Origin: an uncultured archaeon
GTDB taxonomy: Archaea; Thermoplasmatota; Penumbrarchaeia; JASLWR01
Reading direction: 5' to 3'
Length of the DNA stretch: 64,000 bases
NCBI GenBank assembly: GCA_964342815.1
Contig: CAYFHS010000002.1
Coordinates: 3,079-67,078 of the forward strand
In this document: piece after piece, positions 1-64,000 of the stretch
Position numbering within the stretch: position 1 is the first letter of the stretch
How the letters are laid out: every line of letters starts with the position of its first letter
The notes under the pieces: model-generated
Told to the model about the DNA's origin: nothing
The model's database searches: none
The model's input: the letters and a program-made list of their open reading frames with translations, nothing else
Position numbers and translations under genes: made by a program

Positions 1-304
1 TCTAAACTCACTCTTCAATCCCTTACGATCCCTCTCAGAATTCCGTTGTCCACGACTATTCTCATCCCGTTCGTCATGTAGTTCTCGTATGCTTTTTCCG
101 TTGTCATCTCTCTCAAGGTCATCCCATCACCTCGGTTTCAAGTATCAAAAATGCCTCCGACACCAGCCAGTATCAAGATAGACGCAGGGATCTACCGGAG
201 GCTGATACAAACAAATACGGAAGTATATAAAAGCCTTAACAGAGGGTGAGTGAAAGTAAAATGAAGTCGGATATTTTGTGCTCGATCCCCGTTCTACAAC
301 ATGT

Positions 305-1222
305 CTATTTCTGATCGCTTTCGTACCGCTTTCGGATCGTGTATTTTTTCACCATTCTTACAGGATGATAGGACAATTTTGCCTGTCGGAGGCCGGGCAC
401 TCCAAGGTCCTGCTCTCTATTTATAAACTCGATATCATGCCAATGGTTTTCAGCGAACTGTTGGTTGATGAGAGTATACAATCCTTCGATGCCGGTATTG
501 GCCTTCTCTATGTGGATCACCGCCGTCCTTTCGTTCAGCTTTTCGCCCATAGCAAATGCCTCCATCCTGCCGTCAACCATCACCATCCCGCCTGAAAGGC
601 CCAGTTCACCGAAGTTTTCTAGAGCCTCATTCACCGAACTCCATTCATCCATCAGGTTCATATCCTCATCACAGCGCCTGATATCGCACCACCTTCCAGC
701 AAGTTCACGACATTCCATCAGGTCGTCCCTTTCCATGGGTCGATACTCGAACCCGTATTTTCGTTTGAACCTGTTTATCTGCTGCCTCTTTGAGCTGTAC
801 TTCTTGCCGGCCAACCCGATAAGCGCCGAGCTTTCATACACATAGTCGAACTGGTCGCGAGTCGGTTCCGCGAGGAGAATTTCCACACCCTCGACTTCGG
901 ATAGCAACCGTCCGTCGGCTCTATCTATAAACGGTTCCTTTGATCCCATTTCCTCCTTCAGCCATTCCAAAAGAATCACCACAACGTCTGAACGAGAGGG
1001 TCTGCCCACCGGGGGAAGAGCGTGAAGGTTCCCGCCTACGGAATAGATGATGAGCAGCCAATCATCGTATATGGTCCATTGGAACCCATAATGATCCCGC
1101 CAGATGTATAGGTTCGTGAACGTCAGTTCGGAGGTTTCCGGGAGATAATCTCTGAAGAACCCGTGTATTACATCCCTGTCTAAAAGCTCAACGGGTTTGA
1201 AATATGGAAATTCCGGATACAT
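305..1222 (-). CDS. DUF2156 / phosphatidylglycerol-lysyltransferase C-terminal-like (GNAT/FemAB-fold) domain protein
   Basis: Full ORF of 305 aa. Motifs 'TFTNLYIWR', 'GKKYSSKRQQINRF' and 'KLSYHPVRMVKKYTI' resemble the DUF2156/LPG_synthase_C family. No TM segments. Family assignment from memory only. Confidence 0.5.
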   Translation of the reverse strand: MYPEFPYFKPVELLDRDVIHGFFRDYLPETSELTFTNLYIWRDHYGFQWTIYDDWLLIIYSVGGNLHALPPVGRPSRSDVVVILLEWLKEEMGSKEPFIDRADGRLLSEVEGVEILLAEPTRDQFDYVYESSALIGLAGKKYSSKRQQINRFKRKYGFEYRPMERDDLMECRELAGRWCDIRRCDEDMNLMDEWSSVNEALENFGELGLSGGMVMVDGRMEAFAMGEKLNERTAVIHIEKANTGIEGLYTLINQQFAENHWHDIEFINREQDLGVPGLRQAKLSYHPVRMVKKYTIRKRYESDQK

Positions 1223-1267
1223 GTCAAGCCTCCTTCTATTTTATAATCTTCCAAGCCACACAAATCA

Positions 1268-4222
1268 TTACAGAATACCAGCCTGTATAAGTCCAACAAA
1301 TATGGTCAACAGCATTAGCACCAGAGCGATCCGTCCGAACCATCGGTGAAAGTTCCGAACCAGCTTCTTTTTCGTCTTAACCTTGAACTGTGCCTGCCCC
1401 AATGCAGGTGTGGCTATCAAGAACAACGCTGTGAACGCTCCGAAATAGGTGTGCAGAACACGGAAATGCTCCCCGCTGGATGATCCAACCATGTAGAAAG
1501 CGAAGCCAATACCGGCTGCAGCGGAACTCACCCCGAGAATTCCCAGCAATCTGTGTGTTTTAAGCCACCATTTTCTGCTCTTCTGGGTCCTGGCAAGAAC
1601 GGCTCCCGTGGATAGCATCACGAATCCGATACCCATCAACACCGCGTGAACGGGCCACAGGGACGGTGAGTCCATCTCGGTGTATTTCCCCGTGGCGAGA
1701 TCGAGAGTAACTTTTCCACGCGAACCGCCGTGGGTCATGGTGAAAACGTCGTCATCCCCCGTAGCCCATATGATATCGATGCGACCGGCAGGAGGTATCG
1801 CCTTGTCCATGGAGTCCCCGGTGTCCAGCTTGCGCTTGAACTCGATCACCGTCCTGCCGTTCTTCTCGGTTCCCGCGAAACCTAAAATATCGTCCGTTCC
1901 TCCGAGAGTAAGGTCCTGGGGATGCGGTCCTTTCTCCCCCGTGGAAAAGCAATCCAGTACAGATACCGTTCCGCTGCCGTCCACCCAGCCGATTATCATA
2001 TCCGCATCCTTCATCCTGGCGGAGGGCTCGAATCCCAGGGCCACCCAGCCAGTAGTCCTGGCCGATATGGCCATGCTGATTACATCTCCGTCGATACGCC
2101 AGTATATCGTGTAATGACCGTTGTCGAAGGAAGCCTCGAATGGGTATTCCCCGTTTCCAATGATGCCGTCTACCATCACCCCATCCGCCGTCTTCTCGTA
2201 CCGGACGTTCACGCTGGCCGTGGCGTTGTTTCCGGTGATGTCCGATGCCCGGGCATGGATCGTGTTCGCTCCCTCCGCAAGACTGAGCTCGACGGTCCAG
2301 TTATCCAGCCCCTCGGCATCAATCCAGGCATCATTGTTCACCCTTACTTCCACACTCCTGAGGCCTCGATCATCACTGGCGGTACCACTCACCATAATAT
2401 CTTTTTTAATTATCACGCTGTCATCCGTTGGCGTCACGATGGAGATCACGGGAGGCACCGTGTCCGGGGGTGTGTAGCTTACGTTAACGGATCCCGTAAT
2501 GCTGTTTTCGGAAGCATCCGTTGCACGAATGTAGAGGACGTTGTTTCCTTCTTTGAGGAAAACGTCGGCGTCCCACGTGTCGGTTGCCGTAAGTAGTGTC
2601 CAATCCCCGTCATTTACCCTTATCTCAAGTTTTGATATACCTCCCTCGTCAGTGGCATTTCCACCAAAGGATATGGTTGAATGATCGAAGTTCTGACCCT
2701 CCAACGGGTGTTCTATTGTTATAAGCGGGGGGGCGTTATCCGACACCTCGTAACTTAAGTTCACCGTGTCCGCTGCGATATTGCCTGAGAAATCCGTCGC
2801 TCGTGCTATGATATTGTTCGCCCCCTCCCCCAGGTCCACCACTGCGCTCCACATCTCCTTTCCCTCTGCAAGCTGCCACGCCTCATTATTCACCCTAACG
2901 TGAACGGCGGCCAGTCCTGTATCGTCCGAAGCGTTCCCCCTGACGGTGATAAGGTTTACGTTGAAAACGCTGCCCTCAGAAGGCGCGGATATACCTATCA
3001 CGGGATTGAGCAAGTCGGGGGGTCCGCTTGTATTGTAGGTGACGTTTACCGTGTCCGTCGCCTGGTTTCCGGAGTCGTCGAAGGCCCTTGCTCGTATGTC
3101 GTTATCACCGGGCTCCAGCGAGAGATCCATGCTCCAGTCCTGAGCGCCATCTGCGGGTTCCCAAGAGCCACCGTTGACACTTATCTCTACACGGTCTAGT
3201 AAGGTGTCATCATGAGCCGATCCCGTAACGGTGAGGTCTCCGCTGTAGAAAATATCCCCTTCCCCGGGATACACAATGGTGATGTCGGGAGGAATGCTGT
3301 CCGCAGGTGGACTGTAGGACACGTTCACCACTGTTTCAGCCTGGTTTCCCGATGTATCCAATGCCCTGGCCTCTATCGTGTTGGCACCTTCCGTCAACAT
3401 TATCTGTAAGCTCCAAGTCGAAGTCCCGTCTGCAGTCTGCCACTGCCCGGAATTGAGCCTGAGCGATACCTCGTCCAGCCCCACATCATCATCAGCGGTT
3501 CCGGTAACTTCAATAGAATTATTATTGAAAATCGCACCCTCTGTGGGAGAATCAATTTCCACTGTTGGGGGCGTGGTATCCTCCACTGGTGCGGCCATAT
3601 CTAGAGTCCCACTCCCCTTCGCAACGTGTTTTACAGTGATGGTATCCGTGGCACCAATGGCCCAGATTATATTCATAGTCCCGGTAGATGGGATGGTATT
3701 GTCGTATGAGTCCCCCGTGTCCAGTTTTCGTTCGAACTCCATTGTAGTCACCCCGACGGCTTCAGTTCCCGCATAGTTGATAATGTCATCGGTTCCTCCG
3801 AGAATCGTGTCCGGACTGTGAGGGCCGTAATTCCCGGTGCAATACTGGTCCGAGGTGTCTGGAGTCCCGCCGGAAACCCAGCCGAATACCATGTCCGCGT
3901 CCTTCATTGCAGAACTTGGATCGAAACCTATTGTTACCCATCCAGTGGTCTTCCCGGATATGGCCATAGTTATATTCTCACCTTCTATGATCCAATAAAC
4001 GTTGAAATCACCTCCCCCGAAGGAGGCTTCGTTGGTGTACTCGCCATCGTCCACCACCCCGTCAAGTCCGGCTCTGGTTCCGGTCCGCGATCGTTCGGTA
4101 TCGGTATACTCGACGGAATGGGTTGATAATGAGACCGAAAGAACCATGAGTACCAGTGATAGACCTAAAAAGATGGGCAACACTCTATGGACTGTTATTA
4201 CTTTACTGTTCATAATTTTCAC
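1268..4222 (-). CDS. Membrane protein: N-terminal signal/TM, DOMON-like domain, five Ig-like repeats of about 88 aa, second DOMON-like domain, C-terminal four-helix cytochrome b561-like (di-haem) membrane domain
   Basis: 984-aa ORF. Two paralogous segments ('GWVTIGFDPSSAMKDADMVFGWVSGG' and 'GWVALGFEPSARMKDADMIIGWVDGSG') match the DOMON superfamily pattern. Five tandem repeats with consensus 'PP-I-I--P-EG--F-----V-G-A-DD-GL--V-V-N---W--A-G---W-----L-EG-N-I-ARA-D-SGN'. The C-terminus has four hydrophobic helices, each carrying a conserved His (PVHAVL, KTHRLL, VLHTYF, NFHRWF). Confidence 0.7.
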   Translation of the reverse strand: MKIMNSKVITVHRVLPIFLGLSLVLMVLSVSLSTHSVEYTDTERSRTGTRAGLDGVVDDGEYTNEASFGGGDFNVYWIIEGENITMAISGKTTGWVTIGFDPSSAMKDADMVFGWVSGGTPDTSDQYCTGNYGPHSPDTILGGTDDIINYAGTEAVGVTTMEFERKLDTGDSYDNTIPSTGTMNIIWAIGATDTITVKHVAKGSGTLDMAAPVEDTTPPTVEIDSPTEGAIFNNNSIEVTGTADDDVGLDEVSLRLNSGQWQTADGTSTWSLQIMLTEGANTIEARALDTSGNQAETVVNVSYSPPADSIPPDITIVYPGEGDIFYSGDLTVTGSAHDDTLLDRVEISVNGGSWEPADGAQDWSMDLSLEPGDNDIRARAFDDSGNQATDTVNVTYNTSGPPDLLNPVIGISAPSEGSVFNVNLITVRGNASDDTGLAAVHVRVNNEAWQLAEGKEMWSAVVDLGEGANNIIARATDFSGNIAADTVNLSYEVSDNAPPLITIEHPLEGQNFDHSTISFGGNATDEGGISKLEIRVNDGDWTLLTATDTWDADVFLKEGNNVLYIRATDASENSITGSVNVSYTPPDTVPPVISIVTPTDDSVIIKKDIMVSGTASDDRGLRSVEVRVNNDAWIDAEGLDNWTVELSLAEGANTIHARASDITGNNATASVNVRYEKTADGVMVDGIIGNGEYPFEASFDNGHYTIYWRIDGDVISMAISARTTGWVALGFEPSARMKDADMIIGWVDGSGTVSVLDCFSTGEKGPHPQDLTLGGTDDILGFAGTEKNGRTVIEFKRKLDTGDSMDKAIPPAGRIDIIWATGDDDVFTMTHGGSRGKVTLDLATGKYTEMDSPSLWPVHAVLMGIGFVMLSTGAVLARTQKSRKWWLKTHRLLGILGVSSAAAGIGFAFYMVGSSSGEHFRVLHTYFGAFTALFLIATPALGQAQFKVKTKKKLVRNFHRWFGRIALVLMLLTIFVGLIQAGIL
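2260..3571 (-). repeat. Five tandem Ig-like domain repeats (about 264 nt each) inside the DOMON/cyt-b561 gene
   Basis: Protein-level tandem repeats clearly alignable by eye. Nucleotide identity between units is only moderate. Confidence 0.7.
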
Positions 4223-4674
4223 TACTTTTCTATATCAGCGACCATTGGATTTACTTTCTGCGACAAAATATTCATGTTCATAGAATCCAGGGATATACGA
4301 ATTCTTAAGGAAATAGAAATATATGAAGATTCAGTCAAGTCCGAGAAATATAAATATTCACTACTTTGAAAACGGTACTCGCCCCACGGGATCCGGTGAC
4401 AAAAGACACCCTAGAAAAAAGCCTATCCATACGCCCCTGCATTCATTTGCTTTATCACCGTTTTGGTCAATAGTTCGTCATTTCAGTGTAATATCTTCAT
4501 ACAGTGCACCTCGAACAATATACGGCAAAGTAAATATAGATATAAATCCGTAAAATCATCATACAGACCATTCAGGATTTTTTTGGACCGAGAGGGGTGA
4601 GTAATGAACTAACGGGGGAGTAGGATAACGAAGGGCTGTATCGTCGATCTTCAAAACACAAAAGGAGGTATCCA

Positions 4675-6393
4675 TTGAGCGTGATTAGTAAATCCGAGAT
4701 TTGTCTTGTTATTGTCGTATTGTTTTTCGCAACCGTTTTCATGGGCTGCGTGGACTCTCCCGGGGGCGAGCGGGATCTGAGCCTTGACCTCCACGAGTTT
4801 CAATATGATACCGAAAGCATAAATCTGGCGGCGGACAACGAAGGGAACCTGCATACAATATGGCAAAAGGTCGAAGATGAGAAGATCAAGCTATTCTACA
4901 TCAAGATGGACAATGACGGCGATCCCGTCATGCCCAAGAAATTAGTGTATTCCGCAGACCTTACCCGGCGAATCCAGTACACAGACCCGGCAATTTCCAT
5001 GGATTCCAAAGGAAATGCCCACGTTGTATTCGAGGCAAATAACAACCTTTTCTACTGCAAATTGTCGAATGATGGAAAGATACTGGAAAAACCCTTGCAG
5101 ATCACTCATCGTGGCAGATCCACCGATTCCAATATTGCAGTGGACCTGGAGGATAATCTGAATATCGTCTGGACCAGCTGGGTCACCGGAAAGGCCAGGA
5201 TCTACTACATGAAATTAGATAGCTGCGGGAAGATGCTGATCGACGCAAAGGAAATCAGCGAGGTCCGGTCCTATGACCCAACAATAGTTATGGATTCCAA
5301 GGGCGGGATCCATATCTCCTGGTACTACGAGGACACAGGTGCTTATCCCCTGGGATTATACCTTGTAAAAATGGATCTTCGGGGAAATATCGTTTACGAG
5401 AAGAACATGGCATTTCCAAATGTGGAATTCAGACGGTCCTCAATCGAGCTCATGGTGAATTCGAAAGATCAGACGGGACTGGTGTACACCCTGAACAACC
5501 GCTTGAAGTATTTTCCTGCTGAGCTGTTGGACGGCGAGCATGATGGAGAGTCCTCTTTTGAAGAAGATTTCAGAAGAAAGAGCGACTGTGAGTACTATCT
5601 CGAACTTCCATACTTTACTATCTATAAAAGCTGTTTCATCAATATTACAATGATAAAGGGGGTGCTGGGGCGATGTTCCGGCGATATCCTGCTGAGTCTG
5701 AATGACGGAGAATACACAACGATCGGGAGCTGGTCCTTCGGACAGCTAGGCGAACTTGTGGTAGAACGCATGAAGATCAATGTCACCCAGTATATCACGT
5801 CCGATGGAGTCTACAGAATAAAATTCGAAAAGGACAACGATATATTCGGTGAGATGTCCGATCCCGAAATTCTCAGCGTGAAACTGATCTCGGAGGCTTC
5901 TGAATATGAAGAAACGGAGAATATTATCGGGATGAGCCTTTCGGAGAATTTCGTTCTCGAGCCATCGGTGGCCGTGGACAGCGAGGATTGCAACAACTTT
6001 GTCTGGTACGACGATACGGGCAATCACAGCCAGCTTCACAATCTCAAAACAGACTACTACGGAAATATAATTATGAAGGAGCGGCAGATAACCCTCGAAG
6101 TGGGCCGGCTCTATGACCCGGCAGTGGTCATTGACAAGGGAAACTGTATTCATCTCGTGTGGCTGGACGAGGATGAAGACGACACCAGGACCTTTTACAT
6201 GAAAATGGACGGATACGGAAAGATCATGGTCCCCGCAAGAGAGATAAAGTACGTCGAAAAGGATGAATCCACCTGGTTATTGTACTATATAATGCCCGTA
6301 TTGGTCTGCGTCATCACAGTATCTGTTCTGTTGCTATTACATATACGAAAGATAAGAAAAAATAGGGTGGAATTCACAATCATATTCGAGTGA
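4675..6393 (+). CDS. Membrane-anchored PD40/TolB-like beta-propeller repeat protein (N-terminal signal with Cys, C-terminal TM helix)
   Basis: Shine-Dalgarno 'AAGGAGGT' at 4662-4669, then a TTG/GTG start. N-terminus 'VIVVLFFATVFMGCVDSPGG' is a signal/lipobox-like segment. At least six repeats of the type 'G-hH-vW-----k-YYMKLD--G-------I'. C-terminal TM 'LLYYIMPVLVCVITVSVLLLL'. Start codon uncertain (TTG 4675, GTG 4681). Confidence 0.65.
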   Translation: MSVISKSEICLVIVVLFFATVFMGCVDSPGGERDLSLDLHEFQYDTESINLAADNEGNLHTIWQKVEDEKIKLFYIKMDNDGDPVMPKKLVYSADLTRRIQYTDPAISMDSKGNAHVVFEANNNLFYCKLSNDGKILEKPLQITHRGRSTDSNIAVDLEDNLNIVWTSWVTGKARIYYMKLDSCGKMLIDAKEISEVRSYDPTIVMDSKGGIHISWYYEDTGAYPLGLYLVKMDLRGNIVYEKNMAFPNVEFRRSSIELMVNSKDQTGLVYTLNNRLKYFPAELLDGEHDGESSFEEDFRRKSDCEYYLELPYFTIYKSCFINITMIKGVLGRCSGDILLSLNDGEYTTIGSWSFGQLGELVVERMKINVTQYITSDGVYRIKFEKDNDIFGEMSDPEILSVKLISEASEYEETENIIGMSLSENFVLEPSVAVDSEDCNNFVWYDDTGNHSQLHNLKTDYYGNIIMKERQITLEVGRLYDPAVVIDKGNCIHLVWLDEDEDDTRTFYMKMDGYGKIMVPAREIKYVEKDESTWLLYYIMPVLVCVITVSVLLLLHIRKIRKNRVEFTIIFE

Positions 6394-6402
6394 GCCGTTG
6401 AC

Positions 6403-7566
6403 TCATATCACACCGTCGTTGTGCAGTTCCACCACGTCATATCCCAGCTCACCGTATATCACCTCATTGTGCTCCCCCAGTCTCGGCGGGAATGAGAGCT
6501 CTCCGGTTCTCGTTGCCGGTACCGCGGGCGGGGCCAGTTTCATCTCCACTCCGCTCACCGGATCCCGTACACTTGTAAGTTTCCCGGATAGATAATCGTC
6601 ATCCAACACATCTTCCAGCGTCTTCACCTCTGAAACGGGTATGCGTGCGGAACGAAATAGAGTAATAAGCTCTTCCGTTGTATGTTTCGATGTGATGGCT
6701 GCTAGCTCATGGGTAAGTTTATCATTTTCTCTCTTACGCCCCTCGTTGGTACTGTAAATATCCTGCGAAAGTGAGCTGAAACCTGGAATTTCAGTTATTG
6801 ATCTCCACTGAGTATTGTTACCTACTGCAAGAGATACGTAACCGTCCTTCGTTGGATAGACATCAACAGGGGCGAATGTGGGGTGTTGGTTACCCGACTT
6901 GGGCGGTTTCTCGCCCATGCTGGTTGCGGACAACTGGAATGATAGCAGCGACAGAGCGCACTCGGTCATTGATAGATCGATCCTTCGGCCCTCACCCGTA
7001 CGCTCCCTTTGATAAAGCGCCTTCATCACCTCGCAGTAGCCCTGGTTCCCCGCTTCCATGTCAACGATTGAAACACCGAAACGCAGAGGCAGGCTTCCCG
7101 GAGGTCCGTTGGTATCCATCAATCCGGTGTATGCCTGGATCATGGGATCGTACGCGGCCTCGGGACGCTCGGGTCCGAAACCCGATATCCCGAGCCAGAT
7201 CAGGTTTTCACGGACTTCGCGGAGACTATTATAATCCACACCCAACTTTTCGTAACTGGAAGGGATCTGGTTGCATGCGAACACATCTATTTTGAAGTGG
7301 TGGATCAGATCATGAAGTATCTTACGGCCCGTCTCATCCTTCAGATTGAGGGTAATACCGTATTTTCCCGTGTTCATGGGTAGAAAATGAGTGCACATAT
7401 CCTCCTCGCCCAGAACCTTAGCTCCCACCTTCCTGTTGGGATCACCGCGGGTCTGCTCTATCTTTATTACTTTCGCTCCGTCCATGGCAAGACGCCAGGT
7501 ACAGTAGGGAAGCGCCATGGCCTGTTCCACCGCCAACACTGTGGTCCCTTGAAGTAATCCGCCCAC
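6403..7566 (-). CDS. CoA-transferase family III (CaiB/BaiF/formyl-CoA transferase family)
   Basis: 387 aa. N-terminus 'LLQGTTVLAVEQAMALPYCTWRLAMDGAKVIKIEQ' is the typical family III start, and length and later motifs fit. The stop of the upstream hyuB-like gene (7568) directly abuts the start (7566). Confidence 0.85.
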   Translation of the reverse strand: MGGLLQGTTVLAVEQAMALPYCTWRLAMDGAKVIKIEQTRGDPNRKVGAKVLGEEDMCTHFLPMNTGKYGITLNLKDETGRKILHDLIHHFKIDVFACNQIPSSYEKLGVDYNSLREVRENLIWLGISGFGPERPEAAYDPMIQAYTGLMDTNGPPGSLPLRFGVSIVDMEAGNQGYCEVMKALYQRERTGEGRRIDLSMTECALSLLSFQLSATSMGEKPPKSGNQHPTFAPVDVYPTKDGYVSLAVGNNTQWRSITEIPGFSSLSQDIYSTNEGRKRENDKLTHELAAITSKHTTEELITLFRSARIPVSEVKTLEDVLDDDYLSGKLTSVRDPVSGVEMKLAPPAVPATRTGELSFPPRLGEHNEVIYGELGYDVVELHNDGVI

Positions 7567-7567
7567 C

Positions 7568-9298
7568 TCAGTCCCCCCGGGCTCTCTCTGTAGCCTTTTG
7601 ATCCACCTCGTAGGTCTCTGGGTTTACTATCACGCCGTAATCGTTCTTCGCACTTTCGAATGATATTATTCCGTTACGGACCTCTTCCGCCACTATTGCC
7701 GCCGGACGTTTCAGGGGGTTCCCGTAACCACCTCCGCCTCCCGCTCTCTGGGACCAGACGGTCCCCGCAGGAACGTTCTCCACCAGATCCTTCGATGTGG
7801 TCTTGTAGACCCTATCGTCGGGGTAGATAAGATTTATTTTGTTCAACGTGGAATTTTTCCCACCAAAAAGACCGAATGCGGGCTCTACGTCCCCGTCGCC
7901 GAAGGTCACTACCGTGGTATCGTCCGAGCCGATCATGAATTTCGTAATAATGCCCAGACCGCCGCGGTACTGGCCGGCTCCCGCCGAGTCCCGCCAGTAT
8001 TCGTGTTCCAGAAGTAAATGCGGGGTCTGCTGCTCGAACATCTCGTAGTCCTGGTCCAAAACCCCTCCGGAAGCGTCTATCATCCCTATATGATCGTAAC
8101 CGTCCACTCCCTTCGTTGCCCCGGAACCTCCTTTCAATCCCAGAAACACTATGTCCACGAACTTCGCGTCTTTCCTATGGTCCGTTCCCGTGGTCAGACC
8201 GCACAGAAGCTGGTTCCAGCCTGCGGTTATGCGCTCCGGTATCGCACTAGCAAGAGCCCTAATTATGGAATCCGCATTGGGTGGACAGAGATGATTTCCG
8301 AAGGTGGTGGCCTTTGGGTAAGCGGCATTCAGTATGGTACCTTCCGGAATAATGATCCTTATGGGCCGTACCATGCCGTCGTTATGCGGCATGTCCGGAT
8401 TCACCATCTGCAGGAATGTAAGAACCGTAGCAGAAGCGGAAGATGTGAACGTACCGTTGACAAAGCCGTTGGTTTGAGGATCCGTATTCGTGTAATCGAA
8501 AATTATTTCCTGGTCCTTCACCGTTATGTCCACCCTGATCTTGAAACGGGATCCGGGGTGCCTACCATCGTAATACACGTTTGCTTCCCCGTGATACTTC
8601 CCGTTGGGTATGGTCCTTATCTCGGCCCTCATCATCTTTTCCGTGGCCCGGAACAGATAATCCTTGTGCGACTCGAACACTTCGACGCCGTATTTCTCCA
8701 CGAGAGCGAGAATACCCCGCTCACCCACCACGCAGCTTCCGATCTCCGCCCTCATGTCCTCTGCCACTATATCGTAGCGTATGTTGGCGAAGATTAGATC
8801 CCACACGTCCTTCCGCAGCTTTCCCTTCTCGTAGACCTTCACGGGAGGTATCCTCAAAGCCTCCTGCCAGACCTCGGTGGCATTGGGATTGTAGCCGCCG
8901 GCAACATTGCCCCCTATATCAGCCTGATGACCCTTGCAGGCCGCCCAGGCAACTAATTTCTCTTTGTAGAAGATGGGTTTGTACACTGCCACATCGTTGT
9001 TCTGGTTTCCCATTGAAAATACATCGTTGTGGAATATCACGTCCCCGGGATATATCTCGTCGCCGTAGTACTTGAGTATATACTCGCATACCGGCCCCAG
9101 TGAGAATGACAGTATAGGAAGATTCTCGGTCTGTTCGAGCATCTTTCCATTTGCATCATACAGCCCCGTTACGAAATCCTTTGCCTCGCATAGGATGGGA
9201 GAGCGAGTTGTGCGCGCAAGGGCGATGCTCATTTCCTCGGTTATGGATTTGAACCTTCTCTGGAGGACGGAAACCAATATTTTGTCGATCTCGGTCAT
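7568..9298 (-). CDS. hyuB: Hydantoinase B / N-methylhydantoinase B / oxoprolinase (HyuB family)
   Basis: 576 aa with family-typical motifs ('ARTTRSPILCEAKDF', 'MGNQNNDVAVYKP', 'GGGGGYGNP'). Its start overlaps the hyuA stop by 4 nt (ATGA), implying translational coupling. Confidence 0.9.
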   Translation of the reverse strand: MTEIDKILVSVLQRRFKSITEEMSIALARTTRSPILCEAKDFVTGLYDANGKMLEQTENLPILSFSLGPVCEYILKYYGDEIYPGDVIFHNDVFSMGNQNNDVAVYKPIFYKEKLVAWAACKGHQADIGGNVAGGYNPNATEVWQEALRIPPVKVYEKGKLRKDVWDLIFANIRYDIVAEDMRAEIGSCVVGERGILALVEKYGVEVFESHKDYLFRATEKMMRAEIRTIPNGKYHGEANVYYDGRHPGSRFKIRVDITVKDQEIIFDYTNTDPQTNGFVNGTFTSSASATVLTFLQMVNPDMPHNDGMVRPIRIIIPEGTILNAAYPKATTFGNHLCPPNADSIIRALASAIPERITAGWNQLLCGLTTGTDHRKDAKFVDIVFLGLKGGSGATKGVDGYDHIGMIDASGGVLDQDYEMFEQQTPHLLLEHEYWRDSAGAGQYRGGLGIITKFMIGSDDTTVVTFGDGDVEPAFGLFGGKNSTLNKINLIYPDDRVYKTTSKDLVENVPAGTVWSQRAGGGGGYGNPLKRPAAIVAEEVRNGIISFESAKNDYGVIVNPETYEVDQKATERARGD

Positions 9299-11394
9299 TT
9301 GAACACCCTCCCCTTGAACTCTTTTTCGCGGTCCTTAAGGTACATGGTATAACTTCCGTAGCGGTCCGAGGCTACCCGATAATCAGGCGTTACAAAAGTG
9401 CTGGTGTTCACCTGTTCGATCATGGCAGGCCCATCCACAATATTTCCATGTCTGAGATTGAAGCCGTCATACACGTTGACCTTCCGGAACTTGCGTATTC
9501 CAGGGATATAAACTTCTCTCGTACCCTTCAATGCCTTCGCCGGGTCGCTGCCGTCGAACTCCTCTTCCAGGAACTTTGGCTTGTCGGTTCTTCCTATGCA
9601 TGACAACCTCATGTTGATGAGTTCCACGGGCGTTCCTTCCTCCTCCAGCGAATACCCATAGAGCCGGTTGTGTTCCGGATGAAATCCTGTTACCAATGAC
9701 CGCAAATCGCCCTTTTCCACCGCTTCCCTTGTCACAGGCACCGTTACCTCGTGATACTGTTTTACGTATCTGAGGTCCAGTGCGAATCGATATTCGATCA
9801 TCTCCGGCGGAATATGCTCATAGGCAAGCAATCGGTTACCCTCAGCTTCCATCTCACGGAACAATTCCTGGAATCGTTCGATGTCGATCTCATCGAAACT
9901 GGCCGCATAGGTCCGTACGAAATCATGCTTCAGATCGCTCATGAGCATTCCCGCCGCGCAGAAAATAGACGATTCTTTTGGTATTATTATCACGGGTATC
10001 TCCAGCTCGTGGGCGATCTCGCAGGCGTGGATCGGCCCGGCCCCTCCCGCAACCACCAGGGGGAACTCGCGTGGGTCGAAGCCCCGTTTTACGGAAACCT
10101 CCCGCACGCCTGAAGCCATATTGGAGTTAATAACAGAATACATTCCGGCGGCAGCTTCTTCCACACTGAGGCTCAGCTTGTCAGCTATCTGCTCTTTTAT
10201 CGCCGCCCTGGCCTTGTCGTAATTGAGTGGGATCTTGCCTCCAGCAAAGAAATCCTTGTCGAGATAACCCAGTATAAGATCAGCATCGGTACAAGCGGGG
10301 TGCTCACCTCCGCGATCATAACATACTGGCCCCGGAAGGGAGCCAGCGCTCTGGGGACCCATTCTGAGAAGTCCTCCCTCGTCGATCCACCCTATGCTTC
10401 CGCCTCCCGCACCTACGGTGACGATGCCCAGCATGGGCAGTGCCAGGCGCAGGCGGTTTATCTCTCCCTCGGTGGTAACGAGAGGAGTCCGGTTCCGGAT
10501 GAGAGCTGCATCGAAACTTGTACCGCCCATGTCCACGGTAATGCAGTCATCATAGCCTTGTATGGAAGTGTATGCGATTCCTGCGACAGGACCGGCGGCA
10601 GGCCCTGAAAGAAGCGTCACTGCGGCATTGTCCATTGCGATCTCAGGCGATATCACGCCGCCATTGGACTGCATAATAAGGAGAACGCCTGAAAAACCTA
10701 TATCGTCCAGTTTTGCAGTGAGACTCAATAAATAGCTTTTTAGAATAGGTCCGACATAGCTGTTGAGAACCGTGGTGCTGATCCTGTCATAGAACCTGAT
10801 GGATGGCAGAAGATCGGCGGAGACGGTGAGATATTTGCCAGGCATCTCTTTCCGTATGATCTCAGCAGCCTGCTCCTCGTGGGTCTTGTTGGCAAATGAG
10901 TTCATGAAACAGATGGCCACGGCTTCAACATTTTCCTGAATGAAGGTTTGCACGGCTTCGCGGACATCTTCCTCGTTGAGTTCTGTGATGACGTCGCCTC
11001 TGTAATCCAGCCTTCCCTCTATTGGCTGCCTGAGATAGCGGGGTACCAGGGGTTTGACGTTGGTGTATCGATTATTGTACTGCTCTTCGCGGATACCTCT
11101 CCGCATCTCGAGGGCATCGCGGAGGCCCTTGGTGGTAAGCAAACCTGTTTTCGCCCCGGTATAGGTCAGCACGGCGTTGGTAGTGACGGTGGTGCCGTGG
11201 ACTATTATATCGACCTCTTTTATGAAATCCTCAAGTGTCATATTTCTGGTGCAGGCCATCTCGCGCAGGCCATTTAAGAGGCCCACGGAAGGGTCCCGGG
11301 GCGTGGACAGTACCTTGTAGATACTGGATGTTCCGTCATTTTCGGCAAGAAGAAAGTCGGTAAATGTTCCGCCTACGTCAATTCCGATCTTCAT
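9295..11394 (-). CDS. hyuA: Hydantoinase A / oxoprolinase (HyuA family)
   Basis: Canonical N-terminus 'MKIGIDVGGTFTDFLL' when started at the ATG at 11394. The longest ORF extends to 11463, adding 23 non-conserved residues, so I prefer the internal start. Acetate/sugar-kinase fold motifs run throughout. Confidence 0.88.
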   Translation of the reverse strand: MKIGIDVGGTFTDFLLAENDGTSSIYKVLSTPRDPSVGLLNGLREMACTRNMTLEDFIKEVDIIVHGTTVTTNAVLTYTGAKTGLLTTKGLRDALEMRRGIREEQYNNRYTNVKPLVPRYLRQPIEGRLDYRGDVITELNEEDVREAVQTFIQENVEAVAICFMNSFANKTHEEQAAEIIRKEMPGKYLTVSADLLPSIRFYDRISTTVLNSYVGPILKSYLLSLTAKLDDIGFSGVLLIMQSNGGVISPEIAMDNAAVTLLSGPAAGPVAGIAYTSIQGYDDCITVDMGGTSFDAALIRNRTPLVTTEGEINRLRLALPMLGIVTVGAGGGSIGWIDEGGLLRMGPQSAGSLPGPVCYDRGGEHPACTDADLILGYLDKDFFAGGKIPLNYDKARAAIKEQIADKLSLSVEEAAAGMYSVINSNMASGVREVSVKRGFDPREFPLVVAGGAGPIHACEIAHELEIPVIIIPKESSIFCAAGMLMSDLKHDFVRTYAASFDEIDIERFQELFREMEAEGNRLLAYEHIPPEMIEYRFALDLRYVKQYHEVTVPVTREAVEKGDLRSLVTGFHPEHNRLYGYSLEEEGTPVELINMRLSCIGRTDKPKFLEEEFDGSDPAKALKGTREVYIPGIRKFRKVNVYDGFNLRHGNIVDGPAMIEQVNTSTFVTPDYRVASDRYGSYTMYLKDREKEFKGRVFK

Positions 11395-11540
11395 TGAAAT
11401 ATCCCCGTACCGTCTCAATAGTTCGATACTATTTAATTTATTGCTGAATTTTGTAGGGCTCATCCATTTGGGGTGGGATGATAACTCGATACAAAACGTG
11501 TTTTGGATTAAAATTTGGAGGGCCTGCGAGCTTCAAGCAA

Positions 11541-11618
11541 ACGCTGGCCCGATACAAAAAAATGAATATTAAAAACAAATAGGAGGGCTTGCCCTCTGTG
11601 TCGGCGGGTCGCCGACTA
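11541..11618. repeat. Copy 1 of a conserved intergenic element: 45-nt AT-rich core 'GGCCCGATACAAAAAAATGA(A/T)TATTAAAAACAAA(T/A)AGGAGGGC' followed by two GC-rich hairpins
   Basis: Seen directly. The core matches copy 2 at 16106 with 2 mismatches in 45 nt. It is followed by hairpin A (GAGGGC-TT-GCCCTC) and hairpin B (GTCGGCG-GGT-CGCCGAC). On the minus strand the hairpins are followed by a T-rich run. Confidence 0.55.
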
Positions 11619-11652
11619 TAGATATTATTTTCACCCTGTTGCTGTTATGAAC

Positions 11653-14600
11653 TCAATCTCCATCTGTAGATTGAGACGATTCCAGAATGGGTGAAGATCC
11701 CTGAACTTCACTTTCCGGTACTATTTCTGCTGGTTCACTCGGTATAGACGAATTATGTTCGTTCTCAACCACACTTGGAGGGATTTCCTCTTTGGGTGAC
11801 TCTTCTACCGATTCGGTTGGTTCAATAATTTCATCCCCTGTACTTTTTTCTTCGGGAGATACATAATCCTGACATCCTTCACACCAGAAACATTCGTACT
11901 CCGCATAATATTGGGCGAATTGGTCGCAGGTCGGGCAAATTAGGGATGGAACATCTAACATCCTTCTTTTCACAATTTTCGTTACTACCCTTCGTCGAAC
12001 AACCTTTCGGTGGGTTTCTCTAACCGGCGTAAGTGTTGCCGCTCTCTCCGCTTTATCCGTGGTTTCTGTATCAGGAACGAACAATATATTTTTACGCTTT
12101 CTTTTTATGATGATTAGAACAATTAATACTCCAACTATCAAGGCAAATATGATAAGTGGTATAGTGATCCAGAAAGGAAGTTGAGAACTGGTGGTTGCAC
12201 TTTGTTCAGAAGTATCATCGTCCGTGTCATCATCGTCATTTGGTAGCCAAGCAGCGATAACAACAATATTCAACGTATCTGCTGCATCATTTCCCTCCTT
12301 ATCCCTTACTTTTAGGTCGATGGTGTAGTTTCCGGGGATATTGAAAACAAACGATGGCTTTGGACCGTAAAGGAGTACATTGCTATTGTTATATAGGAAT
12401 GACCATGTATAGTTCATTATTCCGACATTATCCTTGCTTCCAGTTCCGGTAAGGACTACGACGTCTCCCTCGTCAATAGTTATGTCCTCACCTGCTATAG
12501 CAGTCGGAACCGTGCTGTCTCTGACGGTCACATTGAGATGATCGCTATGCCAGTTTCCCGCTGAATCGGTGATATTTAATATTATGTAGTACGTACCGGG
12601 TTCATCGAACGTAAAGCTCGGGGACGATCCGTAAAAGTTTTTCTCTATATCGTCGAAGATAATTGTCCAGGTGTGATTAATCACTAAAACGTTATCATAG
12701 GAACCACTGCCATTTAAGCTCACCAATTGCCCCTGGTCAATAACAATGTCATTACCGGCAACGGCGACCGGGGGAGTGATATCCCGTACCGTTATATTCA
12801 GAAAATCAGCAGCCCAATTTCCCTCTTTATCGCTTATATTCAACGTAATAGGGTATATTCCAGGTATATGGAACGTGAAATCTACAACTTTTCCTTTAAG
12901 CGTTTTCTCGATTCCGTTGTAAGTAAAATTCCATATAAATTCTTCGATATCAATATTATCGCTACTGTTTGTCCCGTTAAAGGTAACCTCCTGGTGCTGG
13001 TCTATGATAATATCCACGCCTACCTGCGCAACCGGGGATATAACGTCTGTGACTAATGCTTTGGTTTCAATAGTAATTAATTTATTACTAGCATCATCAC
13101 TAACGATGAAAGAATAATTGACAGAAATTGCATACATATCAACCTTGAAATTGCCTGACCATGTATCTCCGGAAATACGTGTCAAGTGCTCAGTTTCGTA
13201 ATTCTCACCGTCGAAGGTATAATTCACATCAACCACAGTAACACCGATATTATCCTTAACATTCACAGAGATATTGAATTTCTCCCCTGTTTTAGGTATA
13301 TCCGTTGTTTCATCCTCTATTAACCATGGGGCATCATTGTCGAGGACTACCTTCTGCGGCTTGCCTGTATTGAGTATATTCCCGGCTTTGTCTGAAATAT
13401 AAAATCGATATATTAGATGGATTGCATCAGAAGGAATGGTTATGGAGGTATTCCACAAACCTTCGTTGTCAAGGTTCATGATATCGCTTTGATAGCTAAT
13501 ACTATCGAAAGTATACCTAACCGACACGCTTGTCACACCGATGTTATCGCTGGCATCTAGCAGTATTGTGTATGGATCGCCGGTTGTTGGCAACCCTATT
13601 GTTTCTTCTCTTCCAAATATAGGTTTATCATTGTCCGAAATGGTTACTATTCCTGGGTTCATTGGATCGGTGGAATATGAGTTGCCAGAGATATCATAAA
13701 TTAAAAATCCATAGTATATCACAGTGGCATTGGGACGAACGGCACCGATGGTGAATTGCCAAGCATATTGTCCCAGGTAAGACATCGACGAAGTAAGTGG
13801 ATTCTCTCCGAAATCGTAAAACCAAATTACATATACCTTGGCTGGATCCAATCCAATATTGTCCGAAAAGTGTGTGGAGAATGTCAAAGGTTCGCCGGTT
13901 GTTCCCGTACTATCCGTATCGTCACTGATGATAAATGGGATATCGTTATCGACTACTGACAAGATATCCGATATGGTCTTATTTTGATTGTTAGACGTAT
14001 CATTTACCCAGAAGTAATATTCAAACGAGAAGGCATTATCTGGAATAACGATAGTAATTGACCACATATTTTCCGTATTGTTATTTACAGACCAGTTAAA
14101 ACTTTGACCCCGATTGATGATAAAATTGAACATTAATTGGTCGACACCTATGTTTTCTGTGATGTTGATGGTGAATAACGCAGAGTCACCAGTGGTTACT
14201 GTACTGTTCCATTTCGTTCCAAACAGAGGACGATCGTTATCCCTCACATTTACTGTCCGTTTATTATTTAATATATATTTTCCAGAATTATCTATAACGG
14301 AAACATTATAGGTCAGATTTCCCAGGTCATCATGAAGGAAGATTGAACCACACCAACGACTAATTCCAAAATAATTGGTTTCACTTAAATTAAGGTTTAT
14401 ATTTCCACTTGAATTACCATGTGACCACATAATTGTAACAGTTGAAATAGTGGCATCATTTAGAATAGACAGATTAAATTCAAAACGATCCCCTGTGGTT
14501 CCATTTGAGTTGGTATAATCATTAATGAGGATAGGATATTGATTACAACTACTGGAAATTTGCGAATAATTATCATGAGCACAGGCAGTACCAGGAATTG

Positions 14601-15741
14601 TATATGAGATATTCCAAACATAACCATTATTGTTAGAATTTGGATATCTTGTTAGGTAATCCGACCAATAATTCCCTTTGTCAAAACTATTATTCCATGT
14701 GTTGTTAAAACCATTATCTTTGGCCTGTACATTATTCCCATTATTATTTTTTAAAACGTTATGATGAACAGTATTGTTTTCCCACATTCTATCGTAAAAC
14801 TGAATCCCTACACCTGTATTATTATCAATAACATTTGAAAGAATTGAGCAATGATGGGAAATATAATTATTCCTGCGACAATTTATTCCAATATCGTTAT
14901 TATTACAATAGTTATTATAAATTAAAACCATTTCACAATGATTTTCAATTATTATTCCAGAGTTAGTATTATCCATACACCGATTATTTCTAATGATGGT
15001 TTTTTCTCCCGAATAGGAATAAATACCTCCTGCACCTATATTAGAATAACAAAAGTTATTCTCAATTAAATTACATTTCGACAGGGACTCACCGATACCT
15101 CCATTATAATCATTATTCCAACAAGTGTTATTTGATATTCGATTATAGTTAGACCAATGAAGGCGTATCCCTGTTTTTTCGTTTGAAAACACACGGTTGT
15201 TATCGACGACATTATATGATGATTCCGATAACTGGAAGCCCCCATCTAAATAGATACCAAAATAGTTATGGTGCACAACACAATTAGTAATGTTATTATA
15301 ATAAGATTTTATATCAATGCCTGCATCGCGATCCGGAAGATATTGAGAACCACTATTGGTAATGTTAAAACCAGTCAAATTGACCCAATTCGCTGTAATT
15401 AGCACAACATCACCATTACCTTCAGCATCAATGATAGTATCAGACCCCCCATTGCCAATAAGTGTTAGCGTTTTATTAATCAGCACATTCTCATTATAAG
15501 TTCCCGCCCATACGTGAATTGTATCACCAGCATGAGAAGCATTTACTGCATCTTGTATTGTAGTGAAATCTTGCCCACCATCATCGTCAACAATGATGGG
15601 ATTTCCCCGAGTTCCCGACATATGAGTATCAACATGTTCTATTTTCTTGGTGGCCAAACTCTCTTTATCATATGGCATTAGGAATCCCATTGAACCCGTA
15701 AGCAGCAATGCGATCGTTACCAATACTATTATCTTTCTCAA
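11653..15741 (-). CDS. Giant surface protein: signal peptide, right-handed beta-helix (NosD/pectate-lyase-like) domain, at least five Ig-like repeats, three PKD domains, poly-Asp, TM anchor, cytoplasmic four-Cys zinc-ribbon tail
   Basis: 1362 aa. 'DDDGGQDFTTIQDAVNASHAGDTIHVWAGTYNE..LTLIGNG' is a classic parallel beta-helix start. PKD units of the type 'VAVAGNDIVIDQGQLVSLNGSGSYDN..WTI'. TM 'FWITIPLIIFALIVGVLIVLIII' (12106-12174) is followed by KRKRK. Tail 'CPTCDQFAQYYAEYECFWCEGCQDYV' at 11860-11939. Confidence 0.85.
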   Translation of the reverse strand: MRKIIVLVTIALLLTGSMGFLMPYDKESLATKKIEHVDTHMSGTRGNPIIVDDDGGQDFTTIQDAVNASHAGDTIHVWAGTYNENVLINKTLTLIGNGGSDTIIDAEGNGDVVLITANWVNLTGFNITNSGSQYLPDRDAGIDIKSYYNNITNCVVHHNYFGIYLDGGFQLSESSYNVVDNNRVFSNEKTGIRLHWSNYNRISNNTCWNNDYNGGIGESLSKCNLIENNFCYSNIGAGGIYSYSGEKTIIRNNRCMDNTNSGIIIENHCEMVLIYNNYCNNNDIGINCRRNNYISHHCSILSNVIDNNTGVGIQFYDRMWENNTVHHNVLKNNNGNNVQAKDNGFNNTWNNSFDKGNYWSDYLTRYPNSNNNGYVWNISYTIPGTACAHDNYSQISSSCNQYPILINDYTNSNGTTGDRFEFNLSILNDATISTVTIMWSHGNSSGNINLNLSETNYFGISRWCGSIFLHDDLGNLTYNVSVIDNSGKYILNNKRTVNVRDNDRPLFGTKWNSTVTTGDSALFTINITENIGVDQLMFNFIINRGQSFNWSVNNNTENMWSITIVIPDNAFSFEYYFWVNDTSNNQNKTISDILSVVDNDIPFIISDDTDSTGTTGEPLTFSTHFSDNIGLDPAKVYVIWFYDFGENPLTSSMSYLGQYAWQFTIGAVRPNATVIYYGFLIYDISGNSYSTDPMNPGIVTISDNDKPIFGREETIGLPTTGDPYTILLDASDNIGVTSVSVRYTFDSISYQSDIMNLDNEGLWNTSITIPSDAIHLIYRFYISDKAGNILNTGKPQKVVLDNDAPWLIEDETTDIPKTGEKFNISVNVKDNIGVTVVDVNYTFDGENYETEHLTRISGDTWSGNFKVDMYAISVNYSFIVSDDASNKLITIETKALVTDVISPVAQVGVDIIIDQHQEVTFNGTNSSDNIDIEEFIWNFTYNGIEKTLKGKVVDFTFHIPGIYPITLNISDKEGNWAADFLNITVRDITPPVAVAGNDIVIDQGQLVSLNGSGSYDNVLVINHTWTIIFDDIEKNFYGSSPSFTFDEPGTYYIILNITDSAGNWHSDHLNVTVRDSTVPTAIAGEDITIDEGDVVVLTGTGSKDNVGIMNYTWSFLYNNSNVLLYGPKPSFVFNIPGNYTIDLKVRDKEGNDAADTLNIVVIAAWLPNDDDDTDDDTSEQSATTSSQLPFWITIPLIIFALIVGVLIVLIIIKRKRKNILFVPDTETTDKAERAATLTPVRETHRKVVRRRVVTKIVKRRMLDVPSLICPTCDQFAQYYAEYECFWCEGCQDYVSPEEKSTGDEIIEPTESVEESPKEEIPPSVVENEHNSSIPSEPAEIVPESEVQGSSPILESSQSTDGD

Positions 15742-16105
15742 GGTCCATACCTTCTGGAGTTATTGGAAAATGCTGTCTTTTAACTAATTCGTATAATAAT
15801 AATAATACTTCCCCCTTAAATAACTTTTTATCTTTAACTTACTCTCAAATTCGCTCTTCATCTCTGCTTAATAAAGGTCTTTTAGCAAACTCATCATTTC
15901 CAAACTTTGATGCCGTTTTCATTCCATTATTTTGCATAACGGTTCAGGTATATCTGAAGTCGTCGCAGGGGGATTTGGGCGAAGCCGGATACGCAATGTT
16001 ATTTCAGCTAATGAACAACCTAGATTTGCCTACTGTCGTTCCATTAAATTAAAGAGACTCTACGAAACAAGTTTCGTCTGTACCTGTAGGAAACAGTATG
16101 TTTCC

Positions 16106-16187
16106 GAGGGCGCAGGCCCGATACAAAAAAATGATTATTAAAAACAAAAAGGAGGGCGGTCCGCCTTCATGGTCGGTGGTTTGCCGA
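16106..16187. repeat. Copy 2 of the conserved intergenic element (AT-rich core plus two hairpins)
   Basis: Same 45-nt core as at 11541. Hairpins differ in sequence but keep their pairing (GGCGG-TC-CGCC; GGTCGG-TGGTTTG-CCGACC), which is compensatory change. Confidence 0.55.
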
Positions 16188-16400
16188 CCAGAATCGAGAA
16201 ACATATCATTCTGGTAGCTTCGAAGAAGAACATCGCAAGGGGGAAAGTATCGAGGGACAACACAGGCAGATAAATAGATGTCATTCTCCAGGGTTTAATC
16301 AAGCAATTTTCAACAAACTAAAGATTTTCTAAAAAACATGGTGAGATAGAAAGTTATAAAAATGTAAAAAATGTCTAATAACGAATACTGGTGAGTATAC

Positions 16401-19400
16401 ATGTATCCAAAAAACACTGTTACCATAACGTTGATTCTAATGCTCGTTTGTAACGCGGTGTTCGCCATGACAACTTCAAATATTTTCGAAAAAAAGACTG
16501 TGTGTAATGGAACCTCCGATCGTGTGGAGAGTTATGGTGAAATCCTGAGTACAAGGTTTGCAGGGGGTGATGGATCGGTGGGAAATCCATACCAGATATC
16601 AAATGTGACACATCTTCAGAACATGAATACGAACGAAAGTGCTCACTATGTTCTCATCAATGACATCAACGCAACGGAGACGGCAAGCTGGAACAACGGT
16701 GATGGGTTCGACCCAGTAGGAAATAATGTGAATAGATTCACAGGAAGTCTGGACGGAAAAGGCTATAAAATATACTATCTCACCATCAACCGTCCTTCTG
16801 AAGACAATACTGGTCGGTTCAGGTTTATAGAAGGGAGTGTTTCCAATTTAACTCTAATAGGGAATAACATTCTAGGAAACTACTATGTCGGTGGATTGGC
16901 GGGATCCATATACTCGGGTAGTATTAACAATTCGTTCAGTACAGGGAACGTGAGCGGTTATTCCTATATCGGTGGGCTTGTTGGATATAGCTACCGCGGC
17001 ATCGTGGATAACAGCTATATAACCGGTAACGTGAATGGAAGCAGTTTCATCGGCGGTCTCGTCGGTTCCAACAACGGCATCGTGAAGAACAGCTACGTAA
17101 CCGGTAACTTGAGCGGGATAGGTTCTCGTATCGGCGGTCTCGTCGGACGTAACCGCTATGGCTCCGTGGAGAACTGCCACGCGATTGGTAACGTTAGCGG
17201 AGATGAGGATATCGGCGGTCTCGTTGGACAAAACTATTACGGCTCTGTAGAGAACTCCTATGCCACCAGCAACGTGAGCGGGAACAAGAATGTTGGCGGT
17301 CTCGTTGGGTCCAGCGACCATGGCTTCGTGGAGAACTCCTTCTATTGTATCAATTACACGATAGTAAACGGAAAAAACCTTCTTGCACCATATGGTATAT
17401 ACATGAAACAATTTGACGATTGGATCGGTGACGGCAAGACCATCGACATCGATGATCACATGCAACAGATACCCGGAAAAAATTACTATAAAATTTCAAG
17501 TATAGCCGACATAAAGACTATGCTTTCCTTTACAAAAGATAACCATAAGTTCAGACAGACCGCCAATATAGATTTATCCTTGGAACCTGGCTTATACATA
17601 CCTGTTTTCTCTGCTGGGGAATACGATGGAAACGGGTTCCTGATCTCGAACATGAATTTGTCGATCAATTATAATGACCGCATAGGACTTTTTGGTATGG
17701 TTGGTAGTAATACACAGATATCAAATGTTTCTTTGATCGATGTCGACATAACCGGTAACGACTATGTCGGCGCTCTCGTCGGTTACAACTACGGCTCAGT
17801 GTCAGACAGCTATGCAACTGGCAGCGGGAGGGGTAACGACTATATCGGCGGTCTCGTCGGATACCACGTCGAAGGCTCCGTGGAGAACAGCTACGCAGCC
17901 GGCAGCGTGGGCGGGAACGACCGTGTTGGTGGTCTTGTGGGAGACAACCACGACGGCTCCGTGGAGAACAGCTACGCAACTGGCAGCGTGAGTGGGAAAG
18001 ACCAGATTGGTGGGCTCATTGGAAAGAACGGCGGCTCTGTTAAGAACTGCTATGCAACCGACAACGTGAGCGGGAACGATCGTGTTGGTGGGCTCATTGG
18101 AAAGAACGGCGGCTCCGTCAAGAACAGCTACACAACCGGCAACGTGAGCGGGGAAGACCAGATAGGTGGGCTCGTGGGAATTAACGATGAGGGCGCGGTG
18201 ATGAACTGCAATGCCACCGGAAACGTCAACGGTAGAGGTGATAATGTAGGTGGGCTCGTGGGAGGGAATAACTACGGTATCGTAGAGGAGAGTAGTGCAA
18301 TTGGGGCAGTTAATGGCAATATAAGTATAGGTGGTCTCGTGGGAATTAATTACGGCAAGGTAGAGAACTGCTTTGCTACCGGTGCAGTTAGCGGTAGTAT
18401 AAAAATAGGTGGACTAATTGGATATAACGGGGGAAAAGCTGTGAAATGTTACGCCTCAGGCAGTGTTAGTGGGATTGGTAGTAAAATTGGAGGGTTTGTA
18501 GGGGAAAACCGAAACGGCGAGGTGTTCAGATGCTACGCAACTGGTAGTGTGTCTGGAGATCATGAAATTGGGGGACTCGTAGGATTCAACCGAAATAGCA
18601 AGGTGCTTGGCTGCTACTCTATAGGCCGTGTCATTGGGGAGTCTGAACTTGGCGGTCTTATTGGAGAAAACAGAGATGGTACCGTCTTAGCCTCCTTCTG
18701 GGATAACCAAACTTCGGGACAGTCCACAAGCTACGGAGGTACAGGAATGAACACGACTCGGATGATGACCAAGAAAATCTTTATGGATGCCTACTGGGAT
18801 TTTGTTTCCATCTGGAATATTATAGAAAGTTCATCATATCCTTATCTACGTTCATTTGATTACCTGAATATTATAACATCTAATGACGAGGTTACCTATG
18901 AGGATAATATTTACCGCATGGATTATGATGCCATTTCTCTAGTACCGGGAAATCCTCCACTTTCATGGCATCTATCTACAAATGCTAGTGAATGGCTCAA
19001 GATCGATAAGGATGGGGTTCTTGAGGGAATACCGTTAAACGACGATGTGGGAACATACTGGGTGAAGGTCTCAGCAGTACATAATGCGGATACTTTAGAT
19101 TTCACAAACTTTACTCTTACAGTTAACAATACGAATGATGCTCCCGAGATAATAACAGCTCCAACAAAGGTGATCTACGAAGATAGTCCCTTTTTTTCAG
19201 ATTACAGCGCGATAGATGTCGATCCCACATTTGATGAATTATACTGGTTTTTTGAGTCCAACGCACCCTTTTTAATATTCAATAATTCAACAGGAAATCT
19301 ATCGGGGACGCCAGCCAATTCCGATGTGGGTCTCTGGTGGGTGAACATCTCCGTGGAGGATGGAAAGGGCGGGAACGAGTTCAAGAATTATACCCTTACT

Positions 19401-20681
19401 GTGATCAATACGAATGACGCCCCAGGGATAACGACAACTCCGATTGTTACGTCCAACGAAGACAACCTATATTATTTGGATTGTGATGCCATAGATATCG
19501 ATCCGACGTCTGATGAACTACTTTGGTCGTTCGAATCCAATGCTTCCTTTTTAACGATTAATTCTTCAACGGGCAACCTATCTGGAATCCCGACCAACTC
19601 AGATGTAGGCACTTGGTGGGTACATGTTACAGTTGAGGATGGAAACAATGGAACGGATTCGATAAATTATACACTCTCGGTGATCAACACGAATGATGCC
19701 CCAGAGGTCAATTCCACTCAATCGCGTGTGAAGTTTGATGAGGATACAGCATGGTATGGAATTAATCTAAATGATGTATTCAGGGATATAGATGGCGATG
19801 AACTGGATTTTTCCAATGAACGGAATGACAACATTACCATCGAAATATGCCCCAATTCAACTGTTCTGTTCACACCTCAAAAGGACTGGTGTGGTACAGA
19901 AAAGATATTATTTTTTGCGAACGATTCGAAAGAAGGGATATCCACTAACATCATAATCACCGTAACTCCCATCAATGATGCTCCCACCAATGCCTCTATA
20001 AGGCTGGAGAATTTTAATTATTATGAAGGCAGAACCCAGCCTGCATATGCTAATGCTACGGATGTGGATTTACCATTCGGTGATAATCTACAGTTTTTAT
20101 GGACCTTTAACAGTTCCAACAAAAGTCTAACAGGAAATAGTGTAAATCTATCTCTCCTAGCCGGGAATCATACTGTCACACTTGTTGTTTCGGATTTAGA
20201 AGGCTTCTCCATAAACATTAGTATGGCAATCACAATCCTTGAGGACCCTTTACTCAATGATATAGATACCCCTGATGGGCCGGACAGTAACGAAACAGGA
20301 GATAAAGAAAGCAGTTCGAGTAATATATTTTATTTAGGCATCGGCGGTGCAATACTCGTTATCGTCATAGCAGTAATAATATTAATGTTCTTAAGGAAAC
20401 GATCCCTAAAAAATGGAGAACAAAAGAAATCCTCGCCATCAGATAGTAAAGAAGAGCCAGTTCAACTAGAAAAAGGACAAGACATTTCTTGGTCGGAAGA
20501 CTATGAAATCGACATAACTAATCAATCTCTTTCTACTGAAGAACCAACCTTTTCAAAGGAATTGACCTCCGCATCACCGCCTCCTCCACCGCAATCTTCG
20601 TTTGAGAGCAACCTTGAGCGGGAAAATGAACAAGAGATAATAATGGAACCACCACCCCCACCACCTCCACCGGATAAATAG
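16401..20681 (+). CDS. Giant surface protein with about 20 GLUG-type repeats (IGGLVG...NSYATGNVSG), four or five cadherin-like/'putative Ig' domains, TM anchor, Pro-rich cytoplasmic tail
   Basis: 1426 aa. Signal peptide 'VTITLILMLVCNAVFA'. 26-aa repeat consensus 'xGNDxIGGLVGxNxGSVENSYATGNVSG' in two blocks (aa 158-312 and 452-765), resembling the GLUG motif of IgA1-protease-type proteins. Repeated modules '...NTNDAP...' with 'DVGTYWV' motifs are cadherin-like. TM 'GAILVIVIAVIILMFL'. Tail ends 'PPPPPPPPDK'. TATA-like 'GTTATAAAAATG' about 40 nt upstream and 'GGTGA' before the ATG. Confidence 0.85.
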   Translation: MYPKNTVTITLILMLVCNAVFAMTTSNIFEKKTVCNGTSDRVESYGEILSTRFAGGDGSVGNPYQISNVTHLQNMNTNESAHYVLINDINATETASWNNGDGFDPVGNNVNRFTGSLDGKGYKIYYLTINRPSEDNTGRFRFIEGSVSNLTLIGNNILGNYYVGGLAGSIYSGSINNSFSTGNVSGYSYIGGLVGYSYRGIVDNSYITGNVNGSSFIGGLVGSNNGIVKNSYVTGNLSGIGSRIGGLVGRNRYGSVENCHAIGNVSGDEDIGGLVGQNYYGSVENSYATSNVSGNKNVGGLVGSSDHGFVENSFYCINYTIVNGKNLLAPYGIYMKQFDDWIGDGKTIDIDDHMQQIPGKNYYKISSIADIKTMLSFTKDNHKFRQTANIDLSLEPGLYIPVFSAGEYDGNGFLISNMNLSINYNDRIGLFGMVGSNTQISNVSLIDVDITGNDYVGALVGYNYGSVSDSYATGSGRGNDYIGGLVGYHVEGSVENSYAAGSVGGNDRVGGLVGDNHDGSVENSYATGSVSGKDQIGGLIGKNGGSVKNCYATDNVSGNDRVGGLIGKNGGSVKNSYTTGNVSGEDQIGGLVGINDEGAVMNCNATGNVNGRGDNVGGLVGGNNYGIVEESSAIGAVNGNISIGGLVGINYGKVENCFATGAVSGSIKIGGLIGYNGGKAVKCYASGSVSGIGSKIGGFVGENRNGEVFRCYATGSVSGDHEIGGLVGFNRNSKVLGCYSIGRVIGESELGGLIGENRDGTVLASFWDNQTSGQSTSYGGTGMNTTRMMTKKIFMDAYWDFVSIWNIIESSSYPYLRSFDYLNIITSNDEVTYEDNIYRMDYDAISLVPGNPPLSWHLSTNASEWLKIDKDGVLEGIPLNDDVGTYWVKVSAVHNADTLDFTNFTLTVNNTNDAPEIITAPTKVIYEDSPFFSDYSAIDVDPTFDELYWFFESNAPFLIFNNSTGNLSGTPANSDVGLWWVNISVEDGKGGNEFKNYTLTVINTNDAPGITTTPIVTSNEDNLYYLDCDAIDIDPTSDELLWSFESNASFLTINSSTGNLSGIPTNSDVGTWWVHVTVEDGNNGTDSINYTLSVINTNDAPEVNSTQSRVKFDEDTAWYGINLNDVFRDIDGDELDFSNERNDNITIEICPNSTVLFTPQKDWCGTEKILFFANDSKEGISTNIIITVTPINDAPTNASIRLENFNYYEGRTQPAYANATDVDLPFGDNLQFLWTFNSSNKSLTGNSVNLSLLAGNHTVTLVVSDLEGFSINISMAITILEDPLLNDIDTPDGPDSNETGDKESSSSNIFYLGIGGAILVIVIAVIILMFLRKRSLKNGEQKKSSPSDSKEEPVQLEKGQDISWSEDYEIDITNQSLSTEEPTFSKELTSASPPPPPQSSFESNLERENEQEIIMEPPPPPPPPDK
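16872..18695 (+). repeat. Intragenic tandem repeat array (78-nt / 26-aa GLUG-type units, interrupted at 17337-17753), including near-identical adjacent units at 18009-18059 and 18087-18137
   Basis: Seen directly: two adjacent units share 'GGTGGGCTCATTGGAAAGAACGGCGGCTC(T/C)GT(T/C)AAGAAC', about 90% nucleotide identity. Confidence 0.8.
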
Positions 20682-20699
20682 AAGGATACCCGCACCCAT

Positions 20700-21377
20700 C
20701 TAAGCTTTTTTCCAGCTGTCTTCCATATCTTCGATATCCAAATGATCCTCGAGATAATTCATAACCCGCCGGAAATATTTTTCTGAAAGCTGCCCGCTGA
20801 ACGTTATTAGAATGTCGTGAACCCACTTCTGATGTATACGTGATACCTTCACCTTCGCCCTGCATTTCCCGTGGTCCTTTGATATCAGTTCCATTGTGAT
20901 ATCGTTTCCTTCCCTTTCGCTTTTATGAAGCTCTCCTACAAGCCGCTCAATGGCATCGCTGACATCGAAGAAATCATCGGGTTGATGATACAGTACGTCT
21001 CCGTCGATATCGATGGTCACCACGTTCCTGAACTTCGCCTTTGCAAGTGCCCGGATGATCTTCTCTGCGGTTCCCAAAACCTCGAAATCCTTTTCCACCC
21101 GATCGAGGCCGACTATTGCCGCCAGGGTCTTCAGAAAATCGTCGTTGTGTGAAACGTCCTTCACGTCGAGATCGATGGAAATGGCCATGTCCTCCAGCAA
21201 TCCGTGTACCTGACGCCTTTTTTTCCCGGGGTGCCGTTCGTGCTCCGCCCCGGGCCCAACCAGTGGCTCCGGGAATATACCCAGGGAACTGCCGGCGATG
21301 GTGGAACTGTGCCTTTTACCCCGGCTTTTTATTGCCTTGAACTGCCGTTTTGCCGTATAATTATCCTTGGATGACAT
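20700..21377 (-). CDS. Hypothetical cytoplasmic protein (basic N-terminus, acidic core)
   Basis: 225-aa ORF with protein-like composition. No family recognised. Co-directional and 47 nt from the downstream membrane-protein gene. Confidence 0.5.
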   Translation of the reverse strand: MSSKDNYTAKRQFKAIKSRGKRHSSTIAGSSLGIFPEPLVGPGAEHERHPGKKRRQVHGLLEDMAISIDLDVKDVSHNDDFLKTLAAIVGLDRVEKDFEVLGTAEKIIRALAKAKFRNVVTIDIDGDVLYHQPDDFFDVSDAIERLVGELHKSEREGNDITMELISKDHGKCRAKVKVSRIHQKWVHDILITFSGQLSEKYFRRVMNYLEDHLDIEDMEDSWKKA

Positions 21378-21423
21378 GGGCTACCCCATACATTCGAATT
21401 ATTAAAAATCTTTTTACCGTCAT

Positions 21424-22545
21424 CTACCGGTTCCACGGAAAATCCAGCTCTTCATCATCCTCGTTCTCGACCGGTATGAAACCCTCGTCCGATACTGTGG
21501 TTCTACTTTCGCTTCCCGGTAACGGTAAAAAGCCTTCCTCTATCTCGGGTGATTCCGGTCCACCGTCCTTCTTCGTCACCGTATATTTCTTCTTCTCTTT
21601 GGATCTCTTTCCTTTTTTACCTGAGCGGCGCTTTTTCTTTCCCCGTTTTCCATCACCTCTATAAATTACAATATCGGAGAAGAACGGTACCTGCATATCA
21701 ATATCCAGCCTGAAAGCGAAGAACACTGCCGCCAGACCCGGCAGAAGTACTGCCAGCATCAGGTACCACCCCATGGAAGGGTGCCACAGCAGCACGGAAC
21801 TGACCCTCAATTTCATGCTCAATGATGAATATATCCTGCTGTACGTTTCCACGCTGGACCCGGAAAAGCTCTCCTCGTATACCGTCCCGTTGCTGAATTG
21901 TTCATATACCGCATCACGGGTTGTGTAGAAATTCTCGTACTCGTCGCTTGCCTGAGCCGGAACCGTGAGATTTTCAATGGTGATGTGGTCGAAGAGATGA
22001 GGATATACCGTTTCCTCCAGGTCTGCACTAACAGCAGACGGTATGTCGTTATAGAACGAAACCACCGCAGCGGTGGCAGTGAAAAACAGAAGAAAACCGT
22101 TTATTATCATTGCGATCTTCAGATATTTACGTTTACTCCTGATGAAAAGAAAAGGCACAAGCACAGCAAGGCCGATAATGCAGAAAGTCAGCGAAATTAT
22201 GCTGAAAAGCCTGGCTCTCCCCATTACTTCTCCCACATGCGGCAGCTCTTCGTAATCCCCCTGGCCGTCACCTGTGAGGGGAGGTCTGAATATCTGGGGT
22301 GACGAGCTTGCTCCGTGATACCAGTTCCTTTCCTTGAGACCCATGCTTTCTCCCGTGAACATGGTACCGCTTGCAAAAACGTTCGCTCCCGAACTGAGAG
22401 TGCCGCTGGTATTATGATCCATGGAGTACCAAGGGCTGGCGAGAGCGATGAATACCATAAACAGCATCAATATCTGCGCAGCCAGGAAATAATACCATTT
22501 CATCATTTTATCGTATCCGTTTACCGCACCCCCCCAAATCAACAA
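21424..22545 (-). CDS. Hypothetical polytopic membrane protein with Lys-rich C-terminal tail
   Basis: 373-aa ORF with four hydrophobic segments and a tail 'GKRGKKKRRSGKKGKRSKEKKK'. The likely start is the internal Met 'MMKWYYF' at about 22506. Confidence 0.55.
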   Translation of the reverse strand: MLIWGGAVNGYDKMMKWYYFLAAQILMLFMVFIALASPWYSMDHNTSGTLSSGANVFASGTMFTGESMGLKERNWYHGASSSPQIFRPPLTGDGQGDYEELPHVGEVMGRARLFSIISLTFCIIGLAVLVPFLFIRSKRKYLKIAMIINGFLLFFTATAAVVSFYNDIPSAVSADLEETVYPHLFDHITIENLTVPAQASDEYENFYTTRDAVYEQFSNGTVYEESFSGSSVETYSRIYSSLSMKLRVSSVLLWHPSMGWYLMLAVLLPGLAAVFFAFRLDIDMQVPFFSDIVIYRGDGKRGKKKRRSGKKGKRSKEKKKYTVTKKDGGPESPEIEEGFLPLPGSESRTTVSDEGFIPVENEDDEELDFPWNR

Positions 22546-22616
22546 TTATATTCAATAACCACAATTATCACAAAATTATAAATAATAACAAGGTGATTTT
22601 CTCACAGTGATGCAAT

Positions 22617-22910
22617 ATGGTATTCGGTATAGATTTAAGCACAGGTTGGCTGATCGGATTGATCGGCATAGAGCTGATAGTGGGTTTTCTTATAGGCTAC
22701 ATCATCCTGTCCAGAGCTTTCAAGTGGGCGTTGATAGCAATTATAGTCCTTGGAATACTGCTCTATTTCGGTCTCGTTAGTACAAGTGTCATTACAGGCG
22801 GCATAAAGGATATCCTCAGCTCAGATCATCTAATGAGCCTACTGACGTTTATTTCCGCACCGCTCGTGGTTGGAATGATACTTGGCTGGCTCGTTAAAAA
22901 GATATTCTGA
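22617..22910 (+). CDS. Small membrane protein (three TM helices)
   Basis: 97 aa, strongly hydrophobic ('LIGLIGIELIVGFLIGYIIL', 'ALIAIIVLGILLYFGLV', 'LLTFISAPLVVGMILGWLV'). Confidence 0.5.
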   Translation: MVFGIDLSTGWLIGLIGIELIVGFLIGYIILSRAFKWALIAIIVLGILLYFGLVSTSVITGGIKDILSSDHLMSLLTFISAPLVVGMILGWLVKKIF

Positions 22911-22952
22911 TAAGCTTTAATACAGGTTTCGACTTCCGTACGTCGTGATAAA

Positions 22953-24059
22953 ATGGCCGATGTCAAGTCAGTTTTGATAATCTTAGTTCTCATCGTCCTC
23001 GTGGGATCGGTCTTGGTTGTTGTATACAGAAATATTAAAAAGGACGAAGAAATGCTCAACAAGGTTTACGATATAAAACCTTATGCAGGACCGGACATGG
23101 AGGTGGTGGTGGGCGAGAAGGTCACCTTCGTCGGCCGCAATTATGCGGACTCTTCGAAATATCCTGATGTTCTTTATAAGTGGGATTTTGGAGATGAGGA
23201 GAGACCATGGGAGCGAAATGTTCTCGATACTGTAACACACACGTATGATTCGTCGGGTGAATACATCGCGCGCTTCACCATAACCGTGATAAGCAGCAGT
23301 GGGGGACAGAGCAAAAGCGATATTATCAACATCACAGTTCTTAAAAAAAGCCAGAAGAACACGGCACCCGTTGCCACCTTCACAGTCTCTTCAAACAGCG
23401 CAGCAGTTGGTGAAACTATTCATTTTTCGGCTGTGGAGAGCAGCGACGCGGAGGACGGCAACAACCTTGAGTTCTCATGGGACCTGGACAACGACGGTCT
23501 GGAGGACGGGGACCAGAGGGAAATATTCTTTAACTATTCCTTTGTGGGCGAGTATCTGGCCACTCTCATTGTCACCGACAGCGGTGGCAAGATGGACGAC
23601 CACAGCGAAAACATCCACATATCCGAGAGGGAACGACCCGACAAGATCGAGGTAGAGCTTGATAACGGCGGCGCAGGGGAGATTGAGGCAAACACACCGA
23701 TATCCGATTCAAATTTTATTTTTAATTGGGACCTGACCGCAGAGCTTGCCGAAGACATTAAAAAAATTGAAGTCGTTCTGGAATGGGATGATATCTCTTG
23801 GGACCTGGATGTTTCCACGGGCAAGGGCGCGGGCAGCGGCAGTGGGGATATACTGGCGGAAGACACCGACGGCAGCGAGGGGACTGGAGAAGGCAATGTA
23901 GTTCTGGAGCTGGACGATAGCGGTGAGCTGGCCTACGATGTGGATGAAGGATGGTTCGTTGAGATCAGCACCAAGGAAAGCGTGCTGACAGCAGGGGGGA
24001 ATAAAAATTTAAATGACCAGTGCGAATTTACCGTGACGGTCATTATTTGGTACGTATAA
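22953..24059 (+). CDS. Membrane-anchored protein with two PKD domains and an acidic C-terminal region
   Basis: N-terminal TM 'VLIILVLIVLVGSVLVVVY'. PKD-like 'YAGPDMEVVVGEKVTF...YKWDFGD' and 'VATFTVSSNSAAVGETIHFSAVESSDAEDG..LEFSWDLDNDG'. Confidence 0.65.
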   Translation: MADVKSVLIILVLIVLVGSVLVVVYRNIKKDEEMLNKVYDIKPYAGPDMEVVVGEKVTFVGRNYADSSKYPDVLYKWDFGDEERPWERNVLDTVTHTYDSSGEYIARFTITVISSSGGQSKSDIINITVLKKSQKNTAPVATFTVSSNSAAVGETIHFSAVESSDAEDGNNLEFSWDLDNDGLEDGDQREIFFNYSFVGEYLATLIVTDSGGKMDDHSENIHISERERPDKIEVELDNGGAGEIEANTPISDSNFIFNWDLTAELAEDIKKIEVVLEWDDISWDLDVSTGKGAGSGSGDILAEDTDGSEGTGEGNVVLELDDSGELAYDVDEGWFVEISTKESVLTAGGNKNLNDQCEFTVTVIIWYV

Positions 24060-24062
24060 TTC

Positions 24063-27000
24063 TTAATCCTCGTCCAGCCCTTCTGCCAGTTCACCAATCA
24101 GCCTACGCGAGCGGACCAGGCGTTTTATGTAGATTATCAAAGAGACCACAACAAATATGAACAGTAGAGCGGCTCCGGCGATAAAGGGCCGGATATCCAA
24201 TTCTTCCTCACCCGCCGCATTGTTGGAAGAGCCCTGATGGTTCACAGAAATTCGCATCGTCAACTTCCGAGTATATTTCATTCCGTCGAAACCACGTACC
24301 GATATCGTATGAGCACCGTTCTCAAGTTCTATAACGTCCACCTTGAGAGTATACTTCCGATGCTGATCATCCTGTTTTTTCCAGGTGATCCTGTCATGGG
24401 TCATTGTTTCCCAGCGCCCGTCGTCGATCTTCACATCTATCTTCACCGGTCTTCGAAAATCATCCTCCATGATAACAGTTACCACCGCATTCACTGAGAC
24501 CTCCCCGCCCCCGCCTTCCAGTACGGACAAAGAAGGCTCGATATCCCTCCAGGTGACGAATATTTTCAAGGAGAATTCGGTGCTGGATCTACCATCATCG
24601 TCAACGGCTGTGAGGTGGATCGTGTGGTTGCCGTAGGAAAGCCCGGATTCGACCACAAGTATCTCACCGGAACCCAGCTCACCGTCCAGATCGGACCGCC
24701 AGTTGAATTCGATTACGATCCCATCAGGGTCCTCACCCTGGGCCTTCAATATAACCGGATCACCTTCCACGGGGAATTCCGGCTCATAAGATTCGATGTA
24801 ACAGGTGGGAGCAGCATTCGGCTGCTTTACCACATGGGTTCTTTTCACAGGAACTGACTCCAGTCCTAGCTCATCCGTTACCATGAAACTTATAGTATGT
24901 GTACCCGAAACTAGAACCGAGGTGAATTCAGGTTCCTTGGAAAGAAGACCACTTATGTCCGAGTGCCATCGATATTCCAATATCTTGCCGTCAATATCCT
25001 CTCCGCTGCCGCGAAAATAGACTGGTTCATCATTATCGGATGGTGAAGGAGATATCTCCTCTATCCTTGCTACAGGTGCGCTGTTCGGTCCAATTATCGT
25101 AAGAGCAGTATGAACCTCGGGGGAGACGGAGCCCTCATCGTCAGTTACACTGAAGAATATGATGTGATCCCCAGTGGACATTTCACTGGCATCCAGTGTG
25201 AATTCCATCAAATCCGAGAGCACTCCGTCGATACTTGAACGCCAATGGTATCCCGAAATACGTCCGTCCGGATCTGTCCCGGTCCCAACGAAACTAACAA
25301 TATCCTCACCCTGCTTTGCCGGAGACGGTGAGACGGATTCGATCACGGCAGCAGGAATTTGGTTCGGTGGATATATGACGGCAATGTTTTCACTTTCCAC
25401 GTCCCGGCTCACCGCCCCATCACTATCCATCACCTGCAGTGTAACCTTATAATCGTCCGGTTCGTCATATATGTGGACAGCGTTGGATTCCAATATCCAC
25501 CCAGTATTGGTCCCGTCGCCAAAATCGAAAAGGTACTCGGTAATCCTTACGTCATCTGTGGAACCCGAACCATCTGCATTGATCTCTTCTCCCACCAAGG
25601 CGTCCGTGGTGGAAAGAGTGAGCACCGGCTCGGGAAGTTCATTACTGGTGCGTATAAATATCTCCGCAACAGCGAGATTGTTCTCCTGGCTATCCTCAGG
25701 GGGCACCACATCCTTCAGAAGAGCCTTGATATAATGCAGGTCTCGCAGGTCCCCGGTATCGAGTTCACAGGAGAAGGTCGCCTCTTGCATGGATAAAAGG
25801 TTCACGATGGGGATGGGGGGAATAATCAACGAATGATCTTCCATTTCATCAAGGTACACATGTAGCGAAGCATTCTCTATAAGGCCCATACCCAAGTTCT
25901 TTACAGTAATGTCAATATCTACGATGCTGCCGGCAATGGGATGGTCATCGGACAAACGCAATTCCGCAACGGTAATGTCAGGGGTGTCGAGCGGTTCGAC
26001 CAGGGTTATTTCCCGGTTCACCTCGACACCACTAATGTTATGGGACTTCCCCGGCCCCCAATACACAGTGATATCCACAGGTCCTTCATGACCCCCCAGT
26101 CCGAAATCGAGGGGCAGGGAATTCTGCTGACCGTGAGCACCCATTCCTCCCTCTACTTCTTTGATATAAAAATTGTTGCCGGTATTTACCTTCACCCGGG
26201 CGCCAATGCCGAAGGAATTATGGGTCGTCCCCTGAAGATTGATCTTTATCCAGTTATTGTCGTGGGGCAGTTTATTTTCGAATAACCTGACCTCGTAAGT
26301 ACCGTTTTCGAAGGGGTATTTTCCCGCTGTCAACAGGTCCGTCATACCGTCGTTGTTGTAATCGCACCACGATGAAGCATACGTGTCCCAGACCCTCACG
26401 CCCGCCATCTCGGTAACGTCGGTGAAGGTGCCGTCCCAGTTTCCGATATAAAGGAAAGAATAGGCATAGCCCACATCTCCATATACCTGCGGCAGGTAGA
26501 TGTCAAGATAACCGTCGTTGTTGAGATCGTCCCAGGCACATCCCACGAACAATTCGTCACCCTGGTTCGGGGCCACATAGGGTTTTATGGGGATTCCCGC
26601 CGAGCTGCGGACGTTGGTGAAGCTGTAATCGGGTGCGCCGTCGTTCCGGTATAAAAGAGAATCGTCCGAGGTCCTCCAGTCCTTGTGGTTGAGATTGGTC
26701 ACCCAAAGGTCGAGGTCGCCGTCATTATCGTAATCACCCCACAGGGCTCCCACACCGTGGCCTGGTCGGTCATATGGGTCAGGGTTCTCGCCGGTTCGGG
26801 AAGGAGCGTCGGCAACGTTCTTTTCGGCAGCCACATCCGTGAAGGTGCCGTCACCGTTGTTCTCGTAGAGATAATTCAACTGCTGCCGGTAATTTGCCAC
26901 ATAGAGGTCCAGCCATCCGTCATTGTTGTAATCACCCCAGATCACCCCTCTTGAATAGCTTTTATGAGCCGATTCGTCCACACCTGCCTCGAAAGTAGTG

Positions 27001-27635
27001 TTCGAAAAGGTTCCATCCCCGTTGTTCCGGTACAGCCGATTTGAATAATATACTGCGTTACCGTCGTTCCAGTTCTCGCCTCTGGCAATATAGAGGTCCA
27101 AAAAGCCGTCGTCGTCATAATCTCCCCAGGCGCACGCAGTGGTATGCGAATGGCTCTCGATACGGGAACCGACTGTAGCGTCTGAAAACTTGAAATCCCC
27201 TGACTGGCCCGGACCTTCGTTGTGCCATAATTTATTGGAGCCCTCCATGTAGATATCCAGTAAACCGTCATTGTCATAATCGGCCCAGGTGCCGTGACCG
27301 CCACCAGACAGGCCGACGGAAGCAGTTGTTTCTCTGAAACGCCAGGCAGGAGGACCGCCATTCCTGAAAAGCCTGCTCTCGGCCAGAAGGTCCTGGTACC
27401 CGTCATTATCATAATCGCCCCAGGCAAAGAAGTTACCGCTGACACCGGCAAGACCCGCCCGCTGGGTGACATTCGTGAACCAGGGGCCATCCCGCGTACC
27501 TTCAAAACGATTAATGTCGTTCATATCTGGAAAAGAGCGTTCTTCTTCGTTTTGCTGCTGGACTTCCGGAGATGTCCAGGCCAATATCAGGAACATAAAA
27601 AACAGAAAAAATGTCGTGACTCTTGTGAACTTCAT
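24063..27635 (-). CDS. Giant surface protein: FG-GAP/VCBS beta-propeller repeats plus ASPIC/UnbV domain (CRTAC1-like), CARDB-like domain, four PKD/Ig-like domains, C-terminal TM anchor
   Basis: 1190 aa. Signal 'FFLFFMFLILAWTSP'. Seven 'GDYDNDGxxDLy' FG-GAP Ca-binding repeats. 'FGIGARVKVNTGNNFYIKEVEGGMGAHGQQN' matches the ASPIC/UnbV signature. TM 'FIAGAALLFIFVVVSLIIYI'. The start overlaps the stop of the upstream gene by 4 nt. Confidence 0.85.
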   Translation of the reverse strand: MKFTRVTTFFLFFMFLILAWTSPEVQQQNEEERSFPDMNDINRFEGTRDGPWFTNVTQRAGLAGVSGNFFAWGDYDNDGYQDLLAESRLFRNGGPPAWRFRETTASVGLSGGGHGTWADYDNDGLLDIYMEGSNKLWHNEGPGQSGDFKFSDATVGSRIESHSHTTACAWGDYDDDGFLDLYIARGENWNDGNAVYYSNRLYRNNGDGTFSNTTFEAGVDESAHKSYSRGVIWGDYNNDGWLDLYVANYRQQLNYLYENNGDGTFTDVAAEKNVADAPSRTGENPDPYDRPGHGVGALWGDYDNDGDLDLWVTNLNHKDWRTSDDSLLYRNDGAPDYSFTNVRSSAGIPIKPYVAPNQGDELFVGCAWDDLNNDGYLDIYLPQVYGDVGYAYSFLYIGNWDGTFTDVTEMAGVRVWDTYASSWCDYNNDGMTDLLTAGKYPFENGTYEVRLFENKLPHDNNWIKINLQGTTHNSFGIGARVKVNTGNNFYIKEVEGGMGAHGQQNSLPLDFGLGGHEGPVDITVYWGPGKSHNISGVEVNREITLVEPLDTPDITVAELRLSDDHPIAGSIVDIDITVKNLGMGLIENASLHVYLDEMEDHSLIIPPIPIVNLLSMQEATFSCELDTGDLRDLHYIKALLKDVVPPEDSQENNLAVAEIFIRTSNELPEPVLTLSTTDALVGEEINADGSGSTDDVRITEYLFDFGDGTNTGWILESNAVHIYDEPDDYKVTLQVMDSDGAVSRDVESENIAVIYPPNQIPAAVIESVSPSPAKQGEDIVSFVGTGTDPDGRISGYHWRSSIDGVLSDLMEFTLDASEMSTGDHIIFFSVTDDEGSVSPEVHTALTIIGPNSAPVARIEEISPSPSDNDEPVYFRGSGEDIDGKILEYRWHSDISGLLSKEPEFTSVLVSGTHTISFMVTDELGLESVPVKRTHVVKQPNAAPTCYIESYEPEFPVEGDPVILKAQGEDPDGIVIEFNWRSDLDGELGSGEILVVESGLSYGNHTIHLTAVDDDGRSSTEFSLKIFVTWRDIEPSLSVLEGGGGEVSVNAVVTVIMEDDFRRPVKIDVKIDDGRWETMTHDRITWKKQDDQHRKYTLKVDVIELENGAHTISVRGFDGMKYTRKLTMRISVNHQGSSNNAAGEEELDIRPFIAGAALLFIFVVVSLIIYIKRLVRSRRLIGELAEGLDED

Positions 27636-28279
27636 GATAAGTCCTCCCCGCTGTTGGATGATAAGCCCAACGGTTCTTGAGAGCGTGGTTTGAAAGGCGG
27701 CGGGACAGGGGCCGCCGGCTCATTGGAAAGCAGATACATAAGTTTTTCGAGATTGACTATATCCTCGTAGTTATACAGCAGAAGAGAGTTCAGTATATCC
27801 GTGTCTCCGGTTTTTTCATACTCTCTCCACTGCATCATGGCCTCCCTGCCGTCCATACCCTCCGTTTCCCTTTCGATGCCGAGAATAGACTCCACCTTCT
27901 TCAAGCCGCCCCATAATCCTTTCTCCCAGCAAAGGGGGCAGAGATCGATGTGGTGGAATTCCTCATCGAGCATAATGCCGAACTGCGCGTTGATCACGGG
28001 AAAATCGAAACCGATATATCCTTTTCGACCGGCCGGTTTGGACCTGCCGTTATATGTTACGAGAGTGTCGACCCCCGACAGAACTTCCATTAGTGACCCC
28101 GCACTACATTCCTCCCCTACGAGCTGGATTACTTTCTTTTCTAATGAAACATCGTCAACTATGTAGATCCCAATTATGGTAAGTTTATGATTAGCCCAAT
28201 CCTTGAACAATCGCTGATCGCCGGAGGAATAATTCCCCACATAATTGGTTTCTATGTCGATAAAGGCCCTTCGGGTCAT
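27632..28279 (-). CDS. RNase H-fold 3'-5' exonuclease-like protein (YprB / PolB-exonuclease-related, COG3298-like)
   Basis: 215 aa with motifs 'FIDIETNY' (exo I-like D-x-E), 'YNGRSKPAGRKGYIGFDFPVI' (exo II-like Y-N-G...F-D) and 'HHIDL' (exo III-like). Family call from motif pattern only. Confidence 0.55.
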   Translation of the reverse strand: MTRRAFIDIETNYVGNYSSGDQRLFKDWANHKLTIIGIYIVDDVSLEKKVIQLVGEECSAGSLMEVLSGVDTLVTYNGRSKPAGRKGYIGFDFPVINAQFGIMLDEEFHHIDLCPLCWEKGLWGGLKKVESILGIERETEGMDGREAMMQWREYEKTGDTDILNSLLLYNYEDIVNLEKLMYLLSNEPAAPVPPPFKPRSQEPLGLSSNSGEDLS

Positions 28280-28472
28280 TGGCTCACCTCGGTATGGGAC
28301 AAAGCAATATCTTGTTCCTTCTCTATAATTCTATCTGCACAAAAATTTTTCGTCTGCAATGCATGGTGCCGGTAAGGCCGAAATACTGGATGCTCACCCC
28401 CACTCATACCCATTAAAATGAAAGAACAGATTATAAATAACACAATCTCCATGTTCCCGTCGAGGTGTACAA

Positions 28473-28898
28473 ATGGCTACAGCTATAATCGAAACCAACA
28501 GGGGAAATATAGTAATTGAGCTTTTCCAGGACAAGGTCCCGAAGACGGTTGGGAACTTCATGAAATTAGCAAATGACGGTTTTTACAACGGATTGAAATT
28601 TCACCGGGTGATACCGGACTTCATGGTACAGACGGGGTGCCCTCAGGGAACGGGAACCGGCGGACCGGGCTACAAGTTCAGCGATGAGTTTCACCCCCAA
28701 TTGCGTCATAATACCCCAGGTATTCTCTCAATGGCAAACTCGGCTCCAAACACAAACGGCAGTCAGTTCTTCATCACCCACGTACCCACACCTTGGCTCG
28801 ACAATAAGCACTCGGTATTCGGAAAGGTATCCCAGGGTCAGGAGGTCGTGAACGCCATCCAGCAGGGCGACGTGATGAATCGGGTCACTATACGTTGA
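28473..28898 (+). CDS. ppiB: Peptidyl-prolyl cis-trans isomerase, cyclophilin type
   Basis: 141 aa with '[25 protein letters not shown]' and '[17 protein letters not shown]', unmistakable cyclophilin signatures. Confidence 0.95.
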
Positions 28899-28988
28899 GC
28901 AATCCATTCAACCCCACTTTCGTACAATGCTCTAGCGAATTACACTGAAAATAAGATGAAAATCCCTCAGGAAACTGGGTGAAAAGAA

Positions 28989-29378
28989 ATGTTCTGGGCC
29001 AAATTACCCGGCCACGTTAAGGCATCCGTCTTTCTTATCCTCACGTTCCTCCTGGGTCTGTTCGTGATTTCATTCAACTGGTTCTTCCATTCTTTTGCCG
29101 TCGATGTATTGCCCGGCATATTGATCGTATTTCTTTTCCTTTTTTTATTTGTTGGAATCATATCCTCACTTATAGCTCTGGTAGGCATATTCATCAGATT
29201 AAAATTCAGATGGATATTACTTTTCACAGTTCTCTCTTTTCTTGGAAGCGGCGTATGTTTCTTGAGGGTCAGCATAATGTCTCTCTTTTCACTCATCGCT
29301 TTATTCATCGTTCTCATCAACTATAATGATTTTATAGTCAGGAACCAGCAATATAAAAAAATGACTAACTGGGATTGA
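28989..29378 (+). CDS. Small membrane protein (four TM helices)
   Basis: 129 aa, almost entirely hydrophobic helices. Confidence 0.45.
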   Translation: MFWAKLPGHVKASVFLILTFLLGLFVISFNWFFHSFAVDVLPGILIVFLFLFLFVGIISSLIALVGIFIRLKFRWILLFTVLSFLGSGVCFLRVSIMSLFSLIALFIVLINYNDFIVRNQQYKKMTNWD

Positions 29379-29439
29379 ATTTGATTTTTACTGCCTGCGG
29401 CCTATAAAAAATATATTTTTATGTGTACCTCTAAGTCTT

Positions 29440-29700
29440 TTCATGTAAAGACGGGAACAAAGTGACTGTCTTCTTGGTAAAGGTGTCCCGTACCGGGCCC
29501 TATTACTTGTTCAGCCAAGCCCATAGGTCTTGGCTTCTCAAGTAAGATGTGCCAGAATGGGTCGGCTTTACACGTAAAGACACACCTGTTGGCATGTCAA
29601 ACTTTCAAGCCGGGCCAGTAGGCGACATAGAAACGAATGTTTCTATTAGCCCTAATAGAATCTTGATTCTATGTCGGGACCCGGCTTTTCAAGAGAAGGA
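29440..29700. other. Palindrome-rich, possibly structured RNA region in a 420-bp intergenic gap upstream of the 1995-aa gene
   Basis: Seen directly: nested inverted repeats (CGACATAGAA...TTCTATGTCG enclosing TAGAAAC/GTTTCTA and ATAGAATC/GATTCTAT), GCCGGGCC...GGACCCGGC, ACGGGA...TCCCGT, AGCCAAG...CTTGGCT. TATA-like 'CCTATAAAAAATATATTTTTA' at 29401-29421 upstream. Strand and identity undetermined. Confidence 0.25.
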
Positions 29701-29799
29701 TATGATGCACAAAAAGTTATAATGAACCTTGCAAATACATTTGAAAATTAAAGGTAAATCATATCCACATACCGAAAGTAATATTCGGGGGATGATAAT

Positions 29800-32700
29800 A
29801 TGATAAATGGAAAACGAATGGCAATGATTATGATTCTACTATTCATTTTGAGCAATCTACTGGCAATAATTGATATTCCATTACTCGAACCGTGTGGTTC
29901 AGGTGCTAAGGTCGAAGCAGCCAATATCATCGTAGACGAAGGTGGCGGTCAAGATCACCAAAGCATACAGGATGCCATAGACGCTGCAAATCCGGGAGAT
30001 ACCATACTGGTTTATAACGGCTCGTACAACGAGACTATACTAGTCAATAAAACCGTCACTCTAATAGGCAATGGAACAGAAAATACGATAATTGACGGCG
30101 AAGGAAAAGGCTCAACGGTAATGAACATTACCGCAAATGGAGTGAACGTATCCGGTTTTAATGTTCGTCATACCGGCCTGGGAGGTGATATGGCCGGAAT
30201 TTTGATATACGGAGCAAAAAATTGCAAGATCGAGAACAATAACTGTTCATACAATGTGTTGGGAATTGGTCTAATAAATGCAAGTAATAATACCTTGGCC
30301 AATAACACTTTGATATTCAACTTCTGGGGTGTTTACCTCCACTCATCAGCAAATAACACCATCGAGAATAATTCGTTTTCCTCCAACTTCTTTGGATTAT
30401 CTGTAAACTTATCCTATAATAACCTTATAATCAATAACACGCTCGATTCAGATCATTACATGGGCGCCCCCTTAAACCCTCCCGACCATGACGGAAACGG
30501 GATTGATGACGATAAGGAGGGACAGAACATGATGGCGGACTCGGATAACGATGGTTTAATTAATATCGATGAAGGCGGGGAGCCTATCGGGGGTCCAGGA
30601 GGAAAAGATGGAGGTCCCGGAGGAAAGGACGGAGGTCCGCCAGGTACCGACCCTTTTGAGCCCGATTCCGACTGGGACGGATTGGCCGATGGCCTGGAGA
30701 TAATACTGGGTTTTAATCCGGATGACTGGGATAGTGATAATAACGGAATTTGGGACAGGGCCGAGATCGATAATTATGGCATCGGAGGCGTGATGAGCAG
30801 CAGGAACACCATCAGGAATAATACCTGTACGAACTACGATAACGGTATTTATTTGGTTTCGTCCGATAACAACACTATAGATGGATGCAATCCATCTCAT
30901 AACAGTTATGGAATACGCATTATTTTGGGGAATTACAATATAATTACCAATGGAACTTCATCACACAATAATAAAGGTATTTACATTCAATTGGCAAATC
31001 AAAATTTAATATCGAACGGAACGGTATCGACCAACAATTATGGTATTTACATCGAATCGGGGAGAAACAATACCTGTATGAATGAAAACATATCTCACAA
31101 CGCCCTGGGCATCAAACTCCTCACATCGTTTAACAACAACATTCATAATAATACATTGATGGATAATAATTTTCGGTCAGCTCATCCGGCACACTGGGAC
31201 ACGGATGGGAACGGGATACCTGACAACCAGGAAGATCCATACAGCAATGCGAGCGCCGATTCCGATGGGGACGGTCTCACCAACGGCGAGGAGATGGAAC
31301 TTGGAGAGTGGGACCCGCAAAATCCCGATATGGATGATGATGGTTTGACAGACGGCCTTGAGGCGGCATTCGATCTAAACCCTTATGACAGCGACAGTGA
31401 CGGGGACGGCATCGACGATTATATAGAACACAACAACCGCCATATTTCCTTGGAATTGTCCGACAATAACAACATCACAGACAACCTTTGTGTGAATACA
31501 TCTGAGGGAATTTTTCTTATCAATTCGAGCCTGAATTCCTTGATAAACAATATTCTGGACTACAGTGTATCATATGGAGTGTACATTTATTCCGGTACAA
31601 ACAATTCGGCATATGACAATCAATTTGTCAATAACAATAACGGCAGCGTGCAGGCAAAGGATAACGGTACCGGGAATTTCTGGAATAAAACGGCCGGAAG
31701 AGCTGCGGGAAAGGGCAATTTCTGGTCGGATTACCTCGAGAGGTACCCTTCGGCATCCAGCGATGGGAATACATGGAACAATCCTTACGTCATAAACGGT
31801 TCTGCGGGAACTCAGGACAACTCTCCCCTTTATCTTCCCTTCGGGGTGACTGACAACAGTCCCGGGAATGGAACAACCGGGGATGGATTCCATTTTGAGA
31901 TCGATTTTCCCGATTCCATCGACGTGAGCTCATTCAAGGCAAACTACAGCCACGGGGGACAGAAAGGAAATCTTTCGCTGGCCAAAACCGGAGGCAGCTG
32001 GACGGGAAACATAGTGCTCGATCATGATCTTGCCAATCTCACCTATACACTGTATATCAATTCCAACAACAGTTACAATTTCACCATTTCCGAAAAACAA
32101 ATTGCCATTGTCGATAACGACCATCCGGTCCTTTCGGATGATACCAGCAGGGATAATTCCACCACCGGAGACGAATTTATTTTCAACATAAGCGCTTCCG
32201 ACAATATCGAAGTGGATGCCGTATTTGCTGACTGGACCCACGGCGGGCTGGGGGATAACGAATCCCTAACCCTGACCAATGGATACTGGATCGGGAACGC
32301 AACTATCGATGATAATCTGGGCAACCTCGCCTATACAATATACATCAACGACACGTCGAATAACTACCACACTGCCGCCCAGCAGGTAATTCCGGTGGCC
32401 GATAACGATCGGCCCATCATCGTGGACAACAGCCCAATCGCCGGTACCACCGGAGACCTCTTTGAGTTCAACGTCAGTGTGTCGGATAACATTGAGATCG
32501 ATACTGTTTTCGTCCAGTGGGCACACGGCAATTTCAGCGGAAACGAGTCTATGAACATATCCAATGGTTTCTGGATGGCAACAATACGGCTGGATAATAA
32601 TAATGAAAATCTTTCATATACAGTCCACGCAAACGATACTTCCAACAACTACAATACCCGTTCTCCGCAATTGGCAGTCATCTCCGACAATGACGTGCCG

Positions 32701-35700
32701 GACCTCATAAACGACAGCAGTTCCGATAATGGGACAACAGGCGACCTGTTTCTTTTCAACGTCACCGCATCGGATAACATAAATGTCAGCTCCATCCATA
32801 TCAGCTGGAGCCATGGTGGAAAGAATGGAAATGAATCGCTGGACCGAACGGGTGGATACTGGCTTGGAAACATCTCTCTCGACCATAGTCTCGGAAATCT
32901 TACCTATATAATTTATGTCATGGATTCTTCGGGTAACTATAATATTTCCTCCAATCGAACGGTAGAGGTTTCCGACAACGACAAACCGTCGTTCACCGAC
33001 AACACCGGATCGAAGGGTACGACGGGGGATTTTCTTTACTTCAACGTCAGCGCGGCTGACAATATAGGCGTTTTTTCTGTCAACATCATCTGGAATCACG
33101 GGCTTTCAGGATCTAATCTATCCCTGGTCAAAACAGACGGCTTCTGGACGGGAAATATCATCGTGGATCACAATACTGCCGGGCTGACCTACAGGGTAAT
33201 GGTGAAAGATAGCTCGGGAAATATTATTATCGGCCAGTTGCGAACTGTCACGGTAACTGACAATGACATTCCAATCGTCCATGCGGGTAAGGACGTCGTC
33301 GTAGAGGAGAATGGAACTGTTACCTTCGACGCTAACGCTTCAGATAACAGTGGAATCGACAATTATACCTGGTCTTTTATTTACAATAATAGCAAAGTTG
33401 TTCTTTACGGTCCGAATCCCCAGTTCAAATTCGATGAACCGGGAAATTACACCGTGGATCTCAATGTTACGGATGCCTCCGGAAATGTCAATTCAACGCA
33501 AATCACCGTCACAGTGCTTCCCAAAGACGTTCCGGTTGAGATAGACCGGGTGCCGCCGGTGATAAATCACAATCCAAAAACGAAGGTGGAGATAAACAAG
33601 AATATCACCATCACAGCCGTGATCACCGATAATGTTGAGGTAATGTCGGTAAAATTGTTTTACAAAAACGTGGGTGATGCAAACTATTCAAGTTTAATAA
33701 TGGAGCCCACCGGGTCCATTGACAGTTACTATGCCGTCATACCCTCTCAAAGCCAGTTAGGGAACGTCAGTTATTATATATATGCCACAGACGGGCTCAA
33801 CGAGATCACGCTGCCCGGAAACATCAGCAGATCCTTCAGCATCACTGTCTCCGAGGAAGAAGAGCCCAAAGAAGGGCCCAAAATAAAAATAAATACACCA
33901 AAGAAAGGAGACACGATAAAAGGAAAAATCACCATAAACGTGTCCACCGTAAACGGGTACATCGGTGATGAATACGTTAATATCGTAAAGGTAGAGATCA
34001 AAATCATGGATACATCATCATACAATCAGATCGCTGAATTTTCGAAGACAATTTCAGATAATTCATCGAATAAATGGTTCACATTCACCTGGAATACCAG
34101 CGAGCACGACGATGGGAAATATGAAATAAACGCTATAGGATATTCCGCTGAAGATGGAAATGTTACAAATTTGACAAAGCAGATATCCACCGAAGTAGGA
34201 GTTACTGTGGAAAATGATGATACGCCTTCAATAGCCGGGGCAGTTGCCGGAACGGTGGTTGGGGTAGCGGCGGCGGTCGGTGCCGCCACCATTGCAAGCG
34301 GAGCTGCCACAGGAGTCATCAGTGCGGGAGGAGGTGTCGCATCCACCAGCGGCTCAATATTCGGCAAATTGCTGGGATACCTGGACAAGCTTCTTGATCC
34401 CTTGCAGAAAAAGGCCGAAAGGGCGCTGGAAGAACGGACCGGGAAGGATGCTACCGAATTCTCAATTGCTTCTCCCATAATTACAAAAGGACAGATCAAA
34501 TCACTCGTTATCGCCATATTTGCACTTATGATCCCACTCACTTATGTTCAGGTCAATGGGGGATTCTTTTTCACTTGGGGCGGTGACAAGGCCTTTTCCT
34601 GGACCGAATATTACCAGGCGCTTCCTTCCGTATTCCTGACGGCTGCGATCTTCCTCATCGCACTTGGCCTTGCCGAGGTTTATGCGGTCAGATTGCGAAA
34701 ACAATGGACCGAGTTCAAGGTTTGGGGCGTGGGCATGTTCTCGCTTTTCATTTCCTCGTTCTTCTTCATACTACCCTTCGGTATGACTGCTCGACTGGAT
34801 CAGGGATACTGGGAGAGGATCGACAAGAAGGGTTTTGGCTACGTGGGCCTGGCCAGGTATTTTGTGACTTTGACGCTAATCCTTCCGTTCTTCCTGATGT
34901 TACTGGCCGGTCTCAAAACTGCAGGTGAATCGGGAATGTTGATCTGCCTGATGACGTTCCTCTACAGCATGATGCCCTTCGGGGAATCGCCTGGAAGATA
35001 CATATTCAAATGGAAAAAATCGGTCTGGATCATAGGTGGAATCTTCTCAGCTATTGTCTTTTACGGGTGGTGGTTTCAATTCATCCCTCGAATGTTCTAT
35101 TTCATATTCGGTATAATCGGACTGGCGGGTGCAGGCTACGTCTATATTCACCTTATGAGGGATAGCAGTAACCTCAAAAAGGAACGAGAGAGGACCCTGA
35201 GAAAGACAGCCACGAAAAGATTGCATGGTGATGACGAGGATGAAGAGGACGAGGAGGATGAAGAGAAGGAAGAGGAAGAGCCCGTTATAAAAGAGGAGAC
35301 CATTGAAGGCGATGATGAGGACACCGGGGATGATGACGAGAAAAAAGAGGAAACCGATGTATGGGATTCTGAGGAACTACCGGTACCGGTGGATGAGGGG
35401 GGAGAGGTCGAGCCGGGTGAGCCGCCTGCGCCGCCTGAAGATGTGGATGCCGAGGACCAATCAGGGATAGAAGAGGAACCGGAGCTGCAGGAACCTCCGG
35501 AGGATGAGAGGGAATTGGAAGAGCCTGCGGAGTCGGATGATTTCCCTTCTCTCGATGACGATCCCGAACCGGACGAAGCTCCCAAACCGTCAGAAGACAT
35601 GGATTCTGATGAATTCTCCCCGCTGGATGACGAAGTCGAATCAGAAGAAGCGGCAGCGTCAGAGGAGATTGCGGACAGTGATGAATTTCTAGCACCGGTT

Positions 35701-35787
35701 GAAGAATTTGAAGAACCGCCTGAACCGGTTGGGAACGACGACCCGGACGAGATGGAACTGGATCTGCCACCAGTCCCACCGGACTAA
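29800..35787 (+). CDS. Giant surface/membrane protein (1995 aa): signal, beta-helix domain with two inserted TSP3-like Ca-binding (DxDxDG) repeat clusters, about six Ig-like repeats, PKD domain, further beta-sandwich domains, Gly/Ala-rich linker, seven-helix C-terminal membrane domain, about 190-aa polyacidic tail
   Basis: SD-like 'GGGGGATG' 8 nt upstream. 'DEGGGQDHQSIQDAIDAANPGDTILVYNGSYNE..VTLIGNG' is paralogous to the N-terminus of the 11653..15741 product. Asp-rich loops at 30455-30760 and 31195-31420. Repeats 'DNDxP...TTGDxFxFNxSxSDNIxV'. Hydrophobic block at 34500-35150. Tail rich in D and E at 35220-35784. Confidence 0.85.
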   Translation: MINGKRMAMIMILLFILSNLLAIIDIPLLEPCGSGAKVEAANIIVDEGGGQDHQSIQDAIDAANPGDTILVYNGSYNETILVNKTVTLIGNGTENTIIDGEGKGSTVMNITANGVNVSGFNVRHTGLGGDMAGILIYGAKNCKIENNNCSYNVLGIGLINASNNTLANNTLIFNFWGVYLHSSANNTIENNSFSSNFFGLSVNLSYNNLIINNTLDSDHYMGAPLNPPDHDGNGIDDDKEGQNMMADSDNDGLINIDEGGEPIGGPGGKDGGPGGKDGGPPGTDPFEPDSDWDGLADGLEIILGFNPDDWDSDNNGIWDRAEIDNYGIGGVMSSRNTIRNNTCTNYDNGIYLVSSDNNTIDGCNPSHNSYGIRIILGNYNIITNGTSSHNNKGIYIQLANQNLISNGTVSTNNYGIYIESGRNNTCMNENISHNALGIKLLTSFNNNIHNNTLMDNNFRSAHPAHWDTDGNGIPDNQEDPYSNASADSDGDGLTNGEEMELGEWDPQNPDMDDDGLTDGLEAAFDLNPYDSDSDGDGIDDYIEHNNRHISLELSDNNNITDNLCVNTSEGIFLINSSLNSLINNILDYSVSYGVYIYSGTNNSAYDNQFVNNNNGSVQAKDNGTGNFWNKTAGRAAGKGNFWSDYLERYPSASSDGNTWNNPYVINGSAGTQDNSPLYLPFGVTDNSPGNGTTGDGFHFEIDFPDSIDVSSFKANYSHGGQKGNLSLAKTGGSWTGNIVLDHDLANLTYTLYINSNNSYNFTISEKQIAIVDNDHPVLSDDTSRDNSTTGDEFIFNISASDNIEVDAVFADWTHGGLGDNESLTLTNGYWIGNATIDDNLGNLAYTIYINDTSNNYHTAAQQVIPVADNDRPIIVDNSPIAGTTGDLFEFNVSVSDNIEIDTVFVQWAHGNFSGNESMNISNGFWMATIRLDNNNENLSYTVHANDTSNNYNTRSPQLAVISDNDVPDLINDSSSDNGTTGDLFLFNVTASDNINVSSIHISWSHGGKNGNESLDRTGGYWLGNISLDHSLGNLTYIIYVMDSSGNYNISSNRTVEVSDNDKPSFTDNTGSKGTTGDFLYFNVSAADNIGVFSVNIIWNHGLSGSNLSLVKTDGFWTGNIIVDHNTAGLTYRVMVKDSSGNIIIGQLRTVTVTDNDIPIVHAGKDVVVEENGTVTFDANASDNSGIDNYTWSFIYNNSKVVLYGPNPQFKFDEPGNYTVDLNVTDASGNVNSTQITVTVLPKDVPVEIDRVPPVINHNPKTKVEINKNITITAVITDNVEVMSVKLFYKNVGDANYSSLIMEPTGSIDSYYAVIPSQSQLGNVSYYIYATDGLNEITLPGNISRSFSITVSEEEEPKEGPKIKINTPKKGDTIKGKITINVSTVNGYIGDEYVNIVKVEIKIMDTSSYNQIAEFSKTISDNSSNKWFTFTWNTSEHDDGKYEINAIGYSAEDGNVTNLTKQISTEVGVTVENDDTPSIAGAVAGTVVGVAAAVGAATIASGAATGVISAGGGVASTSGSIFGKLLGYLDKLLDPLQKKAERALEERTGKDATEFSIASPIITKGQIKSLVIAIFALMIPLTYVQVNGGFFFTWGGDKAFSWTEYYQALPSVFLTAAIFLIALGLAEVYAVRLRKQWTEFKVWGVGMFSLFISSFFFILPFGMTARLDQGYWERIDKKGFGYVGLARYFVTLTLILPFFLMLLAGLKTAGESGMLICLMTFLYSMMPFGESPGRYIFKWKKSVWIIGGIFSAIVFYGWWFQFIPRMFYFIFGIIGLAGAGYVYIHLMRDSSNLKKERERTLRKTATKRLHGDDEDEEDEEDEEKEEEEPVIKEETIEGDDEDTGDDDEKKEETDVWDSEELPVPVDEGGEVEPGEPPAPPEDVDAEDQSGIEEEPELQEPPEDERELEEPAESDDFPSLDDDPEPDEAPKPSEDMDSDEFSPLDDEVESEEAAASEEIADSDEFLAPVEEFEEPPEPVGNDDPDEMELDLPPVPPD

Positions 35788-35867
35788 GGTGCTACGAATG
35801 GACATATCCGGATACGTTCGAAACCTCTGTTTATAGAGGATGGGTGTGGCCAATTTTTCTTCACTAA

Positions 35868-35882
35868 AAGTTTATATAATGT
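35868..35882 (+). promoter_or_regulatory. TATA-like box (AAAGTTTATATAATG) about 70 nt upstream of the 35952 start
   Basis: AT-rich TATA-like element. 'AGGTGG' SD at 35941-35946 precedes the ATG. Motif only, no functional data. Confidence 0.3.
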
Positions 35883-35951
35883 TTATACAATAGATAACAT
35901 TCAACAATCTTGCGAAGAGATTGATGAGTAATCAATTTCAAAGGTGGGTTC

Positions 35952-38039
35952 ATGAAAAGGACTGCAACGATAATAATGGTTACACTTGCATTGCTAAGTA
36001 TGTCGATGATTTCGAATAACATTTTCGGAGTTACTCCGGGTGATATCGAAGATCCGGTGGCCAATGCCGGAGAAGATAAATGGGTTGAGCAGGGTGGCAT
36101 CGTAACTTTCAACGCCAGCAGCAGCACGGATAATGTGGGCATCATATACTACACGTGGACGTTCACTGACGTAGATGAAAAGATACTTTACGGCCAGGAG
36201 GTGAATTATACCTTCAACAATGCCGGGGACTTCCTTGTAACCCTGAACGTCAGCGACGCGGCGGAGAATTGGAACATTGACACTATTACGGTGACAGTGA
36301 TGGATAATACCTCGCCAACTGCGATTGCAGGAGAAGATCTGGTGGCAGACCTGAATGCGGAAATCACCTTCGACGGAACTAATTCCACCGATAACGTGGG
36401 CATCATAAATTACACTTGGATTTTCAACTACAATGGTAGTGAAATAAATCTGTATGAAGAGATTGCAACCTTCGTTTTTGAGAAATCCGGAAACTACTTG
36501 ATCACCCTCGAAGTGCGGGACCATCACGGGAACATGGGTATGGACGAGTTCTGGGTTAACGTAACCGGTGAGGCAGACGCGGAAAACCCTGTGTGTGACG
36601 CAGGTGCGGACAAAACCGTTATCGTAGGTTCACAAGTCACGCTGGACGGCGGCGCATCGACGGATAATATCGGGATAAATGAATGGACATGGACATTCAT
36701 CTACAACGGAAGCGAACGGGTGTTATACGGAAAAACGGCATATTTCATCTTCGAAATTACTGGTAACTATTCCATCACCCTTGCTGTGGCAGATGCTTTT
36801 GGCAACTCCGATAACGACACGATATGGGTCAATGTGACCGAGACAATAGCAGTTGATACAGTAGCACCGGTGGCAAAAGCAGGTGTAGGCCGAACAGTCG
36901 ATAACGGAACAATGGTCCAATTCGATGCCGGTGCGTCCACGGATAATATTGGGGTCGTCAACTGGACATGGACGTTCACCTACAATGGTTCGGGGTACGA
37001 GCTGTACGGTAAAACGATATCATTTCGTTTCGATTTTGCCGGGAATTACACCATAACTCTTGCAGTGGCCGATGCTGCAGGAAATCTTGATACCGATACA
37101 ACTTGGATCAATGTTACCAAGCCTGCAACTTCGGATACCGTGGCACCGGTGGCGATTGCGGGGGTGGACCGGACTGTGGAGCTAGGAACGCTGGTCCAGT
37201 TTGACGGTAGCGCTTCTACAGATAATATAGGGGTGATAAACTACACTTGGACGTTTACTTATGATGGTGTAGTGCAGAAATTATACGGTGAAAAACCGAG
37301 TTTCAGATTCGATACTTCAGATAACTATTCGTTAACTTTAAGTGTATTGGACAAAGCTGGCAACCAAGGTGAGAGCAATTTTTTTGTTCAAGTAAAGGAG
37401 GGGGCCCCTCAACCTTTCACTCTTGGTCCCTTTATGGATAAGGATGGAAATCCCGTCGAGGGTCTGGATGTGACCATAACTATTGTCGGCACAGAATATA
37501 CTGAAAAAACCAATGAGAACGGCAAATCAACCTTCCATAACACGCCTTCGCCTCAAAATGATGATCCTGTGGTTGTTAAACAGGATGGTTTGGTCGTCTT
37601 TGAAGGTAAATTTAGCGAGTCAATGAAAAGCAGCCTGCTTTCCAAATCAAAAGAACCCGAAGATTTTTTATCAAAAGTACCGTGGCTGTGGGTTGGTGTA
37701 GCTGGAGGCGCTCTGCTGCTGATAATCATCATAATCATAGTGATCAAAAAAAGAAGGAATTATGATGACGACGACGATGACGATGATTACGAGTACGGCG
37801 AGTTCATCGAGACGAAAGCCTGCCACAAGTGCGGCGAGCTGTTACCGACCTTTGACACCAAGTTCTGTCAGGAATGCGGCGAGGATCAGGACCCATTTAG
37901 CGGCCCCACAATCACCAAAGAGGAAAAACTGTGTGTAAAATGCTACGTTCCGGTATTACCTCCCGACTCACCGTTCTGCCAGAACTGCGGAGCAAACCAG
38001 CAGTCCATTGCGGGAAGCGAACAGGGAAGGGGCTTTTAA
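35952..38039 (+). CDS. Surface protein: signal, five PKD domains, carboxypeptidase-regulatory-like domain, TM anchor, poly-Asp, cytoplasmic double zinc-ribbon
   Basis: 695 aa. Five units of the type 'GEDxxV...VTFDGS-STDNVGIINYTWTF'. TM 'WLWVGVAGGALLLIIIIIIVI'. 'DDDDDDDDYEY'. Two CxxC-x13-CxxC units (CHKCGELLPTFDTKFCQECG; CVKCYVPVLPPDSPFCQNCG) at 37821-37991. Confidence 0.85.
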   Translation: MKRTATIIMVTLALLSMSMISNNIFGVTPGDIEDPVANAGEDKWVEQGGIVTFNASSSTDNVGIIYYTWTFTDVDEKILYGQEVNYTFNNAGDFLVTLNVSDAAENWNIDTITVTVMDNTSPTAIAGEDLVADLNAEITFDGTNSTDNVGIINYTWIFNYNGSEINLYEEIATFVFEKSGNYLITLEVRDHHGNMGMDEFWVNVTGEADAENPVCDAGADKTVIVGSQVTLDGGASTDNIGINEWTWTFIYNGSERVLYGKTAYFIFEITGNYSITLAVADAFGNSDNDTIWVNVTETIAVDTVAPVAKAGVGRTVDNGTMVQFDAGASTDNIGVVNWTWTFTYNGSGYELYGKTISFRFDFAGNYTITLAVADAAGNLDTDTTWINVTKPATSDTVAPVAIAGVDRTVELGTLVQFDGSASTDNIGVINYTWTFTYDGVVQKLYGEKPSFRFDTSDNYSLTLSVLDKAGNQGESNFFVQVKEGAPQPFTLGPFMDKDGNPVEGLDVTITIVGTEYTEKTNENGKSTFHNTPSPQNDDPVVVKQDGLVVFEGKFSESMKSSLLSKSKEPEDFLSKVPWLWVGVAGGALLLIIIIIIVIKKRRNYDDDDDDDDYEYGEFIETKACHKCGELLPTFDTKFCQECGEDQDPFSGPTITKEEKLCVKCYVPVLPPDSPFCQNCGANQQSIAGSEQGRGF

Positions 38040-38056
38040 AATTTTCAAAAACCTCA
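38036..38056. terminator. Candidate bidirectional T-rich terminator between convergent genes (14-bp spacer)
   Basis: 'TTTTAAAATTTTCAAAAACC' gives T-runs on both strands, directly after the stops of the convergent 35952..38039 (+) and 38054..41461 (-) genes. Archaeal terminators are oligo-T. Inference only. Confidence 0.3.
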
Positions 38057-41000
38057 GCCATCATATTTGATCTCGCTAAGCGCCTCAACCTCTACAGGCT
38101 TCATACTTCTTCCCATCCGGTCCACTTCATCGAGTATGGCTTCGTCCCTGCTTCTTTTTCTGGATTGCATAATGGCGATCAATATAAGAACGATGCCAAG
38201 TACCGCGCAGATCAGCAATGTCACACCCCAGTAGCTGGAGAGCACCCCTATGTCCTCCGGCCCCTTCTCGGGAAACTCTGGGTCTTTGTCTTTACCAGGA
38301 TCATACTTATACTTGTACTCGTCGTCCGGGACCAGCTCGATCTCCATCTCGTTCACCGTCACCATAAGCCAGTCCGTATCCTGGTTGCCGTGCTCGTCAG
38401 TAACGAGCAGCGTTACGAAGTATCTGCCCGATTTCTCGAAATGGAAGAACGGTTTCACTCCGGAAAGATGGATGGTCATACCGTCGTATTCGAACTTCCA
38501 GTTATAGCTCACAATGCCTGTGTTGTCAATGCTTTCACCACCGTCGAATATCACTGTGTTGTCCGGGTCGATGATCACGTCCTTACCGGCGTCCGCCCGG
38601 GGCGGTATTCCATCCACTACCGTTATCGTCACATTATCCGTGTCCGCATTGCCCATGGCATCCGAGACGGTCAGGTTAATTTCATAGCGTCCGGGATGGT
38701 GAAAGGTCAGGTCGATACTCTGGTTGTAGAGAATAACGTTCGTTCCATTGTATAGTAATCTCCACGTATAGTTCGTTATTCCGACGTCATCCGTGCTTCG
38801 GTCGCCGAATAAACTTATGGAATCGTGCAGGTGGATCCTCCGGTCGTTACCGGCAAACGCCACGGGCGGGGTAATATCCAGAACGGTAATCAGAACGTCG
38901 TCGAGGTCCAGGTTCCCTTCAGCATCGGCAACTCTCAATATTGCACGATATTCTCCGGCAATACCAAAGACGAAATCCAGCGAACTGCCGTATAGGAGAA
39001 AGAAGATATCATTATAGATAAAGCTCCAGGAAATATTAACAATAGCAACATTGTCGCTAGAACCTTTTGCATCCAAAAGGACCTTCTCGTGCTGGTTAAC
39101 GGTAATATCGTCTCCGGCGTCGGCAACCGGTGGTGTGACGTCTCTTACGGTGACGTTAAGATCGTCGGACGATCCTTCGCCCAATATATTTTCCACGGTC
39201 AGGTTGATCCCATAGACCCCTGGAATATGGAAAGTGAATTTCGGCGCGGGACCGGAAAGACTGTATCCTTCGCCGTCATAGGTGAAGTTCCACGTATATT
39301 CAACAATGTGGGGCCCGTTCAGGCAGGCGGAGCTGTTGAAAGTGACTTCCTCGTGCTGGTCCACATATATGTCGGGCCCCGCTTCAGCGATAGGAAAAAG
39401 TACACCGAAGGGATTCACCAGCGGAAAATGATCCATATGTTTGACGCTCCCGTAAATGGCATAGCCGATATCAACTATCCCGTCATAATTCTCATCCGGC
39501 CCCATCCAGTCGGACCAGTAGTTTCCCGAACCATTAAGGTCCCATTGGGTTCCCCAGCAGTAGTCGGATGCCTGGATACTGCCGTTGTTGTTTTCGATAA
39601 ATGTGTTACCGACAATAACATTATCCCGCGAGTTATCGGTTATCTTGACCCCGTATTCTTCATTCCGGACAAACGAATTGTTAAGTAGACGGTTCTCATC
39701 GCTGCTTTGATAGATGGCGATACCGTATTGATTCTCAATGAAGGTGTTATTCATCAGCAAGTTGCCATCGGAATTCCCTTTGATTTCAAGGCCGGATTCG
39801 GTGTTCAAACTGCACTTGTTATTCGAAAGATTATTATCAGTGGAAAATCCATAAATTTGAATACCGTTCTGGTTTTCCATGCATCGGTTATTGGTAATAT
39901 TATTTTTATTGTCAGTGATGTAGATTCCCACTCTATTGCCAATACAAATGTTATTATCCAGACTGCAGTACTGTGAGTCAACGGATATGCCGTAATTAAA
40001 ATTCGACCCGCACCGATTATTCCGAATCACCGTCCCATCGGCCCAGTAGATCTTAATGCCTTGACCATTATCATTGGCAATGTTTCCAGATATTATAGTC
40101 CCGAAACTGTAGTAGACATATATTCCGTAATCGTTAGATGAGCTGCACGTATTATTGATTATTTTGTTATCATATGAATTATAAATGTATATCCCGTACC
40201 GGTAATTTCCTATACACGAATTATCGATCACTTCATTATCGAATGAATAACGATACATCCTGATACCGGACTCTCCGTTGGAATCACATCGATTATGCCG
40301 AATTTCAACGTCCATCGAATTGTACAGATCGATTCCATCCTTCCCATTGTTGGAAAAATTGTTATCTTCGATTATGATACTATGTGAAAAAACAACCTGG
40401 AGCCCGACGTAGACTCCCGAGATGTTCTGATCCTTAACGGTTATATTCCTGCAACCGGCGAGTATTATCTGTCCAGCATTCGGTGGAATTTCCATATCTA
40501 TGCTGTCCTTTACAAAGACAATCACCCTGCCGTCTACGAGATTCGAAGAATCTATATCATTTGTGGTCCAATGTTCCTGTAGATCACCATAGAAATAGAT
40601 ACCTCCACCCACCATCAGGTTCCCGGATAACATGCTGTCAACAGAGTAGGCAAGGTTGATACCGCACCTGCCATTTCGTGCAATATTATTGAATCGAAAA
40701 GAGTTATTGTCCGAGTTGTATATTTCGATCCCGTAAAACCGGTTGTCAGAACAGCTATTATTTGTGATTACATTATTGTGAGAAAGGGAAAGCTCTATTC
40801 CAGCAGATTGATTTGAAAAGCACTTGTTCATATTTACTATGTTGTTTGACGAAGATGAAAGGAGGATGCCTTCGTAGTTTTCCGTACAGGTATTATTTTG
40901 AAGGGAATTGTAAAACGATTGGAAGAGTATTATCCCACGCATATCGTTATCTTGACAAACATTATTGATTATTTCGTTCCAATCGGAATTATCCAAATAT

Positions 41001-41461
41001 AATCCATTTCGATTATCCTCCATCCAGTTGTTTTCTACGCGGCACGAATTAACGCTCTTCAGGTGAATACCATCACCTATGAATGACGAATTTCTTATCT
41101 TGAAACCGCTTATGTTCGTCCCATTAGCTGTAACAAAGACCACATTCTCATTCCCCTGTCCAACAATTGTGGTATTCTCCCATCCAGCTCCCACGAGGCT
41201 GAGGGTCTTATTGATGATCACGTTCTCTCGATACATCCCGGCCTCGACGAATATGGTATCCCCTGCGCTTGAGTTATCCACGGCCCACTGGATATGCGTG
41301 TAATCCCCACTTCCTGATGCATTTACAATGATAGTACCGAGGACTCTTATACTGAGGTCCCCTGCTTGTGAGGAATTAGAAGATATTACAGACGGAACTA
41401 ACGGGATTAGAATTAGCAGAAGAATAATGAAAGATTTTGCTTTTTGAGTTCGCCCTGACAT
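38054..41461 (-). CDS. Giant surface protein: signal, extended right-handed beta-helix domain (NosD-like), four PKD domains, C-terminal TM anchor with short cytoplasmic tail
   Basis: 1135 aa. Signal 'FIILLLILIPLVPSVISS'. Beta-helix repeats 'NxxxxNxIxxN' over about 650 aa. PKD 'ISWSFIYNDIFFLLYGSSLDFVF' is paralogous to the PKD units of 11653..15741 and 29800..35787. TM 'VTLLICAVLGIVLILIAIM'. Confidence 0.85.
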   Translation of the reverse strand: MSGRTQKAKSFIILLLILIPLVPSVISSNSSQAGDLSIRVLGTIIVNASGSGDYTHIQWAVDNSSAGDTIFVEAGMYRENVIINKTLSLVGAGWENTTIVGQGNENVVFVTANGTNISGFKIRNSSFIGDGIHLKSVNSCRVENNWMEDNRNGLYLDNSDWNEIINNVCQDNDMRGIILFQSFYNSLQNNTCTENYEGILLSSSSNNIVNMNKCFSNQSAGIELSLSHNNVITNNSCSDNRFYGIEIYNSDNNSFRFNNIARNGRCGINLAYSVDSMLSGNLMVGGGIYFYGDLQEHWTTNDIDSSNLVDGRVIVFVKDSIDMEIPPNAGQIILAGCRNITVKDQNISGVYVGLQVVFSHSIIIEDNNFSNNGKDGIDLYNSMDVEIRHNRCDSNGESGIRMYRYSFDNEVIDNSCIGNYRYGIYIYNSYDNKIINNTCSSSNDYGIYVYYSFGTIISGNIANDNGQGIKIYWADGTVIRNNRCGSNFNYGISVDSQYCSLDNNICIGNRVGIYITDNKNNITNNRCMENQNGIQIYGFSTDNNLSNNKCSLNTESGLEIKGNSDGNLLMNNTFIENQYGIAIYQSSDENRLLNNSFVRNEEYGVKITDNSRDNVIVGNTFIENNNGSIQASDYCWGTQWDLNGSGNYWSDWMGPDENYDGIVDIGYAIYGSVKHMDHFPLVNPFGVLFPIAEAGPDIYVDQHEEVTFNSSACLNGPHIVEYTWNFTYDGEGYSLSGPAPKFTFHIPGVYGINLTVENILGEGSSDDLNVTVRDVTPPVADAGDDITVNQHEKVLLDAKGSSDNVAIVNISWSFIYNDIFFLLYGSSLDFVFGIAGEYRAILRVADAEGNLDLDDVLITVLDITPPVAFAGNDRRIHLHDSISLFGDRSTDDVGITNYTWRLLYNGTNVILYNQSIDLTFHHPGRYEINLTVSDAMGNADTDNVTITVVDGIPPRADAGKDVIIDPDNTVIFDGGESIDNTGIVSYNWKFEYDGMTIHLSGVKPFFHFEKSGRYFVTLLVTDEHGNQDTDWLMVTVNEMEIELVPDDEYKYKYDPGKDKDPEFPEKGPEDIGVLSSYWGVTLLICAVLGIVLILIAIMQSRKRSRDEAILDEVDRMGRSMKPVEVEALSEIKYDG

Positions 41462-41564
41462 GTAATAACACTGTCCGTAGAAACCTTTTATGATAATGCA
41501 AGTATAAATAAATATCCAGCAATATGAATAAATGTATAATCCCGAATTACTTTGACCCTAAAAA

Positions 41565-42341
41565 TCATTCACCCATCAATACCTCCACGGCCACCTCGAA
41601 GAGCGTCTCCAGACTCTTTTTTGTTGTTTCTCTGTGGAATTCAGGTCTCCATTCCAGCTCCGCCAGTGAATCGCTGACAGTAAAAATAGAAGCAAGATGG
41701 ACGTTTCGATATTCAGCCACGGCGAACAGCGCCGACGCCTCCATTTCAACGGTTGCCACTCCCTCGGCCTGATACTGCCGTATCTCCGCAAGCGTTTCGC
41801 GGTACGGGGCGTCCGTGGTCCAGCTGGTTCCAATGTGATATTTCACTTTGCGCCGATCCAGTGATTCCATGATCTTTTTTGTGATCTTGTTTGATGCCTG
41901 GGCATATTTTGTTTCATCGAAATAATGGTAAGAAGTACCTTCGTCGCGAATGGCTTTTTCGCAAACGACAATATCGCCAATCTCTATTTCTTTCTGAAGC
42001 GTCCCGGCACTCCCCACCGATATGAACTTTGTGACACCAAAGGCTATCAACTCCTCCAGCAACGCTACCGCCACCGGCGCGCCGATCCCGAATTTCCCCA
42101 TCACCACTACCTTCCCGCCGGTATCATCCAGCAAACGCATATCTCCGAAAAAACCTCTGATCCGGGTAGTTCTCTGCCCATTGACAATGTAATTCCATAA
42201 GCTGTTCTGGTAGCAGAAAATAACGCCTTGCGGGACATCCAATTCCAGATATTTTCCTCTCGTCCTCTGGTACTTTATGTAATCCCTGGGACCGTAGAGC
42301 GCGGTTTCATCATTTTTACGGTTAAAGTTCGGAAAGGCCAT
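41565..42341 (-). CDS. Nucleoside phosphorylase, PNP/UDP family (DeoD/Udp/MTAP-like)
   Basis: 258 aa with 'VVVMGKFGIGAPVAVALLEELIAFGVTKFISVGSAG' and 'TVEMEASALFAVAEY' (PNP_UDP_1 fold motifs). Exact substrate (purine, uridine or MTA) cannot be told from sequence by eye. Confidence 0.8.
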   Translation of the reverse strand: MAFPNFNRKNDETALYGPRDYIKYQRTRGKYLELDVPQGVIFCYQNSLWNYIVNGQRTTRIRGFFGDMRLLDDTGGKVVVMGKFGIGAPVAVALLEELIAFGVTKFISVGSAGTLQKEIEIGDIVVCEKAIRDEGTSYHYFDETKYAQASNKITKKIMESLDRRKVKYHIGTSWTTDAPYRETLAEIRQYQAEGVATVEMEASALFAVAEYRNVHLASIFTVSDSLAELEWRPEFHRETTKKSLETLFEVAVEVLMGE

Positions 42342-42765
42342 GTCGGGGGATGAGGTGAACAGGTTAATAAATTTTTTTTAGACTACACTAAAACTTGCGT
42401 ATGACGTTTTCGCAACGCAGAAACCGTCTTCGATTATATACACGGAGCATCGTTAGATTATCCGATTGCGGCGGAGAGCATATCAAGAAGTTCGAGGCAG
42501 ACCAGTATCCTTCTACTAATCACGACGACTGGGCCATTGCGAAGATATACTTTTCCATAGCAAAGAAGTTGGGAAGAAAATTGAGATATTCGTTGGATAT
42601 TTCAATAATTCCAGCGTTCCTAATGTCAAGAAATGAGATGATTCCTTGAACCTGTTATCGGGATTCAACTTCCAGAAGACGGATGAGTCGAAAGACCTCG
42701 CTAGGGCAATATAGGGATAAAAGAATATGAAGGGGAATGTTAAAAGGATCGAAGTTTTTGTGCTA

Positions 42766-42778
42766 ATAATTATATATA
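42766..42778 (+). promoter_or_regulatory. TATA box (AATTATATATAAT) about 35-45 nt upstream of the 42811 start, suggesting a leaderless or short-leader transcript
   Basis: Strong AT-rich TATA-like motif. No SD before the ATG. Confidence 0.35.
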
Positions 42779-42810
42779 ATCCAAAACTAATGTAGACATA
42801 ATCGTAGGAG

Positions 42811-45771
42811 ATGATCTCAATGCAGTCTCTAAAAAAAACCCGGATATTATCTACACTATTTCTTGGAATGCTGATTATTGCTGCATTTGTAAACATATTG
42901 CCCGGAGTTGTTTTTGAACTCAATGGTAAGGAAATATACAGTCAACCGGAATTATTGGAATCCGCTGATGAGGGAAAAAACAGACATTATAATTCCTTAT
43001 CTGCTTTCACGGGAGGCATTGAGAGTAAAACCTTTACTTTCATGGGAGAGGGGAGCGATTCTTCTTTGGCCCTGGAGCTGCCGGAAAATTCATTGATAGA
43101 GTCAGCCACTGTTGACATCGAAGGAAGACACGTAGGAGGTGTGGGGGGAGAGGTCATTAGAGATTACTCGGACACTGTTAAAAACAAGGCATGGGATTTC
43201 TCGAACAATCAACAAAGACCGCCAAATATGGCCCAACCTGCGAACCTGAAATCCAATCAATACAATGCGAACGACTACAATGCCGTACGCAATATCGATG
43301 GAAGCAGCAAGATGACACAAGGGTGGAGGAATTGCTTTCCATTACAGCTATACGAGTTCAACCTTTCCTCTTATTACGTGCTCAACTTCGGCGTGTTCTG
43401 GACGGGATATTACTGGGTCTGGGATTTCGATAACAGCGAAGGATTGAACGTAACAATCTGGAACAGGTCGAGCAGTAATTGGGAAATCGTGGGAACGCAT
43501 TATGCACGATTTGCCAACGATCACGTCAATATCGAAAGATCCTATAATGGCCCGCCTTTTCATTATATAAACCCCGCAACAGATATTCTATATATGGCAG
43601 TGGTTGGCCCTGCATCATACAATCAGAGCAATATGACCACGAGGCTTTATACCAATTATATTTCCGTCAACATCACTCTCGATCCCACACCCTTATTCCC
43701 GGTGGATCCGTTCCTGGATGTTGGAGCGGATGGGGATGAGGATTGGAAATACTTAGGAGAACTTTCCGGTGAGGAAACATTCTCGGGTAACGATTTTACA
43801 AACGAGCTCCAGGAACACGTGGATTCCGGTGGAGCGGGTGGAACTATCAACATAGTATTCAAGTTCGGGGTGGCGGATAGGGGAAAGCTATATATTTCAA
43901 ACCTGACTATCATTTACATTACCAACCAGGGACCCACCAGCTCGTCGAATATTATCTCTGTATATTTTTACGAGGATTCGGGGTGGTACGAGTCAACCAG
44001 GAATGTAACCGATTATTTCCAGGACATCGATGATCCCATTTCGAACCTGACCTACGAGCTCCACGGCAATACGTCGGATGTATGGGGGGTTATAACACAG
44101 GATTATACGCTGAATTTTTCATCTGGAGAAAATTATTTCGGTCAGTCTGAATTCAGCATTTCTTGCAGGGATAGGGGTATCGACGGTATAAGCAGTGCGG
44201 ATGACTCTTTCGTGTATTCTAGTAATTTCAATGTCAATGTCCTTCCATCAGATGATCCCCCCGAGATAACATATGTGAACACTCAACGGGTGGTGGATAA
44301 TTCTATTTCAACCATTGCCTACGAGGATGCGTACCTAAATCTCACACTCGAACACGAGGATATCGACGGTGATGATATCGCATACTCGCTGAATATCACG
44401 GACGGAGCATTTGCAGTGAACGGAAAAAATATATCGTTTCTGGCCGGACAGGAGCATGTTGGGTTCTTTAATTTCACAATAATCGGAACCGAGATGAACA
44501 CATCGGACCTAAGCGATTACGTTGATGTAGAAGTTAGGGTCTATAACACCAATGACGCACCAGTAATGGAGTCTGCAGACGATATTATCGTCGATGAGGA
44601 CATGTGGGTGAACTTCTCCGTTCTGGCAGATGATATCGATCTTTTATATGACGAAGATGAAAAACTCACATTCTACTCGAATTTCAGTAAATCCGGCGTT
44701 CCCTCTGCGAACTGGGACTTCGACAAGAACACGGGGGATTTTTCTTTTCTGCCAGACAATTCTCAGGTGGGGGAATATCTTGTGAACTTCTCAGTAGAGG
44801 ACCGAAATAGAAAAAAGGACTGGACAGAGGTAACAATAGAAGTGAACAACATCAATGATCCGCCGTTTGCCAAGCCTATCGAGTTTATCGTTGATGACGC
44901 GGATGAACAAACACCCGAAATAGAGAACTTGAGTGTGACGTTTCAGACAAATACCGGAATAGACCCGGATCTCATCCACGGCGACGAGTTGGAATATTCA
45001 TGGGATTTCGACGATTCCAACGGGATTGGTGTCAATGCCATGGGCCAGACCGTTCTTAATACCTACACGGCAAGTGGAAACTATACTATCACGTTGACGG
45101 TGAGCGACAAGATGGGATTGAAGAGCTCGACAAATATAACCATTGAAGTGCTGGCTCCCACAGAGAAAAAACCGGATGGCGATGACGACGATGATGATGA
45201 CGATGATGTGGACGACGATGATACCGGGGGAACAGGTGGAGGAAGGAACGAAGTATCCGCCAGCGGCGGCGTTGACGTTTGGGTATTGATCGTGGTTGCT
45301 GTAATTGCGATCATAACGGCTGGTGCTGTGGGTTTTATAATCGGATTTAATATGATGAAGAAGAAGCGGAAGGACGAAGAAGAGCGAATTTATACGCCTC
45401 CACCGGTGGGAATTCCTCCCAAAGACACTACCGGAGCAGAGGCTCCAGTTCCTACAATAAGCACCAGTGCTCTGTCTCCCGCTCCCACCGAAGGCGGAAC
45501 ACCGGGAGAACACAAATTAGATACGGTCGAGGACTCCATCGCTGCTGCTCCATTAGCTCCAGTGGTGACTTCGCCTGAAGAAAAAAAACCGATAGCTCGC
45601 GTAGTTGGCCGCCCACTTCCTCAGGCAACTGAAACCGACACTGTCGATTCCGAACCGCAAACAGCCGGCCAGCAAGCACCTATCTGTCCAAAATGCAGTA
45701 AAAGTGCCCAGTATTACCCTGAATATAAATGTCACTGGTGTATTGGATGTCAGGATTACGTGCTTGACTAA
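42811..45771 (+). CDS. Giant surface protein: signal, about 430-aa N-terminal domain of unknown fold, three or four cadherin-like domains, PKD domain, poly-Asp, TM anchor, Pro-rich linker, cytoplasmic four-Cys zinc-ribbon tail
   Basis: 986 aa. Signal 'ILSTLFLGMLIIAAFVNILPGVV'. Cadherin-like 'YNTNDAP'/'NNINDPP' module boundaries. 'DGDDDDDDDDDVDDDD' at about 45180-45225. TM 'VWVLIVVAVIAIITAGAVGFIIGF'. Tail 'CPKCSKSAQYYPEYKCHWCIGCQDYV' at 45685-45768. Confidence 0.85.
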   Translation: MISMQSLKKTRILSTLFLGMLIIAAFVNILPGVVFELNGKEIYSQPELLESADEGKNRHYNSLSAFTGGIESKTFTFMGEGSDSSLALELPENSLIESATVDIEGRHVGGVGGEVIRDYSDTVKNKAWDFSNNQQRPPNMAQPANLKSNQYNANDYNAVRNIDGSSKMTQGWRNCFPLQLYEFNLSSYYVLNFGVFWTGYYWVWDFDNSEGLNVTIWNRSSSNWEIVGTHYARFANDHVNIERSYNGPPFHYINPATDILYMAVVGPASYNQSNMTTRLYTNYISVNITLDPTPLFPVDPFLDVGADGDEDWKYLGELSGEETFSGNDFTNELQEHVDSGGAGGTINIVFKFGVADRGKLYISNLTIIYITNQGPTSSSNIISVYFYEDSGWYESTRNVTDYFQDIDDPISNLTYELHGNTSDVWGVITQDYTLNFSSGENYFGQSEFSISCRDRGIDGISSADDSFVYSSNFNVNVLPSDDPPEITYVNTQRVVDNSISTIAYEDAYLNLTLEHEDIDGDDIAYSLNITDGAFAVNGKNISFLAGQEHVGFFNFTIIGTEMNTSDLSDYVDVEVRVYNTNDAPVMESADDIIVDEDMWVNFSVLADDIDLLYDEDEKLTFYSNFSKSGVPSANWDFDKNTGDFSFLPDNSQVGEYLVNFSVEDRNRKKDWTEVTIEVNNINDPPFAKPIEFIVDDADEQTPEIENLSVTFQTNTGIDPDLIHGDELEYSWDFDDSNGIGVNAMGQTVLNTYTASGNYTITLTVSDKMGLKSSTNITIEVLAPTEKKPDGDDDDDDDDDVDDDDTGGTGGGRNEVSASGGVDVWVLIVVAVIAIITAGAVGFIIGFNMMKKKRKDEEERIYTPPPVGIPPKDTTGAEAPVPTISTSALSPAPTEGGTPGEHKLDTVEDSIAAAPLAPVVTSPEEKKPIARVVGRPLPQATETDTVDSEPQTAGQQAPICPKCSKSAQYYPEYKCHWCIGCQDYVLD

Positions 45772-46014
45772 TGGTTACTGAAGTTTTGTGTTTCTAAGAA
45801 AATAAATCCTCATGACGAGTTCATGGGAGTGCTGGATGTGGTAGGCTATTAAGTATCTTCTGATTTCCGGTTTTTAACTAGGACCGAACCGAGAACGGAT
45901 ATCCTACTATTTGGGGGTGAGAAGGAAGTCGATAATATAAAATTGACATAGTTAGATTTTCAGGCCAAAATCCCACCAAAATTATTTATCTTCCGAAACC
46001 CCTTTTACAGATGC

Positions 46015-47031
46015 ATGAGAAAGTTAACCGTATCCTTAATAGTATTTCTGATGGTATCAATTGCCTTAACTGAAGCAAACCGGGTTAACGCTCATGCGAA
46101 TCCTGCTGATAAAAACGAGCCATACGTCGTTAAAAACCGATTACTGCTGGAATCAGCCAAGATAGCCGATAAAGGCATGGAAGCCGCGAAAAACATGTTG
46201 ATCAGAGCGTTTTCGGAGAACATCACCGAGGCCGACGTCGTCCGTGCCATAAACGATGCCATGACGGATGAAGGCTCGAGCGAATATGTGGAAGCCTTTG
46301 GCGTTATCGTGGCGTCGGGGGAGCAGTCGGCCATGCCGCACGGTGACACAAGCGACGATGGTACCAACTTAATTCTTCCGGGCGAGGTTGTAGTGGTGGA
46401 TCTGGGTGCGAGATATAGGGGATATTGCTCGGACCTGACGAGAACCTTCTTCATGGGAAATGCAACCCAGGAAATGATGGATATCTACAATATAACGTTG
46501 GAGGCACAGGTTGCCGGCATCGAGGCCGTGAGAGCCGGGGTTTGGGCAAGGGATGTGGATAAGGTGGCCAGAGATATTATATCCGGTTACGGTTACGGCG
46601 ATAATTTTACCCACGGTCTCGGGCATGGAATAGGTCTATACATACACATGCCGCCCATCCTCAGCCCTAATAGCGACGGGATATTGTTTAAAAGCGGCGA
46701 TATGACCATCACCATCGAGCCGGGGATCTACCTGGATGGAAGATTCGGGATCAGGATAGAGGACGATGTCTTCGTTCTGAGAACCGGATATGAGTTGTTG
46801 ACCTTCTATCCAAAAGGTATCGAGAACGCTATTCTGTACCCTGATACCATATCGAACGATTCCCAAAGTACGGGTGAAGAGAATGAGGAGGCAGTGGGGG
46901 AAAATGGTCTATTGGGGGTATTGGGTGAGATATTTTCGAACGGTGTTGTGATAATTATTTGTTCGGTAGCAGTCGTTATGATAGTTGGGTTGGTGGTCAG
47001 GAAAAGGAAAAATAGGGAGAAGGAGGGGTAG
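46015..47031 (+). CDS. M24-family metallopeptidase (Xaa-Pro aminopeptidase/prolidase-like) with N-terminal signal and C-terminal TM anchor
   Basis: 338 aa. 'HGLGHGIGLYIHMPP' and 'GDMTITIEPGIY' are M24 pita-bread-fold metal-ligand motifs. N-terminus 'VSLIVFLMVSIALTEA'. C-terminal 'GVVIIICSVAVVMIVGLVV' followed by RKRK. Confidence 0.8.
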   Translation: MRKLTVSLIVFLMVSIALTEANRVNAHANPADKNEPYVVKNRLLLESAKIADKGMEAAKNMLIRAFSENITEADVVRAINDAMTDEGSSEYVEAFGVIVASGEQSAMPHGDTSDDGTNLILPGEVVVVDLGARYRGYCSDLTRTFFMGNATQEMMDIYNITLEAQVAGIEAVRAGVWARDVDKVARDIISGYGYGDNFTHGLGHGIGLYIHMPPILSPNSDGILFKSGDMTITIEPGIYLDGRFGIRIEDDVFVLRTGYELLTFYPKGIENAILYPDTISNDSQSTGEENEEAVGENGLLGVLGEIFSNGVVIIICSVAVVMIVGLVVRKRKNREKEG

Positions 47032-47313
47032 GAGAGAGGGCTCACCTTTAAGCCAGTCAATAGAGCTGTGAGATAGGTATAGGGGATATTGAAGGTGCAG
47101 ACTCACTCCTTTGGTGTTTTTTTTAGTTCATCTTTACCCTGAGGAAAGATACTACTACGTAGTAATGTAGTGCCCTAAAGAAAGAGAAAAAAATTGGGTA
47201 AAAAATATGCTGTGGAATATAATGAAAAATAACCATTTTGAGGATATTTTCCGGAAAATAATCACTTAACATTTGGAATATATAGGGAATTGTTGCACCT
47301 AGTAGTAATAGAT

Positions 47314-47964
47314 CTAAGACGGGTGGAAACGATTTCCATCAATTATTTTGCCTATCTCTTCCATCTGTTTACCAACATATTTACCCCTATCGGTCAAGTA
47401 GAAATGATCTACACGGTAGCCCCTTTGCCTGCCTTTGGGAAATTCTAATTTTCCTTCGACCATTCCCCACCTGTCTAAGAAAGAAATACAAATATTTGAT
47501 GCATTTACTTTTCCTTTCTCTTTCAATTCTGAAGAGTATGCTTTATCATTTTTATAGATGTAATTTAGAGTTTTTATTAGGCCGGTCTGACTGTCCATAT
47601 TGAGAAGAATCTGTCTCGTTTTGTCAAGCTCATCGATATTAAGAAATAATCCCGCCACAGCCACACCTTTTTCTGTTAAGGAAAAGACCCGTTGTCTGCG
47701 TTTGCTTTTTTCTCCGTTCTCATCTTTCTCAATAATCAAAGCGAAGGTTTTCAAAATATTGATACATTTATAGGCTGTGCCATAGCTCATACCGGTTCGT
47801 TTATTTATTTTATTTATGTGAGTGATCCCTTCCTTACGCAAGTGAACCAATAATCTGATCAATCCGGTTTGTTTATCGAATTTCAAAATATTATTCATCG
47901 CTGGGATTAGATTTAATTGCATATAAATAGTTTGTTGTGCAGTTTTTAAATTATAATGCAACAA
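47314..47964 (-). CDS. Winged-helix transcriptional regulator (two wHTH-like segments; TrmB/MarR-like)
   Basis: 216 aa. 'INKRTGMSYGTAYKCINILKTFALIIEK' is HTH-like. Basic segments. Family not firmly assigned. Confidence 0.5.
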   Translation of the reverse strand: MLHYNLKTAQQTIYMQLNLIPAMNNILKFDKQTGLIRLLVHLRKEGITHINKINKRTGMSYGTAYKCINILKTFALIIEKDENGEKSKRRQRVFSLTEKGVAVAGLFLNIDELDKTRQILLNMDSQTGLIKTLNYIYKNDKAYSSELKEKGKVNASNICISFLDRWGMVEGKLEFPKGRQRGYRVDHFYLTDRGKYVGKQMEEIGKIIDGNRFHPS

Positions 47965-48061
47965 ATACTTCAGTATATCAACTAATGAGGATAGTTTCGT
48001 TCAGTTATTGAATTATTTTGGAATAATAAGTTTTATAAACTTATATTTCCATCGAGGTTTT

Positions 48062-48259
48062 ATGGGTCAGGCCGAAGTGACAGAATTCCTAGAATATAGG
48101 TTGGGTAGATGGTTTACCTCAAAAGAGATCAGTTTGAATGTTAATACATCAACAGTATCCGTAGCGCATTCTCTTCGGAAGTTAATCGAACAGGGTGAAG
48201 TTCAACGACGAAGAGATGTGAAAAATAAATATGGATATCAATACAAGTTCAACAAATGA
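48062..48259 (+). CDS. Small winged-helix DNA-binding protein
   Basis: Start at Met 'MGQAEVTEFLEYRLGRWFTSKEIS...VSVAHSLRKLIEQGEVQRRRD'. The longer ORF from 48008 adds a hydrophobic, non-protein-like extension. Divergent from the 47314..47964 regulator. Confidence 0.45.
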   Translation: MGQAEVTEFLEYRLGRWFTSKEISLNVNTSTVSVAHSLRKLIEQGEVQRRRDVKNKYGYQYKFNK

Positions 48260-48717
48260 TATTGGCTTGGTAAAGGCGATACTGTTGGGTCAAGCTGAAG
48301 TTTACTAGTTCCTTAAAGAAAATTCAGGGAAATGGTATTCTTCCGGAATATGAACAACAACTATATCCGCCGCCTTCGGAGGTAACGATGGCGGTTTTTG
48401 TTCCTCCACTGGTCTCACCTTCAACGCATATTTCAGTGTGACCGTCTTCTAGATCGGTTTTACCTTTACAGGCTGTGCATATTCCTTGAACCCCGTTATA
48501 ACCGTTTCGATCTCGGCCATGGGTATATCAGCAGCCCCCTCAGTTGCAAGCATCCCGGCTGTGAAAATGCCTGCGGCTCGCACAGGCAATGCCCGCTCCT
48601 TCTTCATTGAATCCAAGATTCAATTACACCTTTGGGGGGTAATTCTTGAAGCTGCACGGGGCGAGCTTTAATGGGAGTGTCGCCAGAGCCTGAAATATTC
48701 GTTTATAGATACAATTA

Positions 48718-48927
48718 TTACGTAAAGAAATCGAGGATATTCTCAGCGGTTTTTCCCTTTTTAGCAAGATACATATCGGTATATCCGCATTTTTCACAAG
48801 AAATGGTAATAAATTTCTTGTCTTGGATATCAAAAATCTTCTGCCAAAAACCACCAGCCGCTCGTATTTCACCAGATTTATATGATTTATTTCCGCACTT
48901 TGCACACTTGTATTTTTCTTTTGACAT
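48718..48927 (-). CDS. Small zinc-ribbon protein (CxxCG-x28-CxxCG)
   Basis: 69 aa: 'KCAKCGNKSYKSGEIRAAGGFWQKIFDIQDKKFITISCEKCGYTDMY'. Confidence 0.5.
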   Translation of the reverse strand: MSKEKYKCAKCGNKSYKSGEIRAAGGFWQKIFDIQDKKFITISCEKCGYTDMYLAKKGKTAENILDFFT

Positions 48928-49241
48928 GTTATTCGGTATGGCATAATATCGTTATAATAATTTCTCATGGAGCTACGTATATTACGCATAACACCCGATA
49001 CATTTCTAAACTTTGCTAGGGGCCCGGATCAGCGATGATGCGTCCCCGGTTAAGATCTTGGTGAACATTGAGCCAGCGATGAGAAAGGCAGAGGGAAACT
49101 TGGCAGTGTGAAGGAAAGACTTCCGCGGATTGTTTTGTTTTTTGTTTGTCTTGTCCGGTATACTGAAATAAGATTTTAAATAAAAGTAATATTATTTTCA
49201 TACTTATTTATAAATAATATAGGGCGATTTTATCTGCAAAT

Positions 49242-50159
49242 ATGGTTCCGGAAAAAATGACTGGCATTACTTATTGGGTAAAGGAAATATTCGGGGGACG
49301 CCGATTCTACAAATTGGGGTTTATTTTTCTTGTTGCAGTTACCGTCGCTATGATGTGTTCTATATTTGTTACAAGTGATATGGAAAAAAATAGTGATAAA
49401 TTTGAGATTATCAAATCAATCCAGCCTACGGACGAGCCTGTGATAATAGATACCCGCGCCGATGAGGGCTGCCCGGCCGGCGGTGCCGTGAATGGTAACC
49501 AGGAATACTCATGCGGGAGTGCTTGCCATAATGTGCAGAGCGTTTCGAATGTGGTTTTAAGTTCATCCTACCAGACCCTTTCACCCGGGGACACCATTAC
49601 TGTTTCAGTAAGAGTTACCGGTGCAGAGACCGATAGTACCCCTTTAGGCGTGTTCCTGGTAACAAGCCTGTCATCCGAGATGAGCCAGCCCAGGGATGAA
49701 GGATGGGAAATATTATCGGACCCCGGCGGTTCGACGAGTTATAATTATTATCTGAAAGATGCCGTTTATGGCGGTGGGGCATGGACGTGGACCCTCAAGG
49801 CCCCTGAGAATCCGGGGACGTATTATCTCTATGCAAGGGAACACCATGGAAACGGGCAGAAATACTGGCAGGAAAACACGAATGGGCTGAAATTCGATGT
49901 TATCGAAAGGGAAAGTTCCGGATCAGGTTTATTGATTCTGTTATATGTGTTCATGGGTCTCATCATGAGTGTCTTCGCTATTTTGATCGTTTATGCAATC
50001 CGGAAACACGACTCATCAAAAAAGGCCGGGCAAAGGGATTCCCAGGATCTTTACGAAGACGGCGAAACGATGATCGAATGCCCCAAATGCGGCTGTTCGC
50101 TAAAGGCAAAGAATCGTAATCGACATGAGAGAAGATGCACAATTCGCAGACGGTACTGA
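49242..50159 (+). CDS. Membrane protein: N-terminal TM, Cys-containing extracellular domain (CGSACH motif), C-terminal TM, cytoplasmic Cys-rich (zinc-ribbon-like) tail
   Basis: 305 aa. TM 'LGFIFLVAVTVAMMCSIFV'. 'EYSCGSACHNVQS'. TM 'LLILLYVFMGLIMSVFAILIVYAI'. Tail 'CPKCGCSLKAKNRNRHERRC'. Confidence 0.55.
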   Translation: MVPEKMTGITYWVKEIFGGRRFYKLGFIFLVAVTVAMMCSIFVTSDMEKNSDKFEIIKSIQPTDEPVIIDTRADEGCPAGGAVNGNQEYSCGSACHNVQSVSNVVLSSSYQTLSPGDTITVSVRVTGAETDSTPLGVFLVTSLSSEMSQPRDEGWEILSDPGGSTSYNYYLKDAVYGGGAWTWTLKAPENPGTYYLYAREHHGNGQKYWQENTNGLKFDVIERESSGSGLLILLYVFMGLIMSVFAILIVYAIRKHDSSKKAGQRDSQDLYEDGETMIECPKCGCSLKAKNRNRHERRCTIRRRY

Positions 50160-50295
50160 TAATAAAAAAGTCAATATACAATTACTAATCAACATAATGG
50201 ATATAAAAAAGGTGGGAGTCGGGCTCTATGCAAAATGGATTCTTCACAATTTATATTCCGCAAAATATTTAAAAGAATAAATACTGCGAGTAATT

Positions 50296-51273
50296 ATGAA
50301 AGCAATCGTATGCTCGAAATACGGGCCTCCGGATGTTCTTCAACTGAAAGAGGTAGAAAAACCCTTTCCAAAGGATAACGAAGTGCTGATAAAGATATAT
50401 GCCACAACAGTAAATCGAACAGACTGCGCAACACTTAGAGCAAAACCGTTCTTCGCAAGATTTTTCACTGGATTGTTCAAACCAAAGAATTCTATTCTCG
50501 GAACCGAATTTGCAGGTAAGATAGAAGCAATTGGAAAGAATGTATCATCTTTTAAGCCCGGCGATAAGGTTTTCGGGTTTAGTGAGAACGGATATGGGTG
50601 TCATGCCCAGTATATGAGAATATCGGAAGATAAAGCGCTGGCAAAAATTCCAAAGGATTTAACATATAAGCAGGCGGCTGCCAGTTCAGAGGGGGCGTGG
50701 TATGCGTATAATTTCATCAATAAAGTTAAGATTAAGCCCGGGCAAAAGGTTCTGGTCAATGGCGCAACGGGAGGAATAGGCTCAGCTGCAGTCCAGTTGT
50801 CAAAATATTTCGGAGCCGAGATCACCGGAGTATGCCAGGGGAAGGATTTTGAATTGGTCAAATCTCTGGGAACGAAGTATTTAATTGATTATTTAAAAGA
50901 GGATTTTACAAAGTCTGATAAAAAATACAATTACATTTTTGACACTGTGGGTAAGAGTTCATTTGGCAAATGCAAATTATTATTGGAACCCGATGGCGTA
51001 TATATTTCATCGGAACTGGGCTCCGGGAGTCAAAATATTTTCCTGGCGCTTTTAACTCCAATATTAAGAGGTAAAAAAGTTAAATTTCCGCTTCCCAAGG
51101 ATTGTAAAGGGACTATACTTCTTATCAAAAAGCTAATTGAGAAGGGAAAATTCAAAGCAGTGATCGATAGAGAATATCCTTTTGAGCAGATAGTAAAGGC
51201 GTTCAAGTATGTAGAAAGCGGACAGAAAGTAGGAAATGTCGTAATAACCGTGGAACATAATGACAAAACCTGA
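50296..51273 (+). CDS. Zn-independent MDR superfamily oxidoreductase (NADPH:quinone reductase-like), paralogue 1
   Basis: 325 aa. '[23 protein letters not shown]' and 'LVNGATGGIGSAAVQLSKYFGAEITGV' form a Rossmann GxGxxG dinucleotide fold. Family-typical C-terminus 'GNVVITV'. Confidence 0.8.
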   Translation: MKAIVCSKYGPPDVLQLKEVEKPFPKDNEVLIKIYATTVNRTDCATLRAKPFFARFFTGLFKPKNSILGTEFAGKIEAIGKNVSSFKPGDKVFGFSENGYGCHAQYMRISEDKALAKIPKDLTYKQAAASSEGAWYAYNFINKVKIKPGQKVLVNGATGGIGSAAVQLSKYFGAEITGVCQGKDFELVKSLGTKYLIDYLKEDFTKSDKKYNYIFDTVGKSSFGKCKLLLEPDGVYISSELGSGSQNIFLALLTPILRGKKVKFPLPKDCKGTILLIKKLIEKGKFKAVIDREYPFEQIVKAFKYVESGQKVGNVVITVEHNDKT

Positions 51274-51287
51274 AAGGACGCAGTACA

Positions 51288-52241
51288 ATGAAAGCAATGG
51301 TATTCAAAAAATACGGATCGCCCGATGTCCTCAGTATCGAAAAGGTGGCCAAACCAAAACCCAAGGACGATGAAGTGCTGATAAAGATACATGCAGCGGC
51401 AATAAACGATTGGGACTGGCATATCTTTAGAGGAAGCATGTTCGTTAACCGTATGATGTTCGGTCTTATAAAGCCCAGAAAACAAACAATAATCGGATGC
51501 GACATATCAGGTGTTGTCGAAGACGTTGGGAAGAATATTAAAAACTTTAAGAAGGACGACGAGGTGTTCGGGGATCTATCTGACAGTGGTTTTGGCGGTT
51601 TTGCAGAATATGTTTCCGCTCCAGAGAATGCCCTGGCAATGAAATCGCGGGAGATGAGCTTCGAGGAAGCGGCGGCCACGCCCCAGGCCGGTCTTCTCGC
51701 CCTCCAGGGATTTCAAAAAGGACAAATAGAGAAAGGGCAGAAGGTGTTGATAAACGGGGCGGGAGGGGGCGTGGGCACCTTCTTCGTGCAGATCGCCAGG
51801 GATTCCGGAGCGGAGCTGACGGGAGTGGACAAAAAGAACAAATTGAAGATGATTAAGTCCATGGGATACCACCAAGTCATCGACTACCGGAAGACGGATT
51901 TCACAAGGACCGGAGAGCGGTATGACCTCATCATCGACAATATGTCCACCCGTTCGTTCCTCGCCTACAAGCGAGCGCTTCGACCCGGTGGAAGATGTTT
52001 ACTGGTCGGTGGAAACCTGGCTTTGATCCTATCTTCTTCAGTACTTGGAAGGTTTGGAAACAGGAAGGTCGGCCTTCTGATGTATCGAACGAACGAAGGG
52101 CTGGATGAGATGACAAAACTATTCGAGGCCGGCAGATTGAAGCCCGTTATCGACAGCACCTACCCGCTGAGTGAGGCCCCTGAAGCTTTTAGGCATTATG
52201 GAAAAGGGGAATTCAAGGGTAAAGTCGTGATAACAGTGTAA
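51288..52241 (+). CDS. MDR superfamily oxidoreductase (quinone reductase-like), paralogue 2
   Basis: 317 aa with 'MKAMVFKKYGSPDVLSIEKVAKP', 'LINGAGGGVGTFFVQIARDSGAELTGV' and 'GKVVITV'. Confidence 0.8.
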   Translation: MKAMVFKKYGSPDVLSIEKVAKPKPKDDEVLIKIHAAAINDWDWHIFRGSMFVNRMMFGLIKPRKQTIIGCDISGVVEDVGKNIKNFKKDDEVFGDLSDSGFGGFAEYVSAPENALAMKSREMSFEEAAATPQAGLLALQGFQKGQIEKGQKVLINGAGGGVGTFFVQIARDSGAELTGVDKKNKLKMIKSMGYHQVIDYRKTDFTRTGERYDLIIDNMSTRSFLAYKRALRPGGRCLLVGGNLALILSSSVLGRFGNRKVGLLMYRTNEGLDEMTKLFEAGRLKPVIDSTYPLSEAPEAFRHYGKGEFKGKVVITV

Positions 52242-52268
52242 CATAATAACGAAATATATGGGATACTT

Positions 52269-53195
52269 ATGAAAGCAATTGTATATCAAAAATATGGTCC
52301 CCCCGATGTTCTTCAGCTCAAAGAGGTAGAAAAACCTATTCCCAAGGACAATGAAATGCTTATTAAAGTATATGCGACAACGGTAACATCCGGTACTCTG
52401 TGGGCTCGAAAGGGCAGCCACCCGGATTCCAAATTATTCACTATCGCGGCGCGATTATATTTTGGTCTCAGAAAACCAAGAAAAACGATACTTGGCTATG
52501 AGCTATCCGGAGTAGTTGAAGCTGTGGGTAAAGATGTAAAACTGTTTAATAAGGGAGATCAGGTCTTTGGAACTGCAACCGGGTTGTGGGCTGGTGCTTA
52601 TGCAGAGTACGTATGTCTGCCTGAAGAATGGAAGCAGGGTGTGGTAGCCAAGAAACCTGCGAATGTGAGTTTTGAGGAAGCCGCCGCCGTTCCTATCGGG
52701 GGTATGACTGCGCTGCATATTCTTAAAAAAGCAAATATCCAAAGCGGACAAAAAATCCTCATCTACGGGGCTTCGGGAAGCGTGGGCACTTATGCGGTAC
52801 AGATTGCCAAGTATTTTGGGGCGGAAGTGACCGGGGTATGCAGTACTTCGAATTTAGAATTAGTTAAATCCATAGGGGCCGATAAAGTAATTGATTACAC
52901 CCGGGAGGATTTCACCCAGGGTCATGAGGTCTATGACGTTGTTTTTGATGCGGTTGGTAAAATCTCCCGCGCGCATGTTAAAAGCTGCCTGAAGAAAAGG
53001 GGGACGTATCTGTCTGTTAAATCACCAACAAGTGAAACGACTGAAAATCTGGCGTACCTCGGAGAGCTTATTGAAGCGGGAAAGATTAAACCAATCATAG
53101 ACAGAAGCTATCCGCTGGAAAAGACTGTCGAGGCTCACGCCTATGTTGAAAAGGGGCACAAAAAGGGGAATGTCGTAATAAATGTGGTAGTATGA
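52269..53195 (+). CDS. MDR superfamily oxidoreductase (quinone reductase-like), paralogue 3
   Basis: 308 aa. The N-terminal 30 aa are almost identical to paralogue 1 ('[39 protein letters not shown]'). '[27 protein letters not shown]'. Confidence 0.8.
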
Positions 53196-53232
53196 TTAAA
53201 AATGTAAATGCGAGCAGGAGGGAGTGCTGGCA

Positions 53233-53706
53233 ATGAAATCATTATTGGTCTTGTTTTCATATCACCACAAAAATACAGAGAAGATCGCCAAGGTCTTCGC
53301 AAAAGTTTTGGATGCAAAAATAAAAACCCCACACCAAATAAAACCTCAAGAGTTAACAAAATATGATCTAATAGGTTTTGGCTCGGGGATATATGGGGCA
53401 AAACACCATAAATCATTACTTGAGCTTGCGGATAAACTACCGCAGGTTACAAACAATATGGCATTCATATTCTCGACCAGTGCCATAATGGGAAAATCCA
53501 AGGTCGCCGAAGATCACTGGCCGCTGCGGGAAAAACTGGAATCTCGTGGTTACACGATCGCCGGTGAATTTAGCTGCAAGGGTTTCAACACAAATAGTTT
53601 TCTGAAATTTTTTGGGGGAATGAACAGGGGCAGACCCAATACTGAAGACCTTAATAATGCTAAAGAGTTTGCTCAGAACATGAAGCAGGACGCGTGCGGC
53701 TCATAG
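53233..53706 (+). CDS. Flavodoxin-like fold protein
   Basis: 'MKSLLVLFSYHHKNTEKIAKVFAKVL...YDLIGFGSGIYGAKHH' matches the flavodoxin pattern (short beta-strand, then FMN-binding-loop-like region). SD 'AGGAGGGA' 9 nt upstream of the ATG at 53233. The GTG at 53224 sits too close to the SD. Confidence 0.6.
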   Translation: MKSLLVLFSYHHKNTEKIAKVFAKVLDAKIKTPHQIKPQELTKYDLIGFGSGIYGAKHHKSLLELADKLPQVTNNMAFIFSTSAIMGKSKVAEDHWPLREKLESRGYTIAGEFSCKGFNTNSFLKFFGGMNRGRPNTEDLNNAKEFAQNMKQDACGS

Positions 53707-54072
53707 CTATGTAAAAAATAGCACAATGGGAATGTAGTGATAAATGTTAGCTATAATAATAATAAGACCGGATCGGATAGTTCAAGATAAGAGCACTAGT
53801 TCTTAAAGAATATGGGTTCCTTGATAATTGATGTCATGACACGTCACTCTTCTTTAGAATATAGACTGTCAATATCTCTGCTAGTAACCGCCCCTCTGCT
53901 CATCTTACTCTATAGCTCACAGGCCTTTCGGATATCGAAGAGGTATTATTGTAAAAAAAAAAGGTGAAAATTACTCAGTAAACCACACACTTCGTTGGAT
54001 TGTCAAAACTAACTATAATTAAATCGACAATCTATTTATATCTAGGATTAATAATATTATCTTGGTGTAGAC

Positions 54073-56943
54073 TTGGATACGGGAAGGATTAGATTTCGGT
54101 GTATAATCGTTATAATTATAGTTCTCTTCCAATTTTTACCAATGAATATTATTATTCTTGAATACGAATCATCAGTTCATTCATTAAATGAATCATACAT
54201 TAACGACATTTCTACGCGGGATTCGGGAATTACCTACAATGAATGGGGTATGTGGCGGGGGGATTCGAACCATACGGGGAATGCAAGCTGTACGGGACCA
54301 AGTTCATGGAACCAACTTTGGAGGGGGGGCAAAAAATCGAACATGTACAGTTCCCCTGCCGTTAAGTATGGAAAGGTCTACATTGGAAGGGGCGCCTGGG
54401 TCTACTGTTATGAAATAGCCACCGGATCAATTGTCTGGTCAATTAATCTGAGTTATAATATTGATTCCTCACCCCTGCTTTTTGAGGGAAGGGTTTATAT
54501 CGGCGGCGGCAGTGAACTATTCTGCCTGGATGCCAATGGAACGGGAGGGAGCACGACAATATACTGGACCGCCAAAATTGGCGGTATTGTCCGCAGCTCG
54601 CCAACTACGGATGGAGACGATGATATCTTTATTGCGTCCGGTAATGGTCTTCTCTGGGCGATATACACAAATGGTACTGAACATTGGAATTCCTCCATTT
54701 ACGGGGGGGCTGACTGTTCACCTGCATATTGGAACGGCAGGGTATATTGTGGCTCCGGTGGATATCTGGGAGGAGGTGAATACGTTTACTGCTTCAATGC
54801 GGATACAGGAGCCCGAATTTGGTCTTATAAACTTGCTTCGGCCCCCTGCAGTTCTCCCGCTTTGGCCTACGGCAATGTCTATATTGCAGGCATAGGTGAA
54901 AACGGTCATATCTATTGCCTGGATGCAATGGGTTCCGGGGGAACCACCACCCTGTTATGGAAACACGATATCGGTGGATCATATGGTTCACCCGCAGTGG
55001 GCTACGAAAGAGTCTATATCGGCAGCGAGAACGGAGGGAACTTTTACTGCTTTGACGCGTTTGGGAACGGTTCCGGTGAGGGAAAACTGCATTGGACCAA
55101 GGATCTCGATGATTGGATCCACAGCTCACCCATAATCACTCCAAAATATATTTACGTCGGTGCCGCCGATGGGCGGTTCTACTGCTTGAACAGGACCGAT
55201 TCCTCTACGGTATGGTCAAAGAAACTGAGTACAAACAATGGTTATTGGGGTATAAGTTCTTCTCCGGCCCTTGCAGGGAACCTGATCTTTATGACCACTG
55301 ATGGTGATGGGCTTTATTGCATCGGCGACAAGAAAGACATTGAACCACCTTCGGTTCTCAGCACCTTTCCCGTTTCAAACGCCATGGAAGTGAGTACGGA
55401 TATTGAGATCGAGATAGTTTTTGATAAACCGGTTGATCCTTCCACAATTACAGAAACCTCGATAATTTTAAAAGATTCAGAGGCCCAGACCGTTTTATGC
55501 TCTGTTCGGTCGAACATAGCAGGGGACACCACCTACCTCAAACCGATCAATCCGTTAAACAAGGATGAGTTATACACCGTAACTGTCACTACCGATATCG
55601 TTGATCTCGTTGGATTTCATCTGGATGGGGACGGAGATGGAAATGATGAAGGGGCCGGTATTGATGAATACACATTCTCGTTTACCACCGTTCCCCTATA
55701 TCCGCCGCATATTGATCCGATCCCCACACAGCGACCCCCTGAGGATATTCTTTTTGTGGTAAACCTCTCCTCATACATCTCAGACAAGGACACAGCCAAT
55801 GAAAAGCTGATCCTTGAGGTGAATTCTTCTTACATTACCGTGGATGGTCTGGACCTTCAAATGTTGTATCCTACGGGAATCTCTGCCGAGGTGGTCAATC
55901 TATCAGTAAGCGATGGCGAATTCCCAAAACCAACCTACAGGGATTTTCTGGTAGAGGTCATCAGCGACAACTATCCACCATTACTATCTTCCGTTCCTCA
56001 ACAAAACCTGACTGAAGATATTCACTTCGAACTTGATATGACCCCATATATTAAGGACCTGGATACTCCTTTTTCCAATATCACACTGAGGGATAACTCA
56101 TCATATTCGGAAATTGATGGGCTTGTTATCAATTTCATGTATCCAAACGGGGTGAGCTTCGATATGGTAAACGTGTCGGTATACGATGGAAAGAGCACGG
56201 ATTATTTGACCATCAATGTGAGCATTGCTCCTGTCAATGATGCCCCGATCATCACGGAAATACCAACCCAGGAAGTGGTCAAGGATGTGCCGACCAACTT
56301 ATCGCTTGAAGACCATATCTCCGACATCGACAATCATCTCCTTGATCTGGTCATAACCGTTGATTCACCATATATTGAAGTTCAGGGACACATCCTCAAA
56401 ATGACATATCCTGATGGTGTCGCCGAGGACGTGGTGAATGTCACGGTATCGGATGGGCAGCTCTCCGATAACACCACTCTGTTCGTACAGGTATATCTGG
56501 CAAATGCCCCTCCCTCGCTCTCCAAACCTCAGGTAAATCCTGAAGAGGGTGATACCGGTACTGATTTCGTGTTCAGTGTGGTTTTCACGGATGCGGATAT
56601 GGGTGAAAGGGCTCCAGAGGTCCAACTTGTCATTGGTGAGGAAAAATTCTCATGTGTCAAGGTTTCGGGGGATTACCGTACGGGTGCAACATTCAAGTTC
56701 AACTTAACACTCCCCAAAGGCGAGCATACGTTCCATTTCACAGCGGATGATCATCGCGGCGGCAGGGCTTACACGGATGATCTGAACATCACCGTGTCCT
56801 CTGAGAAAGGTGCTAATGACAAAGTAGGATCGAGTAAGGGATTCATTGTAGGTACATTATTGGTGGCTGCCTTTCTCCTTCTTATAATCACAGCTGTTTT
56901 AATATTAATGCTGTTTAAGGGAAAGAAGAAAGAGCCGCAGTGA
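54073..56943 (+). CDS. Surface protein: N-terminal signal/anchor, PQQ-like (BamB-type) beta-propeller, SbsA-type Ig-like domain, four cadherin-like/'putative Ig' domains, C-terminal TM anchor
   Basis: 956 aa. Repeated 'G-VY-G---G--YC-DA-TG---W' blades, about eight. Four modules ending '..DGL.L...YP.G.....VN.SVSDG'. TM 'GFIVGTLLVAAFLLLIITAVLILML' plus 'KGKKKEPQ'. The start is a TTG at 54073; the first ATG (54142) would remove the signal segment. Confidence 0.75.
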   Translation: MDTGRIRFRCIIVIIIVLFQFLPMNIIILEYESSVHSLNESYINDISTRDSGITYNEWGMWRGDSNHTGNASCTGPSSWNQLWRGGKKSNMYSSPAVKYGKVYIGRGAWVYCYEIATGSIVWSINLSYNIDSSPLLFEGRVYIGGGSELFCLDANGTGGSTTIYWTAKIGGIVRSSPTTDGDDDIFIASGNGLLWAIYTNGTEHWNSSIYGGADCSPAYWNGRVYCGSGGYLGGGEYVYCFNADTGARIWSYKLASAPCSSPALAYGNVYIAGIGENGHIYCLDAMGSGGTTTLLWKHDIGGSYGSPAVGYERVYIGSENGGNFYCFDAFGNGSGEGKLHWTKDLDDWIHSSPIITPKYIYVGAADGRFYCLNRTDSSTVWSKKLSTNNGYWGISSSPALAGNLIFMTTDGDGLYCIGDKKDIEPPSVLSTFPVSNAMEVSTDIEIEIVFDKPVDPSTITETSIILKDSEAQTVLCSVRSNIAGDTTYLKPINPLNKDELYTVTVTTDIVDLVGFHLDGDGDGNDEGAGIDEYTFSFTTVPLYPPHIDPIPTQRPPEDILFVVNLSSYISDKDTANEKLILEVNSSYITVDGLDLQMLYPTGISAEVVNLSVSDGEFPKPTYRDFLVEVISDNYPPLLSSVPQQNLTEDIHFELDMTPYIKDLDTPFSNITLRDNSSYSEIDGLVINFMYPNGVSFDMVNVSVYDGKSTDYLTINVSIAPVNDAPIITEIPTQEVVKDVPTNLSLEDHISDIDNHLLDLVITVDSPYIEVQGHILKMTYPDGVAEDVVNVTVSDGQLSDNTTLFVQVYLANAPPSLSKPQVNPEEGDTGTDFVFSVVFTDADMGERAPEVQLVIGEEKFSCVKVSGDYRTGATFKFNLTLPKGEHTFHFTADDHRGGRAYTDDLNITVSSEKGANDKVGSSKGFIVGTLLVAAFLLLIITAVLILMLFKGKKKEPQ

Positions 56944-57110
56944 TATAATACATGGTCCCGAAGGTTGATATTACAGAACCGAAGCTCGTTTAGCCAATCT
57001 TCGAAAATCTGCTTCTATGCGTAATCGCTGTATCACAAAACAAGGTGACTTCTCGAAAATAATAAATAAGTTATGAGAAGTATTCTTGCCGCTAATACAG
57101 GAGTGATAAA

Positions 57111-57359
57111 ATGGCTAGCGAAAAAATAATAAAACAATTGAAAACAGGCGCCGTACTGATAATACTCATCGGAGGTCTGCTGGCTTTGGCAGGAGGGCTC
57201 ATGGTGGGTTTCGGCGGTGAGAGTGAGAGTATGTCGGGATTGATCGGAGGTATCGCCATTGCTGCTGCCGGTGGATTGACCAGCGGTACTGGAGGCATAA
57301 TTCTGTCTATTTCCATAGATATGAAAAAAGAAATGGAAAATAAAAATTCCGAAAAATAA
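57111..57359 (+). CDS. Small Gly-rich membrane protein (two TM helices)
   Basis: 82 aa: 'GAVLIILIGGLLALAGGLMVGFGG...GLIGGIAIAAAGGLTSGTGGIILSISI'. Confidence 0.4.
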   Translation: MASEKIIKQLKTGAVLIILIGGLLALAGGLMVGFGGESESMSGLIGGIAIAAAGGLTSGTGGIILSISIDMKKEMENKNSEK

Positions 57360-57447
57360 CAAAACTGGCACCTATATTATCCAGTATATACGCCATGAGA
57401 TAGAATATGCTCCCAACGAAATTAGAGCATCAGGATGGGAAAGGACA

Positions 57448-57858
57448 ATGAATAAAGACTCCTTCATCATAACACAGCTCATCCTAACCTTATCAGGTAT
57501 CCTGGCCACGCTCTGGCTGGTTGGAAATGATATGGTCCAGGGTGATTACTGCCCAAAACTTTTCGGCATTCCCGCCTGCTATCTCGTTCTCGCCGCTTTT
57601 TTGCTGGTCCTTCTTTCTCTGTTCATCAGACATAGATTGATTAATCGGATTGTTTACGGTCTTGGCGCGGGATCAGGGTTGGTTATCGCGATTTGGTTCT
57701 CGGGAAATCAGATTTTGGGTCTCGACGAATGTCCCAAATGGTTCGGCCTACCACTCTGTTACCTGTCACTCCTGACCTTTGCAGCTCTAATATGGTTGAA
57801 GTTGCACATTTCCGTAAAGAAGAGGGACGGCTCTATTTTAGGTAGTTTCGCTGAATAA
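57448..57858 (+). CDS. Four-TM membrane protein with an internal duplication carrying a C-P-K-x-F-G-x-P-x-C-Y motif in each half
   Basis: 136 aa: 'GDYCPKLFGIPACYLVLAAFLL' and 'LDECPKWFGLPLCYLSLLTFAAL'. Paired cysteines flank TM helices 2 and 4. Confidence 0.5.
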   Translation: MNKDSFIITQLILTLSGILATLWLVGNDMVQGDYCPKLFGIPACYLVLAAFLLVLLSLFIRHRLINRIVYGLGAGSGLVIAIWFSGNQILGLDECPKWFGLPLCYLSLLTFAALIWLKLHISVKKRDGSILGSFAE

Positions 57859-58049
57859 TATGCGTCATGGATTTCCCAGTTGCATCTTCCCGAATGATAA
57901 CGTAATAACTCCTTTCGGGCCCACATCCGCACAGCTGCCGCTCACCACTCCTTCGGACGCACCCATGATTATGGGATATGTCGACAGGAAAAAGTAATAA
58001 GACCAAAAAATGGAAAATCCTTTAATATCTACAAGGGGTTGTTAGCTCG

Positions 58050-59408
58050 ATGCCGCCCCCGAAAAAATATCGTCGATCCCTTGTATTTTCTGTTATTGGG
58101 GCCTGTGTGATAGTTATTATAATATTGATAATGAGCCAGGTATTCACTCCTACCGGCTATGATCCTAACACGTGGTCAGACGAGGAACTCGGACCCCCTC
58201 CCTTGAACGTAACGTGGGGTAACGTCGTTCCCCTGAACATAGAAGGTTACGAACCCAGCATCTCTTCGGACTCCCAGGGCGCAATGTACATCACAGGCCA
58301 TAAAAACCTTGAGGAGAGGGATACCTGGGACTACCTTGCTTCATGGTTCGTCATGAGCAAGGATGAAGGCAAAACATGGTATCCGCCCACAGAGCCATTT
58401 CCCAGGGGTGCCATCTGGCAGACCTATCTGGGCGATGAGGGGGATATCGCCGTGGACGCAAACGATAACGTCTATTATGTTGATACCTATCTTCTCGACA
58501 ATCATATTCACGTTTGGGCGGATCAGGGACAGTACCAGTATTCCGTAAGGATCCAGAAGACCACGGGACTGGACGATCGGCCGTGGATAACCGCACAGGG
58601 GAACAATATCGTTCATTATCTGGGAAACAACGGTGTAGAAGTAAACGGTGGGAGATACTGGTATTACCGCTCCACAAACGGTGCCCGCACCTTTACGGCG
58701 GGGGAATCCGTTCCCGGAAACGGATGGGGCCATATAGACGCGGAAAGGGACGGAGACCATGTTTACATTATCTCGGAGAGCAACGTCGGAGGAGAGGCCG
58801 ACATTCGTGTTTACGTAAGCGACGAACAGGGCGCCAGCTGGGATTTTTCCAATCCGGTGGTTGTGGGACACCGGGACGGTCCGGGGCGTCAGTACCCAAT
58901 CATTACAGTGGGAGCCAATGGCGACGTTTGGTGCCTTTGGAACGACGCTTCCAACGGGGTGGAGAATGGCACCCGCGTCTTCGTGGGAAGGAGTACCGAC
59001 TTCGGCCGCAGCTGGGACACATGGGACATAACACCTTTCAAGGGTTTTCTGGACTATCCCACCATCAACGCCGGGCCGGATGGCTCCGTGGCGGTATCAT
59101 TCTACGCCACAAAAGACCTGCCGGTATCCGAAAACAGCGAATGGTACATATACGGGGCCCTGGCACTTAACGCCGGCAGCGGCAATCTATCGTTGAACTT
59201 TTCCATAGCTGACCCGACCCCTGTTTATGTGGGCTCCAATCTTCATGCCCTTCACGATTTTTACGAGATCGTCATCACACCGGATATGGCATTGAACCTT
59301 GCCTATCAGTATTATGTAGGACCTGGAAACGGGGACAGCATGCTCTATTTCGTCAGAGGTATCGTTGAGAACCCCAACCAAGGAGCGGAAGTGATTGACA
59401 GCGGATAA
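58050..59408 (+). CDS. BNR/Asp-box repeat (sialidase-like beta-propeller) protein with N-terminal membrane anchor
   Basis: 452 aa. TM 'LVFSVIGACVIVIIILIM'. Asp-box-like 'SKDEGKTWY', 'STNGARTF', 'SDEQGASWD' and 'STDFGRSWD' (S-x-D-x-G-x-T/S-W pattern). Confidence 0.7.
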   Translation: MPPPKKYRRSLVFSVIGACVIVIIILIMSQVFTPTGYDPNTWSDEELGPPPLNVTWGNVVPLNIEGYEPSISSDSQGAMYITGHKNLEERDTWDYLASWFVMSKDEGKTWYPPTEPFPRGAIWQTYLGDEGDIAVDANDNVYYVDTYLLDNHIHVWADQGQYQYSVRIQKTTGLDDRPWITAQGNNIVHYLGNNGVEVNGGRYWYYRSTNGARTFTAGESVPGNGWGHIDAERDGDHVYIISESNVGGEADIRVYVSDEQGASWDFSNPVVVGHRDGPGRQYPIITVGANGDVWCLWNDASNGVENGTRVFVGRSTDFGRSWDTWDITPFKGFLDYPTINAGPDGSVAVSFYATKDLPVSENSEWYIYGALALNAGSGNLSLNFSIADPTPVYVGSNLHALHDFYEIVITPDMALNLAYQYYVGPGNGDSMLYFVRGIVENPNQGAEVIDSG

Positions 59409-60663
59409 CGGGCTGATGAGAAAAGGATCAAGGAGGGTTTGGCGGACATGGAAATGGGGTTTCTTGATTGCGTTTGTGGTAATGATTGCGGTCTTCATAT
59501 TTGGTTTGAACGTGGAGGTCCAGCATAAAAGGTCCGGAATAAAAGGAGAAGAACCAATAAAATTCTTCGAAACGGACGTGTCTCCGTCAATCGCAGTCGG
59601 TATGAACAGTTATACGGTAAGCATATCCAATGATCGGAAATATACTATTACGTGGGTGAAAATGGAGTTCCGCGGGCCCAACATGCAGGCTCCGAGCCAT
59701 GAGCCCGAGACCCATTCCGATTCCATAGGAGCCGGTGGGGAGACGAGTTATTCTTTCGATATCCCGAAGGGTGCCGAATCCGCTGAGTTCGAACTGACCG
59801 GAGATTCTCTGCCTGGATTTGCCGACATCAATCTTTACGTTAGAGGCTCAAATACAAGTGCTGAATGGTCATCGGAAAGCTCATCGAACGACGAGAACAT
59901 TAGACTGTCAAGCTCGGATATAGAATCAGGTGGATACGGCGCATACACCATTAGCGTCAGGCATGAAGGCGGCGTCCGGTCAGTCTCATACACGCTGAGC
60001 ATATCACTGAGCTACGCCGATCTCGTCCTTTCCCATACACATTCCAACGCTATCCCGCCCGAAGATACATTAAATCTGGACTATATTATAAATCTGGACG
60101 CGGCGCAGGTGGATGAATTGGGGTTTTATATCTCGGCCCGGATCAGACTCCCTGACGGAATGACCATGGAGATACGGAGGGTCTACAGCTCCAGTTGGTC
60201 GGTGCTTGAGGAAGTTACCCCGACACCGGATGAACTTAAGGACTCGGAACCCTGGGGACCTGTGGATACCACCGGTACGGTATCGGGAGTGGCATATGCC
60301 ATTGCAGTTTTAAGCGGGATAGTGCTTTGGGCCCGGCTGCGGTTCACCGAAATGGTCAAACCGCGGTTTATAGGTCCGGTACACTGCTTCATATCACTGA
60401 TCTCCCTTATCCTTGCTGTTGATCACACGGCAATAGCGCTGCAAAAATCCTGGCCTTGGGGGTCTCCCGGAATGTTATTCTCGTACCTTTCCATAGTGAC
60501 GATGTTGGGATTCACCGTTTTTTCATTCTACGACGTTGAAGGAAAGGAATGGCTGGGCAAAAGAAAATGGCGAAAGGTCCACCTGATCCTTACAATACTG
60601 CTTTTCCTGGTCGTGGTTCTCCATATCGGGTTGATGGGCGATCACCTGGGTTTTCTGAAGTGA
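59395..60663 (+). CDS. Membrane protein: N-terminal TM, about 270-aa extracellular domain, C-terminal multi-helix domain with conserved His pairs (possible haem-b-binding, ferric-reductase-like/DUF4405-like)
   Basis: 422 aa. Overlaps the upstream BNR gene by 14 nt. The C-terminal helices carry 'VHCFISLISLILAVDH' and 'KVHLILTILLFLVVVLHIGLM'. Haem binding is inferred, not shown. Confidence 0.5.
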   Translation: MTADNGLMRKGSRRVWRTWKWGFLIAFVVMIAVFIFGLNVEVQHKRSGIKGEEPIKFFETDVSPSIAVGMNSYTVSISNDRKYTITWVKMEFRGPNMQAPSHEPETHSDSIGAGGETSYSFDIPKGAESAEFELTGDSLPGFADINLYVRGSNTSAEWSSESSSNDENIRLSSSDIESGGYGAYTISVRHEGGVRSVSYTLSISLSYADLVLSHTHSNAIPPEDTLNLDYIINLDAAQVDELGFYISARIRLPDGMTMEIRRVYSSSWSVLEEVTPTPDELKDSEPWGPVDTTGTVSGVAYAIAVLSGIVLWARLRFTEMVKPRFIGPVHCFISLISLILAVDHTAIALQKSWPWGSPGMLFSYLSIVTMLGFTVFSFYDVEGKEWLGKRKWRKVHLILTILLFLVVVLHIGLMGDHLGFLK

Positions 60664-61142
60664 TGTGAATAATTTCATATTAAAATTATTAGATGTTACA
60701 CAGTATACTTTTTTCTATGACAGATTATCATTGGGTCATCCCAAATTCCACGCCCTTCCTCCATATCTTTTCTCTTCTAAAGAGGACCTGCTCCCGTTTC
60801 ACTCCGGTGTCCACTTCGTTCCGCAACACCCAGCAGGTGTTGCTACACCCTCGGTAGATGTACCTACAGGTGTAACTGCGTCACACCTGAGCCCTCGCCT
60901 TTTAAGCCTACGGGCGACGTAAGAAACGCAGGTCCGACACAAAAATAACAGAAATTAAGGGTGGGGGCACTACCCCCATGAACGGCATCTACGCCGTTCC
61001 AGTGCATTTCACAAACCTGCACCCGGGCCCCAATTAGAAAGCTAAGAGATATCAAACTAACAGCCTATCTGTGCAGATGGTAATTTCGATTACCCGATTA
61101 AAATAATTAAAATCGTTTTACGAAAGAATTATTTAACAGTAA

Positions 61143-62945
61143 TTGAATAATATATCTATGTATACGAAATCACGTGATCTTAAGGTTCTCATCTACAGTG
61201 TAGCCATTTTTACCATATTTGCCGTGTTAATATCCGCTCCCGTGCTTGGTTCGGTTCCCCCCCAAAAAATAAATTACCCGGATGAACCAAACAGAGCTAT
61301 CGCACCCATCGAGCTGGTATCACCCAAAGAAGCCAGGGTCGTAAGTGGTATAGGAATTGAATTAAGCTGGAACGTTGCCGGCGAATATTCCGGATCATAC
61401 TCTTTTGATGTATATGTATCCGAAGATGGAGAAAAAGTCACGGCATCAAACAAGGGTACTCGACTGGGCAGCGGTCTGACCGAAACATCCCTGAAGGCCA
61501 TGATCCTCCTCGATAAAACGACGTATTACTGGAAGGTAGTCGGGAAAGATATTGGGGACAACGAGCAGATCTCGTCACTTGTTGGACAATTTTCCATCGA
61601 CAGATCGATACCGGACCCGGATAACTATCTCGGCATATCGGTATCGAATCCGAATCCGAGATACGGGGAAGAGGTATATTTCGCTGCCATGGTCCCCAAC
61701 ACATTCGGCGATTTCATTAGCTATTCGTGGGATTTTGAAGACACAAACGAGAATATCGAGGGAAGCGACAAAGCAAAGGTCACGCATAGTTTTCAGCGAC
61801 ATGGAAAAAAACTCGTTCAGCTGACGGTATCAGATGAGCTTGGTAACGAACAGAGTACATCGGTTCTGGTAGAAGTGGAGGGAGGTGAACCTGCTGCGTC
61901 TATGTCGGGGGGGAGTATGAAAGATAGTTCGTACTCGTCTATTATCGTTGTCTGTATGGTAGTGTTTTTCATAGTTATTATCATAGTGGTAGTCGCCATT
62001 TCGGCGGCAGCAAAGGAAAAGGAACGTCAGAAAAATCAGTTTGCGGTACCTTCCGAGATATACGAGACAGAGGACAAGGGAGATCACCCGGACGAGAACC
62101 CCGAATTCATCTACAACATGGAATGGTACATGGAGAAGGGATTTCGAAAGGTGACCGATGAAATGAAGAATATGACAAAGGCCACCAAGGACCTTGTCAA
62201 GGGCGAACGATTCGGAAAATACCTATCAATCTTCATCGTGGCCTTTGCCATTTCCACCATGGTCTCGGCATACCTGCAGTCCAATTCCAACCAGGAAAGT
62301 ACCGAAAAATACAGCCTTGCAAAAACCCACCTCGAAGATTCCAACACCCTTCTTCTTCAGGCGGAGAGCATTATCGACAACGACGTCAATCTGCTGGAAC
62401 AGGCAAGGCGGTATTACGTGGAAGGGGAGAACCTCCTGTGGAAGTATATCCAGAAAACGCTGAACGGAACACCCGAAAGTTATTACAACGAAATAGGGGA
62501 CTCGCTCATTGCTTTCAACAACGCCTACGGACTGATCGTTCAGAGCAATTTGTATAGATCAAAGCATGTCACACGCAGCTACGCCGTCAACCTTGTGGAT
62601 TTCGATGATTTCGTACCCTGGGACTACAGTAACGAGCAGATAAAACTTATCTCCATAGACATATTGGGAGTTCTGGAAAAATACAGATCCGATTTCGACA
62701 GCTACGAGGAAGATCTGAAAGAAGAATCAATCTCTCTCCGGGGATATGCAGATTCGCAGTTCGACGGGGCCAATGAACTGGGTGACGAAGGCCTCTCATT
62801 TACCAGAGCGACGACATTCTTCTCCATCGCCACGTCGGTGATAGGGATTTCCATCGTACCTAAGAACAAGTATACAAGGAGAATTCTCATATTCGTCGGT
62901 TTGGCAGTATTTGCTTCCGGTTTCTTTTTCATACAGATATATTAG
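61143..62945 (+). CDS. Membrane protein: signal, Ig/PKD-like domains, TM, about 300-aa cytoplasmic domain, C-terminal TM
   Basis: 600 aa. 'GEEVYFAAMVPNTFGDFISYSWDFEDTN...LTVSDELGNEQST' is a PKD unit. TM 'IIVVCMVVFFIVIIIVVVAI'. Terminal helix 'ILIFVGLAVFASGFFFIQIY'. Confidence 0.6.
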   Translation: MNNISMYTKSRDLKVLIYSVAIFTIFAVLISAPVLGSVPPQKINYPDEPNRAIAPIELVSPKEARVVSGIGIELSWNVAGEYSGSYSFDVYVSEDGEKVTASNKGTRLGSGLTETSLKAMILLDKTTYYWKVVGKDIGDNEQISSLVGQFSIDRSIPDPDNYLGISVSNPNPRYGEEVYFAAMVPNTFGDFISYSWDFEDTNENIEGSDKAKVTHSFQRHGKKLVQLTVSDELGNEQSTSVLVEVEGGEPAASMSGGSMKDSSYSSIIVVCMVVFFIVIIIVVVAISAAAKEKERQKNQFAVPSEIYETEDKGDHPDENPEFIYNMEWYMEKGFRKVTDEMKNMTKATKDLVKGERFGKYLSIFIVAFAISTMVSAYLQSNSNQESTEKYSLAKTHLEDSNTLLLQAESIIDNDVNLLEQARRYYVEGENLLWKYIQKTLNGTPESYYNEIGDSLIAFNNAYGLIVQSNLYRSKHVTRSYAVNLVDFDDFVPWDYSNEQIKLISIDILGVLEKYRSDFDSYEEDLKEESISLRGYADSQFDGANELGDEGLSFTRATTFFSIATSVIGISIVPKNKYTRRILIFVGLAVFASGFFFIQIY

Positions 62946-62971
62946 TCCGTACGAGTGGCTCGGAGAAAAGA

Positions 62972-63163
62972 TCAAAATACCGGGAATAGGATCAAGCCAA
63001 GCAGTAATCCGAAATACACAACAAAACAAGCGGCCCGGACGACAATATTTTTCGTACGATTGTAAATAAATACCAATCCAGGAATGCCGACAGCCACCAT
63101 GAAAGCTCCGAATAGTATCATTATCAGAAGCCCGGTCCGGCTCAATGTGGTCTCAAACCCCAC
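62972..63163 (-). CDS. Possible small membrane protein (two TM helices)
   Basis: 63-aa ORF, hydrophobic ('LLIMILFGAFMVAVGIPGLVFIY', 'FVVYFGLLLGLILFPVF'). It could be spurious. Confidence 0.25.
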   Translation of the reverse strand: MGFETTLSRTGLLIMILFGAFMVAVGIPGLVFIYNRTKNIVVRAACFVVYFGLLLGLILFPVF

Positions 63164-63353
63164 AAAGATGAATATGAGGCTGAAAATGGCCGTGCCTATG
63201 AAGAAGCATATGGCCTCGAGACACCCCGACTTTTCCTTTTTTTGATTTTTCTTTTCTTTTTCATTGATGATGATAGCACCTCGAAATCACCCCCAATGGG
63301 TGATTTTTTCTGTTTCCGCGCTAATTAATTTTTCTTTGATCTGGAGACCCAGC

Positions 63354-64000
63354 TTATACCCAGCCATCCCACTCCTCACAATCATCCATTTTATTACCAA
63401 ATTCTTCCCCCTCATCACCCACTTCCACATCGTCCTCATCTCCGACCTCGATCCCCATATGTTCATTTTCGCCCTTCCCGCGCCGATGAACAAAGAAAAA
63501 TAATACCGCTGCCACACCCACAACTACAATCACCACCAATATCCAAAGCATCAAGGGTCCAAGAAAGCCTTTCTCATCTTTTCCGGCATCATCCCCCCCG
63601 TTATCCACGGTTGGTGTTATCACGTTTATCGTCCAACTGTAATTATGAGAATTTCCGGCCGGATCGAGAATAATCACCCGCAATTCATGCGTTTCCGGTC
63701 CTTCTCCAGCCACAAATGAAAATGAATTTTTTCCGTTATAAATTATTTCCTGACCCAGATACCAGCGGAATTCCAGGTCGTCCGGCTCGCCCGGGGAAAC
63801 CGTCACGGCAAATTCAATAATTTCACCTCCCTTCACGGTTATCTCATCCATCTCCGGCGTCCTGCCCTCAATCATTGGAGGCAGATCATCCCTCGGAACC
63901 ACCGGACCCACCCACTGCGGCCCTTTATTGGAATTGTTGGCAAGATCAAAGGCCATGACGGTAACATAATAACTGAAACCATCTTCAAGAGAACTGCCGT
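63354..64000 (-). CDS. Surface protein, 3' part only (N-terminus lies beyond the window end): Ig/PKD-like domain, TM anchor, acidic cytoplasmic tail
   Basis: The reading frame stays open upstream of Met 63956 to the window edge ('...QFSLEDGFSYYVTVMAFDLANNSN'). TM 'LMLWILVVIVVVGVAAVLFFFV'. Tail rich in D and E. Confidence 0.55.
   Translation of the reverse strand, partial: GSSLEDGFSYYVTVMAFDLANNSNKGPQWVGPVVPRDDLPPMIEGRTPEMDEITVKGGEIIEFAVTVSPGEPDDLEFRWYLGQEIIYNGKNSFSFVAGEGPETHELRVIILDPAGNSHNYSWTINVITPTVDNGGDDAGKDEKGFLGPLMLWILVVIVVVGVAAVLFFFVHRRGKGENEHMGIEVGDEDDVEVGDEGEEFGNKMDDCEEWDGWV

Follow-up and report, generated by a model that had tools for sequence, protein, structure and literature searches.

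The gene and the layout of its product

The window, that is the whole stretch of DNA analysed here, covers 64,000 nucleotides of a contig from an uncultured archaeon of the phylum Thermoplasmatota. One open reading frame on its minus strand (1268..4222) encodes 984 aa when it is read from a GTG codon, and public gene calls place the start at the ATG of codon 4, which gives a protein of 981 aa (1268..4213). An exact-protein look-up with the ATG start found the same 981-aa protein on seven contigs of independent assemblies. The protein has only one ortholog with the same layout (74% identity), and dN/dS values against this ortholog indicate purifying selection on every domain. Selection is strongest on the tip: no segment is under tighter constraint than DOMON1 (88.9% identity, dN/dS 0.071), and the signal peptide is the fastest-evolving segment (38% identity, dN/dS 0.81). 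This is a real archaeal gene for a membrane protein.

The original prediction had read from the letters a DOMON domain, five Ig-like repeats, a second DOMON domain and a cytochrome b561-like domain, and the Pfam scan that it called for placed every one of these above the cut-offs. DOMON (PF03351) is found twice (E=2.5e-61, 205.8 bits against a cut-off of 32.7), Big_7 (PF17957) five times (E=1.5e-41), and Cytochrom_B561 (PF03188) once (E=1.1e-10, 42.3 bits against a cut-off of 23), with aa 858-981 covering positions 1-133 of the 137 in the profile. The domain borders in Table 1 are taken from our own HMMs. The signal peptide is probably cleaved. The ectodomain is acidic and carries 11 glycosylation sequons.

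Table 1. Parts of the open reading frame and their positions in the window
Feature	Residues	Positions	Strand	Basis and remarks
Whole ORF		1268..4222	-	984 aa from GTG; 981 aa from ATG at 4213; stop codon 1268-1270
N-terminal signal peptide	1-37	4112..4222	-	Hydropathy; hydrophobic core 7-37
DOMON1, distal tip	50-211	3590..4075	-	Pfam, own HMMs, alignment; candidate haem-b ligands M106 and H199
Ig-like repeat 1 (Big_7)	214-305	3308..3583	-	Pfam, own HMMs
Ig-like repeat 2 (Big_7)	307-398	3029..3304	-	Pfam, own HMMs
Ig-like repeat 3 (Big_7)	402-493	2744..3019	-	Pfam, own HMMs
Ig-like repeat 4 (Big_7)	494-585	2468..2743	-	Pfam, own HMMs
Ig-like repeat 5 (Big_7)	586-677	2192..2467	-	Pfam, own HMMs
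DOMON2, membrane-proximal	681-844	1691..2182	-	Pfam, own HMMs, model, Foldseek; candidate haem-b ligands M737 and H831
Minimal four-helix cytochrome b561 core	851-984	1271..1672	-	Pfam, model, Foldseek, profile alignment

Scans of the window for tRNA and Rfam families were empty. A search for conserved partner genes found none, and the neighbours of the gene are not conserved beside the ortholog. The window is rich in giant adhesin-like surface proteins, and a response regulator is encoded outside it, a few genes downstream of the query.

Candidate haem domains, the membrane core and the stalk

The two DOMON domains share 54% identity (E=6e-60), and each contains the motif MKDADM that had been noticed at the outset (aa 106 and aa 737). 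In a comparison of DOMON relatives, DOMON1 groups with poly-DOMON repeats and the nearest relative of DOMON2 is the DOMON of the paralog P0074; the idea that DOMON1 arose by recent duplication within the protein was rejected. Across 142 DOMON domains, DOMON1 included, the Met is kept in 140, the C-terminal His likewise in 140 and the His of a GPH motif in 141; D110 and H135 of DOMON1 and D741 and H767 of DOMON2 are also invariant. The Met-to-His separation is 94 residues in the query, as against the pair M90/H174 proposed as haem ligands in the DOMON of Arabidopsis HYP1 (PMC10784544). Conservation and this analogy make the Met/His pair candidate axial ligands of haem b. An alignment to the solved Met-ligated cytochrome domain 6jt6 was obtained in a profile search at a non-significant E=1.1. 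Foldseek matched the DOMON part of the model to the DOMON of DBH (4zel, 3.6e-8), to the cellobiose dehydrogenase (CDH) cytochrome (1pl3/1d7c), to EbdC (2ivf_C) and to NxrC (7b04_C), of which the last three are haem-b domains. The DBH DOMON is the best match by structure and by profile (6.8e-13 with the diverse family profile), and it has Glu at the position of the invariant Met.

The C-terminal bundle is a b561 fold by profile and by model, with four His residues at predicted haem-ligand positions. The AlphaFold2 model of aa 680-984 (pLDDT 91.4) contains the four transmembrane (TM) helices with one His each that had been predicted, namely an outer pair of H859 (TM1) and H924 (TM3) and an inner pair of H890 (TM2) and H959 (TM4); it shows the core alone and not the six TM helices of eukaryotic-type b561, which has a cytoplasmic ascorbate site as well. 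Single-sequence searches against PDB sequences, with the whole protein or with its b561 part, returned nothing useful, and the likeness to solved eukaryotic b561 is detectable by profile only: the family profile reached 5zle and 4o6y at 6e-6, and in these alignments each of the four His falls on a haem-ligand His of Dcytb (5zle) and of plant b561 (4o6y). The same structures were found by Foldseek with the helical part (4o6y/4o7g, 141 columns, rmsd 3.0; Dcytb 5zle). The original prediction had made itself depend on the His spacing, which is 31/34/35 in the query, fits b561 and compares with 34/33/36 in HYP1; mutating b561 His residues of HYP1 abolished electron transport (PMC10784544). These four His and a fifth, H919 in the outer loop, are invariant in all 25 members of the family alignment; the TM3 motif VLHTYFG around H924 resembles SLHSW of b561, and a basic cytoplasmic stretch, KWWLKTHR, is also conserved. 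The ferric reductase core that had been offered as an alternative to b561 is not borne out, as PF01794 (FRE/NOX/YedZ) scores 12.4 bits against a cut-off of 28 (E=0.17). By the positive-inside rule, H890/H959 lie near the cytoplasm and H859/H924 near the outside, DOMON2 is outside and ends six residues before TM1, and the C-terminus is four residues past TM4.

Between the two DOMON domains stands a stalk of five Pro-linked Big_7 domains without a cofactor site. The five repeats were seen correctly in the original prediction, and the length of 435 aa given there becomes 464 aa by domain borders. The stalk would indeed hold a redox domain off the membrane, at about 20 nm when it is extended and not at the tens of nanometres first suggested. 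It is a cofactor-free spacer and probably a stiff rod. Electrons cannot run along it because the Ig domains carry no cofactor, and with the stalk extended the DOMON haems would be about 20 nm apart, far past the range of electron tunnelling; therefore there is no continuous wire, and to get from the proximal DOMON to the distal one an electron needs bending of the stalk, a partner in trans or a diffusible mediator. A multi-haem c-type conduit was also rejected, since the whole protein has only two Cys residues (C128 and C758) and the CxxCH motif for attachment of haem c occurs nowhere in it. Most likely the haems would be b-type and non-covalently bound, judging from the residues kept and from the analogous proteins. 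The word conduit in the original prediction is thus lost, and its electron-transfer interpretation is only partly supported.

Relatives in Archaea and Bacteria

The analysis brought out a large prokaryotic family in which a stripped-down four-helix core is combined with modular extracellular extensions. At E<=1e-30 it has 870 representatives, mainly simple DOMON-b561 proteins, and it also includes chains of up to 12 DOMON domains and Ig-stalk proteins tipped by a domain that weakly resembles superoxide reductase (SOR). Members are spread mostly over anaerobes, and poly-DOMON chains and soluble DOMON proteins are present in related genomes. Several relatives have EB_dh Pfam matches and others have DOMON fused to the ferritin-like DUF2202. 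To our knowledge, experimental work on DOMON-b561 proteins has been done only in plants and animals, on ascorbate-driven ferric reductases. Our literature searches for prokaryotic or archaeal DOMON-b561 proteins found no description and no haem, redox or expression data.

The query is best described as an Ig5-DOMON-b561 chassis that has a DOMON in place of the SOR-like tip. Paralogs of the P0074 type carry the SOR-like head with the signature AHxPS...HYI...CNxGG, followed by the Ig stalk, DOMON and b561; the query and P0074/L004 are 52% identical, and the rest of the chassis is common to them. P0067, like the query, has a DOMON at the head position, and neither contains the signature. The number of spacer domains in paralogs with this putative redox tip ranges from 0 to 5. 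In the SOR-like head, His, His, His and Cys are conserved, and weak Desulfoferrodoxin/SOR-like Pfam matches occur in 14 of the 16 members (best 7.9e-5). Its fold matches include SoxZ and many superoxide reductases, with generic Ig folds scoring similarly, and no SOR was found when its sequence profile was compared with PDB sequences. A haem-c site considered in the head of P0078 was dismissed, the motif there being CxCH and not CxxCH.

The Thermococcaceae have relatives in which DOMON and the 4-TM part form a split pair, and this pair sits among genes for Oxidored_molyb, AhpC-TSA, rubrerythrin, FUR and ferritin. Genes for rubrerythrin, a peroxiredoxin-like protein, a Mo-oxidoreductase, Fur and ferritin also adjoin DOMON genes at three other loci (L016, L030 and L024), so that the association with stress genes is seen in only 4 of about 24 loci. 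We take the Thermococcaceae to lack haem synthesis and quinones; if this is correct, the cofactor of the family might not be haem, or the haem might be scavenged.

A proposed outward electron route and competing roles

We read the query as a membrane-anchored protein with four b-type haems, a minimal prokaryotic CYBDOM, that would carry electrons one at a time from the cell interior to the outer surface, and we give this reading a probability of about 0.55. Outward single-electron transfer is the established function of the plant CYBDOM proteins Arabidopsis HYP1 and CRR (PMC10784544, PMC10784552). The query has their layout, with DOMON2 (681-844) outside and directly N-terminal of the predicted di-haem b561 core (851-984); its four-His spacing matches that of HYP1, and its DOMON has a Met and a C-terminal His at the places of the proposed ligands. 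AIR12 is a soluble relative of these plant proteins. Unlike HYP1 and CRR, the query has the 4-TM core alone, a second DOMON past five Ig domains and the extra invariant His of the outer loop. We know of no ascorbate donor in archaea and would not expect one.

In the proposed route, a reductant of the cytoplasm or membrane would reduce the inner haem (H890/H959), from which the electron would pass to the outer haem (H859/H924) and on to a Met/His haem in DOMON2. This last transfer is modelled on the one proposed for HYP1 between the outer b561 haem and the DOMON haem (PMC10784544). The stalk would probably lift DOMON1 through or above a glycosylated surface layer, where DOMON1 would have to be reduced in trans or by collision, through hinge bending, neighbouring DOMON proteins or small mediators, and would then reduce an external oxidant. 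The cytochrome domain of cellobiose dehydrogenase (1d7b, 1pl3) is a precedent for a tethered, mobile electron shuttle of DOMON type to an external acceptor, and it has the beta-sandwich fold and the Met/His haem b that is a candidate in the query. However, it belongs to a flavoenzyme that fungi secrete and is tethered by a short flexible linker, whereas here a long and probably stiff Ig rod is the tether and a membrane cytochrome would supply the electrons. Animal SDR2/FRRS1, a ferric-chelate reductase of reeler-DOMON-b561 layout, likewise has an extra extracellular domain N-terminal of the DOMON-b561 unit, which is however a reeler beside the DOMON and not a second DOMON separated by a stalk. 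In prokaryotes, the haem-b subunits of type II DMSO reductases (EbdC 2ivf_C, NxrC 7b04_C) are extracytoplasmic DOMON-like domains that match by fold and profile, but they are parts of soluble molybdoenzyme complexes and have no b561 partner.

The family context points to detoxification or reduction of oxidants at the surface (oxygen species, oxidised metals) as at least as likely as respiration. The same haem chemistry could accordingly serve extracytoplasmic defence of an anaerobe against oxidative stress, with the b561-DOMON base exporting reducing power and the tip, away from the membrane, removing reactive oxygen species or re-reducing surface components that have become oxidised. This alternative concerns the physiological role and overlaps with our preferred reading; we regard it as possible, with the odds against it. 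It draws on the SOR-like heads on the same chassis and their fold matches, on the DOMON-DUF2202 fusions, on the redox and stress genes beside the split pair and at the three other loci, and on the prevalence of the family in anaerobes. Yet the tip of the query is a DOMON and not an SOR-like head, the SOR-like assignment is itself weak, no stress genes lie next to the query within the window, and the association covers few of the loci.

As a tentative speculation, the family may provide long-range extracellular electron transfer without c-type cytochromes in Thermoplasmatota and in further archaea and bacteria, most of them anaerobes. DOMON domains would be haem-b beads on minimal b561 cores, strung into poly-DOMON wires of up to 12 units, and Ig stalks would raise exchangeable redox tips, either DOMON or an SOR-like metal domain, clear of the surface layer; the highly conserved tip DOMON of the query would dock in trans with DOMON domains of neighbouring wires or cells, giving a haem-b redox network on the surface or an electron link between cells. 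Such a job, carrying electrons across a thick envelope to external partners, is that of the multi-haem c-type conduits (Mtr/Omc and the S-layer-fused cytochromes of ANME), from which the query differs in having no CxxCH, predicted b-type haems, unrelated domain families and no continuous haem chain.

A flow in the inward direction is doubtful. Here the tip would take electrons from an outside donor such as Fe(II), reduced humics or a partner cell, and b561 would hand them on, into the membrane or the cytoplasm. A two-haem b561 bundle has no built-in direction, the fairly high potential usual for Met/His haems of DOMON type, as in CDH and EbdC, suits the accepting of electrons, and conservation is highest in the tip, as a specific docking surface would lead one to expect. 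All characterised DOMON-b561 proteins (HYP1/CRR) nevertheless export electrons, no quinone site or oxidase partner is evident, and the stalk gap is equally a problem in this direction.

It is very unlikely that the DOMON domains bind ligands without any redox function, as sugar-binding, CBM9-like or adhesive modules of a surface adhesin or receptor to which the helical bundle is a mere anchor. The superfamily includes sugar binders, the best match (DBH) is a DOMON without haem, and the window is full of adhesin-like proteins; but CBM9, named at the outset as the identity that would speak against a redox role, appears neither in the Pfam output (E<=1) nor among the top 50 fold matches, DBH has Glu in place of the invariant Met, and neither the Met/His invariance nor the four-His core is needed in an anchor. 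Scarcely credible is a redox sensor, as the original prediction had also suggested, or a haem-scavenging receptor. A haem-binding tip so distant from the cell might catch ligands and then signal or hand haem over, and a response regulator is encoded downstream; but the protein ends four residues past TM4 without a cytoplasmic output domain, its neighbours are not conserved beside the ortholog and no transporter is linked.

The query is a rare new layout of a protein type known in plants and animals. Should haem binding be confirmed, archaea and anaerobic bacteria without multi-haem c-type cytochromes would gain a second, b-haem route for electrons outward, which would be relevant to metal and humic reduction, to the oxygen tolerance of anaerobes and to syntrophy. 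The query raises the question how electrons get past a 20-nm spacer that has no cofactors, and it offers a clean test case, with a single membrane core, a proximal and a distal predicted haem domain at a fixed distance, and paralogs in which this chassis has another tip. The same layout is also found in a distant protein (P0216), with fn3 domains as spacers instead of Ig.

Domain layout and the b561-type core

The gene is a 984-codon open reading frame on the minus strand (window 1268..4222). Public gene calls start it at the ATG of codon 4, giving 981 aa. Seven independently assembled contigs encode exactly this protein amid the same neighbouring genes; our look-up found no exact record of a version starting at GTG. 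The Pfam scan assigned two DOMON domains (E=2.5e-61; 205.8 bits, cut-off 32.7), five Big_7 Ig-like repeats (E=1.5e-41) and Cytochrom_B561 (E=1.1e-10; 42.3 bits, cut-off 23; profile positions 1–133 of 137), and an NCBIfam scan recognized only the Ig repeats. Together with custom-built HMMs, from which the domain borders were taken, this bears out the originally predicted order of DOMON, five Ig, DOMON and b561. The "MKDADM" loops predicted in both DOMONs lie at aa 106 and 737, and the two domains share 54% identity (E=6e-60). The Ig repeats are linked by short Pro-rich connectors, and the stalk, put at 435 aa in the original prediction, measures 464 aa by domain borders.

Domain borders (custom HMMs) and divergence from the orthologous DNA locus L001 (Nei-Gojobori dN/dS)
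Feature	Position (aa)	aa identity	dN/dS
Signal peptide		38%	0.81
DOMON1	50-211	88.9%	0.07
Ig repeat 1	214-305		
Ig repeat 2	307-398		
Ig repeat 3	402-493		
Ig repeat 4	494-585		
Ig repeat 5	586-677		
Ig1-Ig5		66-77%	0.16-0.30
DOMON2	681-844	78%	0.17
b561	851-984	78%	0.12

For aa 680-984, AlphaFold2 run on 25 family sequences gave a confident model (pLDDT 91.4, pTM 0.75) in which a beta-sandwich leads into exactly four long helices. In a Foldseek search of the PDB the helices match plant cytochrome b561 (4o6y/4o7g, 141 columns, rmsd 3.0) and human Dcytb (5zle). Single-sequence searches of PDB sequences with the protein or its b561 part gave no useful match; the family profile matches 5zle and 4o6y at E about 6e-6, with H859, H890, H924 and H959 on the four haem-ligand histidines and "VLHTYFG" on the b561 "SLHSW" motif. 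The four transmembrane helices with one conserved histidine each are thus of the expected b561 type. All 25 aligned relatives keep these histidines, a WW pair and a fifth His in the outer loop (H919). The b561 spacing is kept, at 31/34/35 residues against 34/33/36 in HYP1, an Arabidopsis protein of the DOMON plus cytochrome b561 fusion type (CYBDOM), where H211/H278 are assigned to the outer and H245/H314 to the inner haem, and where mutation of the outer pair abolishes electron transport (PMC10784544). K/R-rich loops after TM1 and TM3 (QKSRKW and VKTK, with flanking K/R) place DOMON2 and the C-terminus outside, with H859/H924 as outer and H890/H959 as inner pair. The bundle is a b561 core of four helices that lacks the two helices flanking it in eukaryotic b561, and an outward DOMON is seated on it. 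A ferric-reductase core had been named as an alternative, and we reject it since the Ferric_reduct match in the Pfam scan is below significance. A c-type cytochrome conduit is likewise dismissed, as the whole protein holds only two Cys and no CxxCH.

Candidate haem ligands in the DOMON domains

The modelled sandwich matches the DBH DOMON (4zel, 3.6e-8) and the haem-b domains of cellobiose dehydrogenase (CDH; 1pl3 and 1d7c), ethylbenzene dehydrogenase (2ivf_C) and nitrite oxidoreductase (7b04_C) by Foldseek. CBM9, the carbohydrate-binding family whose assignment would have spoken against redox domains, is absent from these PDB fold matches, and we set that reading aside. Across an alignment of 142 DOMON domains taken from relatives, including DOMON1 of the present protein, the Met of the MKDADM loop and a His about 94 residues further on are each kept in 140; the "GPH" His occurs in 141, and the loop Asp has no exceptions. 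Conserved candidate ligands are thus present in both DOMONs, and the distal one, beyond the five Ig domains, retains the pair as M106 and H199. In position and spacing the pair corresponds to the Met/His ligation of haem in the CDH cytochrome domain. The same holds for M90/H174, the pair proposed for the HYP1 DOMON (PMC10784544). A diverse DOMON profile matches NxrC (0.0033) and DBH (6.8e-13), the latter with Glu in place of the Met; a non-significant alignment (E=1.1) to an AA8 cytochrome domain puts the Met on its "GGSMRNN" loop. Met/His haem ligation is a candidate assignment well supported by conservation.

Judged at the sequence level, the protein passes as a DOMON-b561 (CYBDOM-type) protein. 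It differs from eukaryotic CYBDOM proteins in having only the four-helix core, in presumably using a different electron donor, and in adding a second, distal DOMON on an Ig stalk.

A prokaryotic family with differing tips

The DOMON2-b561 fragment finds about 25 simple DOMON-b561 proteins (320-350 aa, 41-50% identity), soluble DOMON-only proteins and DUF2202-DOMON fusions. The family profile, searched against 1.84 billion representatives, matches 870 proteins at E<=1e-30 and 5,193 at E<=1e-10. Members of the DOMON subfamily come from Thermoplasmatota, Thermococcaceae, Methanothrix, Hadarchaeota and Asgard archaea as well as from Caldisericota, Dehalococcoidia and Clostridia, which are mostly anaerobes. 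Simple DOMON-b561 proteins make up most members. Others carry tandem DOMONs (two, three, six, seven, up to twelve) ending in b561, among them P0068-P0073 and P0079 with 5-7 and the 2531-aa P0108 with 12, or DOMONs set apart by 100-250-aa spacers (150-250 aa in P0183 and P0144). The giant many-DOMON proteins, of which P0195 reaches 4632 aa, keep Met/His in nearly all repeats, and in many the C-terminus is again the four-helix core; we regard these proteins as candidate haem-b chains. Our literature search found no description of such chains or of the prokaryotic DOMON-b561 members.

In a further group, a head of about 95 aa directly follows the signal peptide; behind it come 0 to 5 Ig spacers and a single DOMON, and the protein ends in b561 or in one TM anchor (P0074, P0075, P0081-P0089, P0003, P0007, P0022, P0026, P0090, P0076 and P0077; e.g. 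L004:1562-4252). The head (consensus AHxPS...VTIxH...tHYI...CNxGG) takes the position of DOMON1. It has invariant His, His and Cys, with a His at the predicted mature N-terminus in 14/16 members, and weak Desulfoferrodoxin (superoxide reductase, SOR) Pfam matches, also in 14/16 (best 7.9e-5). It models as a seven-strand sandwich (pLDDT 97) whose fold matches include SoxZ, many superoxide reductases and generic Ig domains; its sequence profile gave no SOR match in the PDB. Possibly the head forms a metal centre outside the cell, SOR-like or His-brace-like in kind; we treat this as a lead rather than a finding.

The full DOMON-Ig5-DOMON-b561 layout is common only to the present protein and its ortholog P0067 (981 aa, 74% identity, full coverage). 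The next relatives carry the head-Ig4/5-DOMON chassis (P0074/L004 at 52%; P0075, P0078, P0081-P0089). DOMON2 is closest to the proximal DOMONs of these proteins (P0074, 62%), and DOMON1 to internal repeats of poly-DOMON proteins (53-58%). As their nearest relatives differ, a recent internal duplication is rejected as the origin of DOMON1, and the protein looks like a head-Ig-DOMON-b561 chassis with its tip swapped for a DOMON. A 983-aa protein from the representative library, P0216, combines DOMON, 4 x fn3, DOMON and b561 (about 30% identity in the DOMON-b561 part), showing that the layout arose with another spacer type too; its lineage is possibly eukaryotic.

Every domain is under purifying selection, and the tip DOMON1 is the most constrained part. 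The Ig stalk behaves as a conserved-length spacer, both orthologs being 981 aa, and the N-terminal segment evolves like a cleaved signal peptide.

Proposed electron path and gene neighbourhoods

A cytoplasmic or membrane donor would reduce the inner haem, and via the outer haem the electron would reach that of DOMON2, following the CYBDOM scheme. The proposed electron conduit may hold for this membrane-to-DOMON2 part and fails as a direct route to DOMON1. The Ig stalk has no cofactor motif, and from textbook Ig-domain dimensions its predicted "tens of nanometres" becomes about 18-22 nm if extended, which excludes direct tunnelling between the DOMONs. The observation behind the original prediction is confirmed, and its interpretation partly supported. 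DOMON1 would have to be reached in one of three ways: the stalk bends, other DOMON proteins act in trans, or small diffusible mediators carry the electrons; poly-DOMON and simple forms occur together in one related MAG (L009 and L015). Since paralogs carry another putative redox head at the tip, on 0 to 5 spacers, we argue that the tip may be a redox effector fed by the base. External oxidants are the favoured target of reduction because of stress-gene neighbourhoods and SOR-like and ferritin-like fusions; transfer to acceptors farther away would also fit the long DOMON chains. The unexplained electron gap between the two DOMONs, and the opening onto a large unstudied prokaryotic family, are the main points of interest of the protein.

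A Thermococcaceae MAG encodes the unit in two pieces, a DOMON lipoprotein and, next to it, a four-helix protein of 117 aa in which every helix bears a His (L010:6829-12450; such pairs also in L014 and L016). The pair lies among Oxidored_molyb (MsrP-like), AhpC-TSA (peroxiredoxin), rubrerythrin, FUR and ferritin genes, and neighbours of this kind were seen at three further loci. Thermococcales are not known to have haem synthesis or quinones, and if they truly lack these, the cofactor of the family, or its source, needs explaining. Directly downstream of P0083 (head-Ig4-DOMON-b561) is a gene for a 709-aa protein that combines EB_dh (haem-b DOMON-like), CARDB and Big_7 domains (L033:9630-11759, L034:7276-9405) and may serve as an extracellular redox partner with a stalk of its own.

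The gene under study appears to stand alone, with no conserved neighbours beside the ortholog or the other family members examined. TFIIB adjoins the 74% ortholog; here, archaeal ribosomal protein genes and RpoD lie just outside the window, and the neighbours within it include an LPG_synthase_C homolog, a CoA-transferase, hydantoinase A/B and many giant surface proteins. The window also encodes a housekeeping M24 peptidase with a 100% identical database counterpart; its named relatives are from Methanomassiliicoccales and Thermoplasmata archaeon MAGs. A divergent gene (4675-6393, plus strand) encodes a 572-aa membrane-anchored protein with no Pfam family, whose repeated "D..GN.H.VW"-type motifs suggest a beta-propeller; it adjoins the gene in the identical contigs and not beside the ortholog. 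A dense run of C-terminally anchored giants (11653-45771; 1362, 1426, 1190, 1995, 695, 1135 and 986 aa) carries NosD/beta-helix, PKD, GLUG, FG-GAP/ASPIC and Big_9 domains; two end in zinc-ribbon-like cytoplasmic tails, and G+C falls to 0.34-0.41 at 12-16 kb. Three tandem paralogous Zn-ADH/quinone-oxidoreductase-like genes (50296-53706, plus strand; 325, 317 and 308 aa) are followed by a flavodoxin-like gene. Overlapping the end of a frame with a weak BNR-like match (58050-59408, plus strand), a 422-aa frame (59395-60663, plus strand) with an N-terminal anchor, a beta-rich ectodomain and C-terminal His-bearing TM helices (weak DUF4405 match, 3e-5, below cut-off) may encode a second protein in the window combining an ectodomain with a membrane-cytochrome-like part.

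Follow-up and report, generated by a model that had tools for sequence, protein, structure and literature searches.

In the 64,000-nt stretch of DNA analysed here (the window), which comes from an uncultured marine Thermoplasmatota archaeon, a short intergenic sequence, further referred to as element E, is present in two copies of the same orientation. With moderate confidence, E is regarded as a promoter/operator module with upstream palindromes that has been reused before a divergent allele of a surface-protein gene. According to this proposal, E would be cis-regulatory DNA acting as an archaeal promoter that fires on the minus strand of the window, with the hp2 and hp1 palindromes followed, in the upstream to downstream order, by a TATA box (TTTTTAATAWTC), a T7 spacer and the TGTATCGGG-CCNGYG block. 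The latter block probably carries a repressor or initiation site, and transcription would start about 6 nt past the motif. E would be a component of the control region upstream of the hyuA operon and, at the same time, mark the constant border of a hypervariable island containing surface-protein and toxin–antitoxin genes. In the window strain, the second copy would stand before a divergent, low-GC allele of the surface-protein gene of this island. Because this copy is located upstream of the surface-protein gene, both genes are preceded by the same putative promoter module, with unrelated leaders.

Structure of the two copies of element E

The two copies form a direct repeat, with 45 of 47 bases identical between positions 11542-11588 and 16111-16157 of the window. 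Each of the 20-22-nt halves of the repeat occurs exactly twice in the 64 kb, against 0.00-0.02 occurrences expected from shuffled sequences, and the same arrangement is present in independent assemblies (L001-L003), so it is not an assembly artefact. When the comparison included hairpin hp2 and was extended through GGGCC, 63 of 75 bases (84%) were shared. An earlier note on this DNA had described a 45-nt core repeat; the repeat does exist, but its start coordinates had been placed 1 to 10 nt off.

The core of copy 1 (E-c1, 11542..11588, minus strand) reads on the minus strand CCTCC-TATTTG-TTTTTAATATTC-ATTTTTT-TGTATCGGG-CCAGCG, with a TATA-like box at 11565-11575, a T7 run at 11556-11562 and TGTATCGGG at 11548-11556, and its transcription start is predicted at about 11541-11543. 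Copy 1 is placed 152 nt upstream of the true ATG (at 11394) of hyuA, encoding hydantoinase A (9295..11394, minus strand), the first gene of the hyuA-hyuB-CoA-transferase operon located downstream of this copy. The core of copy 2 (E-c2, 16111..16157, minus strand) has a TATA-like box at 16134-16144, TGTATCGGG at 16117-16125 and a predicted start at about 16110-16112. It is positioned 370 nt upstream of TTG 15741 of the surface-protein gene enclosed by both copies (11653..15741, minus strand), whose product contains NosD/beta-helix and PKD repeats, a transmembrane segment and a zinc-ribbon tail. Relative to the start codons, copy 1 extends from -152 to -225 and copy 2 from -370 to -448. Both distances, as well as the 35 nt by which the end of hp2 of copy 1 lies past the stop at 11653 of the surface-protein gene, agree with those reported previously.

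A degenerate, partial third copy of promoter-like appearance (copy 0; 11487..11527, minus strand), with the sequence GCCCTCC-AAATTTTAATCC-N11-TGTATCGAG, is present in the window and in the sister strain L039 and is missing from the sister strains L119 and L137 due to a 36-nt indel. The proximal hyuA promoter (GCAATAAATTAAATAG; 11429..11445, minus strand) is kept in all relatives, even in those lacking E. Variants of hyuA of 722 aa were also encountered, i.e., the window ORF from 11463 and P0244.

Two GC hairpins adjoin each repeat copy, as the earlier note had observed. In copy 1, hp1 (11583..11596; GAGGGC-TT-GCCCTC) overlaps the end of the core repeat with its 5' arm, and hp2 (11600..11616) has the form GTCGG-N7-CCGAC. 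The corresponding hairpins of copy 2 are GAGGGCG-GTC-CGCCTTC (hp1, 16152..16168) and GGTCGG-N7-CCGACC (hp2, 16171..16189), and the N7 spacing of hp2 is constant in most copies. The stem arms GTCGG/CCGAC and GAGGGC/GCCCTC are identical in copies 1 and 2, and the differences between the hairpins of the copies are loop changes, single mismatches or wobble pairs. Among four independent alleles, 10 of 14 stem pairs are invariant and one pair is changed on both sides, and the covariation score was equalled in 380 of 500 shuffles. The claim that the pairing had been kept by compensatory changes was therefore not borne out, and covariation, being no better than in shuffles, does not provide evidence for a selected structure. 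The downstream GGGCC..GGCCC stem is invariant and also shows no covariation.

These data bear on the possibility that E is a structured non-coding RNA or a cis-regulatory leader RNA, with the hairpins or the downstream stem as the functional unit, which is judged highly improbable. On the plus strand, the 91-nt windows gave somewhat more stable folds than shuffled sequences did (z = -2.8 and -2.4), and the minus-strand folds were no different from shuffled ones (z = -1.1 and -1.6). Similarly, the first 35 nt past the predicted start site are identical in L119 and L137 despite the 58% identity of neutral sites, but the leader of copy 1 diverged from the sister strains at the neutral rate. No relevant Rfam match at an E-value of at most 1 was obtained for the 9-19 kb part of the window or for the L121, L119 and L039 loci, and the regions that would be transcribed downstream of copies 1 and 2 are unrelated; nothing was found that would speak for the shared regulatory RNA considered previously. 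A C/D-box sRNA was rejected as well, as proper C and D boxes are absent on reading the sequence. Coding candidates were also discarded: plus-strand ORFs running through the core are interrupted in copy 1 by a stop codon and in L119 by an indel of 1 nt, and a leaderless small ORF behind a plus-strand promoter (MVGGLPT..., 16169-16273) has its ATG, located between the hairpins, replaced by TAG in L137, is 15 codons long in L119 and is frameshifted in copy 1.

Sister strains and the hypervariable island

Three sister-strain types, in which hyuA is 85-87% identical to that of the window at the nucleotide level, possess a single E per locus (L039/L129-136, L119/120/139 and L137/138). In all of them, E is located 124-151 nt upstream of hyuA and oriented toward it, and the second copy is found only in the window strain. 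The neighbour on the other side of E varies among the sister types and is a WD40 gene, a PIN toxin–antitoxin pair or another toxin–antitoxin pair. Since E is single and hyuA-linked while the opposite neighbour changes, it travels with hyuA. The comparison with related genomes proposed in the earlier note thus identified E as a conserved single-copy sequence upstream of hyuA, and the suggested small repeat family was not supported in the DNA analysed, with two copies in 64 kb of the window and one copy per sister-strain locus.

The core is 84-95% identical between strains (about 0.9) vs 55-63% (0.58) at the four-fold sites of hyuA; it is far better kept than neutral sites and hence under selection. 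The block TTCATTTTTTTGTATCGGGCC shows 0-1 change per strain, with P of about 3e-4 for 20/21 at a neutral identity of 0.6. The 84% identity of copies 1 and 2 is comparable with that of the E copies of different strains (81-86%).

The E site is the edge of a hypervariable island. Between the 225-aa gene and hyuA, gene content is different in every strain type, and the island genes encode giant PKD, NosD or FG-GAP surface proteins and toxin–antitoxin pairs. The surface-protein gene of the window has a GC3 of 0.354, the lowest among 34 genes. Its 3' third is allelic to the 1528-aa gene of L137, and its 5' two-thirds are strain-specific, with no close homologue found for this part (the next best match had 36% identity over 26% of the protein). 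Lacking a close homologue, the gene was rejected as a portable cassette occurring with the same flanks elsewhere. The 84-nt flank of copy 2 including hp2 (16167..16249) is orthologous to DNA beside E in the sister strains, which indicates that the outer side of copy 2 is resident DNA.

Such an arrangement could be a recombination scar or an attachment-like site. The direct repeats of 47-75 nt would then be hybrid sites, formed when circular or foreign DNA with the surface-protein gene integrated at E through Campbell-type homologous or site-specific recombination, and the sister strains with one E would represent 'empty' sites. This scenario is consistent with the lowest GC3 of the enclosed gene, with the absence of close homologues over its 5' two-thirds, with the two internal core mismatches, which fit a single crossover, and with the location of the sister-orthologous parts in the outer flank of copy 2 and the inner flank of copy 1. 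Related modules are also touched by two further indels: in the L039 type, hp2 and hp1 are separated by an inserted 792-aa gene, and L121 has a 382-nt insertion accompanied by a direct repeat of 15 nt. Nevertheless, a scar is considered rather unlikely. Pfam scans of 33 window proteins (the 1995-aa ORF at 29800-35787 was left out) did not reveal an integrase, a transposase or a recombinase. The divergence between the two copies equals that between alleles of different strains, which argues against a recent duplication of one site and against fresh target-site footprints, and the three indels are accompanied by repeats of 6, 15 and 47 nt, i.e., the target duplication is not fixed. The segment is not a clean cassette, since its gene has, in the 3' third, an allelic counterpart in an island gene of L137, and the purifying selection on the core in one-copy strains would be left unexplained. 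As there are no tRNA genes in the window, E is not a tRNA-linked attachment site. The cassette footprints postulated in the earlier note found support in the existence of strains without the second copy and in the strain-specific 5' two-thirds of the gene, but they do not agree with the divergence of the copies and the lack of a recombinase. For the second copy, the most likely origin is a recombination event involving island alleles from related strains, rather than transposition.

The spreading of E in intergenic DNA as a small mobile or REP-like palindromic element (MITE-, Correia- or BIME-like) with an outward promoter was also taken into account and is very unlikely. The GTCGG-N7-CCGAC palindrome, often together with GAGGG..CCCTC, recurs between genes in L040, in three places of L121, in L128 and in the E clade, in either orientation, and among 139 loci it is almost confined to these archaea. 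One of the L121 copies lies inside the 382-nt insertion flanked by the 15-nt direct repeat. A 28-nt leader hairpin is common to this insertion and copy 2: the GGAAACAGTATGTTTCC hairpin with its flank (16088..16115), placed directly downstream of the predicted start site of copy 2, shares 26 of 28 bases with the analogous position in the L121 module upstream of hyuA. Spreading would be hard to reconcile with two copies per 64-kb window and one per 22-kb sister locus, with the absence of terminal inverted repeats, a consistent target duplication and a transposase, and with the limitation of the core to one clade and one orthologous site. No related copy was detected in database scans with strict patterns, by which diverged copies would be missed: there were 0 matches in one genome per GTDB species, 35 matches in JGI metagenomes, all of them unrelated Shine-Dalgarno leaders of gut bacteria, and 0 matches and 3 chance matches in high-GC contigs in two IMG/VR scans.

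A more speculative version, which we regard as improbable, is that E and its relatives constitute a small promoter-bearing element moving or copied within marine Thermoplasmatota genomes and providing a preferred entry point for new surface-protein genes. Such a module would comprise the hairpin pair, the TATA box, a motif of the GTATCGGG or GTAATCGAGG type and then the leader hairpin, and, with no recombinase known for it, would correspond in archaea to mobile promoters or Correia-like elements. Pointing in this direction are the 382-nt insertion in L121, the shared 28-nt leader hairpin and the fact that genes were inserted at E twice independently in sister strains.

Layout and direction of the putative promoter

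The preferred reading of E as a reused promoter/operator module is suggested by the layout of a TATA box and TGTATCGGG on the minus strand, which is common to E and two other gene-proximal promoters in the window. E reads TTTTTAATAATC-ATTTTTT-TGTATCGGG-CCTGCG. The 225-aa gene is preceded by AAAAAGA-TTTTTAATAATTC-GAA-TGTATCGGG-TAGCGT-ATG, a sequence conserved in three sister strains, with the promoter TTTTTAATAATTC-GAA-TGTATGGGG at 21384..21408 (minus strand), 6 nt before the ATG. The third promoter with the motif is that of the 121-aa gene, which is preceded by TTTAGAAA-TGTATCGGG-TGTT-ATG, with TGTATCGGG at 48994..49002 (minus strand), 4 nt before the ATG. The TATA-like boxes of copy 2 (TTTTTAATAATC) and copy 1 (TTTTTAATATTC) match the type of TTTTTAATAATTC, which is located 21 nt before the ATG of the 225-aa gene, and both copies face their genes, hyuA and the surface-protein gene, in the sense orientation. 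Exact TGTATCGGG sites were found three times in 128 kb of strand, all in the sense orientation and all upstream of genes. The number of TGTATSGGG sites was weakly above chance (5 vs 1.37 expected), five sites being reached in 1 of 100 shuffles. A general promoter-proximal role of TGTATCGGG was rejected, as it was found in only 2 of 34 gene-proximal regions. A PadR/wHTH-like protein, a possible candidate regulator, is encoded at 47314-47964.

Copies 1 and 2 cease to be similar 6 nt past the motif, at 11542 and 16111, and have unrelated sequences from there on. This is the place where the analogy with the other promoters puts +1, and it was counted in favour of the promoter reading. The related modules of L121 show the same order of hairpins, TATA box, about 7 nt and GTAATCGAGG, and one of them has a good BRE-plus-TATA (AGAAAATTTATATT) in the same direction. 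With the layout of two other promoters and the end of the repeat at the predicted start, a TATA-containing minus-strand promoter module, one of the options named in the earlier note, is the best supported reading of E.

Some features were counted against it. An A-rich BRE was not found on the expected side of the TATA box of E, where the minus-strand flank is CCTCCTWTTTG, unlike in most window promoters, and the A-rich tract of E lies on the opposite side. Moreover, hyuA and the surface-protein gene are each preceded by a proximal TATA-like box of their own, so that transcripts from E would carry leaders of 150 nt and 370 nt, which would be unusual where many genes of the genome look leaderless.

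The A7 tract, similar to the A-rich BRE of promoters in this genome, is positioned upstream of the TATA box when the plus strand is read, which would suit a plus-strand promoter of the variable divergent neighbour (the GLUG gene here, toxin–antitoxin or WD40 genes in the sisters), with hp2 as a 5' stem-loop. Most G-U wobbles of hp2 and hp1 are in favour of an RNA from the plus strand, and a gene is present downstream in that direction at copy 2 and in L119, L137 and L039, but not at copy 1. However, these downstream genes are mutually unrelated and have their own proximal TATA boxes, and E is invariably linked to hyuA. In addition, positions -20 to -1, where the DNA must melt, would be taken up by the GC-rich hp1, and the TATA-plus-TGTATCGGG layout in the two gene-proximal promoters faces the opposite way. 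A plus-strand promoter is thus considered doubtful at best.

E could also be a terminator module, in which the GC hairpins with the T5/T7 tracts end the minus-strand transcript of the upstream gene and the AT-rich core serves as the U-tract region. Archaeal termination depends on U-tracts (PMC8716108), and in L121 and L128, convergent genes are separated by GTCGG-N7-CCGAC hairpins with T-runs after them. A GC hairpin with a U-tract after a co-directional gene is found at copy 1, which begins 35 nt after the surface-protein stop and where a scan flagged hp1 with CTATTTGTTT as terminator-like. No co-directional upstream gene is present at copy 2 or at the L119, L137 and L039 copies, which have a divergent neighbour, and the core is equally conserved there. 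The best-conserved block, TGTATCGGGCC, is not a U-tract, and terminator-like matches in the region are at the background level (6 found vs 4.4 expected). Termination, which the earlier note had also put forward, is plausible for copy 1 but not for the other copies, and as the general function of E it is unlikely. Within the promoter reading, the hairpins and the T5 and T7 tracts of copy 1 may double as the terminator of the surface-protein gene.

If true, the preferred reading would make E a clear example of a promoter reused by an uncultured archaeon, with a module that is under strong purifying selection before a metabolic operon placed also before a strain-specific surface-protein gene. A newly acquired or fast-changing surface gene would in this way be coupled to an existing regulatory input. 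To our knowledge, nothing is known experimentally about the promoters and gene boundaries in marine Thermoplasmatota MAGs, and the candidate operator/initiation motif TGTATCGGG together with the lineage-specific palindrome GTCGG-N7-CCGAC could aid their annotation. E does not open a new class of system.

Comparison with known systems

Integron attC sites, which occur also in archaeal integrons (PMC9668308), resemble E in that hairpin-forming E closes the 3' end of a segment that holds one gene and differs between strains. Unlike attC, the E region has neither an array nor an integrase among the 33 proteins scanned (outside the 1995-aa ORF), and no R''/R' core sites (RYYYAAC / GTTRRRY) were seen on reading E. 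Instead of one long imperfect hairpin, as in attC, E possesses two short near-perfect stems (5-8 bp) and an AT-rich core.

Bacterial REP/BIME and Correia-type elements sometimes supply promoter or terminator signals. They share with E the short intergenic GC palindromes with conserved arms in either orientation, whereas E has a very low copy number in the DNA seen and no terminal inverted repeats, target duplication or RAYT-type transposase.

Flexible or replacement islands for cell-surface proteins are described in aquatic prokaryotes, e.g., the cell-wall island of Haloquadratum (PMC4535781), with homologous recombination at island flanks (PMC4033161). As in these islands, gene content between the 225-aa gene and hyuA differs per strain type and the conserved flanks can anchor recombination. 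The difference is that here the conserved flank element itself is duplicated inside the island.

Putative mobile promoters were surveyed at positions -150 to -50 from the start codon as sequences of at least 50 nt and at least 80% identity with non-homologous up- and downstream coding sequences, and most of their families have only two members (Matus-Garcia et al., NAR 2012, PMC3488235). E likewise represents similar DNA before two non-homologous genes of one genome, with 63/75 bases shared (84%; core 45/47). The downstream genes, hyuA and that of the NosD/PKD protein, belong to different Pfam families, and for the products of the upstream genes, the PKD and GLUG proteins, the best BLASTP E-value was 0.01 over 41 aa. 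E differs from the surveyed promoters in its positions (-152 to -225 and -370 to -448), in its host, an uncultured archaeon, and in having one copy at an orthologous site and the other inside a flexible island.

In archaeal BRE/TATA promoters, the TATA box is located about 22-27 nt upstream of the start site, and a repressor operator can be placed between the two. E deviates from them by the lack of an A-rich BRE on the expected side, and its operator and start site are putative. Its likeness to such promoters with an operator consists in a TATA box of the type used in this genome, followed by a conserved 9-mer at the position where a repressor would sit, an arrangement found in at least three promoters.

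The repeat and its counterparts in sister strains

A direct repeat of 47 nt was located in the window at 11542-11588 and 16111-16157, with 45 of the 47 bases identical, and each half of its AT-rich core occurred exactly twice in 64 kb, relative to 0.00-0.02 occurrences expected from dinucleotide shuffles. Two GC hairpins adjoin the high-coordinate side of each copy of this element (E), hp1 at 11583-11596 and hp2 at 11600-11616 in copy 1, and hp1 at 16152-16168 and hp2 at 16171-16189 in copy 2. A degenerate third unit was found at 11487-11527. The coordinates in the earlier note were a few bases off. The distances it gave hold: copy 1 lies 35 nt beyond the stop codon, at 11653, of the surface-protein gene (11653..15741, minus strand) and 152 nt ahead of the hyuA ATG at 11394, a start supported by exact protein matches from other contigs, and copy 2 lies 370 nt ahead of TTG 15741. 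The two-copy layout was also seen in independent assemblies (L001-L003).

The source, an uncultured marine Thermoplasmatota archaeon, occurs in samples from Tara and from oxygen-minimum zones; the closest genome record is ETNP2_MAG_1, whose hyuA protein is 94% identical. Searching from hyuA homologues and their cluster members yielded three more strain types (L039/L129-136, L119/120/139 and L137/138). All four types were about equidistant, with hyuA nucleotide identity of 85-87% and identity of 0.55-0.63 at 4-fold degenerate sites. Blastn and alignment revealed exactly one E in every sister type, 124-151 nt upstream of hyuA, two copies being present only in the window among the four types, and a core profile scan found no further copies in the window or in the loci of nine relatives.

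The DNA from a conserved 225-aa gene to hyuA was different in every strain type. It encodes giant GLUG and NosD/PKD surface proteins in the window, a remnant surface gene, a toxin-antitoxin pair and a 792-aa WD40 gene in the L039 type, only a PIN toxin-antitoxin pair in the L119 type, and toxin-antitoxin genes with a 1528-aa FG-GAP/PKD protein in the L137 type. Because of the single E upstream of hyuA in each sister type and the variable intervening DNA, E forms the constant boundary, on the hyuA side, of a flexible island. The slot beside E holds differing toxin-antitoxin pairs (PIN; zinc-finger/AbrB-like) in the sister strains (L119:1081-1663, L137:8860-9552, L039:4440-5045) and the GLUG gene in the window.

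Conservation of the element and form of its hairpins

Copy 1 and copy 2 shared 84% identity over the full E (about 75 nt), 74% over the hairpin part and 35/37 core positions, the corresponding values between strains being 81-86%, 75-81% and 32-34/37. The divergence of the two copies equals that of E alleles from different strains, so a fresh duplication is rejected as the source of the second copy. Either this copy is old and both have been maintained, or recombination brought the two together from different strains. Core conservation far exceeded the neutral level of 0.58, and the block TTCATTTTTTTGTATCGGGCC carried 0-1 change per strain (P ~3e-4). The first 35 nt past the inferred start site were identical in L119 and L137 (L119:1835-1870, L137:9882-9917) and nearly so in L039; in the window (11500-11541, minus strand) they had diverged to about 62%, the neutral level.

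Integration of the Campbell type could have left the two copies as a scar. This fits the flank pattern, since the outer flank of copy 2 (16167-16249) and the inner flank of copy 1 (leader and proximal hyuA promoter) are orthologous to the sister strains, and the two core mismatches are also consistent with it, but no recombinase was found among 33 proteins of the window and selection on single copies is left unexplained.

The claim that hairpin pairing was kept through compensatory changes failed: the stem arms have the same sequences, and the differences lie in the loops. Across four independent alleles, 10 of 14 stem pairs were invariant, one showed a double change (C-G, C·A, U-A), and no covariation above chance was found, the score being reached by 380 of 500 shuffles. 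A downstream stem, GGGCCGG/CCGGCCC, was likewise invariant. With an Rfam search also giving no match, E was rejected as a structured RNA family. It was likewise rejected as an attC site and, from the loci scanned, as a widespread repeat. No conserved ORF was found through or beside E. In hp2, the GTCGG-N7-CCGAC spacing is fixed in most copies, a feature that suits a palindrome bound by a protein better than a generic terminator stem. Copy 1, through its hairpins together with the T5 and T7 tracts, probably serves as terminator of the surface-protein gene as well (for U-tract termination, see PMC8716108), but a terminator role cannot account for the conservation of E where a co-directional upstream gene is absent.

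A candidate minus-strand promoter

Typical window promoters have an A-rich tract and TTTAWAT about 20-35 nt ahead of the start codon. A TATA box followed by TGTATCGGG is common to three sites: the 225-aa gene (AAAAAGA-TTTTTAATAATTC-GAA-TGTATCGGG-TAGCGT-ATG, kept in three sister strains), a 121-aa gene (TTTAGAAA-TGTATCGGG-TGTT-ATG) and E (TTTTTAATAATC-ATTTTTT-TGTATCGGG-CCTGCG). Exact TGTATCGGG occurs at three sites in the window, all in sense orientation and upstream of genes. On the minus strand, the motif lies at the 225-aa gene in the form TGTATGGGG (21384-21408), at the 121-aa gene (48994-49002) and in both copies of E (11548-11556 and 16117-16125). In the 225-aa and 121-aa genes, which are small and otherwise unrelated, TGTATCGGG sits between the TATA-like box and the start codon. 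The motif may be the operator of a small regulon.

By analogy with these two gene-proximal promoters, E would initiate minus-strand transcription some 6 nt past TGTATCGGG, at ~11542 and ~16111. The similarity of the two copies stops exactly at these positions, so that the duplicated unit would begin with the upstream palindromes and extend as far as the putative +1; the sequence beyond, transcribed in this reading, is unrelated between copies. The constant linkage of E to hyuA despite differing divergent neighbours points the same way. Two features weaken the promoter reading. An A-rich BRE is absent on the expected side of E. In addition, each downstream gene has a proximal TATA-like box of its own, which would make E a distal promoter whose transcripts carry long leaders. 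E is a real, selected, low-copy cis-regulatory module; the leading reading, a reused promoter or operator, is held with slightly better than even confidence.

Possible mobility and the flexible surface-protein island

That E is a mobile promoter or insertion hot spot appears unlikely, and is kept alive by modules and an insertion in L121, a more distant relative with 82% hyuA protein identity, and by a gene insertion in the L039 type. L121 carries three modules of one plan, in which the hairpin pair, its order inverted, is followed by a TATA-like box, GTAATCGAGG and finally a stem. One sits upstream of hyuA in a non-coding 382-nt insertion (L121:9552-9933 vs L123:6152-6166) that has a 15-nt direct repeat, AACATACACAAA(A)TA.., on either side. 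Inside it are the hairpin pair, the TATA-like box and about 130 nt of structured sequence that CGAGGCCCG/CGGGCCTCG close. A 28-nt leader hairpin is common to this module and the DNA beside copy 2. The other two lie between convergent genes (L121:6060-6170, plus strand; L121:15060-15195, minus strand), with a conserved inverted repeat TAATCGAGGCC...GGCCTCGATTA around the loop motif TATGGCTTTATTGC and no Rfam match. In the L039 type, hp2 and hp1 are split precisely by an insertion, the 792-aa WD40/beta-propeller gene, which is bordered on each side by AGAACG (L039:5232-7800 = L130:7134-9808, vs L137:9764-9836, the uninterrupted form), and a different small hairpin, TTCTGC-TGTC-GCAGAA, replaces hp2 next to hp1. 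More distant Thermoplasmatota also carry intergenic GTCGG(C)-loop-(G)CCGAC hairpins, paired with another GC hairpin (L040:7722-7765, L128:13870-13930); in a set of 139 loci the N7 form was nearly restricted to these archaea.

The surface-protein gene that the two copies bracket is a divergent allele of the one in the island, its product sharing 44% identity with the L137 protein over 920 aa. Its 3' third shares 77% nucleotide identity with the L137 gene, no close homologue was found for the 5' two-thirds, and its GC3 of 0.354 is the lowest of 34 genes. Gene callers place the start at ATG 15678 (1341 aa); the true start is probably TTG 15741, which extends the protein by a typical signal peptide, MRKIIVLVTIALLLTGSMG. 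At least 10 large secreted/surface proteins (PKD, NosD/beta-helix, FG-GAP, GLUG, Ig-like, DOMON) are encoded within the 64 kb (1268-4222, 11653-20681, 22953-27635, 29800-45771, 54073-56943, 61143-62945), several with a C-terminal transmembrane segment and zinc-ribbon tail. Three tandem paralogous zinc-type alcohol dehydrogenase genes (repeat family D3) and then a flavodoxin-like gene occupy 50296-53195.

The island bordered by E is of the same kind as the flexible islands described for aquatic prokaryotes (PMC4535781, PMC4033161). E itself comes nearest, among published concepts, to the 'putative mobile promoter' (PMC3488235), here placed within a flexible island of surface-protein genes.

Follow-up and report, generated by a model that had tools for sequence, protein, structure and literature searches.

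Two large surface proteins encoded in the analysed stretch of archaeal DNA (64,000 nucleotides; hereafter, the window) carry a similar short, cysteine-rich segment in their cytoplasmic tails. Does this similarity reflect chance, recent copying or selection, and what could such a segment do inside the cell? The host lineage is uncultured and seldom sampled, and archaeal surface proteins are usually regarded as passively held by one helix.

Two copies of the module in the window

The first protein, P1, is a 1362-aa type-I surface protein encoded on the reverse strand (11653..15741), its gene being recognized as a long ORF with Pfam matches to NosD, Beta_helix, and PKD_4. From the N-terminus, it comprises a signal peptide, a NosD/beta-helix region, Ig-like repeats, three PKD domains, a poly-Asp stalk (12202-12240, strand -), a transmembrane (TM) helix, and a cytoplasmic tail; an ortholog in L001 shows 70% identity to it. 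The TM helix, assigned by hydropathy and positive-inside counts, spans aa 1188-1212 (12106..12180, strand -) and is directly followed by KRKRKN (12088-12105, strand -). Within the linker lies a basic peptide, HRKVVRRRVVTKIVKRRM (11959..12012, strand -), which represents a second recurring tail motif, and beyond it copy 1 of the module, CPTCDQFAQYYAEYECFWCEGCQDYV, occupies aa 1269-1294 (11860..11937, strand -). The initial annotation had let this copy run over 11860-11939, thereby reaching 2 nt into the codon of the preceding Ile, and had placed it at the very C-terminus of P1. In fact, an acidic, Ser/Pro-rich extension of 68 aa follows (11656..11859, strand -), and the core of this extension, GDEIIEPTESVEESPKEE, is identical in a paralog from L002.

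The second protein, P2, is a 986-aa type-I surface protein encoded on the forward strand (42811..45771) by a long ORF with domain support. It consists of a signal peptide, a novel N-terminal region, Big_9/cadherin-like domains, a PKD domain, a poly-Asp stalk, a TM helix (aa 821-849; 45271..45357, strand +; again from hydropathy and positive-inside counts), and a Pro-rich tail. The tail starts with KKKRKDEEE directly after the helix (45358-45384, strand +), continues as a Pro/Ala/Thr-rich linker of 100 aa (45385-45684, strand +), and ends with copy 2, CPKCSKSAQYYPEYKCHWCIGCQDYV (aa 959-984; 45685..45762, strand +), followed by Leu-Asp only. An exact look-up of the 986-aa sequence found no record, and a homology search with a 173-aa tail returned a single match, the JGI fragment P0004, which comes from short contigs. 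P2 is collinear with a protein from L008 at 32% identity; the ribbons of these closest homologs share 17 of 26 residues.

Both copies are in frame inside their ORFs, and a six-frame scan of the window yielded no others except for the double ribbon at 37821-37988 described below. The copies agree at 18 of 26 positions (69%), or 19 of 27 if the preceding Ile is counted, which falls short of the near-identity claimed initially, while P1 and P2 overall are 21% identical by BLASTP. Their ectodomains are indeed unlike, with NosD/beta-helix and three PKD domains in P1 versus Big_9/cadherin-like and PKD domains in P2, except that a membrane-proximal PKD domain is present in both.

The similarity of the two modules is due neither to chance nor to recent copying. 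Eight of the 18 identical residues are encoded by different codons, and the proportions of differences between the copies are 0.99 at synonymous sites (pS) and 0.20 at nonsynonymous sites (pN). As synonymous change is saturated, recent gene conversion is ruled out as the source of the likeness, and the copies have been kept alike by purifying selection.

Fold and family identity

The 26-residue motif is predicted to be a C4 zinc ribbon with two CxxC knuckles and a three-stranded sheet. Four ligand cysteines (C1, C4, C19, and C22) do not vary in any of 99 family instances and provide the two knuckles characteristic of this fold class. The window copies have five cysteines rather than the four of the original description, the fifth being specific to their subfamily, the tail type (defined below). 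This fifth Cys was considered as a ligand and rejected, since 4 of 34 tail-type instances have Ser, Arg, or Ala in its place and the general type has Arg or Lys. Among the remaining positions, Y25 is nearly invariant.

The structural model that had been proposed as a check does show a ribbon. Given the alignment of 99 instances, AlphaFold2 placed strands at 13-17, 22-25, and 30-32, as expected for the three-stranded sheet of this fold class, with a mean pLDDT of 82 and a core at 91-93; from the single tail sequence, the pLDDT was 51. A fold search with the ribbon model retrieved ribbon folds only (among them TFS4, RPB9, TFIIB, TopoI, and Dof). The domain putatively binds one Zn(II). The best match among solved structures is the ribbon of eS31/S27a, at a borderline E-value of 0.0016 (21 bits).

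In the domain databases, the two window tails match no Pfam family at E<=1, including DZR, Zn_Ribbon_1, and Zn_ribbon_3. PF01599 (cutoff 22.3 bits) matches 19 of the 99 instances weakly (best E 4.3e-4), none of them at the cutoff; a score of 26.3 bits is attained by whole tandem proteins solely as a sum over their copies. Matches to DUF7564 (PF24445, cutoff 32.2 bits) are in register with the ribbon and sub-threshold throughout (16 of 99 instances, best E 1.2e-3; E=0.28 for P0006). Curated NCBIfam models gave chance-level matches only (E at least 0.29, none above cutoff), and a literature search yielded no account of the ribbon domain or of the ectodomain-TM-ribbon architecture. These searches bear out the earlier remark that no function has been described for such tails. 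The ribbon is a real, previously uncatalogued domain with a commonplace fold.

Tail-type and general-type ribbons

A profile built from copies 1 and 2 only was searched against 1.84 billion (1.84e9) proteins and detected 59 proteins at E<=1e-3, with single-copy matches down to 1.9e-12. About 40 of these proteins carry a tail-type ribbon, with the consensus CPxCGxxSxYYPEY[DE]C[YFH]WCxxCQDYV, and about 20 a looser, general-type one, CPxCGxxxxY[IV]xQYxR[YW][WY]CxxCxxY. Both window copies fit the former consensus and lie on the cytoplasmic side beside a single TM anchor, and thus belong to the tail type. The tail type is a lineage-specific branch of a broader ribbon family, likewise uncatalogued, that has the general-type consensus. 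In the tail type, 16 of 26 positions are conserved in at least 70% of instances; in the general type, 7 are. Conservation of the tail type is far above what the fold alone needs, though part of it could be due to the very small size of the domain, where structural residues predominate.

General-type ribbons are often arranged in tandem, with 3-10 copies in one soluble, non-membrane protein, and some of these proteins come from metagenome-assembled genomes (MAGs) labelled bacterial. The arrays co-occur with TPR or helical domains, and some relatives are labelled S27AE or DUF1610-like in the source records; a protein with ribbon and TPR is encoded at L006:3935-5410. Hence, the ribbon is not intrinsically a membrane-tail signal. 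The expectation that a profile search would return C-terminal tails of TM-anchored proteins came true for the approximately 40 tail-type proteins, where the ribbon follows the TM helix, but not for P0040 (described below) or the soluble tandem proteins of the general type.

Among 185,579 species genomes, the tail type was found in two related archaeal MAGs only, with 9 and 4 copies, one of the two being labelled Thermoplasmatota. Restriction to one archaeal clade, which had been suggested as a test, therefore applies to the tail type and not to the general type with its bacteria-labelled MAGs. With carriers limited to two or three genomes, phyletic profiles permit no inference. Within a small clade of marine Thermoplasmatota, shuffling has distributed the tail type over paralogous surface proteins, about ten in each genome. 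A scan of viral contigs found no relative of the ribbon, and a metagenome-scan candidate from L024 was a chance match, EYESFWCDVC, that lacks the first knuckle and was discarded as a false positive.

Membrane architecture and cytoplasmic location

In 44 proteins, the ribbon is situated 55-140 aa beyond the last TM helix, so that the recurrence of an ectodomain-TM-ribbon architecture, noticed first in the window, now has 44 examples with unrelated ectodomains. These are big proteins with signal peptides, and the ectodomains joined to the ribbon include NosD/beta-helix, PKD, Big_7/13, TSP3, Kre9, transglutaminase, and FG-GAP. After the ribbon, anything from 2 to more than 300 residues remain before the C-terminus. 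At least nine ribbon-bearing tails also have a basic peptide of the RRRVVKK type, terminal in seven of them.

Three observations place the ribbon in the cytoplasm, as the initial annotation had assumed. The 44 proteins have on average 4.6 Lys/Arg per 15 residues after the TM helix versus 1.0 before it. One protein, P0040, the single example of its kind, has the ribbon (328) N-terminal to the TM segment (KKRSKK-TM, 434), between a Ser/Thr kinase (Pkinase, 34-284) and the membrane, followed by two FGE-sulfatase domains. Finally, N-x-S/T sequons are enriched in ectodomains (41 where 24 were expected, and 22 where 11 were) and almost lacking in tails.

The window contains two further tails of related design. 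The 35952..38039 product (695 aa, five PKD domains) bears after its TM helix an unrelated double zinc ribbon (37821..37988, strand +), found by Pfam and a position scan; DZR scores 26.8 bits, just under the 27.3 cutoff, and Zn_ribbon_3 and Zn_Ribbon_1 also match. The tail architecture is thus that of P1 and P2, with a ribbon of a different family. Similarly, CPKCGCSLKAKNRNRHERRC follows the TM helix of the 49242..50159 product (50079..50138, strand +). Both tails had been pointed out beforehand and are as described. The latter end matches no Pfam family and, from its sequence only, is possibly a C2HC-type metal site. The ribbon is absent from about nine further surface proteins of the window with a C-terminal anchor, and most of them have short tails.

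Possible functions of the ribbon

That selection strongly maintains an intracellular domain on unrelated surface proteins, about ten in each genome, implies that these proteins are read, organized, or held from inside. At a probability of roughly one in two, we propose that the ribbon is a lineage-specific protein-protein docking module by which adhesin-like tails engage a shared cytoplasmic component. A disordered linker of 55-140 residues tethers the ribbon to the lone TM helix of large glycosylated adhesin-like proteins, and in this model the ribbon, zinc-stabilized, acidic, and rich in aromatic residues, would be the docking site. Many surface proteins could thereby bind one common scaffold, adaptor, or signalling protein, and docking would anchor them, cluster them, or report on them. 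The partner itself we infer; that the ribbon binds one common partner in the cytoplasm in a zinc-dependent manner, an option given in the initial annotation, would be our best guess. The tail-type ribbon has a mean net charge of -2.7, which counts against nucleic-acid binding. The tandem arrays with TPR or helical domains, being multivalent relatives, were counted for docking; the nearest solved relatives (eS31, TFS/RPB9, TFIIB, TopoI), which mostly contact nucleic acids or polymerases, were counted against it. An all-vs-all comparison of the ORFs from 12 loci and the window revealed no recurring neighbour gene as a candidate partner, and apart from the one kinase, the domains fused to ribbons indicate no specific pathway.

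A more elaborate scheme is speculative and on balance unlikely. The ribbon might be a common dock coupling the adhesin-like repertoire (beta-helix, PKD, cadherin-like, FG-GAP, TSP3) to a scaffold or to kinase-linked signalling, as an archaeal zinc-ribbon counterpart of integrin/cadherin coupling. Additional tail codes would then be provided by the basic RRRVVKK peptides and by terminal peptides that are acidic and Leu-rich, while soluble multi-ribbon/TPR proteins would serve as multivalent adaptors.

A partner may also be dispensable if the tails bind one another, the acidic ribbon contacting basic RRRVVKK-type peptides or other ribbons and thus assembling patches of surface protein. The opposite charges are suggestive, the peptide KKVVRRRVVKK is almost confined to ribbon tails and in P1 lies just upstream of the ribbon, and soluble relatives with 3-10 ribbons would be expected of multivalent cross-linkers. 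However, most ribbon tails, that of P2 included, lack the basic peptide, which may be a mere membrane- or RNA-binding patch, and we consider such clustering rather doubtful. We hold an equally reserved view of a passive role, in which the zinc-locked fold would stabilize or retain the single-pass anchor against extraction or proteolysis with no specific partner. Huge ectodomains are held here by one helix, and the unrelated DZR and C2HC-like ribbons at the same tail position in the window suggest that any small metal-bound fold may serve. Yet a knob has no need of 16 conserved positions out of 26 across paralogs with unalignable linkers, nor of a location 55-140 disordered residues away from the membrane; most anchored proteins of the window manage with short ribbonless tails, and the domain is also present in soluble proteins with tandem copies and next to a kinase.

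The ribbon could instead hold nucleic acids (RNA or DNA) or the apparatus of translation or transcription at the membrane, or act in gene regulation once freed by proteolysis. This agrees with the eS31/S27a ribbon being the closest solved sequence match, with the fold matches to TFS4, RPB9, TFIIB, TopoI, and Dof, and with the S27AE and DUF1610-like labels of some general-type relatives; given the acidic charge, we regard it as improbable. Least plausible of all is a sorting, secretion, or membrane-insertion signal read during surface-protein biogenesis, another function suggested initially. The tail type does occur almost exclusively on signal-peptide proteins with a C-terminal anchor, but the variable distance to the C-terminus, the reversed order in P0040, the soluble tandem proteins, and the approximately nine anchored but ribbonless neighbours all speak against it, and the ribbon leaves the ribosome only once the ectodomain has already been exported.

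A docking partner, if there is one, would offer initial access to the organization of the adhesin coat in wall-less or S-layer-poor marine Thermoplasmatota and would bear on whether archaea couple adhesion to the cell interior. The motif is in any case a clean, searchable marker of this class of surface proteins, and the uncatalogued family, with its tail-type and tandem general-type forms, could enter the domain databases.

Comparison with known systems

The ribbon of eS31/S27a(e) (PF01599), a ribosomal protein that contacts rRNA, shares with the present family the four cysteines, the knuckle spacing, and a similar second half (cf. general-type CPKCGxxxxYIEQYDRYWCxxC), whereas the tail-type ribbon is acidic, has Cys in place of Arg, and resides on membrane-protein tails. 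The DZR (PF12773), Zn_Ribbon_1 (PF13240), and Zn_ribbon_3 (PF13248) families likewise provide small cytoplasmic C4 ribbons on single-pass proteins with extracellular domains, as exemplified in the window by the 35952..38039 product. These generic ribbons are usually N-terminal, with little conserved beyond Cys and a largely unknown function; in contrast, the tail ribbon lies C-terminally, bears a signature rich in aromatic residues, and belongs to a narrow lineage.

Other parallels concern the mode of action. Zinc-binding anti-sigma factors (ZAS, zf-HC2) resemble the proposed docking module in that a cytoplasmic zinc module on a single-pass protein holds a cytoplasmic partner and couples the outside to the inside, but there is no sequence relationship (one chance-level NCBIfam match, E=0.38). 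In ZAS, the module is N-terminal with an HxxxCxxC motif, and the sigma partner is known; to our knowledge, archaea have no sigma factors. Integrin-talin and cadherin-catenin pairs offer an analogy of the same kind, with repeat ectodomains (FG-GAP, cadherin-like, Ig/PKD), one TM helix, and a short conserved tail element, which in eukaryotic adhesion receptors is common to paralogs and recruits a common adaptor. These systems are not homologous to the ribbon tails, and their tail elements are linear motifs rather than a zinc ribbon; we know of no archaeal tail adaptor. PGF-CTERM/archaeosortase-type signals lie at the extreme C-terminus and consist of a short motif, a TM helix, and a few basic residues, unlike the ribbon, which stands 55-140 aa after the helix with 2 to more than 300 aa still to follow. 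Finally, the ribbons of TFS/RPB9, of the TFIIB/TFB N-terminus, and of TopoI are alike in fold class only, their context being wholly different.

Two surface proteins with a common cytoplasmic motif

The window (GC content 46%) is densely packed with genes whose products are very large and either secreted or anchored in the membrane. Approximately eleven of its products are single-pass and C-terminally anchored, and two of these bear the cysteine motif analyzed here. P1, the 1362-aa product of 11653..15741(-), begins with a signal-like segment that leads into NosD/right-handed beta-helix repeats and then into Ig-like repeats with three PKD domains; a poly-Asp stalk just outside the membrane (12202-12240(-)) precedes its one TM helix (aa 1188-1212). 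The cytoplasmic part consists of KRKRKN directly after the helix, a basic linker, the motif CPTCDQFAQYYAEYECFWCEGCQDYV (aa 1269-1294; 11860-11937(-)), and an acidic, Ser/Pro-rich extension of 68 residues. P2, the 986-aa product of 42811..45771(+), has an N-terminal region unlike that of P1, then Big_9/cadherin-like repeats with one PKD domain, a similarly placed poly-Asp stalk (45175-45222(+)), a TM helix (aa 821-849), KKKRKDEEE, a Pro/Ala/Thr-rich linker of 100 aa, and the motif CPKCSKSAQYYPEYKCHWCIGCQDYV (aa 959-984; 45685-45762(+)), after which Leu-Asp ends the protein. A six-frame scan of the window found no third copy.

The initial annotation had described a shared tail on proteins with different ectodomains, which is correct in substance but needs four corrections. 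The motifs, called nearly identical, agree at 18 of 26 residues (69%) and carry five cysteines, not four; in P1 the motif is followed by the extension and is not terminal; and the motif coordinates deviated by 2 and 6 nt. Overall identity between the two proteins is about 21%, from a gapped alignment limited to the Ig/PKD parts. Different codons encode eight of the 18 identical residues, and Nei-Gojobori counts give a saturated pS of 0.99 versus a pN of 0.20; hence the likeness has been kept by purifying selection on the protein. Chance or recent copying is ruled out by the saturated pS together with the profile matches described below.

Tail-type and general-type ribbons

A profile built from the two window motifs alone was searched exhaustively against 1.84 billion representative proteins and matched 59 of them (E<=1e-3), single-copy matches reaching 1.9e-12. 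The matched proteins fall into two classes, the tail type (about 40 clusters) and the general type (about 20 clusters). The tail type, with the consensus CPxCGxxSxYYPEY[DE]C[YFH]WCxxCQDYV, occurs once per protein in proteins of 500-2500 aa, the exception being one MAG protein (locus L010) with an additional general-type copy. Its ectodomains are diverse, including NosD/beta-helix, PKD arrays, Big_7/Big_13, TSP3 repeats, Kre9-like, transglutaminase-like, and FG-GAP domains. In 44 proteins, those of the window and the MAG loci included, the ribbon lies 55-140 aa past the last TM helix (median 71) and is followed by from 2 to more than 300 residues. The few tail-type matches lacking a TM helix are short contig-end fragments except P0014 (185 aa), possibly a complete soluble protein. 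P0040 has a distinct order: a Ser/Thr kinase (34-284), the only enzymatic cytoplasmic fusion partner observed for this type, then the ribbon (328-353), KKRSKK-TM (434-452), and two FGE-sulfatase domains. This protein is receptor-like, its FGE-sulfatase (SUMF1-like) ectodomains being parted by TSP3-like Asp-rich repeats.

The general type (CPxCGxxxxY[IV]xQYxR[YWH][WY]CxxCxxY) mostly forms 3-10 tandem copies in TM-less proteins with acidic, Pro- or Lys-rich linkers. Some of these proteins have TPR repeats or helical N-terminal regions, and some ribbons sit, two or three together, in the cytoplasmic portions of other membrane proteins. The labels of the source records are only generic: two proteins are from MAGs with bacterial labels, and others from Thermoplasmata or Euryarchaeota MAGs. 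The two with bacterial labels, P0001 and P0002 (WOR-3 and 'Desulfuromonas sp. SDB'), have the most tandem ribbons (9-10), and each terminates in a Cys-richer variant copy, e.g., CPKCGVELARCHPCKKYWCQQCDQCY.

Across 99 instances, only the four cysteines at positions 1, 4, 19, and 22 are invariant, and Tyr25 is nearly so. The fifth cysteine of the window copies, at position 16, is present in 30/34 tail-type instances; it is no zinc ligand, since Arg or Lys stands there in the general type. Columns conserved at 70% or more number 16/26 in the tail type versus 7 in the general type. AlphaFold2 with the 99-instance alignment gave a mean pLDDT of 82 (core 91-93), with three short strands after two knuckles. 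The nearest solved chain by sequence is the eS31/S27a ribbon (E=0.0016). No Pfam or NCBIfam model matches either window tail, and the 99 instances yield weak matches spread across 173 generic ribbon families, none dominant. The motif is thus a predicted zinc ribbon of an uncatalogued family.

The intracellular placement proposed in the initial annotation is borne out by three independent lines of evidence. In line with the positive-inside rule, the 15 residues past the TM helix hold on average 4.6 K/R in the 44 proteins, versus 1.0 before it. In P0040, the ribbon is on the same side of the membrane as an ATP-requiring kinase. P1, P2, and the 35952..38039 product have roughly twice the expected number of N-glycosylation sequons in their ectodomains and practically none in their tails. 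A Cys4 zinc site is expected in the reducing cytoplasm.

Phylogenetic distribution and conservation

Scanning one genome for each of 185,579 bacterial and archaeal species, we found the tail-type pattern in only two MAGs: 'Thermoplasmatota archaeon ETNP2_MAG_1', with nine loci on nine contigs, and 'Uncultured archaeon SRP077602_co2_347', with three loci and four copies, one truncated. Among 241 million metagenome records, the tail type occurs in one metagenome, whose nine loci mirror those of ETNP2_MAG_1; a tenth was a false positive. The viral contigs scanned contain no motif. Defective copies at L012:7956-8105 (first CxxC missing in frame) and L009:7848-8150 (in a 100-aa ORF about 500 nt past a 2053-aa ORF) are either pseudogenes or assembly errors.

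The window is related to ETNP2_MAG_1 but belongs to a different species. Nucleotide identity is 85%, over 1.3 kb only; at the protein level, P1 and its L001 ortholog share 70% identity, and P2 aligns over its full length with its closest homolog, in L008, at 32%. Both counterparts retain the ribbon (24/26 and 17/26 identical residues, respectively), hence the P1 and P2 paralogs are older than the split of the two lineages. In P2, conservation of the ribbon is about double that of the remaining sequence.

Possible function of the ribbon

Computation establishes that the C4 ribbon is cytoplasmic and hangs on a long, flexible tether, that most of its positions are under strong constraint, that it has been freely combined with unrelated ectodomains, and that it has multiplied inside one lineage. 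It is most economically explained as a putative protein-protein docking module that a shared cytoplasmic component would recognize. Docking is favored because conservation goes far past the needs of the fold, because fly-casting interaction modules typically have such long disordered tethers, and because related ribbons are found next to a kinase and in soluble, multivalent proteins that have TPR or helical domains. No recurring neighbor gene that could encode the partner was seen across the 12 MAG loci and the window. The ribbon might instead be a passive zinc-locked knob. Tails might also cluster with one another through RRRVVKK-type basic peptides, which recur in ribbon-bearing tails.

Binding of nucleic acid, ribosome, or polymerase is suggested by the nearest solved relatives; the tail-type ribbon has a mean net charge of -2.7, and this acidity counts against binding to nucleic acid. 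The sorting or secretion signal considered in the initial annotation, or any biogenesis signal, is disfavored: the ribbon position is variable, P0040 carries it N-terminal to the TM helix, and about nine further anchored surface proteins of the window lack it. The preferred reading remains docking.

The fold itself is commonplace, and a cytoplasmic ribbon on a membrane protein is a known architecture (DZR, Zn_Ribbon_1, ZAS anti-sigma factors). New here are the sequence family with its tight signature, absent from Pfam and NCBIfam and with no description found in the literature, and the fact that, in one narrow Thermoplasmatota lineage, it is placed systematically on the tails of about ten adhesin-like proteins in each genome. 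The ribbon is a solid, well-delimited domain with a testable predicted role in an uncultured, rarely sampled host.

Other tail elements and neighboring genes

The ectodomain-TM-zinc module does recur in the window, as initially annotated, although the ribbons there belong to two or more unrelated families. Two other anchored products carry, respectively, an unrelated double zinc ribbon (37821-37988(+); DZR, 26.8 bits versus a cutoff of 27.3) and a possible C2HC site (50079-50138(+)). In the former, the 35952..38039 product, a cytoplasmic DDDDDDDD run (37746-37820(+)) separates the TM helix from the double ribbon.

KKVVRRRVVKK-type peptides occur in ribbon tails of the window (11959-12012(-)), L005, L007 (two genes), L011, P0033, P0045, and P0051. 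In P1 and its ortholog the peptide lies shortly before the ribbon, whereas at least seven other tails end in it. Within about 250 kb (window and loci) they are nearly confined to ribbon tails, a 1628-aa L008 ORF being an extra case. Acidic Leu-rich C-terminal peptides recur in L006:2-3808, L006:3935-5410, and L004:1-2790 (MAG endings LDSMLDDLLVGL, LDDMLGELLEGL, and LEDLLDDMDSLFD) and in the window product of 24063..27635(-), which ends in RRLIGELAEGLDED. In L006, one such ending is common to a ribbon-tail surface protein and an adjacent soluble protein in which a general-type ribbon at the N-terminus is accompanied by TPR repeats and an extended P/Q-rich region, possibly a second tail code or adaptor. 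The post-ribbon tail of P1 (11653-11859(-)) contains GDEIIEPTESVEESPKEE, identical in the L002 paralog and differing in the L001 ortholog, a pattern suggestive of mosaic exchange between the tails of paralogs. P1 terminates in DGD versus DGDLSSLKQ in both MAG proteins; a 1-nt difference beside the stop would account for its shorter end.

Immediately downstream of P1 is a metabolic cluster (6403..11463(-)) with no blastn similarity in L001. Its 722-aa product matches caprolactamase subunit alpha and acetophenone carboxylase (hydantoinase A family) below curated cutoffs and adjoins hydantoinase-B-like and CoA-transferase-like ORFs. The 46015..47031(+) product has a signal-like segment at its N-terminus and a C-terminal TM helix, with RKRKNREKEG after it. 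It resembles an M24-type aminopeptidase or prolidase on a reading of its sequence, and would then be a membrane-anchored extracellular peptidase. Three tandem, mutually similar paralogous genes at 50296..53195(+) (products of about 310-325 aa) resemble, by eye, medium-chain dehydrogenases or quinone oxidoreductases.
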